DNA of 60,630 bases, counting the filler, from Basidiobolus meristosporus CBS 931.73 (Eukaryota > Fungi > Basidiobolomycota): NCBI GenBank assembly GCA_002104905.1. It is 3 parts of 3 records of this genome, joined end to end, with 100 filler letters (N's around TTAATTAATTAA, not from the genome) between each part and the next. Parts side by side here need not be neighbours in the genome. Positions count along the whole stretch, not along the records: positions 1 to 30,409 come from MCFE01000850.1; 2 more parts are not named here. One strand, written 5' to 3'. This document shows, piece by piece, positions 1 to 60,630 of this stretch. The position numbers were made by a program, and so were the translations under genes. The notes beneath the pieces are model-generated. The model did not search any database, was not told the origin of the DNA, and saw only the letters and a program-made list of their open reading frames with translations. Each line of letters opens with the position of its first letter. The first letter of the stretch is position 1.

Positions 1-678
1 ACGCTGCATGGTAAGTTGTGAATATTGGATTGTATTCTCGAAATTTGAGCATTTATACGTGAATCGTGGTTAGCCACATTTCAATATGGTAAGCCAAGCC
101 ATCATGCCCCAGCCCACGAAAGCACTGAACGCAAAATATATTTTAAGCTTCAAGAACCTGGAGACACATTGTGAAACAAAAATTCAAGAATGCCTTAATC
201 AGGTTTGAGATTCTACTAGCGCTTGACGCATACCATGAGTATTAGGATATTCGGCTTTATACTGCTTAATAACCGTTGCGCAATCGCACGTTATTAGTCT
301 AGTATACATGCAAGTATCGTACTCCCATCTAAGTATGATCCTAGTGAAGTATAGGCTTTAGCACAAATCAACCAGCGTCTCTTGATTGAAGTCAAATAGA
401 AGCATTTCAAATTTTCATTTGAAAAGCTAAACAGTCTAGGATTTTAATATGATTTTAGAGGCTTCCTGCCACCACAACAGTCATATGCCAGCATTGGATA
501 GCAGTCAGTTGTACCTACACTGGTGTATCAACCTCTGACCGGATGTTCGGTACTAGCAGTACCCGTTTAGAACCACTAGCAAGCTCAATGATTCCGTATT
601 TCCTTTAAACTAATATATAAACCAACTGGGAATCACGCCGGTTCTAACCAACATCTGATTTAGCAGCACTCTACTACC

Positions 679-2166
679 ATGGATCAAGGATCTATCGAAG
701 TTATTGCACTCATATTTACTGTGACTATAACCTGGCATTTCTACACGAGACTTCGGTGCCCTTCTTCTTTGTGTAAAATCCCGTCAGTCCCGTTCTGGAA
801 GAGCTTGCTGGCCACGTTCAAGTCAATTGATAGCTTAGAGCGCTTCGATAAACTCGTGGTACCTGTTCTTAATGAAAAAGGTATCGCAAAACAGTTTTTC
901 TTTGGGAGGTGGATGGTTATGGTTTCGAATCCAGATTATGCCAAAAAGATCTTGATGAAACCAGACGCCTTCCCCAAGATACAATTGAACGAAGAGCTGC
1001 CACACACACTGAGCGCCCAACTTGGCAAGGTCAACATAGCCTCAGCCAACGGAGACGAATGGAAGAGGCATCGCCGTGTGGCCAACCCTGCGTTCCATCG
1101 GTCTTGGAGTACTTCAGAGTTTGGAAAACTGGTATCTAAATTGATTGTAGAAATTGAAAACACCCACGGACCCGTATCGGTAACTGAGTTGATGCAAAGA
1201 ATGACACTGGATGCCCTTGGAAAAATCATTTTCGATTATGACTTCAGCGCTATTGAAAACAAAGGGGGCGATCTAGTCCAGACATATAACTCTGTCATGA
1301 CTGAGCTCAATGACCCTTTCTATATCATGTTTCCATACTTAGAGAACCTCCCGTTGGTTGGGCGTCGCGGATATCAAACGGACTTGACGAGATTCGATGA
1401 CTTCATAATGGGGATTATTAACAGCAAAGTTAAGAATATACGCACCAACAAAACCGTTGACTTGCAGAAAGCTGATCTAGTGACATTGATGGTTCTTTCT
1501 GCTGAGGAAGGGAACCAGATTCTTACCCCCGAAGAGATCCGTAACGATGTCATTGTGTTTTTCATTGCTGGACAGGACACCACGTCAAACGCTCTTGCAT
1601 CCACTATTTACTATCTGGCCGTTCATCCCGTAATCCAGCAGCAGGCCCGAGAGGAGGCAATCCGAGTGTTGGGTAACGAACCCCAGGATGTATGGCCCAC
1701 TTACGAGCAGCAGCAAAATGAACTACCATTCATCACAGCTATTATGAAGGAGTCCATGCGCCTAACCCCTTCGGCTACTCAAGTGCTCCCTCGCCGTTGC
1801 ATGAAAGCCGTTCAATTTGGCGAGTTCGTACTTCCAGAGGGGACTCCAGTCAACGTAGATATTTATTCCATGCACCATAATCCAAAGAATTGGGACAAGC
1901 CATACAGCTTTTTGCCTGAGCGCTTCTTGAATGAGAAGACAGAGCATGATCTTTACGCTTGGATGCCATTTGGCGGAGGCTCTCGTCGCTGTTTAGGAAT
2001 GAATTTCTCTTTGATTGAACAACGGGTGGTCTTGAGCATGTTGTTAAGAAAGTATGCCTGGTCCCTACCTGAAGATAGTATTCATACTGATCGATTGAGG
2101 ACCACCCCTAGCTCTGGATTGATGGAGATTCGTGATCTGAACGTCAACTTCAAAGCGCTCTACTAA
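679..2166 (+). CDS. Cytochrome P450, intronless, 495 aa
   Basis: N-terminal membrane anchor, I-helix AGQDTT, K-helix KESMR (ExxR), PERF, heme motif FGGGSRRCLG. Confidence 0.95.
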   Translation: MDQGSIEVIALIFTVTITWHFYTRLRCPSSLCKIPSVPFWKSLLATFKSIDSLERFDKLVVPVLNEKGIAKQFFFGRWMVMVSNPDYAKKILMKPDAFPKIQLNEELPHTLSAQLGKVNIASANGDEWKRHRRVANPAFHRSWSTSEFGKLVSKLIVEIENTHGPVSVTELMQRMTLDALGKIIFDYDFSAIENKGGDLVQTYNSVMTELNDPFYIMFPYLENLPLVGRRGYQTDLTRFDDFIMGIINSKVKNIRTNKTVDLQKADLVTLMVLSAEEGNQILTPEEIRNDVIVFFIAGQDTTSNALASTIYYLAVHPVIQQQAREEAIRVLGNEPQDVWPTYEQQQNELPFITAIMKESMRLTPSATQVLPRRCMKAVQFGEFVLPEGTPVNVDIYSMHHNPKNWDKPYSFLPERFLNEKTEHDLYAWMPFGGGSRRCLGMNFSLIEQRVVLSMLLRKYAWSLPEDSIHTDRLRTTPSSGLMEIRDLNVNFKALY

Positions 2167-2751
2167 TTTTCTCTCTCTGGGATGCTTCCTATCACTCTTT
2201 CTGCATAAATACGAAAATAAATACATATTCCGGTATAGATTGAGTCCCACGTTCAGAAACGGATGCATGCCTACGTATGTTGTTTCTACATATATATTTC
2301 CTATTTTATCTAAGCAGAATGGTGGTAAAGGTAGTTTATTCCATGACCAGCTGCTCAAAGCAACTAGATAGTTGATGAGTACTACTACGCATGGACTCTT
2401 GAAATTGATTCGGAATCCCTGATAATAAAGTACTCGCACATTTGGTTGACATCCTCAAACTTATATAATAGTGAGAAATTGGCGATTCTAAACCTAGTGA
2501 AGAATGAATACTCCTTTACCTACAACTGTGGTAAGAAGGCCAGCATATTACCATGAAAAAATCATGAATGCATCTGATTTAAGGTATTGGCTAGCCCATT
2601 TTGATTGAATAGCCAGTGGGATAGGGGATTTTAAACTCTATCCTTCTATAAATAGAAAACGCAGTATCTTGGGAATCGCACCACCTACTGCGGAAGTTCC
2701 TCCCAAAGCTCAATGTGAAGTATTTAAAGGCCGAATGCTACAACAATTAGT

Positions 2752-3434
2752 TTGTTCTACACCGACTTTTTAATGCGTCGAGAAGGCCGCACCTTTTCTC
2801 CTCATTTCAATCGTCAGAAGCGAACTAATTCAACCATCAGGGTTTGTGATTGTGCTGTTCCCACACATATTGCCCCGCCCTCACGCGCCCAAGGACAGAT
2901 CATCTTGGAATCTGGAGAGTCTCCAGATCTTTATCACCAAGCCCATTCACTGGCACTTGCCCGTACCCTTGTTTCCAACGCAGCTGAACGGATTGAGAAT
3001 GCACGCTTGACGGAAAACTACGACCTAATTGATGAACTTAGAACTCAGAGCGAAGCCGCTACGAAGCAACTGGAAGCAGCAGAAAAGAAATGGGAGCAAA
3101 TCGTCTTCAATATCTGGGACGCCTGGCCATTAGAGAAGCCACTCACTGAGATCCCTCATTGCCAGTCCATCCATACCCCCTTTCTTTTGAAATCCATTCG
3201 CGGACCCTCGAAATATACCGCACTCTCCACCATTATACGGCTATGCAAGAGGCCCATTTTACTGCTGGTTGGAGTGGAGAAATGCAAACTGTTCAACGTG
3301 ATACAGTCAGGCGCCATCGCAGAGTCCTGCGGGAAGGAGCTAAAAGAATGACCAAATTTTGCATCATGGGTGGAAATGTCGAAGAGGTTGCAGATGGCTT
3401 TGACGATATCATATTTGAGGAATCATATTGGTAG
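2752..3434 (+). CDS. Hypothetical protein, possibly frameshifted or spliced
   Basis: 199-codon ORF (2752-3351) with a helical charged segment overlaps a second-frame ORF ending FDDIIFEESYW at 3434. No family recognised. Confidence 0.3.
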
Positions 3435-3652
3435 GATACGAATGAGCTTAAGTAAAACGCCCCATCAATAGCCTCATTTTCAAATAAACACCTGAGATGA
3501 ACCAAAACTTCAACAAAGATCACTGTTGGTTGATTGTGAGAGTTTATTAAGGCTGATAAGGTCGCTTCAGTTGTTGTCTCCCGCATAATACACTACTTGA
3601 CTAATTAATGATTGGTATGATGATTAATGAATGCATTCAATATGACATTTGT

Positions 3653-6600
3653 CTACGCTTGGCCAAGATTCTGATGCTCCACAAGAGTGAAGTATTTCTT
3701 TCTTTGTGCCATTAACTCTTGGTGAGTTCCTTCTTCAACCACCACGCCTCCTTCAAATACGAAGATGCGATCAGCATGTTGAATCGTAGACAGTCTGTGT
3801 GCTACCGCGATGGTTGTGCAACCGGTGGCAGCCTACACAATGTGTTAGTTTGCAAGTAGTTGTGGGAGGATTCAGTGTTTGTTCATGTCACCTTGTTCAA
3901 AGCATCTTGTACCACCTTTTCACTTTGTGAGTCAAGTGCAGAGGTCGCCTCATCAAGTAACAATATCTATGCAAGAAATGATTCTTGATCAGTACTTCAT
4001 GTTTGCAATCATGAGCGTTAGCTTTTTACCTTGGGGTTGCGAATAAGTGCTCTAGCAATGGCGATTCTCTGTCTCTGGCCTCCACTAAGCTGTCCGCCCT
4101 TTGTACCACACATAGTATCGTAACCATCAGGCAACGAAATGATATAGTCGTGAATGTTGGCTTGCTTACAAACTCGCTCCACCTCTTCTTGAGTGATGTC
4201 ATCACGATCTGAGCCAAGAAGTACATTGAAACGGATACTGCCTTGGTACAGCACTGGCTCTTGACTCACCAAAGCAATGTTATTTCGATGCTGGTGAACG
4301 TTTTTCTTCTTGATATCCTGCCCGTCAATAAGTACTGTGCCCTGGAGGGGATCATAAAATCTTCTCAGCGTTAAATTACCGTGTAGCTGCAAAAAAAGGA
4401 AATGACGAAGTACCTTTCGATGAGGGAAATGACGGTACTTTTACCGCAGCCACTCTCTCCAACCAAAGCACAGAACTGACCGGCCTTAATCTGATGTAGG
4501 AATACATAAGGTTAGTTTGATTTTGCCGGATTGTATAGAATGGGAATTACCTTCAAATTGAGGCCTTGCAAAACCGGAATATCTGGACGAGATGGATAAC
4601 GGAAGTGAATCTCCTTCAGCTCTATCTCACCCTCAATATCGCCCTGTCCCTTGCTCTTTCCAGCATCCTGGGATTGACCAATGGTTGGCTTTTGCTCTAT
4701 CAATTGGAAGATATTGCTTGCAGCCATCTTAGCCTTGGTTAGATCAGGAGCAAGCGAGAACATTTGCCCGGATGCCTGAGCACTGAAGAGTAAAGCGGGG
4801 AGGACAACAAAGAATTGCTTCGAAGAGAATTCCCCATTACTCACCAATCTTGAGCCCCACCTAGGAATGGAGATGATTAGCCATTCCCGTAATGAAGACA
4901 TAGCAAAACTTACCAATAGGCGAGTGCATATAGCAAGTACGCTATACTGTAACCGAGGGAAAGCCAGAAATTACCAGTCATAATGGATTTCATACTATTT
5001 TTGTATGGCCCCTCAAGGCTCTGGTGATACAAACGGCAAACATCTTCCTCTCGAGAGAGTGTAGCTACGGTTTGGATCGCCCCGATAGCTTCACTTGCCA
5101 ATGCACCCGACTTCACGTAGGCAGTTTCATGGCGTTGCTGCGCAGAATATTGTTAGATTTCCTGGAGTAACTCAGTACAAAGATGGATTGTCTACATACA
5201 TGGAAATTAGCGAGGACGCGGACTCGTAGGAACCCAGCCATGAGCATAATCGGAACTGCAGCCAGTACTACGATGGCGATTTTCCAGGCGATTACATGCG
5301 CCAAAATGATACCAGCGAACAAACTAGTCATAATGGAGAACACTGTTCCTACGACAATACCAGTGAGGCCACCTAGATGATTTGTGTCGGTGTTAAGCAT
5401 AGCGACCAAGGACCCAGTGGAGTGGCGATCGTCGTCAAACCATGCAATATCTTGGTTTATAATGGACCTGCGACGGAGGAGAGATTAGTCGATCATACTT
5501 GTCAATCCATAAACAATGCAATCAACCTGAAGGATAAACAGCGTGTACGTAGTAGCAGTTTCTCTGACACCCATCCGAACATACTTCCATTGACAGAGTA
5601 AGCGGTAAATTCAATAAACGCCACCATCAGGAACCCTGAGCACACAGAGTGAGTGCTAGGAAATACGAATTGATAAACACACGTAACTTACAGAAACTGT
5701 ATAGATTGACCTGGGATCGAAGCTGTGACAAGTCAGTTCTCAGACTTAGAGCATCAATCATGTGCGAAAAGAGGATTGATTCTGCCGAGTAGGCTCCACC
5801 AATAATGATAGAAGCTAGGAACGATTAGATTCATGATTGTGCCCTTCACTGATGATGGTCACTTACACATTAAGCCCCCAACTACAAAAAACCATTCTGG
5901 CTTGACAATTTTAGCCACTCGTTTCATCAGTGTAAATACGCCAAGCTGAGACCTGCGACCTCCAGGCTGAGGTCCCTGACTTTCGTTATCAGCAAATAGC
6001 TGGATCTCCTCACCATGGTAGGATTCTTTAACGATCAACGGGTCCTCCGAGTTAGCCATGTTGCTATCAACACTTTCAGCAGACAGTTTTTTAGAGGTGC
6101 TCTTCAATTTCTCCTGATCGCTTGACTCGGAGGCAAAGCTTTGAGCCTCCACAAGGTGATAATACGCTGATTCACGAGCCATCAGTTGACTGTGGGTTCC
6201 TTGCTCCAAGATTTTTCCTTCAGCCCTTCAGAATGAGGAACAATTAGCTACTGGATGTGGTCCTTAGCTTTGATACGACTCACATTACGACAATGTTGTC
6301 TGCCTTCTTAATGGTAGACAATCTATGAGCGATGACCACAGTGGTTCTGTCCTTGGTTGCCTTTTCCAAGGCCTCTTGAATAAGACGCTCACTTGTTGCA
6401 TCTAGCGCCGAGGTCGCCTACACAATGGGTTGGTAACAGTGATTTTCAAGAGAGGTTGAATATGGCGTACCTCATCCATTAACAAGATGGTTGGATTAGA
6501 TACAAATGCGCGGGCCAAGGCGATTCTTTGTTTCTGACCACCAGAGAGTAAAAGACCGCCTTCACCGACGGTTGTGTTATAGCCGCGCGGAAGTTTAACG

Positions 6601-8405
6601 ATGAAGTTATGAGCATTAGCCAATTTCGCTGCCTCAATACATAATTCTTCGATCTTTGCTTTTTTCAATCCTGCGGAATTGCTGTTAAGTAAGCCGTGAG
6701 AAATATTCTCCATGATGGTGGTGTTGAACAGAGTGGGATTTTGCATCACAAGTTTCATTTGTCCTCGCAACCAGTTGATGTTAAGGCTCTTGATATTTCT
6801 GTTGTCGAGCAGAACCTCACCCTCTACCGGATCGTAGAATCGCTCAACAAGGCCAACTACATGGATACACTTGCTAAAATTAGTACATGCATTATTCAGA
6901 ACGCCGGGCATGCGTACTGACCTATAGTCGATTTCCCAGAACCTGAAACGCCTACAATCGCTGTGGTTTTTCCAGCAGGGATTACCAAATCAACACCCTT
7001 CAAAACGACGGCGTTTGGTCGGCTCGGATAGATAAATTTGACATTACGTAGCTCCAAGCGACCTTCGCAAGCGTCTGGCTTTAGACCCTCTTCGGATAAG
7101 GGGTCAATGGGAGAGACTCTGTCGATAGTTCGGAAAATTTTTTCACCCGCCCCCGAAGCCAACGAAAACGTTTGCATGAACGGGGCGATCTGGCCGATGA
7201 CCATGGAGCCTATGAGAAATTAGTGATTAATGAATGCGGAAACACTTCAGCCATACTAGACTGCAATACGAACTGTCCAAAACCAAGAAAATCACCGTGT
7301 AAACACTGCCGGTATCCTTCGTGATGTCTTTGACTATGAGTCTCGATCCCTCCCAGAAGGCCAATGCATTAGCAGAGTAAGCAATGAAGAAGATTCCTCC
7401 AAGCATCAGCGCTCCAGCAATTGCTTTGCGTAATCCGTGGCGGGAAGCTATATGTAGGTTCTTCTCGTAGAGAGTGGCGAGGCGTTCCTGAGAATTAAAT
7501 GCTTGGGCTATTCTGACATTGGCCAAAGCCTCCTCAGCCACGGTGCTGGCCTTGGAATAACTCTCCATACTACGCGAGGCATACAACGCCGAGAACGCAG
7601 AACCCCCGCTGGCCACGAGCAAAAACGCCGGGACCACACAAAACAGTATACCAGTCAGCGTGGCATTTCGGACAAATCCAACGGTGAACGCAGCAATGAA
7701 GTACGAGATGGACTGGATGCACAAGCCCACCTTCTCTGAAGTTCCATTCTGAATAATTTGAGTGTCCCCCGTAATACGGCTGGATACCTACATCAGCGTA
7801 AAGAATGCTAATCAGAAATCGCGTCACGATTAAAATAACCATTCGAAAAATACCTCTCCTGAGCCAAGTTGATTGAAATAGGCAATATTTTGACGTAAAA
7901 CGGATCTTAAGTAATGCTCACGAACTTGTCGAGTTAACCTCTCCCCAATAAGACTCCAACACACGGTATAAGCGTATGTCAATACGAAATAGCCAATGGC
8001 GACGTAAATTAACTGCAAAATTTTGTGATTCACTCCATCTCTAAACTCCCCCACCTCTTCCGGAGTCATAGCAGCGGCCCCCGACGAAAATTTCGAAGAG
8101 AAGTTGTCTATAAGGTCTCCGAACAACGCCCCTATCAGTGGTAGAGGTACGCCAGCACCCAGTGCGCACAAGGTCCCGACTACGATCAAAATGGCATCGA
8201 ATTTCGTCGAGTATCTAAACAGAGAGAAATATCTCGGCTTATAGAAAGGATTTTTGGCGACAGGGGGCTCTTGTATCTGAGCCTCTATCACCTCCCGCTG
8301 ATGCTCCTCTAGCGCTGTTACTGACTCTACAGAAATCTTCACCGGTGCCTCTTCTAAAGGTTGTAGTTGAATGTCGCCTTGGAGGCCATGCGACTCATTG
8401 CCCAT
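3653..8405 (-). CDS. Full-length ABCB (MDR/P-glycoprotein) transporter, multi-exon; candidate siderophore exporter
   Basis: ATG at 8405 (MGNESHG), TAG at 3653-3655 (HQNLGQA*). Two TMD-NBD halves: Walker [10 protein letters not shown], signatures [14 protein letters not shown] and [30 protein letters not shown]. Many short GT-AG introns (e.g. 7788-7853). Siderophore role is inferred from context only. Confidence 0.92.
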
Positions 8406-8565
8406 GGTTTCGACGAGATGAATGGGAAGATCGAAATAATGGGTTGTGCCATTGCATATATATTTATTGGGTAGAGTCTCGCAAAACGTATAGTTTATGT
8501 TAAATGGATTGGTTGGATATTTGCCGGCATCAAATGGCACCTAGCGGCATTTCCTAGAAATCCAT

Positions 8566-8574
8566 TTATCAGAT
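8566..8574 (-). promoter_or_regulatory. ATCWGATAA iron-responsive GATA repressor box (SreA/Urbs1/Fep1 type)
   Basis: TTATCAGAT on + strand (ATCTGATAA on -), about 160 bp upstream of the ABCB ATG. Confidence 0.65.
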
Positions 8575-9159
8575 CAAATAATAGGGGACCAAGGCTGGGT
8601 AACATCGACTCCATTTAAGGGAACTGATGATAGGCTGATCATAAAATTTAATGTGAATGAGTAGTCCAATAAACATTTGAGTGAAATGGAGAAATACTGT
8701 TGCCATTAGGAGATAACTCACCAGCGATATTGGGGGATGGGCATCGTGTAACCATGCCCATCATATACACCGAGCATTATCTACATTCAGGCCCTGGATA
8801 AACGCGAGATGTATCATGATAGGTGCGCGCAAGTCGCACAGGCCTGGTTTTGGGTCATTGAAAATTACCCATTCCATACTGCTGACAATGCTAGATTCAA
8901 TGTTGAGCGCACTCACTGAACACAGACTAAGCGACTGATTGGCTTTCACTAAAAGTCCCCTTCGGATAACAGCAAGCAACATTATTAAACGGCAGGTTCG
9001 AGGTGCAGATTGAGGTGCAACTCCATTCCAATCCCTGAAGACTGGTCAACAGGATGTAGCGAGTTCTCTATTAGTACATCTCGGCTCATGGTCGCCACAT
9101 TTGAATGTCGGAGGCGAGTTTACTTTTATGGACACTGTATCTCACTCATTACAATGAGG

Positions 9160-9168
9160 TTATCAGAT
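9160..9168 (-). promoter_or_regulatory. ATCWGATAA GATA box
   Basis: TTATCAGAT on + strand, within the divergent promoter. Confidence 0.6.
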
Positions 9169-9588
9169 GAGAAAGTGGAGATCTACAGGATTGATCCGAC
9201 TAATGATTATGTATATCGTTGTTCGAATTATCAACCACCATCTCTCATTAGCACATGCCGCTGGAGTAATAGCTAGCTTGTCCCTTCTCGGGGCCTCTTG
9301 CATAAACAAGAGTAGGACATAGCCCTATTGGATAATCCTAGGAAATATATCAAGACGCAACATGCGTGAACTAGCGATTGGTTTAGTATGATGCTAACTT
9401 TGAGGGCTGACAATAGTCAATCCGCTCGTCACCATAAGGTTGGGGGTACGCTTGAAAGCTCACGAACGTGGTCGAATTATAAGTGAAGCCTGTGTGAATC
9501 TTGTGCGTAGTTAATAAATCATTGATCGTCGGGATTCTGCTTACAAGTCGGGAAAACATCACCCAATCAGATATGGTTGATCATCAGG

Positions 9589-9597
9589 ATCTGATAA
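9589..9597 (+). promoter_or_regulatory. ATCWGATAA GATA box
   Basis: ATCTGATAA, with a near-match ATCAGATAT at 9566-9574. Confidence 0.6.
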
Positions 9598-10005
9598 CTC
9601 TATTCGGGGCAATCCGAACGTCCAAAAGTAGGATATCTGGTTTCGGAATATCGCTCTATACATGGGAAGTCGCTAAAAACACTGTTGACCAGAAGGTATA
9701 TCTACAATTAAACTTCAATTCCCCAGAACGGCGTTATGGTAAGTTGGGCTTAATCACGTCAGTGGTTGATTATCGGAAGCTTCAGGATGAATTGCTGGTT
9801 GGAATCTGGATGATGTGGATGATGACGATGATTGACAAAGCGTAGAATTTTTTATTACCGGTAGAATGTGGAAATATGGCGGACGGGTGCATGCTGTAAC
9901 CCTAGTCATAAATTTTTCGGCATGGTACAGACGCCGTATTTGGATGTCACCTACATTAGTGGTCTTGAAAAAAGCCCATTGGGGCGAGATACATGTACTT
10001 GAGAA

Positions 10006-10049
10006 ATCTGATAAAAGTACGTGTAACCATGCTACTGCACATCAGATAA
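10006..10049 (+). promoter_or_regulatory. Paired ATCWGATAA GATA boxes upstream of the sidA fusion
   Basis: ATCTGATAA at 10006-10014 and ATCAGATAA at 10041-10049, 150-190 bp upstream of the ATG at 10197. Confidence 0.7.
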
Positions 10050-10196
10050 ACTCTAGGCCTCACACCACAATATGTGGTCTCGAAGAGAATGCTTCTTAAA
10101 AAGACAGTTGGGTGGAGATTTCTAACTTCAGAAATTGGAACTCGTTGTTTCATTTTTTACCTCTGCTGAGCGTGCCTATCTTTCACATCTATCAGA

Positions 10197-12468
10197 ATGG
10201 AATACGATCATCAAGAATACGATATTCTGTGTGCGGGTTTCGGGCCAGCGGGAGTCTCCATTGCCATTGCCATGGCTGAAGATGGCCGCCTGCAAGGCTT
10301 TGAGGAACACAGCAAAGGAATCAACCAGGGCGGTCACTGGAAAGTCGGCTTCATAGAAAAGCAAACCACCCCAGTCTGGCATGGTGGTATGCTTATTGAT
10401 GAGGCTAAGATGCAAATCAGTTTCCTTAAGGATCTTGCCACCTTAAACAACCCCAAGAGTCACTTTACTTTCATCAATTATCTGAAGGAGAATAATCGAC
10501 TTGTTGACTTCACCAATTTGGGAACCACCCTGCCATACCGATCCGAGTTCAACGATTACGTAAATTGGGTTACCTCCCACTTCAGTAGCTTGGCTTTCTT
10601 CGGTGAGGAGGTTATCTCTGTGGAGCCTATTCTTCAAAGCGGCTCCAAGGAGATCGAACGCCTCCGAGTCACCTCGAAAAGGCTTGGTGATCAGAAAACC
10701 ATCGTGCGTACTGCAAAGCATTTCATTGTTGCAATCGGTGGTCAGGCACGTTATCCTGAGTGGGTCAGCGCAAATCAGAGCCAACACAACGATCGCATCA
10801 TGCACTCCTCCCAATATATCTATAATGTCTCAAGAATGCTTCCAGAGAGAGATGCCCCCTACTCCGTAGCCGTAGTTGGAGGGGGTCAAAGTGGAGCAGA
10901 GATCTTTCAGGATGTTGTCCAGCGCTATCCCAATTCCCGAGTCTCTCTTATTATCAGAGATAGCGCTTTGCGCCCATCGGATGACAGTCCATTTGTGAAC
11001 GAGATCTTCAACCCATCTTCTACCGAGTCCTTCTACAAATTGCCGGAGGAAAGACGTAGGGCTTTCTTGAAGCATAACAGTGCCACGAACTACTCGGTGG
11101 TCCGTCTTGAGCTAATAGAGAACCTTTACTCCATCCTGTACCAGCAAAAGCTCCCTGGCCACACTCAGAAGCACTCTATTCTTTCTTCAAGACAAGTGGT
11201 CTCTTGCGAATCTGACAACGGTAGACTTATGTTGAAGCTTGGACCATGTGACGAAGCCGGCCAGCTTCTGGGTGGGCCCGAAAATTTGACCGAGCACGCC
11301 TTTGATGCTGTCTTCGTTGCTACTGGTTACCAACGAAATGTACATTCCGATATTTTGAAGCCATTGGCTCCCTATATCTTGAAGACCGACGCCTGTGATC
11401 TTCCCATCGACAGGGACTACAAGCTTCGCATGGCCCCTACCTGCCATTCTAGTATATATCTTCAGGGTTGTTGCCAGGATACTCACGGTATCAGTGACTC
11501 TCTTCTTTCTGTACTTTCTATTCGTGCTGCTGAAGTTACGCAATCTCTCAGCCAGAATCACACCAAACTAACTATTGGTATGTTTATTGGGTTGCCGATT
11601 TTTCCACCGTGGCTCTAACCATTTCTCTTTCTATAAACCAGCCCGTAACGTCAAAGATGCCGACTCCGCACTTGTATATTCGTCCATCAACTTGAACGAT
11701 AAAAATAACCTGAATTATCTTTGGGAATGGGTGGATGACTTCAACACCAGAAGAGCACCCTCAAACCAGAGATCTGGATGGTTGCGCTTCATTGACCGCT
11801 CTATTGAAGGGAAACGGGTGACCACAAATGGGGTCAATCACCCATTGCGTCCACCTTCCCCTCCTCCAGGCCAACTGATCTACAGCCGCTACATTCCCAG
11901 CATCAAGAAGACTGTCGGCTTCCGGGTAGTGGATTTGCAGCAGGATCTTAATACCTTCCATACATGGATGAACAACCCTCGTGTATCCAAGTTCTGGGCT
12001 GAAGACGGAACTATCGAGGAGCACACCACGTACCTCAAGAATCTACATGCCGACCCACACATTATCCCTGTCATAGGCTTGATTGATAACGAACCATTTG
12101 GATATTTGGAAATCTACTGGGGCAAGGAGGATCGTTTGGGCGAATTCTATTTGGCCGATGACTACGATAGAGGTATTCACTGTCTAGTTGGAGAACAGAA
12201 GTTCAGAGGCCCTGAATACGTGCACACCTGGATGAGCTCTATAAATCACTTCGCGTTCTTGAGTGAGCCCAGAACCAGCCGTCTGGTTGGTGAGCCCAGA
12301 GCAGACAATGATAAGTTGATCGGCTACGCACAAAAAGAGGGTTACAAGAGACTAGGAAACATTCAGATGAAGCACAAGGAGGCTGCACTGCTCATGCTTT
12401 CTCGTAAAACATTCAACAGCAACATCGAGGCAGGGCAATCCCTAAGAGGTTGCAGCGCCAAACTCTAA
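10197..12468 (+). CDS. sidA: L-ornithine N5-oxygenase (SidA/PvdA family) fused to an N-hydroxy-amino-acid acyltransferase (IucB/SidL/SidF-type GNAT); 2 exons, 735 aa
   Basis: Exon 1 (10197-11577): FAD motif GFGPAG, WHGGML, MQISFLKDL, NADPH motif VVGGGQSGAE, ATGY, YLQG, HGISDSLLS. Intron 11578-11641 (GTATGT...CTAAC...CAG, 64 nt) joins in frame to exon 2 (11642-12468): HPLRPP, IYSRYIP, FHTWMNNPRV, FGYLEIYWGKEDRLG, DRGIHCLVGE, GEPRADN. Confidence 0.88.
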
Positions 12469-13033
12469 TAATATTCACACCATATAGTCTACCTAGAACC
12501 CTAAATAGCCCGCTTTGCATTATACCAACCTGAATAAATATTTTGCCTCTTTTTAATGACAGAACGTTCGAGTCATCTAGCCGTCGCTAGGGATGATGAA
12601 TTTCCATATATTTAATCTGCGTTGTATCACCATCAATTTCTGTTACATGAAAACCAAATGGATACGGCGGTCAGCACCCATCTGGATTTTGGAACCTATG
12701 GAACATTTGGTGCAAATGTTACAACTCGTAATGAGCATGTTGGTGGCTTGCTTTCTCTGACATAACGGGCATTGACATACCATGGCCTGGATGCATTTTC
12801 TCAGAGTATCGAGCACTCCGAACATTACTACTTCTTTTTCTTGTTCGATGTGACCTCGGCAGTCCTCAATAGGATAACACACAAAGTGGCCCCAGCCTGA
12901 CCAGTTACCATATCTTTCGTCAACTAGGCCCCGTGCGCTTGACCGGTAGGTTTATAAGTCCCGTCGTGTACCATCCGAGCTCCATACAACTTTGTTCGTG
13001 TACTGGTTACATCGCAACTTCTTCTAACTCACC

Positions 13034-13838
13034 ATGTTATCTTCTCTACCTATAACCTTTTTCCTGGTGCTGGTCTCTTTAACGAAATTTTCGAATCCCT
13101 TGCCGGTTCTTCCAAGGGATAGCTCATTGCATAAGCGCGGAGACTTCCGAGGCGAAGGCACCTATTATGACCCTGGACTAGGTGCATGTGAGATTGTTTC
13201 TAGCGATACTGAATACATTGCGGCGCTGGTAAGGGCCACTTCTGTCCCATTGGTAATTTCCGCCCAGTTGCTAACCTTCTCCCCCCCAGAACCATGTTCA
13301 GTTCGGCGTGTTTGCTAGATCCAAGAGCAGTCCCGCATGCTTTAGCTGTGCCATGGTTCATGGACCCTCTGGAAGTGTCAAAGTAAAAATTGTCGATATG
13401 TGCCCTGGTTGTAAATATGGAGACATCGATCTCAGTCCCGTGGCATTCGAGAAAATCGCTCGTAAGGAAGATGGTCGAGTTCCCATCAGCTGGGAATTCG
13501 TTTCATGCGGCGGAGGGAATCCCGATGGTGGAAAACCTGCACCCCGACCATCACCCACTAAATCTATCAACCCTCCGAAGATCTCCAACCCTACATCTAC
13601 AACTAAGCTCCCAGCTACAACTAGCACACCGGCAAAAACCCCATCTAATCCATACAAGAAGGCTCCCGAGCCTACTGACCCCAAAGAACAACTCTGCAAC
13701 TTTACAAGCAAGTGCCGCAACGCTGGACAGGATGCTGGCTTTGAGGTATGTGTGAATGGCAATACTTTCCAGCAATCATGCGCACCCGGCACTGTATGTA
13801 AAGAGGCAGACGGGGATATATATTGTGATTGGGCTTAA
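13034..13838 (+). CDS. Secreted expansin-like/RlpA double-psi beta-barrel protein with Pro/Thr/Ser linker and Cys-rich C-terminal carbohydrate-binding-like module; 247 aa
   Basis: Signal peptide then KR site; GEGTYY-PGLGAC, VKIVDMCPGC, DIDLSPVAF. Intron 13229-13289 (GTAAGG...CTAAC...CAG) restores frame. C-terminus FEVCVNG...SCAPGTVCK...IYCDWA. Confidence 0.88.
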
Positions 13839-14576
13839 GGCTGTCGTGGAATGGGCCCAAATGGGCTACTAAATAAACCATAGGTTATACAGTTTATCCA
13901 TGAGGCCCTATTATGCTGAGATTAGTGTTGAAAATCTGAGGTCTGTATCTTGCGAACTATTCTAGACCGTTGCGGCCTTCGGATAATTTAGAGGTGATGA
14001 AAAATACCGTGAGAAACAACTGTACTATAAAATTCCAAATTAATGTGTTGCCCTTATCGCAAGTGCAGTCGAATCTCGGCCAATCTGGCAAGGTAATCGG
14101 AGTTCGGCTTTCGGTAATCGGCTGCTGTATATTTTCACTGGATTTGTTCAAGTGGAAAACAAGCATACACGAGACTACACAATCCAAGTGGCTTAGCTTA
14201 ACAATCATGATTTTTATCTGGCCACAATCAACACACCGTAGAGAGTAAGTGACATGCATCGACTTGCAAGTTTCAATCAGCCCTCTAAGCCACCGGGAGA
14301 TTTAGCAGAGAGAACATGGTAGAACATGTATCTGTGAGGTATCTGAATGAGGATAGGCACTTGATGGTAAGATCAACAACGTCATGAGGAAAGCATGGAG
14401 TGCAGGTTTCGTTATCGTACAGGCTCCTCGAATCTTCCCATTTTTTGAATACGTCATGCCAACCGTATAATTGAATGGTCGGGTTGGGTTTCTCAGTGCA
14501 CAGTTGAACGATTGAACCAAAATTGCAACATATCCCCCACATCACTAATCATCTTAGACCTCCTGGCCATGCTTTT

Positions 14577-14586
14577 GTGGCTTAGC
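14577..14586 (+). promoter_or_regulatory. GTGGCTTAGC motif upstream of repeat gene 1
   Basis: Same word found upstream of the other array members. Further copies at 14188-14197 (+) and 14285-14293 (-). Confidence 0.4.
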
Positions 14587-14695
14587 TCTTTACCTACTGA
14601 CAGTAGGAATCCGACAAGTATAAAATACTTGACGATAGCGTCAAAGTGCATCAATCTCTTCTGATTTGAGAACAGATCCTTATCGAGCCATCAAC

Positions 14696-15769
14696 ATGTC
14701 CTACTCTCAACAGCCTTCTCACTCCCGTGGCTCTAACTATGAACAAGAGCAGGGAGCACATAACCATCATCACCAGCACAACGATCAATATGAGCGTAAC
14801 AATGAGAGACAATCCAGGAACATCCAGCGTGGCCGCGGATTCGGTCACGAACAGGATGCTGAGTGGGAGCGCTCTCACAATCGCCAATATGGCCGCAGAT
14901 TTGGACGTCAATATGAAGATGATGAGGAGTTGGAACTCCCCCGTAGCCGCCGCTACGAGCGTGGATTCGGACGTCAATATGAGAACGACGAGGAGCTCGA
15001 ATACCCTCGCAGCCGTCGCTACGGTCGTGGCTTGGGACGCCAATATGACGATGATGAGGAGCTCGAATACCCTCGTAGCCGCCAGTACGGTCGTGGCTTG
15101 GGACGTCAATATGAAGATGACGAGGAGCTCGAATATCCCCGCAACCGTGAGTGGGAGCGCTCCCACAATCGCCAATATGGCCGCGGTTTCGGTCGTCAAT
15201 ATGGGAACGACGAGGAGCTTGAATATCCCCGCAACCGTCGCTACGGTCGTGGCCTAGGTCGCCAATATGAAGATGATGAGGAGCTCGAATACCCACGCAG
15301 CCGTCAGTATGGCCGTGGCTGGGGACGTCAGTACGAAGACGATGAGGAACTCGAATATCCTCGTAGTGGTCGCCGGAGCCGTAACCTTGGCCGTCGCTAC
15401 GGTCGTGGCCTAGGCCGCCAATATGAAGATGAAGAGGAGCTCGAATACCCTCGCAGCCGTCAATATGGCCGCGGCTGGGGACGTCAGTATGAAGATGATG
15501 AGGAGCTCGAATATCCCCGCAGTCGTCGCTACGGTCGTGGCTTTGATCGTCAATACGAAGATGACGAGGAGCTTGAATACCCTCGCAGCCGCCAGTATGG
15601 TCGCGGCTTGGGACGTCAATATGAGGATGACGAAGAACTCGAATACCCCAGCAGTCGTCGCTATGGTCGCGGATTCGGTCGCAATGCGGACGAGGAGGAG
15701 CAATACTCTCGCAGTCGCCGATATGGACGTGGATGGAACCGTCAGTATGAGAATGACAAGGCCTACTAA
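14696..15769 (+). CDS. Repeat protein copy 1 (357 aa), about 12 units of QYEDDEELEYPRSRRYGRG(F/L/W)GR; low-complexity, no signal peptide
   Basis: ATG at 14696 after TATAAAA near 14620. Synonymous variation between the 66-bp units preserves the protein motif. Confidence 0.85.
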   Translation: MSYSQQPSHSRGSNYEQEQGAHNHHHQHNDQYERNNERQSRNIQRGRGFGHEQDAEWERSHNRQYGRRFGRQYEDDEELELPRSRRYERGFGRQYENDEELEYPRSRRYGRGLGRQYDDDEELEYPRSRQYGRGLGRQYEDDEELEYPRNREWERSHNRQYGRGFGRQYGNDEELEYPRNRRYGRGLGRQYEDDEELEYPRSRQYGRGWGRQYEDDEELEYPRSGRRSRNLGRRYGRGLGRQYEDEEELEYPRSRQYGRGWGRQYEDDEELEYPRSRRYGRGFDRQYEDDEELEYPRSRQYGRGLGRQYEDDEELEYPSSRRYGRGFGRNADEEEQYSRSRRYGRGWNRQYENDKAY

Positions 15770-16168
15770 ATGATCTTGTATCAATCGTTATAGCGATGCA
15801 CTTGAGTCTAAAGGAAGACTAAAAATTCACTATTTCCAGAAATATCTATTAGCCTAACAAACGATTAACAATAAATGTTCAAAACATAAACAGTGAGCAT
15901 AGCTAATATTCTACTCTAATGTCTGTATACTGTACGGATCAAGTAGTACTACAAAGCAAAAATTATGTGAAAGGATTGCCCAAATCCGATCTCATACTAG
16001 TCTGTATTTCAAATATAAACAACGCATCTCTACCTCGTAAAGTTTATTCATGTGAGGAATGCTGCATGAAATTGCTGTGTTTAACATTCCCTTGAGCATA
16101 TATTATCGACTACCATTGGCTGCTACATCCACACTACCTGTCACAGATGAACACTGATCACTCACCTA

Positions 16169-16215
16169 ATGGCATAGGTCGTCAATATCAAAGTAATGAT
16201 GAAGTCTAATATCCG
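16169..16215 (+). pseudogene. Single decayed repeat-unit relic (GIGRQYQSNDEV*YP)
   Basis: ggcataggtcgtcaatatcaaagtaatgatgaagtctaatatcc aligns by eye to GRQYEDDEELEYP and has an in-frame stop. Confidence 0.5.
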
Positions 16216-16658
16216 GCCATCAATATGAGAATGACTATGAACCAAGATATCCCCATAGCCCTCGCCACAACCATGTTCAATATGTTTATAGCAGATATTG
16301 ACGCTATTAAGCAATGCAAAAGTGTTGTTGAACTGGGGTATCGCTTTAACCTCAATGATCTATTTGGCGTGTTTAACGAGCCAAACAATGTGTGCTAATA
16401 TAGCTAGTTACAACGCGACTCAATATTATTGAGCAAACAAGTCGTAAAAAGCTGGAGTGTATAATGTCTGGTGACTTCCCTAGCAGAGAAATAGAATTTG
16501 CGAAGAAGTCTAAGCTGGCCACTGTGGCATTCATTCAATTTCGCACATCAATATACTCATCGATAATATTCGCAAGGAGTAAATGAATCGAATCAATTGA
16601 TCCTAGATAACAATCTTCCATTACAGTATCAATCATATGCTTGATTCATTAATTCATC

Positions 16659-16684
16659 AAGTGGCTTAGCTTTGTCAAGCACTC
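16659..16684 (+). promoter_or_regulatory. Imperfect inverted repeat (R)AGTGGCTTRGC-N5-CAAGCACTC upstream of the TATA box
   Basis: Recurs at 18066, 19308, 19607, 21406, 21681 and 23147; ends about 120 bp before the ATG in gene-linked copies. Confidence 0.5.
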
Positions 16685-16802
16685 TTCCACTTGATATTTG
16701 AGTCGTATTCACTGTATATAAGGTAAGGTGAAGGCATACCAGTTCCACACTCTTCTGTCGATTTATCCACTGACTTCCGAAGACCTTCCTCTCTCTACCA
16801 TC

Positions 16803-17750
16803 ATGGCCAATTATCAACAACCTCGTCAAACCCGCGGTTCTCGTTACGAGCAAGACTTGAACAGACATAACAGCCAGCAACAATCTCGTTACGAACGTGA
16901 GGAACAAGAGTATTCCCGCAACCGCCGTTATGGACGTGGCCTCAATCGTCGATATGAGGATGAAGAGGAGCGTGAATATCCTCATAGCCATCGTTATGAG
17001 CATAGATTGGGACGTCAGCATGAACATGATGAAGAGCTTGGATACCCCAGCAACCGTCACTATGGACGTGGATTTGGTCACCAAGATGATGATGCGGAGC
17101 TCGATTACCCCCGCAACCGTCGCTATGGCAGAGGATTTGGCCGTCGATATGAAGACGATGAGGAGCTCGAATATCCCCGCAACCGTCGCTATGGTCGTGG
17201 ATTTGGTCGTCGCTCTGAAGATGAAGAGGAACTCGAATACCCCCGCAACCGCCGCTATGGCAGAGGATTTGGCCGTCAATATGAAGATGAAGAGGAGCCT
17301 GAGTATCCCCGCAACCGTCGTTACGGTCGTGGATTTGGTCGTCAATATGAAGATGATGAGGAACTCGAATACCCCCGTAACCGTCGCTATGGTCGTGGCT
17401 TTGGCCGTCAATATGAAGATGATGAGGACCTTGAATATCCTCGCAATCGTCGCTATGGTCGCGGGTTTGGCCGTCAACATGAAGACGATGAGGAACCTGA
17501 GTATCCCCGCAACCGTCGCTATGGCCGGGGATTCAGTCGTCAATATGAAGATGAAGAGCTTGAATACCCCCGTAATCGTCACTATGGTCGTGGCTTGGGA
17601 CGCCAATATGAAGATGACGAAGAACTCGAGTATCCCCGTAATCGTCGTTATAGCCGCGGATTCGGTCGCCAATATGAGAACGATGAAGAGCTTAAATACC
17701 CCGGTAACCGGCACTATGGCCGTAGCTCAGGTCGCCAATCTGGATGGTAG
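16803..17750 (+). CDS. Repeat protein copy 2 (315 aa)
   Basis: MANYQQPRQTRGSRYEQ leader, about 11 units QYEDDEELEYPRNRRYGRGFGR, ends GRQSGW. Confidence 0.85.
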   Translation: MANYQQPRQTRGSRYEQDLNRHNSQQQSRYEREEQEYSRNRRYGRGLNRRYEDEEEREYPHSHRYEHRLGRQHEHDEELGYPSNRHYGRGFGHQDDDAELDYPRNRRYGRGFGRRYEDDEELEYPRNRRYGRGFGRRSEDEEELEYPRNRRYGRGFGRQYEDEEEPEYPRNRRYGRGFGRQYEDDEELEYPRNRRYGRGFGRQYEDDEDLEYPRNRRYGRGFGRQHEDDEEPEYPRNRRYGRGFSRQYEDEELEYPRNRHYGRGLGRQYEDDEELEYPRNRRYSRGFGRQYENDEELKYPGNRHYGRSSGRQSGW

Positions 17751-18207
17751 TAAATTGCATATATACTGGCCATATCTCACTTTATGTATTGTGATTAAAT
17801 GATACATATCGATTGAAAATAAATTTATGTCATAATCAAGTACAATATGCTGATGGTCGAATTGATGCTTTCATACTGTAATAAAACCTAACCCTGAATA
17901 ATATCCTGGCGCATCCACGAAATTTTTCAGCTAGAGTTTCGGTCCGAACTTGCACAAAATTTGTCAGTAGTGTGTGAGTGAATATCCATCAAGGATGCCG
18001 TAGAGATCTTGAATTGCAACATCACTTTGATATCTGTAATCATATGCTCCGATTATCAATTTATCGAGTGGCTTGGTTTTAGCAGTCACTCCACTTAACA
18101 TCTATGTCACTTTAATTATATATAAGGTAAGGTGGTGGCTTACTAGTTCTACACTCTTCTGTCAACTTACTATCTGACTTCTGAAGACTTACTTCTTCTA
18201 CACCATC

Positions 18208-18918
18208 ATGGCCAGTTATCAGCAACCCCGTCAAACTCGTGGTCCTCATTACAAGCAAGACCTAAGCAGACGCAACGGCCAGCAACAACCTCACTACGAA
18301 CGTGAGGAACAGGAGTATTCTCGCAACCGCCGTTATGGACGTGGCCTCAGTCGTCATAATGAAGATGTTGAGGAGCATGAATATCCTCATAGTCATCGTT
18401 ACGAACACGGATTTGGACGTCAGTATGAAGATGATGAAGAGATTAAATATCCCAGCAACCGTGGATTAGGCCGTCATTATGAAGATGACGAGTAACTCGA
18501 ATATCGACATAGCCGCCGCTATAGCCGTGGCTCAGGTCGTCAATATGAGAACATTGAAGATCTTGAATACCCCCGCAACCGTCGATATGGTCGTGGCCTA
18601 GGTCGCCAATATGAGTACGATGAGGAACTTTAGCCGCCGCAACGGTCGTGGTTTTGGCTATCAGTACGAAGATGACGAAGAAGGCGAATATCCCCGCAAC
18701 CGCCATTATGAAGATGATGATGAATTTAACTATCCCGGTAGCCGCCGCTACGGTCGTAGCTTTGGCCGTCAATATGAAGATGATGATGAGCTTGAATATC
18801 CCCGCAACGTCGTTACGGCCGTGGATTCGGTCGCCAATACGAAAACGATGATGAGCTTGGATATACTCGTAGCCGCCACTATGGCCGTAGCTCAGGTCGT
18901 CAATCTGGATGGTATTAA
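18208..18918 (+). pseudogene. Repeat protein copy 3, disrupted
   Basis: GAA>TAA nonsense at 18493-18495, deletion/frameshift near 18630, single-base loss near 18808; still ends GRQSGWY-TAA. Confidence 0.8.
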
Positions 18919-19750
18919 GTTGCGTATGTACTGGCTATATCCCACTTTACATGGTGATTAAATGGTATGTTCTGCGCCTTTAAAATGATTAGTAAAAATA
19001 AAGTTGATATTTCATCAAGTTCCAAATATTTTGGTTGATTTAACATTACTTGCATAATGAAGCAAAATCCACCACTGCAACAGTGAAGCCCTGTTGAATA
19101 TGAAGCATTTGTATCGACCCATTTTCGGCAATATTTGTCAGTAGCATGAGGGTGAAGGCCCATTGATATGAAGCTCTCTCATCAACCTATTCTTTGATAA
19201 GATTTGCCAGTAACACATGGGTAATGCTTATTAAAGATCAAGCATAGATCTGGAATTGTCACATTGTTTCGACACCATTAATCATGTGTTAGGATCATCA
19301 ATTCACCAAGTGGCTTAGCCTTGTCAAGCACTCCCCTCTTTAGGTATATCTCGCCTTTTTTTTTAAGCTCAGGTAGAAGTATACTTGTTCATATGCGGAT
19401 TTATTCTCTACTGCTTTATTAATGATGTCGTGCTAAATATGATGCTCTCGTATCGGCCCATACCTGGACAATATTGGTCAATACAGTGTGGGTAAATATT
19501 CCACAGATATCCAATATCGATCGTGGGTGAATATTCCACAAAGATCTAGTATAGATCAAGTATATCAGCATCCCTTTAATGCCTGTGACCATATGCTTGG
19601 ATCTTTGAGTGGCTTGGCCTTGTCAAGCACTCCGCCACTTGTCATATGTGTCGTCCTCAATGTATAAAAGTTAATGAGGAAGTATACCATTTCCACACTC
19701 TTCTATCGATTTATCCTCCGACTTCCGAAGACCTTCCTCTCTCTACCATC

Positions 19751-21079
19751 ATGGCCAATTATCAACAACCTCGTCAAACCCGCGGCTCTCGTTACGAGCA
19801 AGACTTGAACAGACGTAACAATCAGCCACAATCTCGTTATGAACGTGAGGAGCACGAATATTCTCGCAGCCGCCGTTCTGGACGTAGCCTCAATCGTCGA
19901 CATGAGGACGAAGAGGAGCGTGAATATCCTCATAGCCATCGTTACGAGAACAGATTTGGACGTCAGTATGATGATAACAAAGAGTTTGAATACCCCCGTA
20001 ACCGCCGCTATGGCCGTGGCTTGGGTCGTCAATATGAAGATGACGAGGAACTTGATTACCCCCGTAACCATCGCTATGGCAGAGGGCTTGGCCGTCAATA
20101 TGAAGATGACGAAGAGCTAGAGTATCCCCGCAACCGTCGCTATGGTCGTGGCTTTGGCCGTCAATACGAAGATGATGAGGAGCTCGAATATCCACATAAT
20201 CGTCGCTATGGCCGTGGTCTAGGACGTCAATATGAAGATGACGAAGAGCTAGAGTATCCCCGCAACCGTCGCTATGGTCGTGGCTTTGGCCGTCAATACG
20301 AAGATGATGAGGAGCTCGAATATCCACATAATCGTCGCTATGGCCGTGGTCTAGGACGTCAATATGAAGATGACGAAGAGCTAGAGTATCCCCGCAACCG
20401 TCGCTATGGCCGTGGCTTGGGTCGTCAATATGAAGATGACGAGGAACTTGATTACCCCCGTAACCATCGCTATGGCAGAGGGCTTGGCCGTCAATATGAA
20501 GATGACGAAGAGCTAGAGTATCCCCGCAACCGTCGCTATGGTCGTGGCTTTGGCCGTCAATACGAAGATGATGAGGAGCTCGAATATCCACATAATCGTC
20601 GCTATGGCCGTGGTCTAGGACGTCAATATGAAGATGACGAAGAGCTAGAGTATCCCCGCAATCGTCACTATGGTCGTGGCTTCGGGCGTCGATATGAGGA
20701 TGATGAGGAGCTTGATTATCCACGCAGCCGGCGCTATGGTCGCGGATTTGGTCGCCAATACGAAAATGACGAAGAACTTGACTATCCCCGCAGCCGCCGC
20801 TACGGTCGTGAAGAAGAGCTTGAATATCCTCGTAATCGTCGTTATGGCCGTGGCTTAGGACGCCAATATGAAGGTGATGAGGAACTTAACTATCCCCGCA
20901 GCCACCGCTACGGTCGTGGCTTTGGCCGTCAATATGAAGAGGACGAAGAACTCGAATATCCTCGTAACCGTCGTTATAGCCGTGGTTTCGGTCGCCAATA
21001 CGAAAACGATGATGAGCTTGAATATCCTCGTAGCCGCCACTATGGCCGTAGCTCAGGTCGCCAAACTGGATGGTATTAA
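19751..21079 (+). CDS. Repeat protein copy 4 (442 aa, 17 units)
   Basis: Intact ORF with exact higher-order (multi-unit) nucleotide repeats; ends GRQTGWY. Confidence 0.85.
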   Translation: MANYQQPRQTRGSRYEQDLNRRNNQPQSRYEREEHEYSRSRRSGRSLNRRHEDEEEREYPHSHRYENRFGRQYDDNKEFEYPRNRRYGRGLGRQYEDDEELDYPRNHRYGRGLGRQYEDDEELEYPRNRRYGRGFGRQYEDDEELEYPHNRRYGRGLGRQYEDDEELEYPRNRRYGRGFGRQYEDDEELEYPHNRRYGRGLGRQYEDDEELEYPRNRRYGRGLGRQYEDDEELDYPRNHRYGRGLGRQYEDDEELEYPRNRRYGRGFGRQYEDDEELEYPHNRRYGRGLGRQYEDDEELEYPRNRHYGRGFGRRYEDDEELDYPRSRRYGRGFGRQYENDEELDYPRSRRYGREEELEYPRNRRYGRGLGRQYEGDEELNYPRSHRYGRGFGRQYEEDEELEYPRNRRYSRGFGRQYENDDELEYPRSRHYGRSSGRQTGWY

Positions 21080-21824
21080 GCTGCGTATGTACTGGCTATA
21101 TCCCACTTTACATGGTGATTAAATGGTATGCTCTGCGCCTCTAAAATGATTGGTAAAAATAAAGTTGATATTTCACAACCAAGTTCCAAAGAATATTGGC
21201 CTAGCTGATGCTACTTGCTGTAAAGTAATAAAATTTACCGCTGCAGCAGTGAAGCCGAATTAGATATGGAGCTCTTCCACTGACCCATTCTTTGAGAAGA
21301 TTTGTCAGTAACACATGGGTAATGCTTAGTAAAGAACAAGCATAGATCTGGAATTGTCACATTGTTTCGACACCATTAATCATGTGTTAGGATCATCAAT
21401 TCACCAAGTGGCTTAGCCTTGTCAAGCACTCCTCTCTTTAGATATATCTCGCCTTTGCTATTTTTAAGTTCCGGTGGAAGTATGCCAGACTCACATGACC
21501 CTTTATTCCCCACCGCTGCATTAGTGAAACCGTGTTGAATATGGTTCTCTTGTATCGACCCATATTTTGACAATATTTGTAAGTAGAGCGTGAGTGGTCA
21601 TTCATCAAAAATCAAGAATGGACCAAGGATTGCAAAATCCTGTGATTTTCATAATCATATGCCTCGATCATCAATTCGTCGAGTGGCTTGGCCTTATCGA
21701 GCACTCCGCCACACGGCATTTGAGTTGTGTTCACTGTATATAAGGTAAGGTGAAGGCATACCAGTTCCACACTCTTGTGTCGATTTATCCACCGACTTCC
21801 GAAGACCTTCCTCTCTCTACCATC

Positions 21825-22823
21825 ATGGCCAATTATCAACAACCTCGTCAAACCCGCGGCTCTCGTTACGAGCAAGACTTGAACAGACGTAACAACCAGC
21901 AACAACCCCGCTACGAACGTGAGGAACAAGAGTATTCTCGCAACCGCCGTTATGGACGTGGCCTCAATCGTCGATATGAGGACGAAGAGGAGCGTGAATA
22001 TCCTCATAGCCATCGTTACGAGAACAGATTTGGACGTCAGTATGATGATAACAAAGAGTTTGAATACCCCCGTAACCGCCGCTATGGCCGTGGCTTGGGT
22101 CGTCAATATGAAGATGACGAGGAACTTGATTACCCCCGTAACCATCGCTATGGCAGAGGGCTTGGCCGTCAATATGAAGATGACGAAGAGCTAGAGTATC
22201 CCCGCAACCGTCGCTTTGGTCGTGGCTTTGGCCGTCAATACGAAGATGATGAGGAGCTCGAATATCCACATAATCGTCGCTATGGCCGTGGTCTAGGACG
22301 TCAATATGAAGATGACGAAGAGCTAGAGTATCCCCGCAATCGTCACTATGGTCGTGGCTTCGGGCGTCGATATGAGGATGATGAGGAGCTTGATTATCCA
22401 CGCAGCCGGCGCTATGGTCGCGGATTTGGTCGTCAATATGAAAATGATGAAGAGCTCGAATCCCCCCACAGCCGTCGCTACGGTCGTGGCCTAGGTCGCC
22501 AATACGAAAATAATGAAGAACTTGACTATCCCCGCAGCCGCCGCTACGGTCGTGAAGAAGAGCTTGAATATCCTCGTAATCGTCGTTATGGCCGTGGCTT
22601 AGGACGCCAATATGAAGGTGATGAGGAACTTAACTATCCCCGCAGCCACCGCTACGGTCGTGGCTTTGGCCGTCAATATGAAGAGGACGAAGAACTCGAA
22701 TATCCTCGTAACCGTCGTTATAGCCGTGGTTTCGGTCGCCAATACGAAAACGATGATGAGCTTGAATATCCTCGTAGCCGCCACTATGGCCGTAGCTCAG
22801 GTCGCCAAACTGGATGGTATTAA
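21825..22823 (+). CDS. Repeat protein copy 5 (332 aa, 12 units)
   Basis: Near-identical to copy 4 at both ends and in the 3' flank; length differs by 330 nt = 5 x 66. Confidence 0.85.
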   Translation: MANYQQPRQTRGSRYEQDLNRRNNQQQPRYEREEQEYSRNRRYGRGLNRRYEDEEEREYPHSHRYENRFGRQYDDNKEFEYPRNRRYGRGLGRQYEDDEELDYPRNHRYGRGLGRQYEDDEELEYPRNRRFGRGFGRQYEDDEELEYPHNRRYGRGLGRQYEDDEELEYPRNRHYGRGFGRRYEDDEELDYPRSRRYGRGFGRQYENDEELESPHSRRYGRGLGRQYENNEELDYPRSRRYGREEELEYPRNRRYGRGLGRQYEGDEELNYPRSHRYGRGFGRQYEEDEELEYPRNRRYSRGFGRQYENDDELEYPRSRHYGRSSGRQTGWY

Positions 22824-23339
22824 GCTGCGTATGTATTGGCTATATCCCACTTTACATGTTGATTAAATGGTATGTTCTGCGCCTCTAAAATGATTGGTAA
22901 AAATAAAGTTGATATTTCACAACCAAGTTCCAAAGAATATTGGCCTAGCTGATGCTACTTGCTGTAAAGTAGTAAAATTTACCACTATTACAGTGAAGCC
23001 CTGTTGTGTATGAAGCTTTGCATCGACCCATTTTTCGGCAATATTTATCAGTAGCATGAGGGTGAATGTCCATTGGCCCAGTAGAGATCCGGAATTGTCA
23101 CATTATTTCGATATCATTAATTATATGCTGGGATCATCAAATCGTTGAGTGGCTTAGCCTCGCCAAGCACTCCTCCCCTATAGATTGATATCATCGTTCA
23201 AACACATATGCTATTCTATTCTCTACAAAGTCCACCATTACATTAGTGAAGCCGTACTGAATACGATGCTCTTGTACCAACTCATATTTTAACAATATTT
23301 GTCAGCAGAGCGTGGGTGGTTATTCATCAAAGATTACAA

Positions 23340-23594
23340 CATCCCGCAGTCGCCATTACAGTCGTAGATTTGGTCGCCAATATGAGAACGATGAAGATCC
23401 TGAGTTTCCCCGTAATCGTCACTATAGTCGTGGCTTAGGAAGACGATATGAAGATGACGAAGAACTCGAATACTCTCATAACCTTCTCTATGACCGTAAG
23501 CTTAGGACGACAATATGAAGAAGGCGAAGGGCTGCAATATCCGCGCAACAGTCAATATGATCTTAACTTTGGCCGTCAATCTGGAAAGTACTAG
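23340..23594 (+). pseudogene. Repeat protein copy 6, 5'-truncated frameshifted remnant
   Basis: Degenerate units (FGRQYENDEDPEFPRNRHYSRGLGR) ending GRQSGKY-TAG; the leader is missing. Confidence 0.7.
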
Positions 23595-24539
23595 GTGTTC
23601 ATATTTACTGGCTACATCACATTTTACATACTGTGGCTAAACGCTACATGCCTCTAAAACATCGGTGAAATCAAAGTTGATATTTCATGACTAACTTTTT
23701 TTATTATTTGCACATTAATTCATCGTGTAGTAAGTACAACATGTATTGTGGCAAACCCCACTTCAGCGAGGGTAGCACAATGCTCAATATGCCGACTTAT
23801 TCAAAAACGAGCCATATATTGTCAGCTTTTGTGAGGAGCACGTGAGTAATAGCTGTCAACGATTTGGTACAGATCGGAGATTGCAGCATTACTTCTAGTT
23901 CTTTAATAGTTCTATAGTTCAATGATTGGTCGAACAACATGGTGATTAACAAAATATTCGGTAGAAGTATACCATCAATATACAGGGATATTTTAGCATC
24001 ATGGCTGACGATTAGGTCGTCAATGTAAAGATAGTGAGTAACATGAGTAAACCTATTAATAGCGCTATGAATGTGACCTTGATTGCTATTCAGGCTCGTT
24101 GTAGCATTTACGGTAATGTAGTTCGATGCCGCGGCTTGACCACTATCGATTAGTGTCTTTTAATAAAACTGGACATCTTGATGGTAAGAGAAGATATATA
24201 CAAACGAACCAACGCTAGAAGCATACGTTTTAATTGTTTCTCCAATGGCAATATCAGAACTATCCTAATGCAAACATTCACACGCCGTATATATGGAAAT
24301 AATGTCACTCACATGTAAAGTATGCCCATGATTTCAATTGCTATCCTAGTGAAAATGATTTGTACTCTAGCGACTTAATCCAAAGGCCATCAATATTTTG
24401 TAAGCATTATTCTTGCCATCAAGTTCTAGAAAGGCGCTTTATTCATCTCAAGTTAGATTACTTACAAAACAATGACAAATTATATTTTACAGGTTGGGTA
24501 GAACCTAGTCTCATTTCTTATGTCAACATTGCTGCTTAA

Positions 24540-25707
24540 TTACACTTTGATTTCTTCCTCCTCAATCATCATGGTATCCTTCTCCCCACGCACCACCACA
24601 ATGTCCTTCTCGAGCTGCATAAATCCACCATACTTGTAGATCAAGATCGCCAGTATCCAGATAACCACGAACAACGATACGATGCAGTAGCCAACGATGT
24701 CGAAATTATCTCCAATGGTGCCAAAGAACTCCCAGAATGATCCGGTCAGCTCTAGCTTATCACCAAGAATGTTGAACACCTGAACCAGTCCAATGAGGAT
24801 GGCAATCAGCACGGAGATGAAGGTGATGGTGAAGTTGAAGTAGATCTTGCGGATAGGCGAGATAAAGGCCCAGCTGTAGGTGCACAACATGAGCATACCA
24901 TCCAGCGTGTCAATCAGGGACATTCCGGCAGTGAATAGGAACGGGAAGAATAGGATCAGTCCAATGTTGAGTCCGTTGTTGGCTTGTGTAGCAGACAGCG
25001 CCAATAATGTGATCTCGGTGGCTGTGTCGAACCCGAACCCGAACAACACCCCCAACGGATACATCTTCCAGCTAGCATCGATGAAGTTGAAGATTGGTCT
25101 GAAGAACCTGGACAAGACTCCTCCCGAGTTGAGCATCTCCTCCACATCAATCTCTCTGTATACCTTCTCTCGACGAAGTGTCTGCAGCTGTTTCCAAATG
25201 CTAACCAGGACAATTGCGTTCATGATACCGATTAGCAGTAAGAATGCACCAGATACACAAGTCCCAATCACTCCACTCACATCCTGGAATGCGGGGAACT
25301 TATCGGCCACTGCTGTAGCCGTGGCTGCGATGGCAATGGCTGCTACAACCACAATTGTCGAGTGGCCTAAAGAGAAGAAGAGTCCCACAAGGCATGGTCT
25401 CTTGCCAGACTGGATCAACTTTCTCGTGACATTGTCGATTGCTGGATATCCATTAGTCACGAATCGGTAAGCAATTAGAACTGATGATGATCTACCTACC
25501 AGTAATATGATCAGCATCTAAAGCATGGCGAAGTCCAAGGGTATATGCCAGAACTGCCTGGCTGACGAGTCCATTGTATGACCGCAAAGCAAGGATAGCG
25601 GCTACCCACAAGGCGATGTTTACCACAACCAAAGTGGAAATAGTAATGATGATCTTCCGCCTAAGCGGCTTATTCTCAGCTGTCATGAATGCCCTGTAAA
25701 CCTCCAT
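24540..25707 (-). CDS. nic1: High-affinity nickel permease (NiCoT/HoxN family), 369 aa, 2 exons
   Basis: Signature RHALDADHI, FSLGHST, LFGFGFDTATE. Intron 25442-25499 joins DADHIT-A-IDNVTRKL. Confidence 0.93.
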
Positions 25708-26553
25708 AGCGCCAATTCTGTATTATTAGAGTGCGGATATACTTTTTGAGTGGAAGATAATAGTTGAATGAGGTAGTGATTGGTGCAGAGGTTAGACTTT
25801 ACGTACCCATATTTATAGGTTTTCTCATATCACCTGGGATAGTGAGTAGGACCCAGGGTAGGTGTTTCCTGTTTCAATAAATCAACGTCAAGGCTAAACC
25901 ATCCACGGATGATAGGGGCTCCAACAATGGAACTGGGTACGAATGTAATCAAAAAGCTCTTTACCTGACTTTTGCAACTGATCATTGTGGTAAGATCAGC
26001 AGCATCATTGCGATAACCATTTTACCAAGTATGTGGACAAAAATTCGGTTGTAGTGGAAATATCTCGTCTAGCAGGAAAAGCTATTGGGGTATATCACCT
26101 GTGCTATGTTACCCAGTGTTGGAAATTTTCACACAAAGATAAGGGGCGGTTTGCTGATTGTTAAAGTACGTGATAATAAACATGTGACTCTCTTGCCACA
26201 TGCTAGATAGTGTCCCCATGCTGATCCAATTGGATTTCAAAGAACCGGCATTGGTACAAGTTGTATCCTCACCATTCTAGCTTGTATCGGATGAGGCAAT
26301 ATACCCAATTCCTGGATTTGGTTAGCTAGATAATCTTGCTTTTGATATTACACCATCTGAACTAATTCTACATTAGTGGTGATCTCTATATACTTTTATA
26401 TGCAATAACCCTTATATTGTCTTTTACACCCTTTATTAACAGAATGGAAGATTAAAATATTACTACCACTGTAAAAAGTTTGTTCATACGTGTTTACAAA
26501 CACCTTTCAATAGAGTCTTGTAAGTACCCAAGTTATCCATATGTATACCTGTT

Positions 26554-27460
26554 TTAAGAGAATACCTTAAATTTCAACTTCTCACGCACCACCATAATGT
26601 CCTTCTCGAACTTCCCAAATCCACCATACTTGTAGATCAAGATCGCCAGCATCCAGATAACCACGAACAACGATACGATGCAGTAGCCAACGATGTCGAA
26701 ATTATCTCCAATGGTGCCAAAGAGCTCCCAGAATGATCCGGTCAGCTCTAGCTTATCACCAAGAATGTTGAACACCTGAACCAGTCCAATGAGGATGGCA
26801 ATCAGCACGGAGATGAAGGTGATGGTGAAGTTGAAGTAGATCTTGCGGATGGGCGAGATAAAGGCCCAGCTGTAGGTGCACAACATGAGCATACCATCCA
26901 GCGTGTCAATCAGGGACATCCCGGCAGTGAATAGGAACGGGAAGAATAGGATCAGTCCAATGTTGAGTCCGTTGTTGGCTTGTGTAGCAGACAGCGCCAA
27001 TAATGTGATCTCGGTGGCTGTGTCGAACCCGAACCCGAACAACACCCCCAACGGATACATCTTCCAGCTAGCATCGATGAAGTTGAAGATTGGTCTGAAG
27101 AACCTGGACAAGACTCCTCCCGAGTTGAGCATCTCCTCCACATCAATCTCTCTGTACACCTTCTCTCGACGAAGTGTCTGCAGCTGTTTCCAAATGCTAA
27201 CCAGGACAATTGCGTTCATGATACCGATTAGCAGTAAGAATGCACCAGATACACAAGTCCCGATCACCCCACTCACATCCTGGAATGCGGGGAACTTATG
27301 CCAATGGCTGCTATAGCCACGACCGTGGAGCAGCCTAAAAGTCCATCATATGATCACAAGACAAGCATAGCGGCTACTCACAGGCCAACATTTACCATAA
27401 CCAAAGTTGAAATAGTGAGAAAAATCTTCCGTCTGGGTGGCTTATTCTGACAACTTTCAT
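26554..27460 (-). pseudogene. NiCoT paralog pseudogene
   Basis: 5' part (27300-27460) has two in-frame TGA stops and deletions removing RHALDADH to FSLGH. The 3' part is nearly identical to the intact gene. Confidence 0.85.
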
Positions 27461-28336
27461 AATACCAATCTTTATTACTGAATCATGTATTGATGGAGTG
27501 ACTACTGTACTAGGTGGAATGAGCTTAAGGATCTGAGCAGAAACCAATCTCATCCACGTAATCTGTCACTATAAAGCATACTTGTTTGAACTATTGGACT
27601 TAAGTTTAATTCTCGTATCCCCATTCGATTGGTATTAAATAGACTCGGCAGTTATTTGAAGAATGCACTACTGAACCTCGGCCATTGATATCTGCCACAG
27701 AAATCATTCTAATTAATTCAACAACTTAGGTTCTAAACTTATCTAAATCATGAATTACTACGGCTTCTAAATGTTGTCAGGGGAAGAGTACCAAATGCGA
27801 TGTGTGCTGGCTTGGGGATAAAGGAGTTGTGTTGGGTCGAAACAAGCTTTTCCAAGGAGCGAAATATTATTTGTCCACAACTCAACAGATCAGGTCAGCA
27901 GAGTCATTAGTAAATTACAATCAGGTTTGTAGGGTCTAGGTTCCATACCGCCCTCATGATTAATGACTTTTGTGGACCAATTGACTCGGTGATATAGATC
28001 CATGTATCTAGCAGGTAGTGTGGTAAATTACCTTAGGTCAACATTCGTAGCCATAAATGCCCATACTATGGTCATTATAATATATATTTGATGAAGATAA
28101 TCTACCATAATGCGCCCCAACAAATTCGCATCCCTGCACGATGCAATAGAGATGACAAAAATCCCTAGCTTCTAAATCTAGATAATATCATTGTTAGAAT
28201 ACACTGTATTTATTAAGTTGTAGTCGTTCTAGGCAAATATGTCCAGATTGGAGATCAGATACTATTTTAGGTGGTTTTGTGATTAGCTCCCCTCGCTCTT
28301 GATTGTATTATTCATGCCAACGCGCTCCAACAATGG

Positions 28337-29289
28337 TCATAGTGGCTTCTGCCCCCAAGTATAGTAAGCGAATCCGTAGGTTTTATACTCGAAACATTCT
28401 TTCTCAAATTCCTTCAGTAGCTGAGATATCTGCTGCTCCGTTTTCCCAGAGGCTGCAACAAACAAGGGCATCATGTTAGCAAAGATCATGCTCAGATCTT
28501 TCACCATGAATTTGTCTATTTCACTGTTGCTAATTCCCATGGGCGAAACGTGACGCGAGTGATGGATATTACTTAGCCCTCCTTGCTTCACAAAATTTGG
28601 GATTTCTTGAACGACGTAGGGATCGATTCCTCTTTTCTTCATGAAGGCGGTAAAGTATGGCTCCAGCTGTTTCCAGGCCGGACCGTAATCCCGGAAGTAA
28701 ATATCCGTGTCGATGATTTCTATCCAACCACCTGGCTTAACCACTCGTATCAATTCCGCGCATAGTTTCGGCCAGGCTGTAGCAGGCATGCCAGCAACTA
28801 GTAATCTTTGGTACACGAAGTCGAAAGTGTTGTCTTTGTATGGGAGTCCTTTTAAAATGTCGCCCTGTGTAAAGGTGAAATTTGGAAAGTCGTTCTCAGG
28901 GTCAATGCCACCGTTGACATCAATCCCGTCAAACATGGTGTCGGGAAACAGAAGAGACATGTCCTATGAATTGCGCATGTCAGCAAAACGCTATTCAAGA
29001 AAAATCATTCAGCCGGAATACCTTTGCCCAGATTCCAGTACCGCATCCCACATCCAAAATACGCTTGACGTCTTTACTAATCGGTGCACCATAATTACCT
29101 TTGCGAACATACCGGAAGATATAGTGTTGAATGTTCAATCTTGATTGCAAACAGTTAAACATTGTTCCTTTAAATTTGGAGAGTCACAGGAGCTGACCTA
29201 CTAAGCTCCGCTATGTTATTTGGCAATACGTAAGGAACTTCCTCAAACTTTGAGGTAGGCTCCTCTTCATTTGAATAGTTGGATAGCAT
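28337..29289 (-). CDS. SAM-dependent methyltransferase, LaeA-like fungal class; 278 aa, 3 exons
   Basis: Exons 29289-29198, 29139-29022, 28963-28337 with two 58-nt introns. YVLPNNIAELSRLNIQHY, SAM motif ILDVGCGTGIW, FDFVYQR, RVVKPGGWIE. Confidence 0.9.
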
Positions 29290-30409
29290 GATTCGAGAGG
29301 GATGGTTTGAGGATGCTTCATTGGCAAGCGCACTCCGATCGCTTATATACAAAAAGGGCCATCGGGATTCTAGAAAATGTGCTCCACACCACCTATCTAC
29401 AGAGGTACAATATGAAACATATCGTAGTGCATCGACTTTTCGAAATGGACTGAAGTTACAGTGTATAACACAGCAACTACATCCATAACATAGTATTCGT
29501 TCGTAAACTTCTTGGATTAATTCCAACTAATTGTAGCATCAGTAGTACAAGTGCAAACCCTTGCAAGCCACAAGAATTTGCCCGATGTCACATTAGGAGC
29601 CAGACTACGCCTTGGACAAATGAAAGATAATTCATCTGTTTCTCCATCATCCCAGTTGTTTCAGAGTTGGTAGCATCCATGATATTACTCGGCTACTCAA
29701 TGGGTGGAGTAGGTTACATATGGTGGGTTACACCATAAGTAATACCGGATAGTGGACTTATTAAGTGTGAAGAAATCCCCACCTGAATCTCATCCTCTTA
29801 CTTTCCGGCAGTATTTATCTCCATTCTTACATGTTAAGTTTTGCTAGTATGATTCTAGTGAAGCTTGATCCGCATGCTTGTCTCTATTTTTGCAAGCTCT
29901 ACCGAAAGCATTAATACCCTACTCTCCCCCAATAAGCCACAGTATATCCTTACTTTACCCAATCTCTGGTTGCTTCATGTACACCCTATGAGAATATAGG
30001 GTTTATCTTTTCTTTCATTCATGATATTGTTAAGTAGTTGTGGTATGGTGGGAACTCATGGAATCATTAACTTGGAATGACTGGTCACGATTTTTTAGGA
30101 TTTACAGTTTGGCTGCAGGCACAGGTTCACAAACAGTCACCAACAATATCCCCACTTTACCTAGTGTTCAAACATCCATGTGACTTCCTGGTTTCATATT
30201 CTGGCCAGTAGATATGGAAGCCTAGAATTGAGTAATGAATACATCATGAATATATGCTGGAATAATTTATACTTACTTATTCCTAAGCCTGATAGATCAA
30301 ACCAAAGGAGTTACCTGATGCTCCCATGTTGTCTTGTTGAGTTCAAACGAAAGAGATGCTGTAAGAAAGGTCCCAGAAAATAATGTGCAAAGTTCGACGA
30401 GGTTGAAAT

Positions 30410-30509
30410 NNNNNNNNNNNNNNNNNNNNNNNNNNNNNNNNNNNNNNNNNNNNTTAATTAATTAANNNNNNNNNNNNNNNNNNNNNNNNNNNNNNNNNNN
30501 NNNNNNNNN
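30410..30509. other. Artificial contig linker (N44-TTAATTAATTAA-N44)
   Basis: Exactly 100 bp, symmetric, has stops in all six frames, identical to 45462-45561. Confidence 0.95.
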
Positions 30510-30894
30510 ATTGGGTTCAATCATGTTGGGTAACTAATGAAGTTGAAATCAAGAAAAGAGCAACTCACCGACTTGTTTGTTGTACTTGCACGCATCATCA
30601 TCATGGCATAAAAAGCAAAATATTTGTATCAATCATTGAATAAGCTCTACTTTCATTCTGGGTGAATATTAATACTTATGCATGTTCATGAGACTTATCT
30701 TTTTAGTATTATGAGACGATTATGTAACTTCTGCTTAGTGATATTTGTAGGGACGGGACACCACAAGGATTTGCATGCTAATGAAATGAATTCGGCCCAC
30801 TTTACAGAATATAATTAATCTTGAATGTTTATTATACAATCAAATATTCCAAATTTACTCTTCACTATTTAACACAGGATTGGCTTCCCAAAAC

Positions 30895-33800
30895 TTAGTT
30901 GACATCCTCCAACATTTGCTTGCTCACAAGCATATGATAGAACCCACGCTTAGCTAGAAGTTCTGTGTGGGTTCCCAGCTCAATTACCGTTCCGTTCTTG
31001 ACCACCACAATGAGATCGGCATTCTGAACGGTTGAGAGTCTATGCGCTATAGTGATGGTTGTGCGACCTTCGGATGCGCTATCCAGGGCAGCTTGAACTA
31101 CCTTCTCACTTTCAGAGTCCAAAGCTGAAGTGGCTTCGTCCAAAAGAAGTAAGGTTGGGTTACGGATGATCGCCCGAGCAATGGCTACACGCTGCTTCTG
31201 TCCACCAGAGAGCTGGGCTCCCTTTTGGCCAACGTTGGTGTTGTATCCATTAGGAAGATTGATGATGAAGTCATGGATGTTGGCTGCCTTAGCTGCCTCT
31301 TCAATGCGGCACTGTAGCACATTAGAGATCTCCAACGACCCATCGTCTCTTGTTTGGAGGTTGTTGATGATGCCATACGCAATATTCTCAGCAATACTGC
31401 ACCCAAATAGGACCGGCTCCTGCCCGACAGTGGCCATGTGAGAGCGGAGATCGTTGAGGTTCCAATCACGCACATCGATATCCTCAACATTAACGGAGTT
31501 GGGCTTACAGGCACTCTGGCAAGTCGCATTTGAATTTTCTCTTTGGCGTACTTGAGTGACGTCATAGAAACGTTGCACCAGGGACACTATTGTGGATTTA
31601 CCTGAACCAGAGGAGCCGACTAAAGCAACGTTCTTACCGGCTAGTACAGATAGATCGAAGCCTTGGAGAATAGGGACTTTGGGGCGAGTGGGATATGAGA
31701 AGTAGGCATCGTCTACATCTACCTTGCCAGAGAAGGAAGCTGGAGGAGTTATCTTGGAGTCGGGTAATGAATCAATTTTGGGTTGACGATCAAGTAGTCG
31801 GAACATATCGCTTGCGGCAACACGGGCCCTCGAGATATTCCCGGTAAGCGAGGAGACTTGACCAACGGTTACTGCCGAGAAGATGACCGCAAATAGGACT
31901 TGCATCACTTTGGAGGAGTCATACTCTCCGGATTTGATGAGATGTGCACCGTACCAGAAGGCGAGTGCATAAACCAGATAGACAGAGCCGTTGGAGAAGC
32001 CAGTTCCTAGCGAGGATACTATAGCACCTCGGATAGCGGTTTTATGGGCCGGAGCATTACGCTCCTCAAACAAACGTTGAAAGGTTTCTTCACGTGCAAG
32101 AGAGGCCACAGTTCGCATATTCTGCACACTCTCCGATGCGATCTGCGCAGCTTGTTCGTAGGTTTTCTTGGTTTTTTCGCTAAATCCAGTTAAAGATTTC
32201 ATCTGAAGTACTGTGGCAATGATGAGAACAGGAACGCACGCCAAGACGACCAGAGTCAACTTCCATCCATTCACGAAAGCAATAATGATTCCCGTGAGAA
32301 GACCAACAACAGCCTGTACGAGGACTCCCGCCAGCTTGCCGGCCAATTCTTGCACCATGTATGCCTCAGTGGATAGCTTCGAGGTAAGCGCACCTGTACC
32401 GTTTTCTTTTTCATCGAAATACGCTACTTCCTGGCGGAGATAAGCAACGAAACTAAGGCTTCTCAATCGGCGTGTTAAACGCTCACCAGCGATATCAAAA
32501 AATGCTGTCTTGGAAAATCCCGAAAAAAACGAGACTATTCCAAGAACAACAAACATCAGAGACCAGAAGTCGGCATCCTTCTTCATTTTCGATAGATCCT
32601 GGTTCGCAAATGCCTCCATAATGTATCTAAAGATAATCGAGAAGATTGGCATGATTGCTCCGTCGATTGCCGACCCAATGGTTCCTATGACCAGCAAATA
32701 CCATTCGGGTTGATTTAACTTGAAAACCCGGCCAAACGAAAAGTATTAACCGTTCTCCTTGGACTCCTTGCTCTCTTCAGACACAGCTGTGTACTGCGAA
32801 AAACGACTGGCGAGCTTGGAAATTGGGTCGACTGGATTCTCTCCTAGTATGTGGCCGACAGCATCTACTGCATCCGCGGTAACCTCCTGCTCTCTCTGGT
32901 CTTCGGACTTTCTGAGCTCTTGTGCTCTCACCAGACCAGCATAGACTCCTTCTTGTGCAATCAGCTCGCTATGGGTACCCGATTCCACCATTGTTCCCTG
33001 CTGCATGACAACAATTAGGTCGGCATTTTTGATGGTCGAAAGACGGTGTGCAATCACAATGGTGGTTCTGTCGCGGGCCGCCTTGTCCAATGCATCCTGG
33101 ACAATTCCCTCTGATTCCGTGTCCAACGCACTGGTGGCCTCATCCAACAACAGAATCCTGGGGTTCTTGATCAACGCACGTGCAATGGCAATTCTTTGCT
33201 TTTGGCCGCCAGAGAGGAGTGCACCCTTCTCACCGACAAGGGTGTCGTACCTGTCAGGGAGAGCCGATATGAAGTCATGGGCGTTGGCTAATTTGCAGGC
33301 TCGTTCCACCTCTTCGCGGGTGGGAATATCATCGTCGTTCCTGCTTCCCCACACGATGTTTTCGTAAATACTAGTGCCGAATAGGACCGGCTCTTGTCCC
33401 ACAAGGCCTATGCTTCTGCGCAGGTCCTTGATGTTAAACTCCTTGAGGTCAATTCCATCGATGCTGACTGTTCCTTTGGTAGGGTCGTAGAAGCGCTCCA
33501 AGAGCTGTACGCAGGTACTCTTTCCACTACCGCTAGATCCAACTAGGGCAACTGTCTGGCCTGGCTTAACTTGCAGGTTGAAATTCTTAAGGATTGGGAC
33601 ATCCAATCGACAAGGGTACGTGAAACTGACGTCTTGAAACTCTATATATCCTTGAAGAGATTTCTCTGGATTTGAGTAGTCTATGCGTCTACCCTCGTCA
33701 GAAGAAGGATCAATCATAGATTGGCGCTCGATGATCTCGTAGACTTTGGCAGCAGCGCCTTGGGCAGAGCTAATAGAGCTCATGTAGGGGGAAGCTGTAC

Positions 33801-34788
33801 CTAGAGACATTGCACCGAGCATGAGAGAGATGATTACATTCAAAACTTGCTCAGAGGTCATCGTGTGATCATAAATCAGCCGAGAGCCGTACCAAAAGCC
33901 AAGAGCATAGGTGAAATAGACAACCATCATCATGAGACCTAAACCAAGTCCCTCGAATATACTCCGCTTTACTCCAGCTCTTTGTGCTACATCCAGGTTG
34001 GCATTGTAACGGAGGATTTCACGTCTCTGGCTTCCAAATGCATAAACTGTTTTGATGGAAGAGAGAACTTCGTCAGCGACACCTCCTGCGCTAGCATATG
34101 CTCCTTGTCCACCTGATGTGTTTTGCGTTACAAAGCGCGTCATCAATGCACCGACTGCTGCTAGCAGAGGGAGGGCGGAAAGTAGAACCAGCGCCATCTT
34201 CCATCCCTTCACAAACGCCAAGACAAAGCCGCCAATGAAGGTAGTGATATTCTGAATAACAAGACCGACCTTCTGGGATATCCCCTCTTGAATTATCGTA
34301 ACATCGCCAGCAATACGACTGGTAAGGTCTCCACTGGATCTGAAATCAAACCAACTAATTTCTTGGCGAAGAATTGCTGCGTAATAATATTGGCGCATGC
34401 GTAGACATTGTCGCTCTCCAGTAATCATCCATAGAGAGGTCTGACCATAGGAGAGGGCAAAAGTCACCACACCAAGGATTATAAAATAGATGACATTCTG
34501 GTTGACTTTCGAGTTAAATTCTCCAATTAGCACTGGGTCAGTTGTTGGTTGAAAATTCACAATGTCGGCGAGTATTTTGGAGAAAATAACTGTCATTAGA
34601 GGTAGTGTCGCTCCGGAACCTACACTGCACAGGGAGGCTACCAATATGAGAAACCGATCGATACCCGAGGAATAGCGGAATAGTTGCAAAACTCCTATTT
34701 TCGTCTCTGCCTCCTTCTCATCGTTTGCTGGTAGGGAATGTTCGGAGTGCAATTTAAAGGATGAATTCTTTTCTTTATCCTCTGTCAT
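30895..34788 (-). CDS. ABCB (MDR1-like) transporter, intron-poor, interrupted by one in-frame TAA in the inter-half linker
   Basis: ATG at 34788 (MTEDKEK). TMD1-NBD1 ([23 protein letters not shown]), then KENG-TAA(32746-32748)[15 protein letters not shown] continuing in the same frame into TMD2-NBD2. A possible 48-nt in-frame intron lies in NBD2 near 31500-31550. Confidence 0.85.
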
Positions 34789-35557
34789 TGTGTAAATTGA
34801 TAAGGTTCCGAGCCTTGGTTGGACGTTATTTAAATGCACGGCCCTTCACGAATTATCAGTATTATTCGAACTCGTTAAACACCCGGAAAAACGGCGATCT
34901 GGAAATACGGAACCTAGCGCGATTACCCGATGTGGTTAAATGGTCAAGATCTAGATACAACCCGGATTTAGCGTGGGGGATGCTAACAAATGGATGTCAC
35001 ATATTTCTTGAGATTAACTCGCCAGGTGGAAACAAGCAAATTTTTCTTGAGAAATCAACTCATTTGGTAAGTCAATACAAAAGAAGTAGTATCAAGGGAT
35101 AGTAAGAATACTTTCAAGAATATTTCCACTTTCCCTTATATGATATTAGCATTTGGTCACACGCGCATGAAGCAAGCATTCCAAGTGTTTATTGCTACAT
35201 ATGGATAATCAGGGGCTAATCGAAAATTATTGCGACATCCGCAATTACTCTGTCATGATTTACTTCCAACAATAGTTAGCCTAGGGGATGGAAAATCACT
35301 AGTAGGTCAGATCTTTGTATAAACCAAGTCAGCTGGGAGATGTTGAAGATCTTCTTATCAAATTAGATGCCTGCGTTTTGTTCCTAACAAAGGCTGCTAC
35401 TTAGAGAAGATAAAATTTTGTGACTTAGGGAAGTAATAAATCTTAGATGATGCTTGTCAATATAATGTATATTACAGCACAACTAGCAATTAGGGGATCA
35501 AAAAAGGCATATGGGCAGGTTAATGACAATGCCACAATGAAAGGCAATACAAAGTAA

Positions 35558-36090
35558 TTTTTGTAAGAGTGTTTGAGACATCAGAAGTGATCGGGTGAAC
35601 AAGTAGATTATGTGGTTTTCACTTAATGATCTATTGATTGAAAAAGTAGTATTTATATTTTGACATGGTTTTGGCAAGACAAACAAGATAATCTGTTTAG
35701 AAAGGTCCTAAGAGTATATGTTCAGGGCTTGGGGTTGTTTAGACAACATTGTGAATTCTCATGTTCTGGGTAACTGGTGCTTTGGTGAAAATATACCAAG
35801 TAAACCCCAACCAGGAGTTTGGCCAGTATTCTATGAGATTTGTTGGTAATGATCTACACAACTAAGTTGGGGAGTATTCAGGTGTAATACATATTTTTAC
35901 TACACTCCCACAGAACTAAATATCCACTTTAACTAGTGCTAATTGTAATTTAAGATATTTAGATTTGTCTCTAGCAAATGGTTTGGTAAGTATGATGGCA
36001 ATCATTTTCATTTGTAGGACAGTAAACCAAGTAAAATAAGATATTCTCTATAGCTTCAGATATGACATCATGTCTAATATCTATATGCTT
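35558..36090 (-). mobile_element. Degenerate Ty1/copia 3' end (RNase H tail plus LTR)
   Basis: KHIDIRH...LVYCPT relic at 35970-36090; LTR (about 35558-35912) alignable to 38147-38504. Confidence 0.75.
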
Positions 36091-36320
36091 AGGGGGAAGA
36101 CAGTCACCAACAGGTGAAGTTGTTATTTCATGTGAAACAAAGAAGACATCTCTACTGTTGTAGCTTTGATACAAGAGTGTGTAGCTGAGGGGAATTTATA
36201 AGCAAGTTAATAAAGAGAGATGATAGTTCATCAGTACTCAAGACACTGTTCAGTAGGAAGGGGGGTAGCAAGTGGGGTAAGAATGATTGTGAGGAATGTT
36301 AGTGAGGGGAATGGTTGTGT
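36089..36320 (-). mobile_element. 3'-terminal fragment of the telomere-associated LINE family
   Basis: TTAGGGGG...TCACC-AACA-GGTGA...gtagctttgatacaagagtgtgtagctgagggg matches 41489-41700. Confidence 0.8.
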
Positions 36321-37270
36321 TGTATTGTGAGTAGTTTGGGGCTTGTTCTACAATGTAGAGACTATTTGGCAATATACAACAACTTCCAGTATGCTAATAT
36401 TGAAATAGCTTATTGGGAATTTAATATACCAATAGAAGACATAACTCTCACCATCATCCTCAGTGTTGGGCTCAAAATATACTGTAGGCTGTGTTTCTTA
36501 CTTCTACAGCAGTATTCTGACCCTATGCAAAATAACTTGGTCCCGCAGGTGGATCCAATCCAAGTCAGCTGTCAGGATCCTGTTGAGAGACTATCATAAT
36601 ACCAGCAGCTTAGAATTGTCACCCTCCTGACAATCTTATGATGGGATTACTATGGTGTTTTGCTAATTTTGCTGCCAAATAAAGCCATAAAACTTGACAG
36701 GGTTTGATTGGTGCTGCAACAATAATTGCATGGCATTGTTGTGGTCTTAATGCGCTCTACAACTATCTTAAATGGATCTAACCAGCCAGTTCATCCAATT
36801 GCCATGTATGGCAAGAAACTTTATGGTATACCAGCTGCCTTGCAGCAAGACTCTGGTGGCATTATTATGGCAGTATTACAGCCTACAGCTAGTACTGAAT
36901 AATGCTACCATACTAATCTACCAAATGGTATTTAGTTTTTCTACCTCCCCTTATGCAATTCATATATTCCACTGTACAATCACCCCTCTTTATTTACTTA
37001 CCCACTGCTGCCTTGGATATTCCACATGTAGTGTAAATAAAAAAAACTATGGTCTCCTGCTTACTAACCTCTATTAACATGCACACCTGCCACAATTGAC
37101 ATACTTCCATCATCTCAACTCTATGGCCTTTTAGTATGATGCTTGCAAAGTTGCCATATACCTTGTACTGCTGGTAACATATACATCTTGCAAACATATG
37201 CTTGATTGGTGCCACTTCTGCCATAGTACCTCCTGATTATCCACAAAGAACTTCTTGGTATTTAGCCATT

Positions 37271-38004
37271 AGACTTGTTCCGTTGGATAGTGCCACATTG
37301 AGCCATGAGTGCCAAATGATGCCATAGTGTGCCAGAGAGGCCAAGTGGGCCTTTACCTGGCCACAGAGTGTGAAACCTAGCTCTTCATCTTCATGCAAAG
37401 CAGCCCCTGTGTTTCACCCATTGTGTTGGAGAAAATCCATTTTTTGACCTTTTTTTGTGGATCAATATAGCTCAGGATGTGTAAGAGCACAGGAGAACTG
37501 AAGATATGCATCTGGTACTCAATACATATGGCACTCTGAATCTAGCTTCTGTAGCTTGTATCATGTCACAAAAATGAATGGCACTATCTTGGTCCACTGG
37601 TACTATCTGGCACTATATTTAAATATTAGCCTTAAAGTAAGACCTATACAAAGGACTTATAGTGCCATATGGTACCAGTGGACCAAGATAGTGCCGTACA
37701 CTTATGTGACATGTTACAAGCCACAGGAGCTAGATTCAGAGTGCCATGGGTATTGGGTACCAGATGTATATCTTCAATCTGCATGTGCTCTTGCACATCC
37801 TGCACAACATTGATCCAAAAAAAAAGGTCAAAAAATGGATTTTCTCCTGTGCAATGGGTGAGACACAAGGGCTGCTTTGCATGAAGATACAGAGCTATGT
37901 TTCACACTCTGTGGCCAAGTAAAGGCTCACTTGGCCTCTCTGGCACACTATGGCATCATTTGGCACTCATGGCTCAATGTGGCACTATCTAACGGAACAA
38001 GTCT
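37271..38004. mobile_element. Foldback/MITE-like non-autonomous DNA transposon, almost entirely inverted repeat
   Basis: Termini AGACTTG...CAAGTCT; arms about 345 bp, spacer about 40 bp; 3-bp TSD ATT/ATT; no ORF. Confidence 0.85.
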
Positions 38005-38146
38005 ATTATATCCTTCTCCCTGCTGGATTCTAGTCCCCCTTGTAGGTGTGCTCTGGCTTTTATTTGTGTAAATTCTGTATTGAATGGCGTAGATGTTGGC
38101 TTATGGCTGTTGTTCATCAACATTTAAAACTTAGCTTATTTTACTC

Positions 38147-38504
38147 TGTTAGAAAAGTTGTAAAAGTTTGTATTTCCACCTAAATATTCACCTAACTTAG
38201 TCACTTAGATCATTATCTTCATATCCTAGAGAATACTGACCAAATACCTTGTTGGGATTTAATTAGAATATTTTCACCAAAATACCAGGTACCCAGAACA
38301 TGAAAATTCTCAAAGTTGTCCAAACAGCCCCAAACTTTGCACATATGCTCTTGGAACCTTCCTTAACCTATTCTACATGTTTGTAATGCCATGACCATGT
38401 AAAAGTATAAATACTACTTTTACATTCAATAAATCATCAAGTGAAAACCACATAGTCAACTTGTTCTCCCAATCACTTCCAATATCTCCCAGACTCTTAC
38501 AACA
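38147..38504 (+). repeat. Copia 5' LTR (TGTT...AACA, about 358 bp)
   Basis: Followed directly by the copia-type PBS GGTTTTGAGCCC (38505-38516). Homologous LTRs occur elsewhere in the window. Confidence 0.8.
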
Positions 38505-41488
38505 GGTTTTGAGCCCCAAGCTGTCACTCTCTGCAATGTCTACTGCTGACATTACTCAAATTTTTCCCTCTGCTGAAAAGTTGGATGGATCTAACTACCA
38601 TATGTGGAAGGTGAAGATGAAGATGCTGCTACAAGAAAGAGGCCCTTGGGATATTGTCATGGGAGAAGAATGCCCACCTAAAAACATGGAAGAGGAAGCC
38701 TTAAAGTACCAGAAGAAAGAACAAAATGCCTTTAACTGCATTTGCCTCAATGTTAAAGACAAATTGATAATTCAATGCTTAAGAGCAAAAACAGCAAAGA
38801 ATGCCTGGAAGGCATTAGAAGACACCTACCAGTCATGTTCAGCTGCTAAGAGAATGTATCTGAGACAAAAATTCTTTACTACAAAGATGTTGCCAAGAGA
38901 AGAAATGAAAAATCTAATTAACAGAATTACCCTGCTGGTAGATGAGATGGAATCTGTGGGTGTACCAACTACTCATGAGGATGTGATAGTTACCATCCTG
39001 AATAGCCTGACAGACAAGTTTCAGGGCCTTGTATCAGCCCTAGAGTCCAGAACTCAAGATTTGACCTTAAATTACGTATATGGAAGGCTTCTGGATGAAG
39101 AATTAAGAAAAACAAGTGCCAATAAGAAGGAAGAAGAAAATGCTTTAATAAGCAATGATAACCAACAAAGGAGGTACCCAAGACCCTACAAAGGCAACAG
39201 CAACCTATTTTGCAACTACTGCAAAAGGAAAGGACACACATCAGACCGGTGTTTCAAAAAGAAAGATAATCAGCAAAAGAAGCCTGAATATGGAAATGCT
39301 GCAACAACTGAAGATAGACTATGCATATCTGCACTAAATATGACCACAAACAAGGAATCTCAGACGTGGTATATTGACTCTGGAGCTTCTCAACACTTTA
39401 CACACCAAAAAGAACTTTTTACCAAATATCAAGAAATTCCAATTACAAAGGTTTTCATGGGTGACAATAGAACACTTGATGCAGTGGGAGAAGGAACTAT
39501 CCAAGTAAACCTTAGAAGCAGTGAAGGAAGCCATACACTGACCTTTAAAGAAGTTCCCTATGTACCAGAAATAGCCAAGAACCTACTCTCTGTAAGCAAG
39601 GCCACAGCAGAGGGACTCAGTTTCAGTTTTGACAATTCTGGATGCAGGATCACTGATCAAAATGGTGCCCATATTGCTTTGGGCATCAGAGATCAGAATC
39701 TATACAAGTTGACTTATATTCCATCATATTTGGAAGCCAATATAAGTAACTTAAATGAAGAAACACCAATGCTTTGGCACAGGAGATTTGGACAAATCAA
39801 TTTTGATTATTTGCGCAAAATGATCAAAGATCAGCTAATTTCTGGAGTGAAAATTGATCCCCCAGCTAATTTGGAGCACTGTGAAGCCTGCATATATAGG
39901 AAACAAGCCAGAAAACCATTCAAGAGCTCTGGGTTAGTCAATACTAAGAAAAAATTAGATCAAATTCACTCAGATCTGTGTGGACCTATGCAAAATTTAT
40001 CCTTAGGCGGGATGAAGTATTTAATCACTTTTATTGATGATTATACAAAATACACATGGGTCTACTTCATGGAGAGAAAGGAAGAAGCTCTGTCTAAGTT
40101 CAGGGAGTTTAAAGCCATGGTGGAGAGAGAAACTGGTGAGAAAATCAATAAAATATGCTCTGACAATGGTGGAGAATATACCTCAAAGCTCTTCATCCAC
40201 TTCTGCAAAATTCATGGGATAAAGCAAGAGACTACTGTACCATACTCCCCACAGCAAAATGGAGTAGCAGAACAAGCTAATAGATCAATAATTGATATGG
40301 CAAGATCTATGATCCATGATCAAAAATTATCCTATGATTTTTGGGCGGAATCAGTTGCCACTGCTGCATATCTTAAAAATAGGAGTTATAACAGAATACT
40401 CCGTGATTCTACTCCATTTGAAGCATGGTATGGATACAGACCAAGTGCAGAACATCTAAGAATATTTGGGTGTACCGCATATGCCAAAAAACTGGCCGGA
40501 AATCAGTCAAAATTTGAGCCAAAAAGTGTAAAAAGCATATTTTTGGGCTACTGCAATGAGAGTAAGGCATACAGACTCTAAAATACCAAAGCAAAGAAGC
40601 TGATCAAGTCCAGGGATGTGTTGTTTGATGAAAATTCAAAATTTTTACAAAAAATGACATCAGATGATGACAAAAATTTGATCTCAAGTCCACAAATTGT
40701 CAGGATTGAGTCAGAGCAAAACAATGAAAATTTTTTCACTCCAGAGGACTCTACAACCATGGTTCAGCCAGAATCAGTGCCCAGAAATATCCCAGAAGTG
40801 ATCATTCCAGTATCAAATGCCCGGAGATCCAATTGGACAAGAAATAGCCCAAATTACTATATCAATGAGGGTACAAACATAGCCTATGCCTATTCAGTCC
40901 ATATTGAAGAGCCCCAGACTGTAAAAGAGGCCCTAAATAGCCCTCAGACAAAGTTTTGGAGATCTGCAATGACTGAGGAATATCAGGCACTGATGGAAAA
41001 TCAAACTTGGGACTTGGTCAAATTACCAATCAACCAAAAATCAATTGGATGCAGATAGGTCTTCAAGACAAAATACAAGGCTGATGGTACAGTTGAAAGA
41101 TACAAAGCAAGACTTGTAGCCAAAGGATACTCTCAAACAAAAGGACTTGACTATACTGAGACCTTTGCACCGGTAGCCAAGTTTAACTCCATCAGATTAA
41201 TATTGGCTATTGCAGCCAAATATATGTTTTTTATTCATCAAATGGATGTAAAAACTGCATTTTTGAATGGAGAACTTGATGAGGATGTGTATATGGACCA
41301 GCCTGATGGGTTTGTTGACCAAGATAACCCCCATTTGGTCCGCAAGCTTAAAAAGTCACTATATGGTCTCAAACAATCACCAAGAGCCTGGAAGTGCAAG
41401 ATAGATTCTTATTTGGAATCATTGAGTTTCAAAAGAAGCAATGCTGACTATAGTATATACTATAAGCCAGATAGAGCAAATCCAGTTC
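38147..41488 (+). mobile_element. Ty1/copia LTR retrotransposon, 3'-truncated within RT
   Basis: ATG at 38536. Gag LDGSNY, zinc knuckle CNYCKRKGHTSDRC, protease WYIDSGAS, integrase DLCGPM/DNGGEY, RT QMDVKTAFL and SLYGLKQSPRAW. In-frame stops at 40579 and 41056; ends just before YVDD. Confidence 0.95.
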
Positions 41489-44400
41489 TTAGGGGGGGAG
41501 ACGGTTACCAACAGGTGAAATCTTTATTTCAGTTGAAACAAAGAAGCCAGTGCTACTGTTGTAGCTTTGATACAAGAGTGTGTAGCTGAGGGGAATTTGT
41601 AGGTAAGTTAATAAGAAGTGATGATAGTTCTTCAGTGCTCAAGACACTGTTCAGTGGGAAGGGGGGTAGCAAGAGAGGTAAGAATGACTTGTGAACAACA
41701 TTAATGAGGGGAATGTGATAAGGATTGATATTCATCATAAAGGGAGTGTGCTGCTGCAGATATTGCTGCCAAAGGTCTGTCAAGTACTTCAGGTAGGCCA
41801 GCTTGGGTTTTTCTGACTGCAGAATATAGTGAGCAAACTTCTTGACTTCAGGATCTCCAAGTATAGTTCTCCAGCAGGTGCCAGGTGTAGTGTGGTGTGT
41901 TCTCTTCCAGGCCTTAATCAGTGGGTTGTTGCAGTTGTGAAGTCTGAGGTATAATCTGGTTCTAAGGTAGAGAAGTCTGATCTTATAGGGCATAAACCCA
42001 AAAGCACCAAGAATAGCATGTCTGTAGGGGCATTCAGGCAAATGAGGCACCAAGGAGGTAATGCACCATACTGCAAACTTGTCAAGCTTAGTGCAGTCTC
42101 TACAAGTAAGAGAGAGAAGTGGTAAGCCAAATTCCAGGACAGGGAAGACAAGCTGCTTGAGTAGAAGGAGGCAGCTGGAAGCTGAAGTTGTAGGAGGAGT
42201 AACAGCAAGCAGCTTGTGGAGTGCCTGTCTTGCCAGGATAATTCTCTTCTTCAGGTGTGCTCCAGAGTCTAGTCCAGTAGGAAGGAAAGGAAAGCCAAGA
42301 TATGTAGCTGAGACCTGAGCAGGTAGAGTGGAGTTCTCCAAGTTGATGGGAGAGCCCAAAGGTACTGTCTTTGCAATAGATAGCTGGAGATTATTCTTCT
42401 GCAGATACTGGTGGATTGTCTGGGAGTCTTGTTGCACATTGGAGGAGGATATTCTGATGTCATCAGCAAAGAGAGTAACCAGGCAGTCAGCTGAGAGTCT
42501 TGGGAAATCATTCAGGAAGATGGCAAACAGTATAGGACCAAGCACAGAGCCTTGAACTACTCCATTAGGAACTGAGAACACAGCTGATTGCTCACTTGGG
42601 TGCAGAATTCTTGCTTGTGGATCCAGAAACAGAGACCTGACAAGGAGGGTGAGAGAGGTACTGGAGAAGCATTGCAACTTGGACCAAAGCAGATTTCTGT
42701 CAACTGAATCAAAGGCCTTAGTAATATCAAATAGAACAGAGGGATAATTGCACTGGAGAGAGTGATCTTGGCTAAGAATGACTGCATATTCCAAGGAGAG
42801 GCCAGGAACAAAGCCAAACTGTGCAGGATGAAACTTGAGGGAGTCAGAGTAGAGCTCCTGAGCAAGCAGAAGCTCAAACACCTTTCTGCAGGTGGGCAGC
42901 AGAGATATTGGCCTGTAGGAGCTAGGATCCAGGTGCTTTCCTTTACCCTTGTACAGTGGCAGAACATTTGCAAAGGACCATTCCTCAGGAGTAGAAAGCT
43001 GGGCTGAGCATTGCTGGAACAGTGGAAGCAGAAGTGCAGACATGGCCTTGGTACTAGTCTTCAGAAGCTCATAGGAGATTGGGTCCACACCTGGAGCAGT
43101 AGAGTTGGGAAGCCTCTTGAGCACATTATGGATTCTCCCTTGATCAAGTGCAAGTGGGATGGGCAGAGTCTTGAAGTCAGGATGAAAGCCAGGAGTTGAG
43201 TACTGCTTTGTAGAGAAGAAGATGTTAGCCAGCTGTTCTGTTGAAGGTAACTTCCTGGAAGAGGGCCTCATTGCCCTGTAGAGTCTTGATATTGTTCTTG
43301 TTATAGAGTCAGAAGATTGCAGAGGCAAAGAACTCATAATATGATCCCAGAGCTGAGTATACAGAGTGTGGTGAATTGCCTTGGAGTGGTGTATGGCTGT
43401 CAGGAGGAGTTTCTCTGTTTTTGGGTTAGGGAAACTCAGGTAGCTTTGTTGCAGGGCTGAAACAATGGATTCCCATTTTCTTGAGGTAACAGCAGTAGTC
43501 TTGCATGGCAGTGAGAGAGAGGCAGACACCAGAATCAGATGCTTCACAAAGAGCCAGGCATAGTTGAGATCATCTGGCAGAGAAAGTAGCAAACTGGCAA
43601 GCTTCAAGTAGTTCCCAAAGTCTTTCTTCTGATTCTTGGTAGCTTTGTGGGTGAGCACAGTTAGTTTTGGCAGCTTCTTCTTCACAACTGGTTGCTTAGA
43701 AAGGGACCAGGCTGGGTGGTCAGAGGCTCTCAAGGATCCTAGCTCAGCTCCAGAGAATTGCTTAACTTCATTCACAAAGTAGAGGGCAGCAGCAGAGGGC
43801 AGATCCAGTCAACACATCTTTTCTCAGATTGAGCGCCTAGTGCTAGCAGATGGCTTTCTCTCAGGAAGTTCAGTAGGAATGTAGACCTTGGCTTCATTCT
43901 TGCAGTCAGAGTAGTCTTGTTCTCAGGATGGCGAATGTTGAGATCTCCAAGCAACATGATAGGTGTTGATATAGATTGCTGGTATTGCTGAACTTTCTGG
44001 CATATAACTTGCACTTCCTGCAGGGCAAGACTTGGAGGCAGATAGCAGAGCACCAGATTGATAGTTGGCAACTGGAGAGCAGCACAGTAAGGAGAGTAAA
44101 GAGGAACACAGAGCTGAGGAGTATTGATGGTAGAGGAGATGAAGCAGATAGAAGAGGTATTCTTTGTTCTAGGAGTAGAAAAGCAATATAAATTAGTCAA
44201 AAGTATAGAGGGTAGCTGGACATCAATCAAACACAGGAGGGAAAATCTTGAAAGAAGTCTCTCTAGAGTTGGTCTTGATGGCTGTATACTGTTGCAGTTA
44301 AGCAACAGAGCTTCAGGTAGTCAGGCAGAGGTTGTAGCTTCTTCAGAGGCAGCATTGACAATGTGACCTGCAGAGTCCCAGAGCTCTTCAAATGGTGCAT

Positions 44401-44530
44401 CACTTAAGTCAGCAAAGAGGGAAATGGCATGATTCTTGAGAAAGTATGCCACATCATAGGAGGGGGCTTGTCTCTTGATGGCAGCAAAGAAAGACAGAAT
44501 GGCAACATGGGCTGGAGGCTTGTTGAACAG
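41489..44530 (-). mobile_element. Non-LTR retrotransposon A (5'-truncated): ORF1 tail, then APE endonuclease and RT
   Basis: ORF1 remnant 44324-44530, TGA at 44321-44323, then in-frame LNCNSI...YLPPS...LLGDLN...DWI. One frameshift near 43790, then SDH and RT motifs APGVD, SYRPISLL, QFGF, DITKAFDSV, GVVQGSVLGP, FADD; stop at 41553. 3' end AATAAA-stem-loop-C7TAA. Confidence 0.93.
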
Positions 44531-44576
44531 TTAGGGGGGGGGAGGGAAAGTCACCAAGGTAGGTGAAATCTTTATT
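44531..44576 (-). mobile_element. About 45-bp 3'-terminal stub of a further element copy (C)
   Basis: TTAG9...TCACC-AAGGTA-GGTGA-AATCTTTATT, capped on its 5' side by TTAGGG repeats. Confidence 0.75.
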
Positions 44577-44593
44577 TAGGGTTAGGGTTAGGG
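44576..44593 (+). repeat. Interstitial (TTAGGG)3 between stacked elements
   Basis: ttagggttagggttaggg read directly from sequence. Confidence 0.85.
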
Positions 44594-45304
44594 GGGGGAT
44601 GATCATCACCAAAGGGTGAAATCTTTATTTAAATAATAAATAAAGAAGCCAAGTTTGAATATGAATATCTGAGATGCAGGAAGCCTACAAGATAAACTTG
44701 GACTTTGCTGTATCCCAAATATCCTCAATATCAAAGTCTAGAGGAGAGTGTAGCAAGACTGCTTGTTCACTGTAGTATTTCTTGAGGAAGTTTGTGACTT
44801 GAAGGGAAGGAGAGTTTTTCAACAAGCTGGTAAATCTTTTGAGGAGTTCTTTTTCCAGAGAGAATGGCACAAAGAGTGGAATGTCCAGATGATGTCTGAA
44901 TATATGCTCTGAGAGCTCCCAATCCAGCATATTTTTGACTTCTTCTGTAAAATCTTCAGTAATATCTTTGTCAAGAATAACTTCCAAGAGATCCCTGGCA
45001 ATGTACTGAATGTTAATAATCTTAGGCATATGAATACCTAGGTCCTTGAGGTAGTTTCTTTGTTCTGATATTGGGAGATATCCTGCATTTCTGAAATAGC
45101 AAACAGCCCAGTTGGCAGTAGGAGGAGTATCAGGGCTGACAGGGAATCTTCTTCTGGCTTTAGAGTGCACTGGCTTAGGAGACTGTCTTGATGGAAGGGC
45201 AGCTGGCTTTGGATGAGCTTGAAGTGCTTGGGAGTAGGTTTGAGTACAAGTAGTAGAAGTTCCTGGTTGCTGAGAATTTTCAGATTGACTGGATGAAGAG
45301 CTAA
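44588..45304 (-). mobile_element. ORF1-only non-autonomous element B, 5'-truncated by the telomere
   Basis: Frame open from the telomere junction (TYSQAL...) to TAG at 44685-44687. C-terminus is homologous to the ORF1 tail of element A. About 95-nt 3' UTR with the same terminal motif; no EN/RT. Confidence 0.75.
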
Positions 45305-45461
45305 TTAGGGTTAGGGTTAGGGTTAGGGTTAGGGTTAGGGTTAGGGTTAGGGTTAGGGTTAGGGTTAGGGTTAGGGTTAGGGTTAGGGTTAGGGTTAGGG
45401 TTAGGGTTAGGGTTAGGTAGGTTAGGGTTAGGGTTAGGGTTAGGGTTAGGTTAGGGTTAGG
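45305..45461 (+). repeat. Telomeric (TTAGGG)n tract, about 26 units, right chromosome end
   Basis: G-rich strand runs 5'->3' toward the block end, the orientation of a real terminus; two variant units. Confidence 0.95.
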
Positions 45462-45561
45462 NNNNNNNNNNNNNNNNNNNNNNNNNNNNNNNNNNNNNNN
45501 NNNNNTTAATTAATTAANNNNNNNNNNNNNNNNNNNNNNNNNNNNNNNNNNNNNNNNNNNN
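45462..45561. other. Artificial contig linker (N44-TTAATTAATTAA-N44)
   Basis: Identical to the first linker and follows a telomere. Confidence 0.95.
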
Positions 45562-46021
45562 AATCTTTTTTTGGGATGGATGTTGCACATGATGTGTAAG
45601 AGCACAGAAGGACTGAAGACATTCATCTGGTACTCAATACATATAGCACTCTGAATCCAGCTCCTGTGGCTTATAACATATCACAAAAATGCATGGCACT
45701 ATCTGGCACAATATTTCAATATTAACCTTAAAGTAAGATCTATACAAAGCACTTATAGTGCCAGATAGCTCCAGTGGACCAAGATAGTGTTTACTCCTTC
45801 TGTCCTCTTACACATCATACACAACATTCATCCCAAAAAAAAGGTTAAAAAATGGATTTTCTCCAGCACAATGGGTGAAACACAGGGGCTGCTTTGCATG
45901 ACAATGTATAACTATGCTTCACACTCTGTGGCCAAGTATAAGTCCACATGGCCTCCCTGGCACACTATGGTATCATTTGGCACTCATGGCTCAATGTGGC
46001 ACTATCCAACAGAACAAGTCT
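45562..46021. mobile_element. Partial copy of the foldback element
   Basis: Right arm ending ...aacagaaCAAGTCT; left end lost in the linker. Confidence 0.75.
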
Positions 46022-46383
46022 ATTGTAAGCACTGTTGAACAGCCACTGCAGTCTACTCCAAGGGAGATCCCTGGTCAAGCTGCTCTGCTAATGTAATAGC
46101 TACTTCACAGCAAGCTGAATCAAGCTTGGAAGCAAGGTTACATACACACCATTGTTCAGTAACAGGATCTATCTTACATATACTCCTAATATTTCTTTAG
46201 CATGAGCTTGAATACCATTAAGGGGAAATGACACACTGATCCATACAGTAGCATGGCTGACTGACTGAGGCCACAGACAAAGCTGGATATGGAGGACTGT
46301 ATGGTATGCTTAATCAAGGGCAATCATCCAGAAATCCCTTTGGAACTCTGCCAGTTAGTTCCAGGTATTTCTTGGAAATCTAT

Positions 46384-47077
46384 AGACTTGTACTGTTAGA
46401 TAGTGCCACATTGAGCCATGAGTGCCAAATGATGCCATAGTGTGCCAGGGAGGCCAAATAAACATATACTTGGCCACAAAGTGTGAAACATAAATCAGCA
46501 TCGTCATGCAAATCAGCCCCTGAGTTTCACCCACAGTGTTGGAGAAAATCCATTTTTTGACCTTTTTTTTGGGCCAATGTTGTGCAGGATGTGTAAGAGC
46601 ACAAAATGATTGAAGACATGCATCAAGTACTCAATACCCATGGCACTCTGAATCCAGCTCCTGTGGCTTGTAACATGTCACAAAAAGGCACGGCACTATC
46701 TTGGTCCACTGGTACTATCAGGCACTATGTTTAATTATTAGCCCTAAAGTAAGATCTATAGAAAGCACTTATAGTGCCAGTGGACCAAGATAGTGCCGTG
46801 CCTTTTTGTGACATGTTACAAGCCACAGGAGCTGGATTCAGAGTGCCATGGGTATTGAGTACTTGATGCATGTCTTCAATCATTTTGTGCTCTTACACAT
46901 CCTGCACAACATTGGCCCAAAAAAAAAGGTCAAAAAATGGATTTTCTCCTGCATCATAGGTGAAACACAGGGGCTGCTTTGCATGAAAATGCATCACTAT
47001 ATTTCACACTCTGTGGCCAAGTATAGGCTCATTTGGCACTCATGGCTCAATGTGGCACTATCCAACAGAACAAGTCT
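46384..47077. mobile_element. Complete foldback element copy
   Basis: AGACTTG...CAAGTCT termini, TSD TAT/TAT, long inverted arms. Confidence 0.85.
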
Positions 47078-47099
47078 TATATGTTATCTACCTGATATC

Positions 47100-50000
47100 A
47101 ATCTTCCAACTCTACAATAGGAGCCCTGCTGATTTATACAACTATTGGCATATTTGTTCTCACATGCTCTGGTCTTTAGTCTATAGAGTAAAATGTTGCA
47201 TCTCATCTACAAGTCTTTGCAAATAATCCTCCAATTGTTAGATTTATTCTATATGTCACTGCTCTCAAAGCAGAGCTACAATCATTTGGTGGATCTATCA
47301 CTATTCAAAAGCTGCACCTTAAGCACTGAGATAAGTGACTAACATCACAGTGGTGCTGGATTAATCACTGATGCATTCTCCACTGTGCAGTCAACAGAGA
47401 AGGTATGCAGGATGTTGTGAAAGAAATGGTAATGTGCAAAAGCTGACAGATAATACACAGCAATAGATTGTAAATTCATCTCCACCAACCACCTCACTCA
47501 CTTGAGGCCACCACCTCTAGGAATCTTTAAGAGCTTTTTCATTTCCTCATTATTAAGCAGTAGGGTATAAAATACAGTTAATCTCCATCTGAGCCAGTGA
47601 TATCAAGTATTGTGAAAATTTGCTGGGGCAAAAGCTTCCTATCATACATGCTGCATTTGCACTTCAGCAGTATCCCAGTAATGATTCCAAGTAACCATGA
47701 GGCATCTCAAGCTGTAAGAGCCCCTTGAAATACCTGACATATCCAAAGATTTTGCAAACCATGCCATAGTATCCAATATCTGAGATGGAGTTTACAAGTG
47801 CTGGCCATGATCATTATGGACATGAAATACTGACAATGCTTGAACTGGATTACCAAGATGCACACCTACTCAAGTGACCTTCTCAGGCTCACTATGAAGA
47901 GCTGCAAGCCTGGAACTTATTTGATAATTTGATGGTCTTGTTATCACAACTGGCTGATATTCAGCAGTTTCTTCCCCTTCACATTTCTAGTTACAATTTC
48001 TGGCAAAAGTAGTTGGCCACTGTATACCAAGCCTACTATGACTGCAAGTTGGCCCAGTATCCTCCTGCAACATCTTTCTTCTTGTTGACGCAATATCTAG
48101 AGCATGATATATTGAAATTTGTGAGCTTAGAGAAACCTGGAATCCAGCTGGTTTTGTTGTGGTTTTCAGCTGGTCTTTTCCTTGTTATTCTTCTTAGGGG
48201 TGGTGTTGAGCTAGAGCAGTTGGAAGCATTGCTGCCAAAGGCTGACATTGCAGGATGTTTCATCCAGAAGTGATATGATGATGTTTGAGCCCAAAAGGAA
48301 AATATGTCCAGTACCTCTCATGTTAGCAGAGAATAGGTTCTCAAAGAAGAAAATTAATTAAAGGGCAGTAGAATACTGCCTTAACATTAGCTGTTTTTCA
48401 GGTTTCTCAGCACTACCAACTTTCTGTGACTCAGATGCTATTCATTCTATGCAAGCAGCATAGCTTTGAAGAGCAGACTAAGCCAGCTAGCACTTAGATT
48501 AACTTTGTCATGAACTACTTGTCACCTTAACAACAATGCAAGCAAGCATTTGAAGGAAAAGCACCAGCTGTATGCAAGCAAAGTACTGGGAAAATAACTG
48601 CTCCCCACACATCCGCTCAATAGGAGACCCCCCAAAGATGAAGTAAGGCGCAATATTCTCTTCAGAAGGCCACCTGAACAAATACACATCTAGCTGATTC
48701 AGTTCTTGCATTAGTATTATTACATTTGAATATGAATATTGATTGGAGCCTGTGGGATATACTTCTGGTAGCAGTTACTCTATAATATCTTGCCAATTCT
48801 ATCAATCACTCCAGTCTCTCTAAGAGCACATTTAGTCCAAAGTGTACTATCTACAGTTTGGTCTTCAGTATAGTGATATTGTTGAGTTGCAACACATTGC
48901 TTCCAGTAGAAAGCTTTTGCTCTAACAGATTGCTGCTATTTTAAGGATCTGCAGTTTTGATTAACTCCATATTCTGGCAAATGGCCAATAGCTTTGCAGC
49001 TTTGCTGCAATTGCATGCCAACTTCTATACATTTCCTCTGTGTGATGATGATGTTCTTGGTGTTGGTGTTAGGCTATTAATTATGTGTGTTCAATATGGA
49101 GTAAATCCTCTGGATCTCATACATTCAACAAAAGTACCATCCATTGTGCCCCAAAATGCCAGCTATGTTGCTCATAGCTCAGGTATCTTTTATATATGTA
49201 ATAATATGTACTTTGACATGTATGCCATTTACTAGTATCTTGCTGGATAGCACACAATACCTATGCAGCAATGGAGACAGGTAGCTATCCAAGCTGGTCA
49301 GTAATCTATGCCCAGACATCAACATGACTACCATCATATTTTTGCTTTGATACCATATGATTGGAAGCAGATTCAGGTTGATGAGAGTCAATGGAGAGCC
49401 AGAGTACCTATCCAGGTTAGGTGGTAATTCAGGCCCAGATACCAGTGAGACTACCATCAGATTTTGTCTCTGATACTGTAAGATAGGTGGCAGATTCAGG
49501 TTAGTGAGAATCAGTGGCCAGCAGGATTTCCTGGTAGAGTACTTGTTTATAAAAAATCTATCAAGTGCCAAGGCTAAGGAATGGACATACATACCCCAAA
49601 TTAGCCCTTGCTCTTTAGTTGTTTGTAATGTTTGCTGTCAAGAATATTGGAAATGCTCCTGCTTGATTGATATGCAGTACTGTACTCTATAGCTTTGTAA
49701 TATTTGTCAGACTGCATGAGCTTCTTTAGCTGGGGTATCACTGGAATATATATGGAATGTCAATAATTTTTCCTCCTATTATGGTGAATTCTTGCTCTGT
49801 TAGACACCTTGCAATTGTGGCATTTTTTGCTGTGAATACCATGCAACTGCTAACACATTCAGGTATCAGGACAGTCTCTAGGTTGCATGCTGCCAGCTGC
49901 ATGATGACTGTCCTTTATAATATATACATGCTTAATTGAATACTGGTATGATTGAGGCAATAAGGAGCAGTAAGTTCTAAAGCCCTAAGCACTAGTGTTG

Positions 50001-52850
50001 GTGGAACCATGCTGCTTCTCTAGCCACAACAATGCATCATTTGCCAATAAATGAAATGCTGGGCTCACTTGGCAATAGCAAGTAGCCCTGGCATTTTTTT
50101 CTCAGTTGTTGGCTGATGCATATTGGGACTTTGCTGGTCTCATGCATAGTATTGTTGTGTGGGGAAGTTGACCCACAGTCCATAAGTGTGCCAATTTATT
50201 CAGAACTATAGCTCTGAAGGCCATCATCAGAAGGCTGAGGCAAGCTAAGGGTGTCACAAACATACCTGACTCAGTTTGTGCAGGATTGTAGTATGGCTGC
50301 GTGTTGTTATAAATGTGTCAAGTATCAACAGGACATTGCTGGTACAGTAGTGATTGATAAATGATCAAATATAACTTGAGTGGTAAAACACAGGCCAAGA
50401 TCCTTGTAACACTTCCTATGCTGTCTGCATGCTTCATGGTTTGGAGGCTGGGTACAAAAGCTGCATGGACTTTGTTTCCCTTCTGATATTGCATTGAATT
50501 AGAGTAGTCAAATTGATGGGGCAAGCATCTTGACACTCAACAATGGAAAGCTTTATATCACTTTTTTGACAAGTCTCATATGAGTTTACAACAATCTTGC
50601 ATTTGAGACACTACATGTATATGAGTGTAAGATTCAATAGTGACCCATCATGGTATGCATCATAAATAAATTTGTGGCATCACATACACATGTACCTGTT
50701 GCACTGTTTCCCCTTTAGTTTGACCCTCTTCTGTATATATGCTGCCAAAAAGTAAAGCAATGTCATTTGGTTTCCAACTAAGTGCCCCTGCAAACAACAG
50801 CTGAAAAACAGTTGGACAACAGCTTGGTTTTATATTTAGTGCAACAAGTGCAGCTATATCCAAATAAGGCCATTTCAACAGTATGTGCACTAAAGGTTAT
50901 GATGCAGACTCCACAGGCTAACTGTCAAGAAGGTAAATGGGAATCTCTGCAGAGCTGCAAGCTGGTCATTATACTCTGGCATACAAGAATGCAGCATATG
51001 CAGTACCTCCACTGGAGTACCAGCAAATGGCCATCATAACATCACCACCACCAACAGTATTAGCAAGTATGTTGTCAGTTCATACCAAAGCATTAATGAT
51101 GCAATTAGTTGCAGTGGCAAATAGGATAGATGCAATGGCCTGGAGAAATTAGGAAATAGACCAGAGACAGGATGAGCAGGCAATGCATGAGAGCAATCAA
51201 TATCCTAGATATAGCAAGCAGGATGCAGTCTGTATAGATGCAACTCAAGTAGATTAATGCCACACACCCAAATTGAGCCACTTCCTAATGTATCAGCAGA
51301 GGAGCACTGTGCAGTCTTTGAAACACAGCAACCATGCTTAAAGATAAAGTCCATAAGTGAACCTATATTGAAGATCTGTGATGCTGCTGCATGCATTAAT
51401 CATGAGTGAGCTAGTATACAAGAGGTAGTAAGAAATCTAGCATTGCATCACCTTAAGGCCAGCATGCCATATGACTATCAGGGACTGAAGGCCAAGAAGA
51501 ATGCACTTGATCTGCCTCATGAGCTTTATCCTGGATTAAAGCAAGCAAGCAGATTTAGACCAGCAGTGGTATGCTAAGAAAGTATCTTAAGAACAGTAGA
51601 AACTAGCAAAGGCAGAAGAACATGGGTACCATGGCTAAAAATCAGCCATTTCCTCAAGTGCCTGTCACATGCAGGGCTGAAAGCTCAAATAGCTTGCAAA
51701 GAAAAGTCAGGTAGCCAGAAGAGTGTCAGTGAGGGACAAGCAGACAGAAACAAATGCACCAGTGCAGCATCTAGCAAGTAGAAGATGTAGTGTAATATAA
51801 GAAGCACTCAGTCAAGGTATCAATGAAAGACTTTGCAGTGATAAATGTAAAGGTAAAGAAAGAAAAGCTTACCTAATCCAGAGACAGGGAAGCACATGAA
51901 AAAAGTTACAGCTCTCACCAATCAGTGCTGTCAGCCCATGACAGGCTGAAACCTAAAATAGCCAAGAAGAATTACCAACTAAACAACCACTGCTTTTACT
52001 AGAGCTGGAAGCATAGCCTGTTAAGCTACACTCCAGTGAGGTAGATGAGCTTGCAGAGAAAGGCAGTTTGTGTACCACTGCCACCACATCCTCCATTGTA
52101 GACATAGTAGAGATCCTATTGGCTGATAAGTTACAATGTCAAGAACTCAGAAAATTATCACAAACACTACAGTGGAATTTTAGAACATCAATAGGCACAC
52201 AATGAGGTTGCAGCACTTCTACAAGAGTGGTGTTCAAGAAAACACACTTGAATATTGTAAGGATTTATTGCAAGGGCTGGCAGATGAAGTGCTAGACCTT
52301 GCAGTGCTAGCTGAAGACCAGGACATATGGGAACCAGTGAATGAACAGTATCATAATTTCATAGGGTTACCATTAAAGTTGTGGAAAATGGGCACTGAAG
52401 CAGAAATATTTGCCAAGTGGTGGGCTTCAATGGAGTTACTTTTTGAGTGTGGGGGTTAGCTAAATGTTAGTGCTGAGTAAAGGGACTTGTATAGATCAGT
52501 ACAGTTTGCAATGGAGTTGCAACTGAAGTTTCAATGGAAATAAACCAATTTGAATGCATAATAAGTAAGATCATTGACTAGCAATGAAGTGAGGAGTGTG
52601 AAAAAGAGACAATAGCCAATCAATGTATACAAATGTTGGAGGTGATTGAGTGTCCAGGATCAGGAAATGAGAGAGTTGGCAGCAAACCAATTAAAAGCCC
52701 TTTATGTATTGTTGTAATGAAAAATTTTGACCAAGTTTTTTTTGAAATCTCAGGTGCAATTTTTTTCTATGATTTTGCACAGTTTCTGAATGGGATTAAT
52801 ACCTCTTAGTCACAGGATTTTGATTTTGGGATGACCTTTTGACAGGATTA
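47100..52850. repeat. CpG-poor, ORF-less, probably decayed repeat DNA; family not identified
   Basis: No recognisable long ORFs, and composition matches the flanking TE relics. Confidence 0.4.
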
Positions 52851-52859
52851 TCACAAATA

Positions 52860-55800
52860 TTTTGCATAGGGAACACTTGATGCAGTTGGAGCAGGAACTA
52901 TTCAAGTAAACCTCAGAAGCAGTGGAGGACACCACATTTACCTTCCAAAAAGCATGTTATGTACCAGAAATAGCCAAGAATCTACCAGTGGTAAGCAAGG
53001 CGATAGCAGAAGGACTTAGTTTTAGTTTTGACAATTCAGGATGCAGGGTCACTGATCAAACAGTGCCCATATTGCCTTGGGTATCAGAGATCAGAATCTC
53101 AACAAGTTGACTTATATTCCACCATATCTGGAGGTCAATATAAGTAGCTTAAGCAAAGAAACACCAATGACTTGGCACAGAAGATTTGGATGCATCATTT
53201 TATATATTTGCCCAAAATGATCAAAGATCAGCAAATTTCTAGAGTAAAAGTTGATCCCCCTGCTGATTTGGAGCCCTGTGAAGGCTGCAAATATGGGAAG
53301 CAAGCCTAATAACCATTCAAGAGCTTGAGATTACTCAATAATAAGATAAGATTAGATCTAATTCATTAAAACTTATGTGGACTAAGTGAGATTTATCCTT
53401 TGGTTGCATGAAGTATCTGGTCACATTAATTGATACTGGACAGGTTATGCTTGGCTCTACTTCATGGAAAGAAAGAGAGAAGCACCAGCAAAGCTCTGAG
53501 AGCTTAAAACCATGGTGAAGAGAGAAACTGGTGAAAAGTCAAATAAAAATGCACCAATAATAGTGGAGAATGTACCCAGAGCTCTTCATCCAATTCCGCA
53601 AATTCATGGAATACAGCAAGAGACTGCAGTACCATACTCCCCTCTGCAAAATGAAGTTGCAGAATGGGTAAACTGATCAATAACTGACATTACAAGATAC
53701 ATGACTTGTGATCAAAATTTTGCTAACATTTAGGATGGAATCTGTTGCTGCAGCTGCATATCTCAAAATAGAAGTTATGGCAAGATGCTTTGTGATTGTA
53801 CTCCATCTGAGGCATGGCATAGATATAGGCCAAGTGCAGAGCACCCAAGAATACTTTGTTATGCAGCATAGGCCAAGAAACTACCTAGAAATGAGTAAAG
53901 ATTTAAGCCAAAAAGTATTGAATGCATATTTTTGAGTTATTGTGATGAGGTTAAGGCATACCAGCTCTACAATTCCCAAATAACAAAGATGATCATGTTG
54001 AAGGATATATTATTTGATGAAAACTCAATTTTTTTGCAAAAAATGACATCCAATGATGACAGAAATCTATTCACATAACCACAAATATACCGGACTGAAC
54101 CAAAGCAAAACAATAATATATTTTTCACTCCAGAGGACTTTGCTACTGTGGCTCAGCCTGAAGTAGTGTCCTGGAATATCTCAGAAGTGGTCACTCCAAC
54201 ATCATAGGACAGGAAATCCAACCAGATTAGAAATAGCTAAAATTTCCATACCACTGATTGTACCAACCTGGCCTATGCCAATCCAGTCCCTATTGATGGG
54301 TGCCAAACTGTAGAAGCGGCCCTAAATAGCCCTCAGACAAAGCTTGGGAGATCTACAATGACTAAGGAGTATTAGACCCTGATGAATAATCAAACTTATG
54401 ACTTTGTCAAATTACCAATTAAGCAAAAGTTAATTGGATACAGATGGGTCTTCAAGATGAAATACAATGCTGATGGTATAACTGAAAGATTCAAAGCAAG
54501 ACTTGAATCTTTGGGCTTACAAAGTAGTTCTGTTGGCTGTGCTATCTACAGTAAGCCCAATAGAGCAAGTCCAGCTCTATTAGTGCTATATGCGGATGCT
54601 GTCATTTTGGCCACTAATATTCAAGAAACATTTCAAGAGACTAAGTCCAGTCTATCTAAGGAGTACAAGATGTCCAATCTCAGAGAGCTCAGTTTTTACT
54701 CAAGAATAAAATTCTCTGTAGACAGAAGTACCCTGACTATCACCATAAGTGAGTCCAAGCTTACCTAAGATATATTTAAAATACAACAGATAGCATTGTA
54801 AAAATCTTGGAGATATTGCCAGTGAATGGGAAAACAAGTAGATTATGAGGTTTTCACTTAGTGATTTGTTGAATGTAAAAGTAGTATGTATACTTTACAT
54901 GTTCTTGGTTGAACAAGCATGTAGAATAGGTTTAGAAATTTGCCAAGAGCATATGTGCAAAGTCTGGGGCTGTTTGGATAACTTTGAGAATTATCATGAA
55001 GTAGATACTTGATATTTTGGTGAAAATACTCATAGTAGATCTTGATTAGGAATTTGGTCAGTATTCTCTTATATTTGTAGGTAAAGATCTATATGACTAA
55101 GCTGGGTGCATATTTAGGTGGAATGACAAGCTTTTACAACACCCCCACTCAACTAAATGGTCATACTGACTAATCCTAGTTATGACCTAAGATATCCCAA
55201 TTTGTCTCTAGCTAATGCTTTGGTAACTATGTCTGCAAGCATTTCATCTGTAATACAGTAAGCTAAGTTAGCCAATTTATTCTCTATAGCTTCTTATATG
55301 AAATGATGTTGAATATCTATGTACTTAGTTCCAGCATGAAAAGTAGAATTTCTACCTGATTGTATACATCCTTGATTATCTTGAAATAGATTTATAGGTG
55401 TTATTTGACATAAGCCTAAGTCTTTGAAAGCTTTCTTAACAACTTTGCTTCTTTTGTAGCTACACAGGCTGCCATAAACTCTGCCTCTGTGGTGGAAAGT
55501 GATATGGTTGGCTGCTTTCTTGGCTCCCATGAAATTGCTACTTTACAGTAATCAAAGGTGTATCCTGTGGTGGATCTTCTATCTTTGGAGCTTTGTCCCC
55601 AATCAGCATCAGAGTATCCCATAAAATTGTGTTCTGCATCCTTATAGGTGAATCTTAAGCATATACCTGCAATTTCTTTTAGGTATCTAAAAATCTGCTT
55701 AATTTCTGCAATATGATCAAGTCAAAAGTTCTGACTATGCAAGCTGACAACTCCCACTGAATATGAAAGTATCTGTACCAGTTCCAAGCATGATATGCAG

Positions 55801-58800
55801 CAAACTGCCAACCATAGACTGGTAAGGGAATTATGAGCTTTCAGATGGCACTAAGTGCTCTTGATTTGGTTGAGTTTTGAACAACTCAAGAATTGTCTCC
55901 ATTGGGGTTGCTGCCAGATAAAGTCTTACATTTGGTACTTGTTGTGTAAGTCTTGAGTATACTTGGACTGGCTTGGGGTTATAGTCTGGGTACTTCTGTC
56001 TATAGAGAACTTTATTCCCAAGTAGTAACTGAGTTTTCCAAGACTGGACATCTTGAACTCCTTAAATAGGCTAGATTCAGTAACTTCCAGTGTATATTGG
56101 TTATTGGTGGCTATAACAGGGTCACCAACATATAGTGCCAATGGAAGTGCATTAGCTTCATCTGGCCTAGAGTAGATACTATAGTCAGCAGCACTTCTTA
56201 GGAAACTCAAAGATTCCAAATAAGGATCTATATCTTAATTCCAGCCTCTTGATGGTTTTCTGAAGTCATATAAAGATTTTTAAGCTTGCAAACCATTAGA
56301 GGTTTATCTTGGTCAGCAAACCCATCAGGCTGGTCTATGTAATGTCTTCATCAAGTTCTCCATTAAAAAATGCACTTCAACACCCATCTGATGATTATAA
56401 AGCTTGTAAATTTTGTGGTTATCACTTGATGGTTTATTGAGTGTGAATGTATTGTTTTTACTACTACATGATCTTGACATACCAAGCGCATATAATAGGC
56501 TTAGGAAGGTTGGAAGAACATGTGTGCAAAGTATGGGGCTGTTTGGACTACATTCAGAATTTTCATGTTCTCTGTACCTCATATCATGGTAGAAATATTG
56601 TAAGTAAATCCTAACAAGAAATTTGGTCAGTGTTCTCTAGGATTTGTAGGTAATGATCTAAGTGACCATGCTTGGTGAGTATTCAGGTGGAATTACAACT
56701 TTTTACTACAGTTCAAAGACTGTAAACTGGTAGCTACCACAATGGAGACAAACCTCAGCTTAGTCCAAACTCAAACAAATCAAAAGAGTTTGGTGCCACC
56801 TGAAAGCCCAGGATACCCCTATCAACCTATGGTTGGCAGTCTGATGTATATCATGCTTGGAACATGTCAAGATATCTCATTCAGTGAGAGTTGTCAGCCA
56901 GCATAATCAGAACTATAGATCTGATCATATTGCAGTAGTTAAGCAGACTTTTAGCCACCTAAAAAGAGGCTGCTGATGTCTGCTTGAGGTACAAGTATAA
57001 AAATTCAGAACAGGATCTTGTGAAATACTCTGGTGCTGGTTGGGGACAAATATCCAAAGACAGAAGATCCACAACAGGTTACACCTTTATATATTGCAAA
57101 GGAGCAACATCATGGAATTCAAGAAAGCAACCAACTGTAACACTTTCCATGACAGAAGCAGAATATATGGCAGCCTGTGAGACTACAAAAGAAGTAAAGT
57201 GAGTAAGAACTCCTTTTAAGTACTTTGACTTATGTCAAAAATTAATTATTAAACCATTTCAAGAAATTAAGGATGTATATGATTGAGTAAAAATCCTGCT
57301 TTTCATGCTAGATGTAAGCACACAGAGATCAGACATTATTTCATTTATGAAGCTATAGAGAATAGCTTAGCTCAGTTAGTTTACTCTTCTACAGATGCAA
57401 TGATTGCAGACATATTTACCATTCCATTAGCTAGAGACAAATTTCAATATCTTAGGTCATAATAAGGACTGGTCAGTATGAGCATTTAGTTGAGTGAAAG
57501 TGATAGAACACTGGTGATTCCACCTAAATACTCACCCAACCTAGTCACTTGGATCATTACCTACATATCCTAGAGAATAATGGCCAAATTCCTTGTTGGG
57601 ACTTACTTAAAATATTTTTACTATAATACTAGGTACCCACAACACAAGAATTCTCAGAGTTGTCCAAACAGCCCCAAACTTTGTACACATGTTCTTCCAC
57701 CCTTCCTCAGCATATTTCATGTACTTGGTATGCCAAGATCATGTAATAGTATAAATACTACTTTTACATTCAATAAATTATTGAGTGATAACCACATAAT
57801 CTACTAGTTCTCCCAGTTACTTCCAATATTGCAAAGTCTCTTACAACAGTATGGACTCATTAACTCTGGGTACTTGAGTATAATGATCAGAAATTGGTTA
57901 AAATTCCTTGTTGGAATTTACTTGGAATCTTTTCACCAGAATACTAGGTACTCAGAACTTGATAATTCTCAAGGTTGTCCAAACAGCCCCATACTTTGCA
58001 CACATGCTCTTGGAACCTTCCTAAGCATATTATATGTGCTTGGTATGCCAGTAACGTGCAATAGTGTAAATACTACTTTTACATTCAATAAATCACTAAG
58101 AGAAACCACACAATCTACTTGATTGCACAATTACTTCCAATATGTCCAAGACTCTTACAGCAATATGGACACATTAGTTCTGAGTACTTCAGCATAATGA
58201 TCAGACATAGGTTAAATTTGAGAGCTAAATACAAAAAAAAAGTTCAAACTAAATTGAAATAGCCTAAACTGCAGTATAAGCTAGGGCCCAAACCTAGCCA
58301 ATGCTACTCATTCCATGTAAATGAGCTCCAGGCAGTAACTAACCCTAAATCAATATTTAGACTACACAGAAGCCTGGGCACTGGTAATCAAGTCCAACTC
58401 CACAAGTAAATATAAGCTGTTGCATCCTGATGTAAGTCTTCAACTCATCAAATGGATATCAGAGCTGCATTCTCAAATGAGGGACTTCATGAAAATGCTT
58501 ATATGGGCCAGCCTGATGGGTTACTTTGATACAGATTTGAGAAAGAATCAGTACACAGAGGAACCACCACAGGATACAGCTTTCTTCACTACAAAGGAGA
58601 AATATCATGGAATTCAAGAAAGCAGTCTACCACAGCATTTTGGGCCAGAGAGGCAGATTATATAGCAGCTTGGGAGGCCACAAAAGAGACAATGTGGCTG
58701 TGGAAGCTCCTCAAAGATTTATGATTATATCAAATACACCCAACTGCTATATTTCAAGATAATCAAGAATATATACAATTAGTGAGAAATCCAGCTTTTT

Positions 58801-58930
58801 CTGCAGGAACTGCGCACTTAGATGTTAGATATCATTTCATATGGAAAGCTATAAGGAACAACTTAGTTTACTGTCGTACAGATCAAGTGAGTACAGATAC
58901 CTCATAAAACCACTAGCCAGAGTCAAATAT
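52860..58930. mobile_element. Cluster of nested decayed copia fragments and LTRs on both strands
   Basis: + pol relic 52860-54770 homologous to 39470-41480. On -: LTR about 54795-55141 with PPT GAGTGGGGG, RNase H (DADWGQ...DRRSTTGY) 55200-55620, RT 55920-56360, LTR about 56380-56700. On +: RT/RNase H 56720-57490, LTRs about 57500-57850 and 57890-58170, fragments to 58930. Confidence 0.85.
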
Positions 58931-59097
58931 AAATATATAATGATTAGATCTGCGGCATGTATGGAGGGAATGAACTCGATTATCAGATACCAGCCATTGC
59001 ATGCTATTTGATCGGGCATGCCCTCCCAAATCACATGATACAAAATGGATTATCACCACAAGACAGTCATCGTGACCTCACCTTTGCAAGCTTCCAC

Positions 59098-59607
59098 ATG
59101 ACTGAAGAAAGCCAAGATACCACCTTCGTAACTCTAACAAGCTCCGACGGGTTCGAATTTCACATTAGCAAACAAGCGGCCCTAGGATCAGGGACGATTC
59201 GGAACATGTTAAGCTCGAATGGTACGCTCTACGAGACACCAAGCCAAAAAAAAGAAGGAAACCCCCAAACTAACGAATACAAACCAACCAGGCCCGTTTA
59301 CCGAGTCCTTGGAGAATGAGATCCACTTCCGCGAGATTAGGTAACTCGTTGACAATCCGGTAGCGCACATCGAACTGGGCTAAAATAGACGAATTTCTTC
59401 ACCAGGGCGGTGATCCTGGAGAGGGTGTGCCAATACCTTTATTACAAGCTGAAATACACCAACTCGACCTCAGAGATGCCGGATTTCGGTTCCAAGATCG
59501 AACCTGAGATCGCGTTGGAACTTCTGATGGCGGCGGATTTCTTGGAAGGTAAAAGTTTCTGTACCCTCCTTCGGTCCATTCCAACTGTTGAACTTTGTTT
59601 AGTATGA
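59098..59607 (+). CDS. ELC1: Elongin C (SKP1/BTB family), about 106 aa, 4 exons
   Basis: Exons 59098-59221, 59292-59340, 59406-59548, 59603-59607. [54 protein letters not shown]. Confidence 0.92.
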
Positions 59608-59822
59608 TTTAATATAGGCACAAAAGTATCTATCAGGCCTCGGAGAAAAGAACTTGATCTAAACTTCACACATTGGGTAAACGATAATCAACCGCTAATA
59701 AATCAATTTCCGGGAATTTATATGACCAATTGGGATTACAATTTGATGCTGTTTAATTTATTGCTAATTTATATAATTACATGTGGAATATATCTTGAGT
59801 TTCAATTAATCTGTTCAAAAAC

Positions 59823-60630
<808 letters not shown>

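Follow-up and report, generated by a model that had tools for sequence, protein, structure and literature searches.

In the characterised fungal systems, the two enzymes that make the hydroxamate unit of siderophores, an ornithine N5-monooxygenase and an N5-acyltransferase, are separate proteins, namely SidA with SidF or SidL in Aspergillus fumigatus and Sib2 with Sib3 in Schizosaccharomyces pombe, as an earlier note on the present locus had also stated (10.1101/2024.08.20.608788; PMC11424930). Sib2 (ornithine N5-oxygenase) and Sib3 (N5-transacetylase) form a physical complex, Sib3 His248 is essential for ferrichrome synthesis, and the roles of the catalytic His and Glu have been described (PMC11424930). 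SidF is built of two domains, a non-catalytic one at the N-terminus (residues 1-200) and a catalytic one at the C-terminus (residues 201-462). Both are required in vivo, the N-terminal one giving solubility and oligomerisation, and the natural PTS1 of A. fumigatus SidF is AKL (10.1101/2024.08.20.608788). Basidiobolus meristosporus has siderophore activity in the CAS assay and fungal-type SID/SIDE NRPSs, and the monooxygenase is never mentioned in the report of these properties (PMC7466969).

Here we analysed a 60,630-nucleotide stretch of DNA, filler included, from B. meristosporus CBS 931.73 (the window). We conclude with good confidence that positions 10197-12468 are one two-exon gene for a 735-aa bifunctional hydroxylase-acyltransferase, which would carry out two consecutive activities to make a siderophore hydroxamate unit.

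Results

Gene model and splice junction

The spliced gene at 10197-12468 is exactly the 735-aa GenBank model K493DRAFT_293676 of B. meristosporus CBS 931.73. Its record is named 'hypothetical protein', lies on contig MCFE01000850.1 (30,409 bp) and carries precomputed Pfam matches to PF13434 and PF13523. In the sequence searches each exon served as a query by itself, and the whole protein was represented by this public record. The features of the locus are as follows.

3653..8405, minus strand: full-size ABC transporter, 1310 aa, divergent to the fusion gene (gene model; Pfam ABC_membrane/ABC_tran, twice)
8406..10196, no strand: shared intergenic region of 1.8 kb, presumed bidirectional promoter
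10197..11577, plus strand: exon 1, L-ornithine N5-monooxygenase (SidA/PvdA-type flavoprotein), residues 1-460 and the first base of codon 461
10236..10253, plus strand: first dinucleotide-binding motif GFGPAG, FAD site, residues 14-19, aligned with SidA GFGPAS
10878..10895, plus strand: second dinucleotide-binding motif GGGQSG, NADPH site, residues 228-233, aligned with SidA GSGQSA
11578..11641, plus strand: phase-1 spliceosomal intron, 64 nt, with GTATGT donor, CTAAC branch and CAG acceptor
11642..12468, plus strand: exon 2, comprising a short linker, a small beta element (WEWV...GWLRF), the Acetyltransf_8 (IucB/MbtK/SidF-type) domain and the stop codon
12178..12180, plus strand: codon of His640, predicted catalytic base, aligned with Mycobacterium tuberculosis Rv1347c His130, which corresponds to Sib3 His248
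12292..12294, plus strand: codon of Glu678, conserved acidic residue, aligned with Rv1347c Asp168, which corresponds to Sib3 Glu286
12457..12465, plus strand: C-terminal tripeptide AKL, predicted PTS1-type peroxisomal signal (tripeptide alone)

The earlier note had described two overlapping ORFs joined in frame by a 64-nt intron, and this description was recovered in every part. The ORFs lie at 10197-11618 (473 aa) and 11575-12468, in different frames. The intron opens with GTATGT at 11578, contains the CTAAC branch motif at 11615-11619, whose branch A is 23 nt ahead of the acceptor, and closes with the CAG that ends at 11641. Its removal gives the public 735-aa protein: the translations of 10197-11576 and 11644-12465 are residues 1-460 and 462-735, and codon 461, split by the intron, is G/CC for Ala, with the junction reading ...KLTI-A-RNVKD.... 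Retention of the intron would bring translation to a stop at 11616-11618, where a TAA lies within the branch-point motif. The claim that the second ORF lacks a usable start ahead of its domain is also borne out, because the first Met in exon 2 is its residue 109, inside the Pfam domain that begins at residue 97.

Around the junction, 53 formal in-frame GT/GC..AG joins can be drawn, and thus an in-frame join by itself is not above chance. The splice is supported by the consensus signals and, above all, by conservation in relatives. The ortholog in B. ranarum is 745 aa long and shares 75% and 72% identity with the two halves, respectively. Its gene has a single intron of 61 nt at the same site and in the same phase; the donor is identical (GTATGTTTATT) and the interior has diverged. 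The exons flanking this intron show conservation, and synteny extends to the DPBB_1 gene downstream. The intron site kept in B. ranarum, together with the uninterrupted two-domain ORFs of a paralog and of relatives (see below), indicates that the fusion is genuine. On this comparison of sequences, the monooxygenase-acyltransferase fusion is real and is one gene.

Monooxygenase half

Exon 1 matched PF13434, the profile of class B flavoprotein NMOs, over profile positions 2-338 of 339 (E 9e-95). It also matched the A. fumigatus SidA structures (E 4e-108, identity of ~41-45%) and PvdA (E 2e-98), and its scores against lysine and diamine hydroxylases were far below those against SidA and PvdA. The alignment revealed that the SidA motifs KMQISF, DDSPFVNE, TNYSVV and HG(I/L)SDSLLS are common to exon 1 and SidA, the last one reading HGISDSLLS here. 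KMQISF, IRDSALRPSDDSPFVNEIFNP, ATNYSVVRLELIE and THGISDSLLSVL of exon 1 showed near-identity to SidA in the alignment. We take these segments to be ornithine- or NADPH-contacting, the individual contact residues being assigned from the SidA structures.

Acyltransferase half and C-terminus

Exon 2 matched PF13523 over its full length (profile positions 1-145 of 145, E 6e-53) and residues 241-433 of A. fumigatus SidF (PDB 7QF6; E 2.6e-54). The SidF match thus begins at SidF residue 241, and the N-terminal domain of ~200 aa found in SidF/SidL-type proteins is absent from the fusion. The Dikarya matches, of 430-550 aa in length, span only ~60-74% of exon 2. The compactness of the acyltransferase, which the earlier note had pointed out, is accounted for by its equivalence to the catalytic C-terminal domain of SidF alone, the monooxygenase taking the position that the N-terminal domain has in SidF.

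At the C-terminus, the B. ranarum ortholog agrees in all of the final seven residues, RGCSAKL, and differs just ahead of them. The second copy in the B. meristosporus genome (paralog B, see below) ends in AESN, without AKL, and no canonical PTS1 was found in the chytrid fusions. These C-termini suggest that the product of the present gene (paralog A) is peroxisomal and that of paralog B cytosolic, a predicted arrangement reminiscent of the SidF/SidL split.

Predicted structure

An AlphaFold2 model of the 735-aa protein, built on a 110-sequence alignment, showed two folded domains (mean pLDDT 88.9, pTM 0.67), with pLDDT > 90 over the GNAT core. Only residues 465-483, a 19-residue linker, and the tail 728-735 were disordered. 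The flexible linker of ~19 residues is followed by the small beta element (WEWV...GWLRF) and then by the GNAT core. Residue 461, at the intron site, is in the last monooxygenase helix of the model, directly ahead of the disordered stretch, which indicates that the intron sits at the domain boundary. In a Foldseek search, the monooxygenase part matched PDB 4NZH, 6X0H and 4B63 (E 4e-51; target-normalised TM 0.89). The Foldseek matches of the whole model were SidA-like chains, and the acyltransferase half is covered by the SidF sequence match instead.

Neighbouring genes and the paralogous locus

No NRPS or NIS synthetase was found on this 30-kb contig, only the divergent ABC transporter beside the fusion gene. 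The intergenic region at 8406-10196 holds 13 HGATAR sites as against ~5.6 expected from the window average, a figure that is not corrected for local composition. The excess in the divergent promoter was judged too weak to support a claim of iron regulation.

Contig MCFE01000692.1 of the same genome carries a second pair of ABC transporter and fusion gene in the same arrangement. This second fusion gene is annotated as two, one for a 'partial' monooxygenase of 454 aa and one for a 'siderophore biosynthesis protein' of 217 aa, whereas the DNA holds paralog B as one stop-free ORF of 756 aa that covers both domains. The B. ranarum copy of paralog B is open into the acyltransferase up to the contig end. 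The tblastx similarity between the two B. meristosporus loci is colinear across the ABC transporter and the fusion gene, indicating that the pair was duplicated as a unit.

Distribution in fungi and bacteria

The 735-aa public protein was searched exhaustively with HMMER against 1.84 billion representative proteins, followed by a domain check and a name look-up. At least 15 early-diverging fungi were found to have the fusion, and a large NRPS lies alongside it in four of them. The order of monooxygenase then acyltransferase was seen in Phlyctochytrium arcticum, P. bullatum, Nowakowskiella, Rhizophlyctis, Chytridiales sp. JEL0842, Kappamyces, Thoreauomyces, Powellomyces (two copies), Spizellomyces and Conidiobolus coronatus, as well as in one metagenome protein. 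Judging from these matches, SidA homologs in Chytridiomycota, Basidiobolus and Conidiobolus usually take the fused form.

Several fusions can be read without splicing. Intron-less single ORFs encode the fusion in Spizellomyces punctatus, with 699 aa, and in Rhizophlyctis rosea, with 731 aa, and a Conidiobolus-like metagenome contig contains an uninterrupted fusion ORF of 782 aa. In Fimicolochytrium the fusion ORF is continuous and the public model is truncated. Chytridium lagenaria has acyltransferase-coding sequence downstream of the monooxygenase on the same strand, plus a separate, divergent acyltransferase gene. In Cladochytrium the two parts share a strand and are separated by 1.1 kb that contains stops in every frame; this gap may be that of a split gene or a long intron. 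The public annotations give the fusion as one model in some genomes, and wrongly split or truncate it in several.

In Spizellomyces, Powellomyces and Cladochytrium, the orthologous gene and that of an NRPS (4914 to 5303 aa) are neighbours in head-to-head orientation, and in Powellomyces an MFS transporter is also nearby. A length of ~4900-5300 aa is typical of ferrichrome-type synthetases. A previous study reported no SidF/SidL homologs in Chytridiomycota among 82 species sampled (10.1101/2024.08.20.608788); the chytrid fusions found here beside NRPSs argue against such a lack for chytrids more broadly.

The sole named bacterial fusion found, in Lentzea flava (P0334), has the reverse order, acyltransferase then monooxygenase. 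Derxia lacustris P0312, a further candidate for a bacterial fusion, was rejected since it is a double acyltransferase with no monooxygenase.

The rarity that the earlier note had implied did not hold up, because the model was already in GenBank with both Pfam domains and the same architecture occurs in chytrids and Conidiobolus. The note had also named, as grounds for setting its proposal aside, that the architecture might turn out to be common and already described. It is common, as the count given above indicates; a literature search for a SidA-acyltransferase architecture returned no description, and a review of N-hydroxylating flavoenzymes does not mention a fusion (PMC7347517). As far as we searched, the architecture is widespread in early-diverging fungi and apparently undescribed; the B. 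meristosporus gene is annotated in GenBank but unnamed.

Phylogeny of the two domains

The monooxygenase tree (59 rows, 461 columns, quick search) united all fusions and the chytrid models annotated without an acyltransferase in one group (SH-aLRT 87). This group was sister to that of all sampled Dikarya SidA and unnamed representatives (99). Pseudomonas PvdA fell outside both the fusion and the Dikarya SidA groups, and the whole assemblage had a support of 99. Paralogs A and B split before the divergence of B. meristosporus and B. ranarum (96; 100 for each pair).

In the acyltransferase tree (54 rows, 209 columns, careful search), the deep nodes lacked resolution, and proteobacterial and Dikarya sequences interleaved. 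Basidiobolus was outside both Dikarya groups (SidF and SidL), at one of the nodes without resolution. Since the tree does not resolve at depth, the domain is placed in neither the SidF nor the SidL clade. AU tests did not reject one clade of all fusions (p 0.41) or one clade of all fungal sequences (p 0.34). Of the comparison between fungal and bacterial origin that the earlier note had proposed to make by separate domain trees, the monooxygenase part came out with fungi, whereas the acyltransferase tree did not resolve the origin of that domain. The data are consistent with one old fusion passed down within fungi but fall short of proof, and they cannot polarise fusion against fission.

Discussion

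Proposed function and alternative readings

We propose that the N-terminal SidA-type flavoprotein would use FAD, NADPH and O2 for the N5-hydroxylation of L-ornithine, and that the C-terminal IucB/SidF-type GNAT domain would transfer an acyl group from acyl-CoA to the N5-hydroxy group. The product, N5-acyl-N5-hydroxyornithine, would then be assembled by a siderophore NRPS whose gene lies elsewhere in the genome. The acyl donor, the hand-over of substrate between the two sites and the peroxisomal location, for which the AKL tail speaks, are parts of this scheme that we infer. The fused monooxygenase, normally tetrameric, may take over the scaffolding role of the SidF N-terminal domain. The fusion is probably old, being common to chytrids and Conidiobolus, and in Basidiobolus it was duplicated together with the ABC transporter.

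Gene predictors often merge neighbours, and the 53 formal in-frame joins around the junction are there by chance. It might be supposed that the intron is kept, that a 473-aa SidA ends at 11618, and that the acyltransferase either has a transcript of its own or is never produced, the fused model being a merge by gene prediction. We regard this as scarcely credible, because exon 2 has no Met ahead of its domain, a single stop-free ORF covers both domains in the paralog and in four or more further species, B. ranarum has kept the intron site and the splice signals are canonical. The precursor is likewise very unlikely to be an amine other than ornithine, such as lysine or a diamine, or the product a hydroxamate other than a siderophore. 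PF13434 does take in lysine, ornithine and diamine hydroxylases, and there is no siderophore synthetase on the contig. However, among solved structures SidA and PvdA, both ornithine-specific, are much closer than the lysine and diamine enzymes, the SidA motifs are retained, and the chytrid orthologs adjoin NRPS genes of the size given above.

Horizontal transfer of the fused gene, or of its acyltransferase half, from bacteria into Basidiobolus deserves consideration, since bacterial transfer into this genus has been reported to be extensive and has been proposed for many of its secondary-metabolism genes (Tabima et al., PMC7466969). After the Basidiobolus paralog, the best short matches to exon 2 are unnamed metagenome proteins of 323-350 aa with 51-54% identity. 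Named bacterial GNATs reach 44-49%, which is about level with the Dikarya matches, and the interleaving of proteobacterial and Dikarya sequences in the acyltransferase tree points the same way. Against this stand the grouping of the monooxygenase with the fungal fusions, as sister to Dikarya SidA with Pseudomonas PvdA outside, and the AU test, which does not reject one all-fungal acyltransferase clade. The gene also has a spliceosomal intron and a GC content that matches the neighbouring genes, and the only named bacterial fusion found, in Lentzea, is in the reverse domain order. A bacterial source seems most improbable, and we retain the reading of a single bifunctional gene.

A wider scenario can be sketched only tentatively, and we lean against accepting it as a whole. 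The fusion could be ancestral in fungi, with Dikarya SidA/Sib2 and SidF/SidL/Sib3 as fission products that still interact, and the acyltransferase later gaining a new N-terminal scaffold. Chytrids would make NRPS hydroxamate siderophores, and one Basidiobolus paralog would carry out both steps in peroxisomes and the other in the cytosol.

Both are familiar enzymes, and in Aspergillus SidA has been validated as a virulence determinant and as a drug target. A naturally occurring covalent fusion elsewhere would predict a physical complex of Sib2 and Sib3, as found in S. pombe, and so gives independent 'Rosetta-stone' support for the fission yeast complex. The fusion also offers a ready-made system for asking whether N5-hydroxyornithine passes directly to the acyltransferase, and it bears on the origin of the two-domain SidF/SidL proteins of higher fungi. 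Chytrids and entomophthoralean fungi are indicated to have the enzymes for the first two steps of the hydroxamate pathway, with large NRPSs beside them. In addition, systematic annotation errors are exposed, the fusions having been split or truncated in several public genomes.

Comparison with known systems

SidA and SidF/SidL of A. fumigatus share with the B. meristosporus protein the two chemistries proposed for it, their order and the monooxygenase fold, and SidF shares its AKL terminus. The difference is that the A. fumigatus enzymes are separate and SidA is cytosolic in Aspergillus, whereas in B. meristosporus one polypeptide holds both domains and the hydroxylase too would be peroxisomal if the PTS1 works. 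The S. pombe Sib2-Sib3 complex is non-covalent and made of two gene products in contrast to the covalent fusion in Basidiobolus, whose acyltransferase has kept the catalytic His and Glu of Sib3.

Acetyltransf_8 domains are fused to enzymes of the same pathway in other systems as well. In bacterial proteins of the DfoC/PubC type, the partner is an NIS synthetase, and DfoC (PDB 5O7O) joins steps 2 and 3; the metagenomic protein P0159 is an IucA/IucC-acyltransferase fusion, again with a different partner. DfoC, P0159 and Lentzea flava P0334 thus differ from the Basidiobolus fusion in partner or in domain order, and none of them is fungal. The orthologous fusions of Chytridiomycota and Conidiobolus have the same domain order, the same acyltransferase boundary motif P-x-P-G...YIP and a monooxygenase in one clade with that of Basidiobolus. 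The chytrid linkers are long (73-173 aa), of low complexity and rich in Ser and Pro, and these proteins are without a PTS1, whereas in Basidiobolus the linker is short, a WEWV...GWLR element is conserved, and one of the two paralogs alone carries the PTS1.

A second fusion gene in B. meristosporus

B. meristosporus contains a second monooxygenase-acyltransferase fusion (paralog B), which lies on another contig and is intron-less.

MCFE01000692.1 (L006:10001-12271): monooxygenase-acyltransferase fusion, one continuous 756-aa ORF

In GenBank this gene is divided in two: K493DRAFT_241468, a model of 454 aa marked 'partial', covers one end of the single ORF, and a model of 217 aa named 'siderophore biosynthesis protein' covers the other. 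PTS1 is absent from this 756-aa ORF. A divergent ABC transporter gene precedes this fusion too.

Public models also truncate the fusion in Fimicolochytrium jonesii, B. ranarum, and Chytridium lagenaria. Both domains lie within a continuous ORF in F. jonesii (L010:4001-6200), and in B. ranarum paralog B (L007) the reading frame enters the acyltransferase and runs to the contig end. In C. lagenaria (L008), acyltransferase-like coding sequence is present downstream of the 573-aa monooxygenase model, and there is additionally a separate, divergent acyltransferase gene.

Other genes in the window

679-2166, + strand: cytochrome P450 gene, upstream of the fusion gene
13034-13838, + strand: DPBB_1 (RlpA/barwin-like) secreted-protein gene, downstream of the fusion gene
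14666-15769, 16728-17750, 19646-21079, and 21750-22823, + strand: long ORFs
24540-25517, - strand: NicO-family (PF03824) nickel/cobalt transporter ORF, first of two in tandem
26554-27276, - strand: NicO-family (PF03824) nickel/cobalt transporter ORF, second of two
28337-28960, - strand: methyltransferase-domain ORF

The P450, DPBB_1, and methyltransferase-domain genes of the window have no evident connection to the siderophore genes; the DPBB_1 gene is syntenic in B. ranarum. Pfam matched nothing in the long ORFs or annotated models (357, 728, and 332 aa) at 14666-22823. Both strands carry overlapping long ORFs at 14.6-15.3 kb and 16.6-17.8 kb. Since a 300-nt stretch of the NicO region occurs twice with 97% identity at a spacing of 1996 nt, the sequence points to a recent tandem duplication behind the ORF pair.

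Chytrid loci and other natural fusions

In three chytrid loci, the fusion gene and an NRPS gene are arranged head-to-head.

L003:1-8548
L004:1-9081
L011:1-3371

The NRPS partners are multi-module proteins of 4914-5303 aa with A-T-C repeats, and in Powellomyces an MFS transporter is also near the pair. These loci are candidate hydroxamate-siderophore clusters of Chytridiomycota.

Among the database hits, pathway enzymes are naturally fused in other combinations as well.

P0334, Lentzea flava: acyltransferase-monooxygenase, 598 aa, domain order reversed
P0379, metagenomic: monooxygenase-FMN_bind_2, 711 aa
P0391, gammaproteobacterial: monooxygenase-NRPS, 2336 aa
P0159, metagenomic: IucA/IucC-acyltransferase, 925 aa

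Follow-up and report, generated by a model that had tools for sequence, protein, structure and literature searches.

Contig MCFE01000850.1 of Basidiobolus meristosporus CBS 931.73 carries a series of open reading frames that are built on a 66-nt period and all lie on the plus strand. This raises the question whether the frames are genes kept for their product or an expanding repeat and, if they are genes, what the product might do. The window, i.e. the whole stretch of DNA that was analysed, comprises 60,630 nucleotides including filler. The array (Table 1) contains four intact genes (g1-g4), each a single exon coding for 315-442 aa, as well as a full-length pseudogene and two relics; the preliminary description had listed all of them, and its coordinates proved correct to within a few bases. 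The 14.2-23.6 kb region is best explained as a tandem birth-and-death array of a family that is so far known from Basidiobolus alone.

Table 1. Genes, remnants and promoter elements of the array. Positions are those of the window; offsets refer to the ATG.
Feature	Position	Strand	Description
g1 core promoter	14577-14625	+	GTGGCTTAG 14577-14585 (-119 from ATG); TATA box 14619 (-77)
g1	14696-15769	+	intact single-exon gene, 357 aa; leader MSYSQQPSHS
small degenerate remnant	16171-16268	+	~1.5 repeat units, g1-g2 spacer
g2 core promoter	16661-16721	+	9-mer -142; TATA -88
g2	16803-17750	+	intact gene, 315 aa; leader MANYQQPRQTRGSRYEQ
pseudogene promoter, kept	9-mer 18068; TATA 18119	+	
pseudogene	18208-18920	+	full-length; ATG kept; in-frame TAA 18493-18495; frameshifts near 18632 and 18809
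g3 core promoter	19609-19669	+	9-mer -142; TATA -88
g3	19751-21079	+	intact gene, 442 aa; longest; ~17-18 units; 132-nt super-repeat
g4 core promoter	21683-21743	+	9-mer -142; TATA -88
g4	21825-22823	+	intact gene, 332 aa
relic	23342-23594	+	5'-truncated; ~4 units and C-terminal tail GRQSGKY*; frameshift near 23503
distal GTGGCTTAG copy upstream of g1	14188-14196	+	family-specific 9-mer
inverted 9-mer copy upstream of g1	14285-14293		
solo promoter fragment, inter-gene spacer	19310-19318	+	with 9-mer
solo promoter fragment, inter-gene spacer	21408-21416		with 9-mer
solo promoter fragment, inter-gene spacer	23149-23157		with 9-mer

Array layout and homologues

Every gene shares one layout, in which the invariant 9-mer GTGGCTTRG at -119 to -142 is followed by a TATA box at -77 to -88 and then by the first ATG; the stop codon is followed after 39-101 nt by an A(A/T)TAAA signal. 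The interval between TATA box and ATG is too short for any upstream exon. The flanks of g1 displayed no homology to those of g2-g4, and g1 is the older paralogue. The final ~110 codons of g3 are essentially identical to those of g4 as a result of gene conversion. P450, ABC-transporter and methyltransferase genes are located within 15 kb of the array.

A second array, a rearranged copy of the first, is located on MCFE01000387.1 of the same genome. The pseudogene differs from its counterpart there by zero indels, and the frame-breaking lesions are therefore probably common to both arrays. Among 1.84 billion representative proteins, the sole true homologue was a hypothetical protein of B. ranarum AG-B5, K7432_003974 (P0004; GCA_040143965.1, L002 10001-10267). 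It combines a leader of the MSY..QP type found in g1 with RRYGRGFGRQYE(D/E)EEE.YPR units that are 57-77 % identical to g1 and g4 units, and its gene has the same promoter layout (GTGGCTTAG at -126, TATA at -82). The model comprises only 88 aa. As repeat sequence follows the stop codon in frame up to where the contig ends, the gene is either broken or truncated by the assembly. Its neighbours encode NAC, ArfGap, LMWPc and other proteins, so that synteny with the window is lacking.

Members of the family are recognized by a hydrophilic M(S/A)(Y/N)..QP leader, 21-22-aa units of the type QYE(D/E)xEE.(Y/F)PR(S/N)R(R/Q)YGRG(F/L)GR, and GTGGCTTRG followed by a TATA box. All these features were found in g1-g4, in the second-array copies and in K7432_003974, which we regard as members of a new Basidiobolus family. 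The family thus extends beyond the window locus; the g1-g4 proteins themselves are on record in the B. meristosporus CBS 931.73 genome only. The earlier impression that no described family is involved held: a Pfam-A scan of all four proteins with E values up to 1 returned a single spurious match (GPD_NAD_C_bact, 0.17), no PHROG match was obtained, and nothing matched a characterized family.

The best-scoring match of g4 in the representative library was a phage head-module protein, P0002 (E 6.9e-19); P0002 and its IMG/VR relative are located at L003 5789-7648 and L004 3001-4902, respectively. Like the array proteins, P0002 has basic motifs, SRRYGRR(Y/F), that recur in alternation with acidic stretches. 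Unlike them, it has a gene flanked by Mu F-like and major capsid genes, and it has conserved non-repeat N- and C-terminal regions, zinc-ribbon knuckles and acidic spacers of varying length. We rejected this bacteriophage protein as a homologue and read the likeness, a gapped identity of ~35 % confined to the low-complexity part, as convergence.

Coding frame and selection on the repeat unit

The consensus of 47 units is QYEDDEELEYPR(N/S)RRYGRG(F/L)GR, in which an acidic half (YEDDEELEY, charge -6) is followed by an Arg/Gly/aromatic half (PRNRRYGRGFGRQ, charge +5). There are 11-18 units of 22 aa and ~11-17 acidic-block ends per gene. In each of the four genes, Tandem Repeats Finder reported the 66-nt period along with super-periods of 132 nt and more.

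In the frame chosen by the preliminary description, codon-position entropy was 0.21/0.25/1.15 and pN/pS was 0.145 (pS 0.67, 42 units), with synonymous sites near saturation. Alternative frames either gave pN/pS ratios >1 or contained stops. The chosen frame is the coding frame. Identity between units amounted to 0.90-0.92 at codon positions 1 and 2 versus 0.48-0.55 at position 3, within genes as between genes, and this codon-position pattern demonstrates selection on the peptide. The leader yielded pN/pS values of 0.18-0.29 with a pS equal to flank divergence, and the pairs g2/h2 and g4/h4 from the two copies of the region gave a pooled pN/pS of 0.19. The peptide is under purifying selection, and its unit is kept nearly unchanged. 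Conservation is residue-specific in every unit, with P11 and R22 present in 47 of 47, and the acidic and basic halves are conserved equally.

These data bear on the idea that the array is a functionless, expanding coding-like satellite whose ORFs are kept by repeat structure and gene conversion. Several frames are indeed open on both strands owing to the repeats, conversion is visible between g3 and g4, and one pseudogene and two relics document decay. However, g1, g3 and g4 have interrupted antisense frames, the non-repeat leader is constrained too, and a second species shares the conserved promoter architecture. Moreover, units that are near-saturated synonymously are 90 % identical non-synonymously, within and between genes, which excludes homogenisation as the cause of their likeness. 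We therefore consider a satellite extremely unlikely. Codon usage is peculiar, with CGY and avoidance of NNG yet a preference for TAT and TTT, and has no clean high-expression signature.

Generic condensate-forming disordered regions usually conserve composition and not positions. The residue-level conservation of the array units is a hint that they have a specific partner, assemble in an ordered way or are released as a peptide.

Protein composition and known protein classes

The proteins (40-55 kDa) consist of a short hydrophilic leader followed by the 22-residue units. Alternating charge blocks, regularly spaced Tyr and Arg and the lack of Cys and of a hydrophobic core, as described before, were all borne out. 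The fraction of charged residues (FCR) of g1-g4 was 0.43-0.46 at an NCPR of -0.01 to -0.03, with K+R against D+E counts of 71/82, 68/73, 95/107 and 72/75. A kappa of ~0.40 versus 0.15 for shuffles (z = 9-13) and a charge autocorrelation of 0.76 at lag 22 place this arrangement far beyond chance. Each protein contains 67-94 Arg versus 1 Lys, 37-57 Tyr and 0 Cys, and hydrophobic runs reach at most 1-2 residues. AlphaFold modelled coil throughout (mean pLDDT 43); the proteins are predicted to be intrinsically disordered without a fold.

Neither a signal peptide nor a transmembrane segment was detected in g1-g4, the maximum 19-residue Kyte-Doolittle mean being -1.6 to -1.76; for the signal peptide, the judgement was based on this hydropathy and on the hydrophilic leaders MSYSQQPSHS and MANYQQPRQT. 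This result contradicts a secreted material, be it a glue, an Mfp-like protein (an analogy drawn earlier) or a dityrosine-crosslinked wall. Secretion as an adhesive (for instance the glue of capilliconidia) or as wall material (for instance in a dityrosine-crosslinked spore wall) would suit the Tyr/Arg/Gly-rich composition and the adhesive material that capilliconidia of the family bear at their tip (PMC13370150). But with a leader as strongly hydrophilic as MANYQQPRQTRGSRYEQ and a TATA box directly followed by the first ATG, we give it hardly any credence.

The same evidence weighs on a polyprotein precursor of the KEP or RiPP kind, from which 22-residue units or cores would be cut at RR to release a signal, toxin or modified natural product, possibly with a contribution from the nearby enzyme genes. 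KEPs are defined by a signal peptide, internal repeats and KR, RR or KK sites, RR being accepted by the pipeline, and ustiloxin-type RiPP precursors require the signal peptide as well (PMC6339444). Like both, the array proteins have many near-identical short repeats (11-18 units of 22 aa), each with a dibasic RR (9-16 per protein; KR 0), and conservation at the residue level in all units is as expected for peptide precursors. The RR sites are meaningless without entry into the secretory pathway, and by hydropathy the proteins lack the signal peptide; they have no hydrophobic segment anywhere and no space for an upstream exon. Equal conservation of the acidic and basic halves leaves no core-versus-spacer pattern. 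The P450, ABC-transporter and methyltransferase genes near the array speak for a precursor, whereas the B. ranarum homologue is surrounded by unrelated housekeeping genes, and a CAAX end is absent from the g1-g4 proteins. Such a precursor is very unlikely.

Overall, the array proteins agree with the operational definition of hydrophilins and fall outside the definitions of KEPs, LEA proteins, mixed-charge domains and RGG proteins. Hydrophilins are defined by Gly >6 % and a hydrophilicity index >1 (PMC11277543); a further mark of the class is induction by osmotic stress or water deficit. The array proteins contain 11.4-12.0 % Gly, and their index exceeds 1.0, with a mean Kyte-Doolittle hydropathy (GRAVY) of -2.24 to -2.34. 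They share disorder, a cytosolic location by default and short repeats with hydrophilins and LEA-type proteins. LEA and dehydrin motifs are Lys-rich, whereas the array proteins are strict charge-block polyampholytes that use Arg only, and no LEA or dehydrin profile was matched by the four proteins in the Pfam-A scan with E up to 1.

Mixed-charge domains as delimited by Greig et al. have an FCR of >=0.7 in a 60-residue window and a charge ratio of 1:1 +/- 0.3. All four proteins lie within this ratio, and their maximum 60-residue FCR was 0.52-0.57. Both groups are disordered, near-neutral mixtures of Arg and acidic residues; unlike such domains, half of each array unit is Tyr/Gly/Pro/Gln/Asn and the whole protein is repeat. 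Sequence homology between the two is zero.

High Tyr and Arg with Gly spacers and alternating ~10-residue charge blocks resemble FUS-family and Ddx4-type proteins, Ddx4 being the comparison case for charge-block patterning. RGG/RG motifs are tri- or di-RGG or tri- or di-RG clustered within 0-4 residues. The array proteins have 0 RGG in all four, 0-1 RG.{0,4}RG and one RG dipeptide per 22-aa unit. They also differ in lacking RGG boxes, a prion-like Q/N/S-rich domain and a folded RNA-binding or helicase domain, and in near-perfect repeats conserved residue by residue.

Candidate roles of the array proteins

We tentatively favour, at a little short of even chances, the reading that the array proteins are intracellular, self-associating block polyampholytes that form a reversible condensate or gel. 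Acidic blocks would pair with Arg blocks on neighbouring chains, and Tyr/Phe-Arg contacts would add cohesion. Since the net charge is ~0 with a zero crossing at pH 5.6-6.8 (pI 5.6-6.75), assembly should be switchable, presumably through ionic strength, acidification of the cytosol or loss of water. Published work is in line with such behaviour. [quoted passage not shown] The coacervation grammar proposed in the preliminary description stands as far as block polyampholyte composition and patterning are concerned, but a simple reading of this grammar does not predict residue-specific conservation.

Arg/Gly/aromatic blocks might alternatively bind RNA or acidic nucleolar proteins, which would make the array proteins a nuclear or nucleolar condensate component or an RNA-binding scaffold that partitions into the unusually large nucleolus of Basidiobolaceae. 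[quoted passage not shown] We nevertheless regard this role as unlikely: RGG triplets are missing and di-RG is essentially so, neither a PY-NLS nor a classical Lys-containing NLS was found in g1-g4, the Pfam-A scan detected no RNA-binding domain, and the proteins are slightly net negative, whereas net positive charge favours nucleolar accumulation (PMC9324279).

An Arg-rich nitrogen reserve, degraded later like a ribosomal analogue of Asp/Arg storage polymers, would assign the acidic blocks only the task of neutralising and packing Arg. Arg makes up 20-21 % of residues, with 1.8 N atoms per residue, charge neutralisation is near-exact, and both gene number and unit number are amplified. A pure store, however, needs no position-specific conservation of Tyr, Pro and Gly, and as the sole function we find it quite improbable. 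A reserve is compatible with self-association.

The self-associating polyampholytes would most likely form a matrix in resting cells (zygospores, conidia) that protects in bulk like a hydrophilin, serves as an Arg-rich reserve, or both; it is purely the family's biology that suggests resting cells. The storage in spores, protection against desiccation and bulk dosage suggested earlier are still plausible. More doubtful is a natural 'designer' block polyampholyte in which each 22-residue unit would be a precisely tuned acid/Arg-Tyr module. On acidification or drying, it would turn into a cytoplasmic gel, a glass or a storage granule in a switchable manner and serve as a lineage-specific dormancy or protection matrix of resting spores; its conservation would reflect an ordered zipper between chains in register, as opposed to a generic liquid. 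Transcription, translation, condensation, pH switching and cellular role are what we infer for the array proteins.

If made, they would be among the cleanest natural pure block polyampholytes, all repeat, with Arg and not Lys, net charge balanced within a few units and every unit position under purifying selection. They would allow the influence of charge blockiness and Tyr/Arg stickers on phase behaviour to be tested in natural proteins, and they raise the question why such a sequence is conserved residue by residue. For fungal biology, the locus represents an array that is genus-restricted and rearranges rapidly. Basidiobolus, an early-diverging fungus that is associated with the gut and occasionally pathogenic, may owe part of its stress or dormancy physiology to this array. 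As to annotation, g1 and g4 are already modelled exactly in GenBank, and the current models wrongly fuse three array members, g2, the pseudogene and g3, into one false gene.

Coding frame and selection on the repeat unit

The array comprises four intact genes (g1 to g4), one pseudogene and two relics, an inventory that the preliminary description had given correctly, and the ATGs of all four genes were found where the reading frames listed in the table begin. Tandem Repeats Finder detected a 66-nt period in each of the four genes, together with 132-nt and longer super-periods. The consensus of 47 canonical units reads QYEDDEELEYPR(N/S)RRYGRG(F/L)GR.

Features of the repeat-gene array, its surroundings and related loci (window positions unless another locus is named)
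Feature	Position	Strand	Remarks
g1	14696-15769	+	357 aa; ORF from ATG
g2	16803-17750	+	315 aa; ORF from ATG
g3	19751-21079	+	442 aa; ORF from ATG
g4	21825-22823	+	332 aa; ORF from ATG
Full-length pseudogene	18208-18920		promoter and ATG kept; TAA at 18493-18495; frameshifts near 18632 and 18809
5'-truncated relic	23342-23594		frameshift near 23503
Remnant	16171-16268		about 1.5 units
Non-coding 9-mers	14188, 14285(-), 14577, 16661, 18068, 19310, 19609, 21408, 21683, 23149
9-mers, B. ranarum AG-B5 locus (L002)	9684(-), 9875
Spliced GenBank model	16803-20743		728 aa
g1 counterpart, second array (L005)	19458-20563
NicO transporter genes	24540-25517, 26554-27276		near-identical, in tandem
Two-domain enzyme gene	10197-12468		735 aa; intron 11578-11641
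DPBB_1 stretch	13308-13838
P0002, phage locus (L003)	5789-7648
Viral relative of P0002 (L004)	3001-4902

Since many frames stay open in the repeats on either strand of the array, ORF length by itself is no proof of coding, and the codon pattern was tested instead. Among 42 canonical units, entropy at codon positions 1, 2 and 3 was 0.21, 0.25 and 1.15 bits, and pairwise comparison of the same units gave a pN/pS of 0.145 at a pS of 0.67. Ratios of 1.5-2.8 were obtained in the shifted and antisense frames, except for the antisense frame sharing its wobble positions with the coding frame, where codon geometry creates a stop at every CGY Arg codon followed by Tyr. Antisense hydrophobic ORFs (e.g. 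16629-17714, minus strand) were rejected, as they are broken in g1, g3 and g4 and have neither an ATG nor a promoter context.

Identity between units amounted to 0.90-0.92 at codon positions 1 and 2 as opposed to 0.48-0.55 at position 3. It was the same within one gene as between genes, so the likeness does not stem from recent homogenisation. Every unit is under long-term purifying selection. P11 and R22 are invariant in all 47 units, and R18, Y16 and E7 in 46 of them. The short non-repeat leader of g2-g4 gave a pN/pS of 0.18-0.29, and its pS (0.14-0.21) is on par with how far the non-coding flanks have diverged (0.12-0.17). The selection data for units and leader contradict a reading of the array as functionless satellite DNA. 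Arg codons are 91 % CGT/CGC in the array genes compared with 38 % in neighbouring genes, and NNG four-fold codons are nearly absent. As TAT is preferred over TAC and TTT over TTC, the codon bias gives mixed signals rather than a clean expression signature and was therefore not used as an expression proxy.

Transcription units and array turnover

Upstream of the ATG, all copies carry an invariant 9-mer, GTGGCTT(A/G)G (-119 to -142), and a TATA box (-77 to -88); an A(A/T)TAAA signal follows 39-101 nt past the stop codon. The interval between TATA box and start, read directly in g4, is free of ATG. The 9-mer resembles the core of the Crz1 calcineurin-response element. It occurs 19 times in the window (0.33 expected), always between 14188 and 23438; ten copies are non-coding and nine lie within coding repeats as R-G-L-G codons. 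Outside coding repeats it is limited to promoters and spacers of this gene family in both Basidiobolus species, with no copy in the remainder of the window or of the 10.3-kb B. ranarum locus. The flanks of g1 cannot be aligned with those of g2-g4, yet they carry the same arrangement of 9-mer and TATA box; two extra 9-mer copies are located upstream of g1. Judged by this layout, the array genes are ordinary-looking single-exon transcription units. GenBank gene calls match g1 (357 aa) and g4 (332 aa) exactly, while a spliced 728-aa model joins g2, the pseudogene and part of g3. An 861-aa model on contig MCFE01000387.1 shows the same kind of fusion, and in both cases the repeats seem to have misled the annotation. 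RNA-seq data for CBS 931.73 already exist (PMC7466969).

The best match of the NicO transporter was found on MCFE01000387.1 of the same genome, a contig with the same gene order and an array of its own. The two regions (MCFE01000387.1:62191-83320 and window 14100-30409) are collinear at 96-99 % identity. The duplicated region takes in the array, two NicO genes and the methyltransferase gene, and the array composition differs between the copies; it represents a haplotig or else a segmental duplication of recent date. Three nucleotides distinguish g2 from its second-array counterpart and nine distinguish g4 (pooled pN/pS 0.19, based on few sites). The two pseudogene copies differ by five substitutions and no indels, so that both seem to have the frame-breaking lesions in common, as lesions older than the split of the regions. 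The g1 counterpart displays one substitution and four 1-nt indels in short homopolymer runs; the indels are probably assembly consensus errors rather than signs of pseudogenisation. In place of g3, the second array harbors a g4-like gene. Next to it comes a mosaic 309-aa gene, which matches g4 in its 3' half and downstream flank.

In the window itself, g3 and g4 end in ~110 essentially identical codons (20750-21079 and 22494-22823), exactly identical over the last 60, whereas the 3' flanks are ~85 % identical, which indicates a tract of gene conversion within the coding repeats. The private changes in the pseudogene leader (10 synonymous, 11 non-synonymous) show that it was constrained until recently; as a neutral control it was for this reason uninformative on relaxation. 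Taken together, these comparisons show the array to evolve by birth and death, through unequal crossing-over and conversion.

Relatives and a convergent phage protein

In the preliminary description no described family had been recognised for the array proteins, and the searches bear this out: neither Pfam nor PHROG contained a family match, and a full-text search retrieved the motif strings from no paper. When 1.84 billion representative proteins were searched exhaustively with HMMER, seven matched, only one of them a true relative: K7432_003974, a hypothetical protein of 88 aa from B. ranarum AG-B5. It has a g1-type leader and the promoter layout of the array genes, its units are 57-77 % identical to those of g1 and g4, and its repeat runs in frame beyond the stop codon up to the contig end. 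A word-index homology search yielded nothing at E <= 1e-3 for g4 and only the self-match for the 88-aa protein. The ESM Atlas contains g4 letter for letter, with no usable feature match. Looked up as exact sequences, g2, g4 and the mosaic gene of the second array had no match beyond this genome. No relatives were detected in JGI metagenome contigs or GTDB prokaryote genomes (one per species), where only pattern matches occurred, and a bacterial or phage origin by horizontal transfer was dropped as unsupported. On the strength of these searches, the proteins form a genuine family without homologues outside the genus Basidiobolus.

The best-scoring HMMER match of g4 (6.9e-19) was the bacteriophage protein P0002, whose gene has a Mu F-like head-morphogenesis gene on one side and a major-capsid gene on the other. 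Its repeats are of the SRRYGRR(Y/F)/acidic type, with about ten copies of QSRRYGRR(Y/F) separated by acidic spacers that vary in length, and it also has CPNCGH zinc-ribbon knuckles. In a viral relative of P0002 the motif is kept and the non-repeat ends are conserved, while the acidic spacers vary in length. We read the likeness as convergence, not ancestry; on this reading the phage protein is a polyampholyte of independent origin, and its position is scaffold-like.

Protein properties, proposed role and neighbouring genes

The array proteins consist of 19.6-21.4 % Arg (67-94 per protein), 16 % Glu, 11-13 % Tyr (37-57 per protein), 11-12 % Gly and 7-8 % Asp, with a single Lys each. The charge blocks and the lack of Cys and of a hydrophobic core noted in the preliminary description were confirmed by a kappa of 0.38-0.41 (shuffles 0.15, z = 9-13), a Cys count of 0 and longest hydrophobic runs of 1-2 residues. 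Charge autocorrelation at lag 22 is 0.76, FCR 0.43-0.46, NCPR -0.01 to -0.03 and pI 5.6-6.75; net charge passes through zero at pH values from about 5.5 to 6.8. With the single sequence as input, AlphaFold2 predicted coil throughout except for one short leader helix (mean pLDDT 43, pTM 0.15). The proteins fall within the operational definition of hydrophilins (PMC11277543). This physical type, a hydrophilic, Arg/Tyr-rich, charge-patterned disordered protein, is already known. What is new is the architecture: a near-perfect block ampholyte of 22 residues makes up the whole protein, shows conservation at the level of single residues and is encoded in rearranging tandem arrays.

The maximal 19-residue hydropathy of -1.6 or lower leaves room for neither a signal peptide nor a membrane segment. 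The earlier idea of a glue or dityrosine-crosslinked protein, taken as secreted glue or wall material, fails on this point. A peptide precursor (KEP/RiPP) would account for RR sites and unit-by-unit conservation, but it fails on the signal peptide expected of such precursors (PMC6339444), and a contrast between core and spacer is absent.

According to PMC10888811, phase separation is driven primarily by Tyr and Arg. Arg/Asp repeat proteins condense in a length-dependent manner, which is abolished by Arg-to-Lys exchange or surplus negative charge (10.1101/771592), and blocky R/D peptides phase-separate while strictly alternating ones do not (PMC9324279). From these rules and the measured properties we infer that the acid blocks may pair multivalently with the Arg blocks, reinforced by aromatic-Arg contacts. 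The outcome would be a reversible condensate or gel poised close to charge neutrality and hence presumably responsive to pH, salt and hydration. A generic liquid-condensate model would not lead one to expect the residue-level conservation of the unit, the main feature that it fails to explain.

The behaviour of blocky R/D peptides (PMC9324279) and the prominent nucleolus of Basidiobolaceae (PMC13370150) make a role in the nucleolus or in RNPs plausible; however, the array proteins are slightly acidic and have neither RGG/RG clusters nor NLS-type motifs. Because they qualify as hydrophilins and Basidiobolaceae form thick-walled resting zygospores (PMC13370150), we prefer a putative role as protective or reserve matrix of resting cells.

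The array contig, MCFE01000850.1 (30,409 bp; assembly GCA_002104905.1), to which an exact look-up of a P450 near the array had led, carries besides that P450 gene also genes for an intron-split ABC transporter and a methyltransferase. Directly downstream of the array lie the two NicO nickel/cobalt transporter genes; a NicO transporter of this contig is GenBank ORX77999.1 of Basidiobolus meristosporus CBS 931.73. His is comparatively frequent in g1 and in the first units of g2-g4 (HNHHHQHN, YPHSHRYEH); no functional link between these segments and the adjoining NicO genes was found. Elsewhere on the contig, ornithine N5-oxygenase and Acetyltransf_8 domains are fused in one gene, which reaches its annotated length upon removal of a single 64-nt GT-AG intron and has the look of a fusion of hydroxamate-siderophore enzymes. 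What is probably the last exon of a secreted protein acting on the wall lies shortly before the array; it encodes a DPBB_1 (expansin/RlpA-like) domain, then a linker rich in Pro, Thr and Ser, and finally a C-terminal module rich in Cys.
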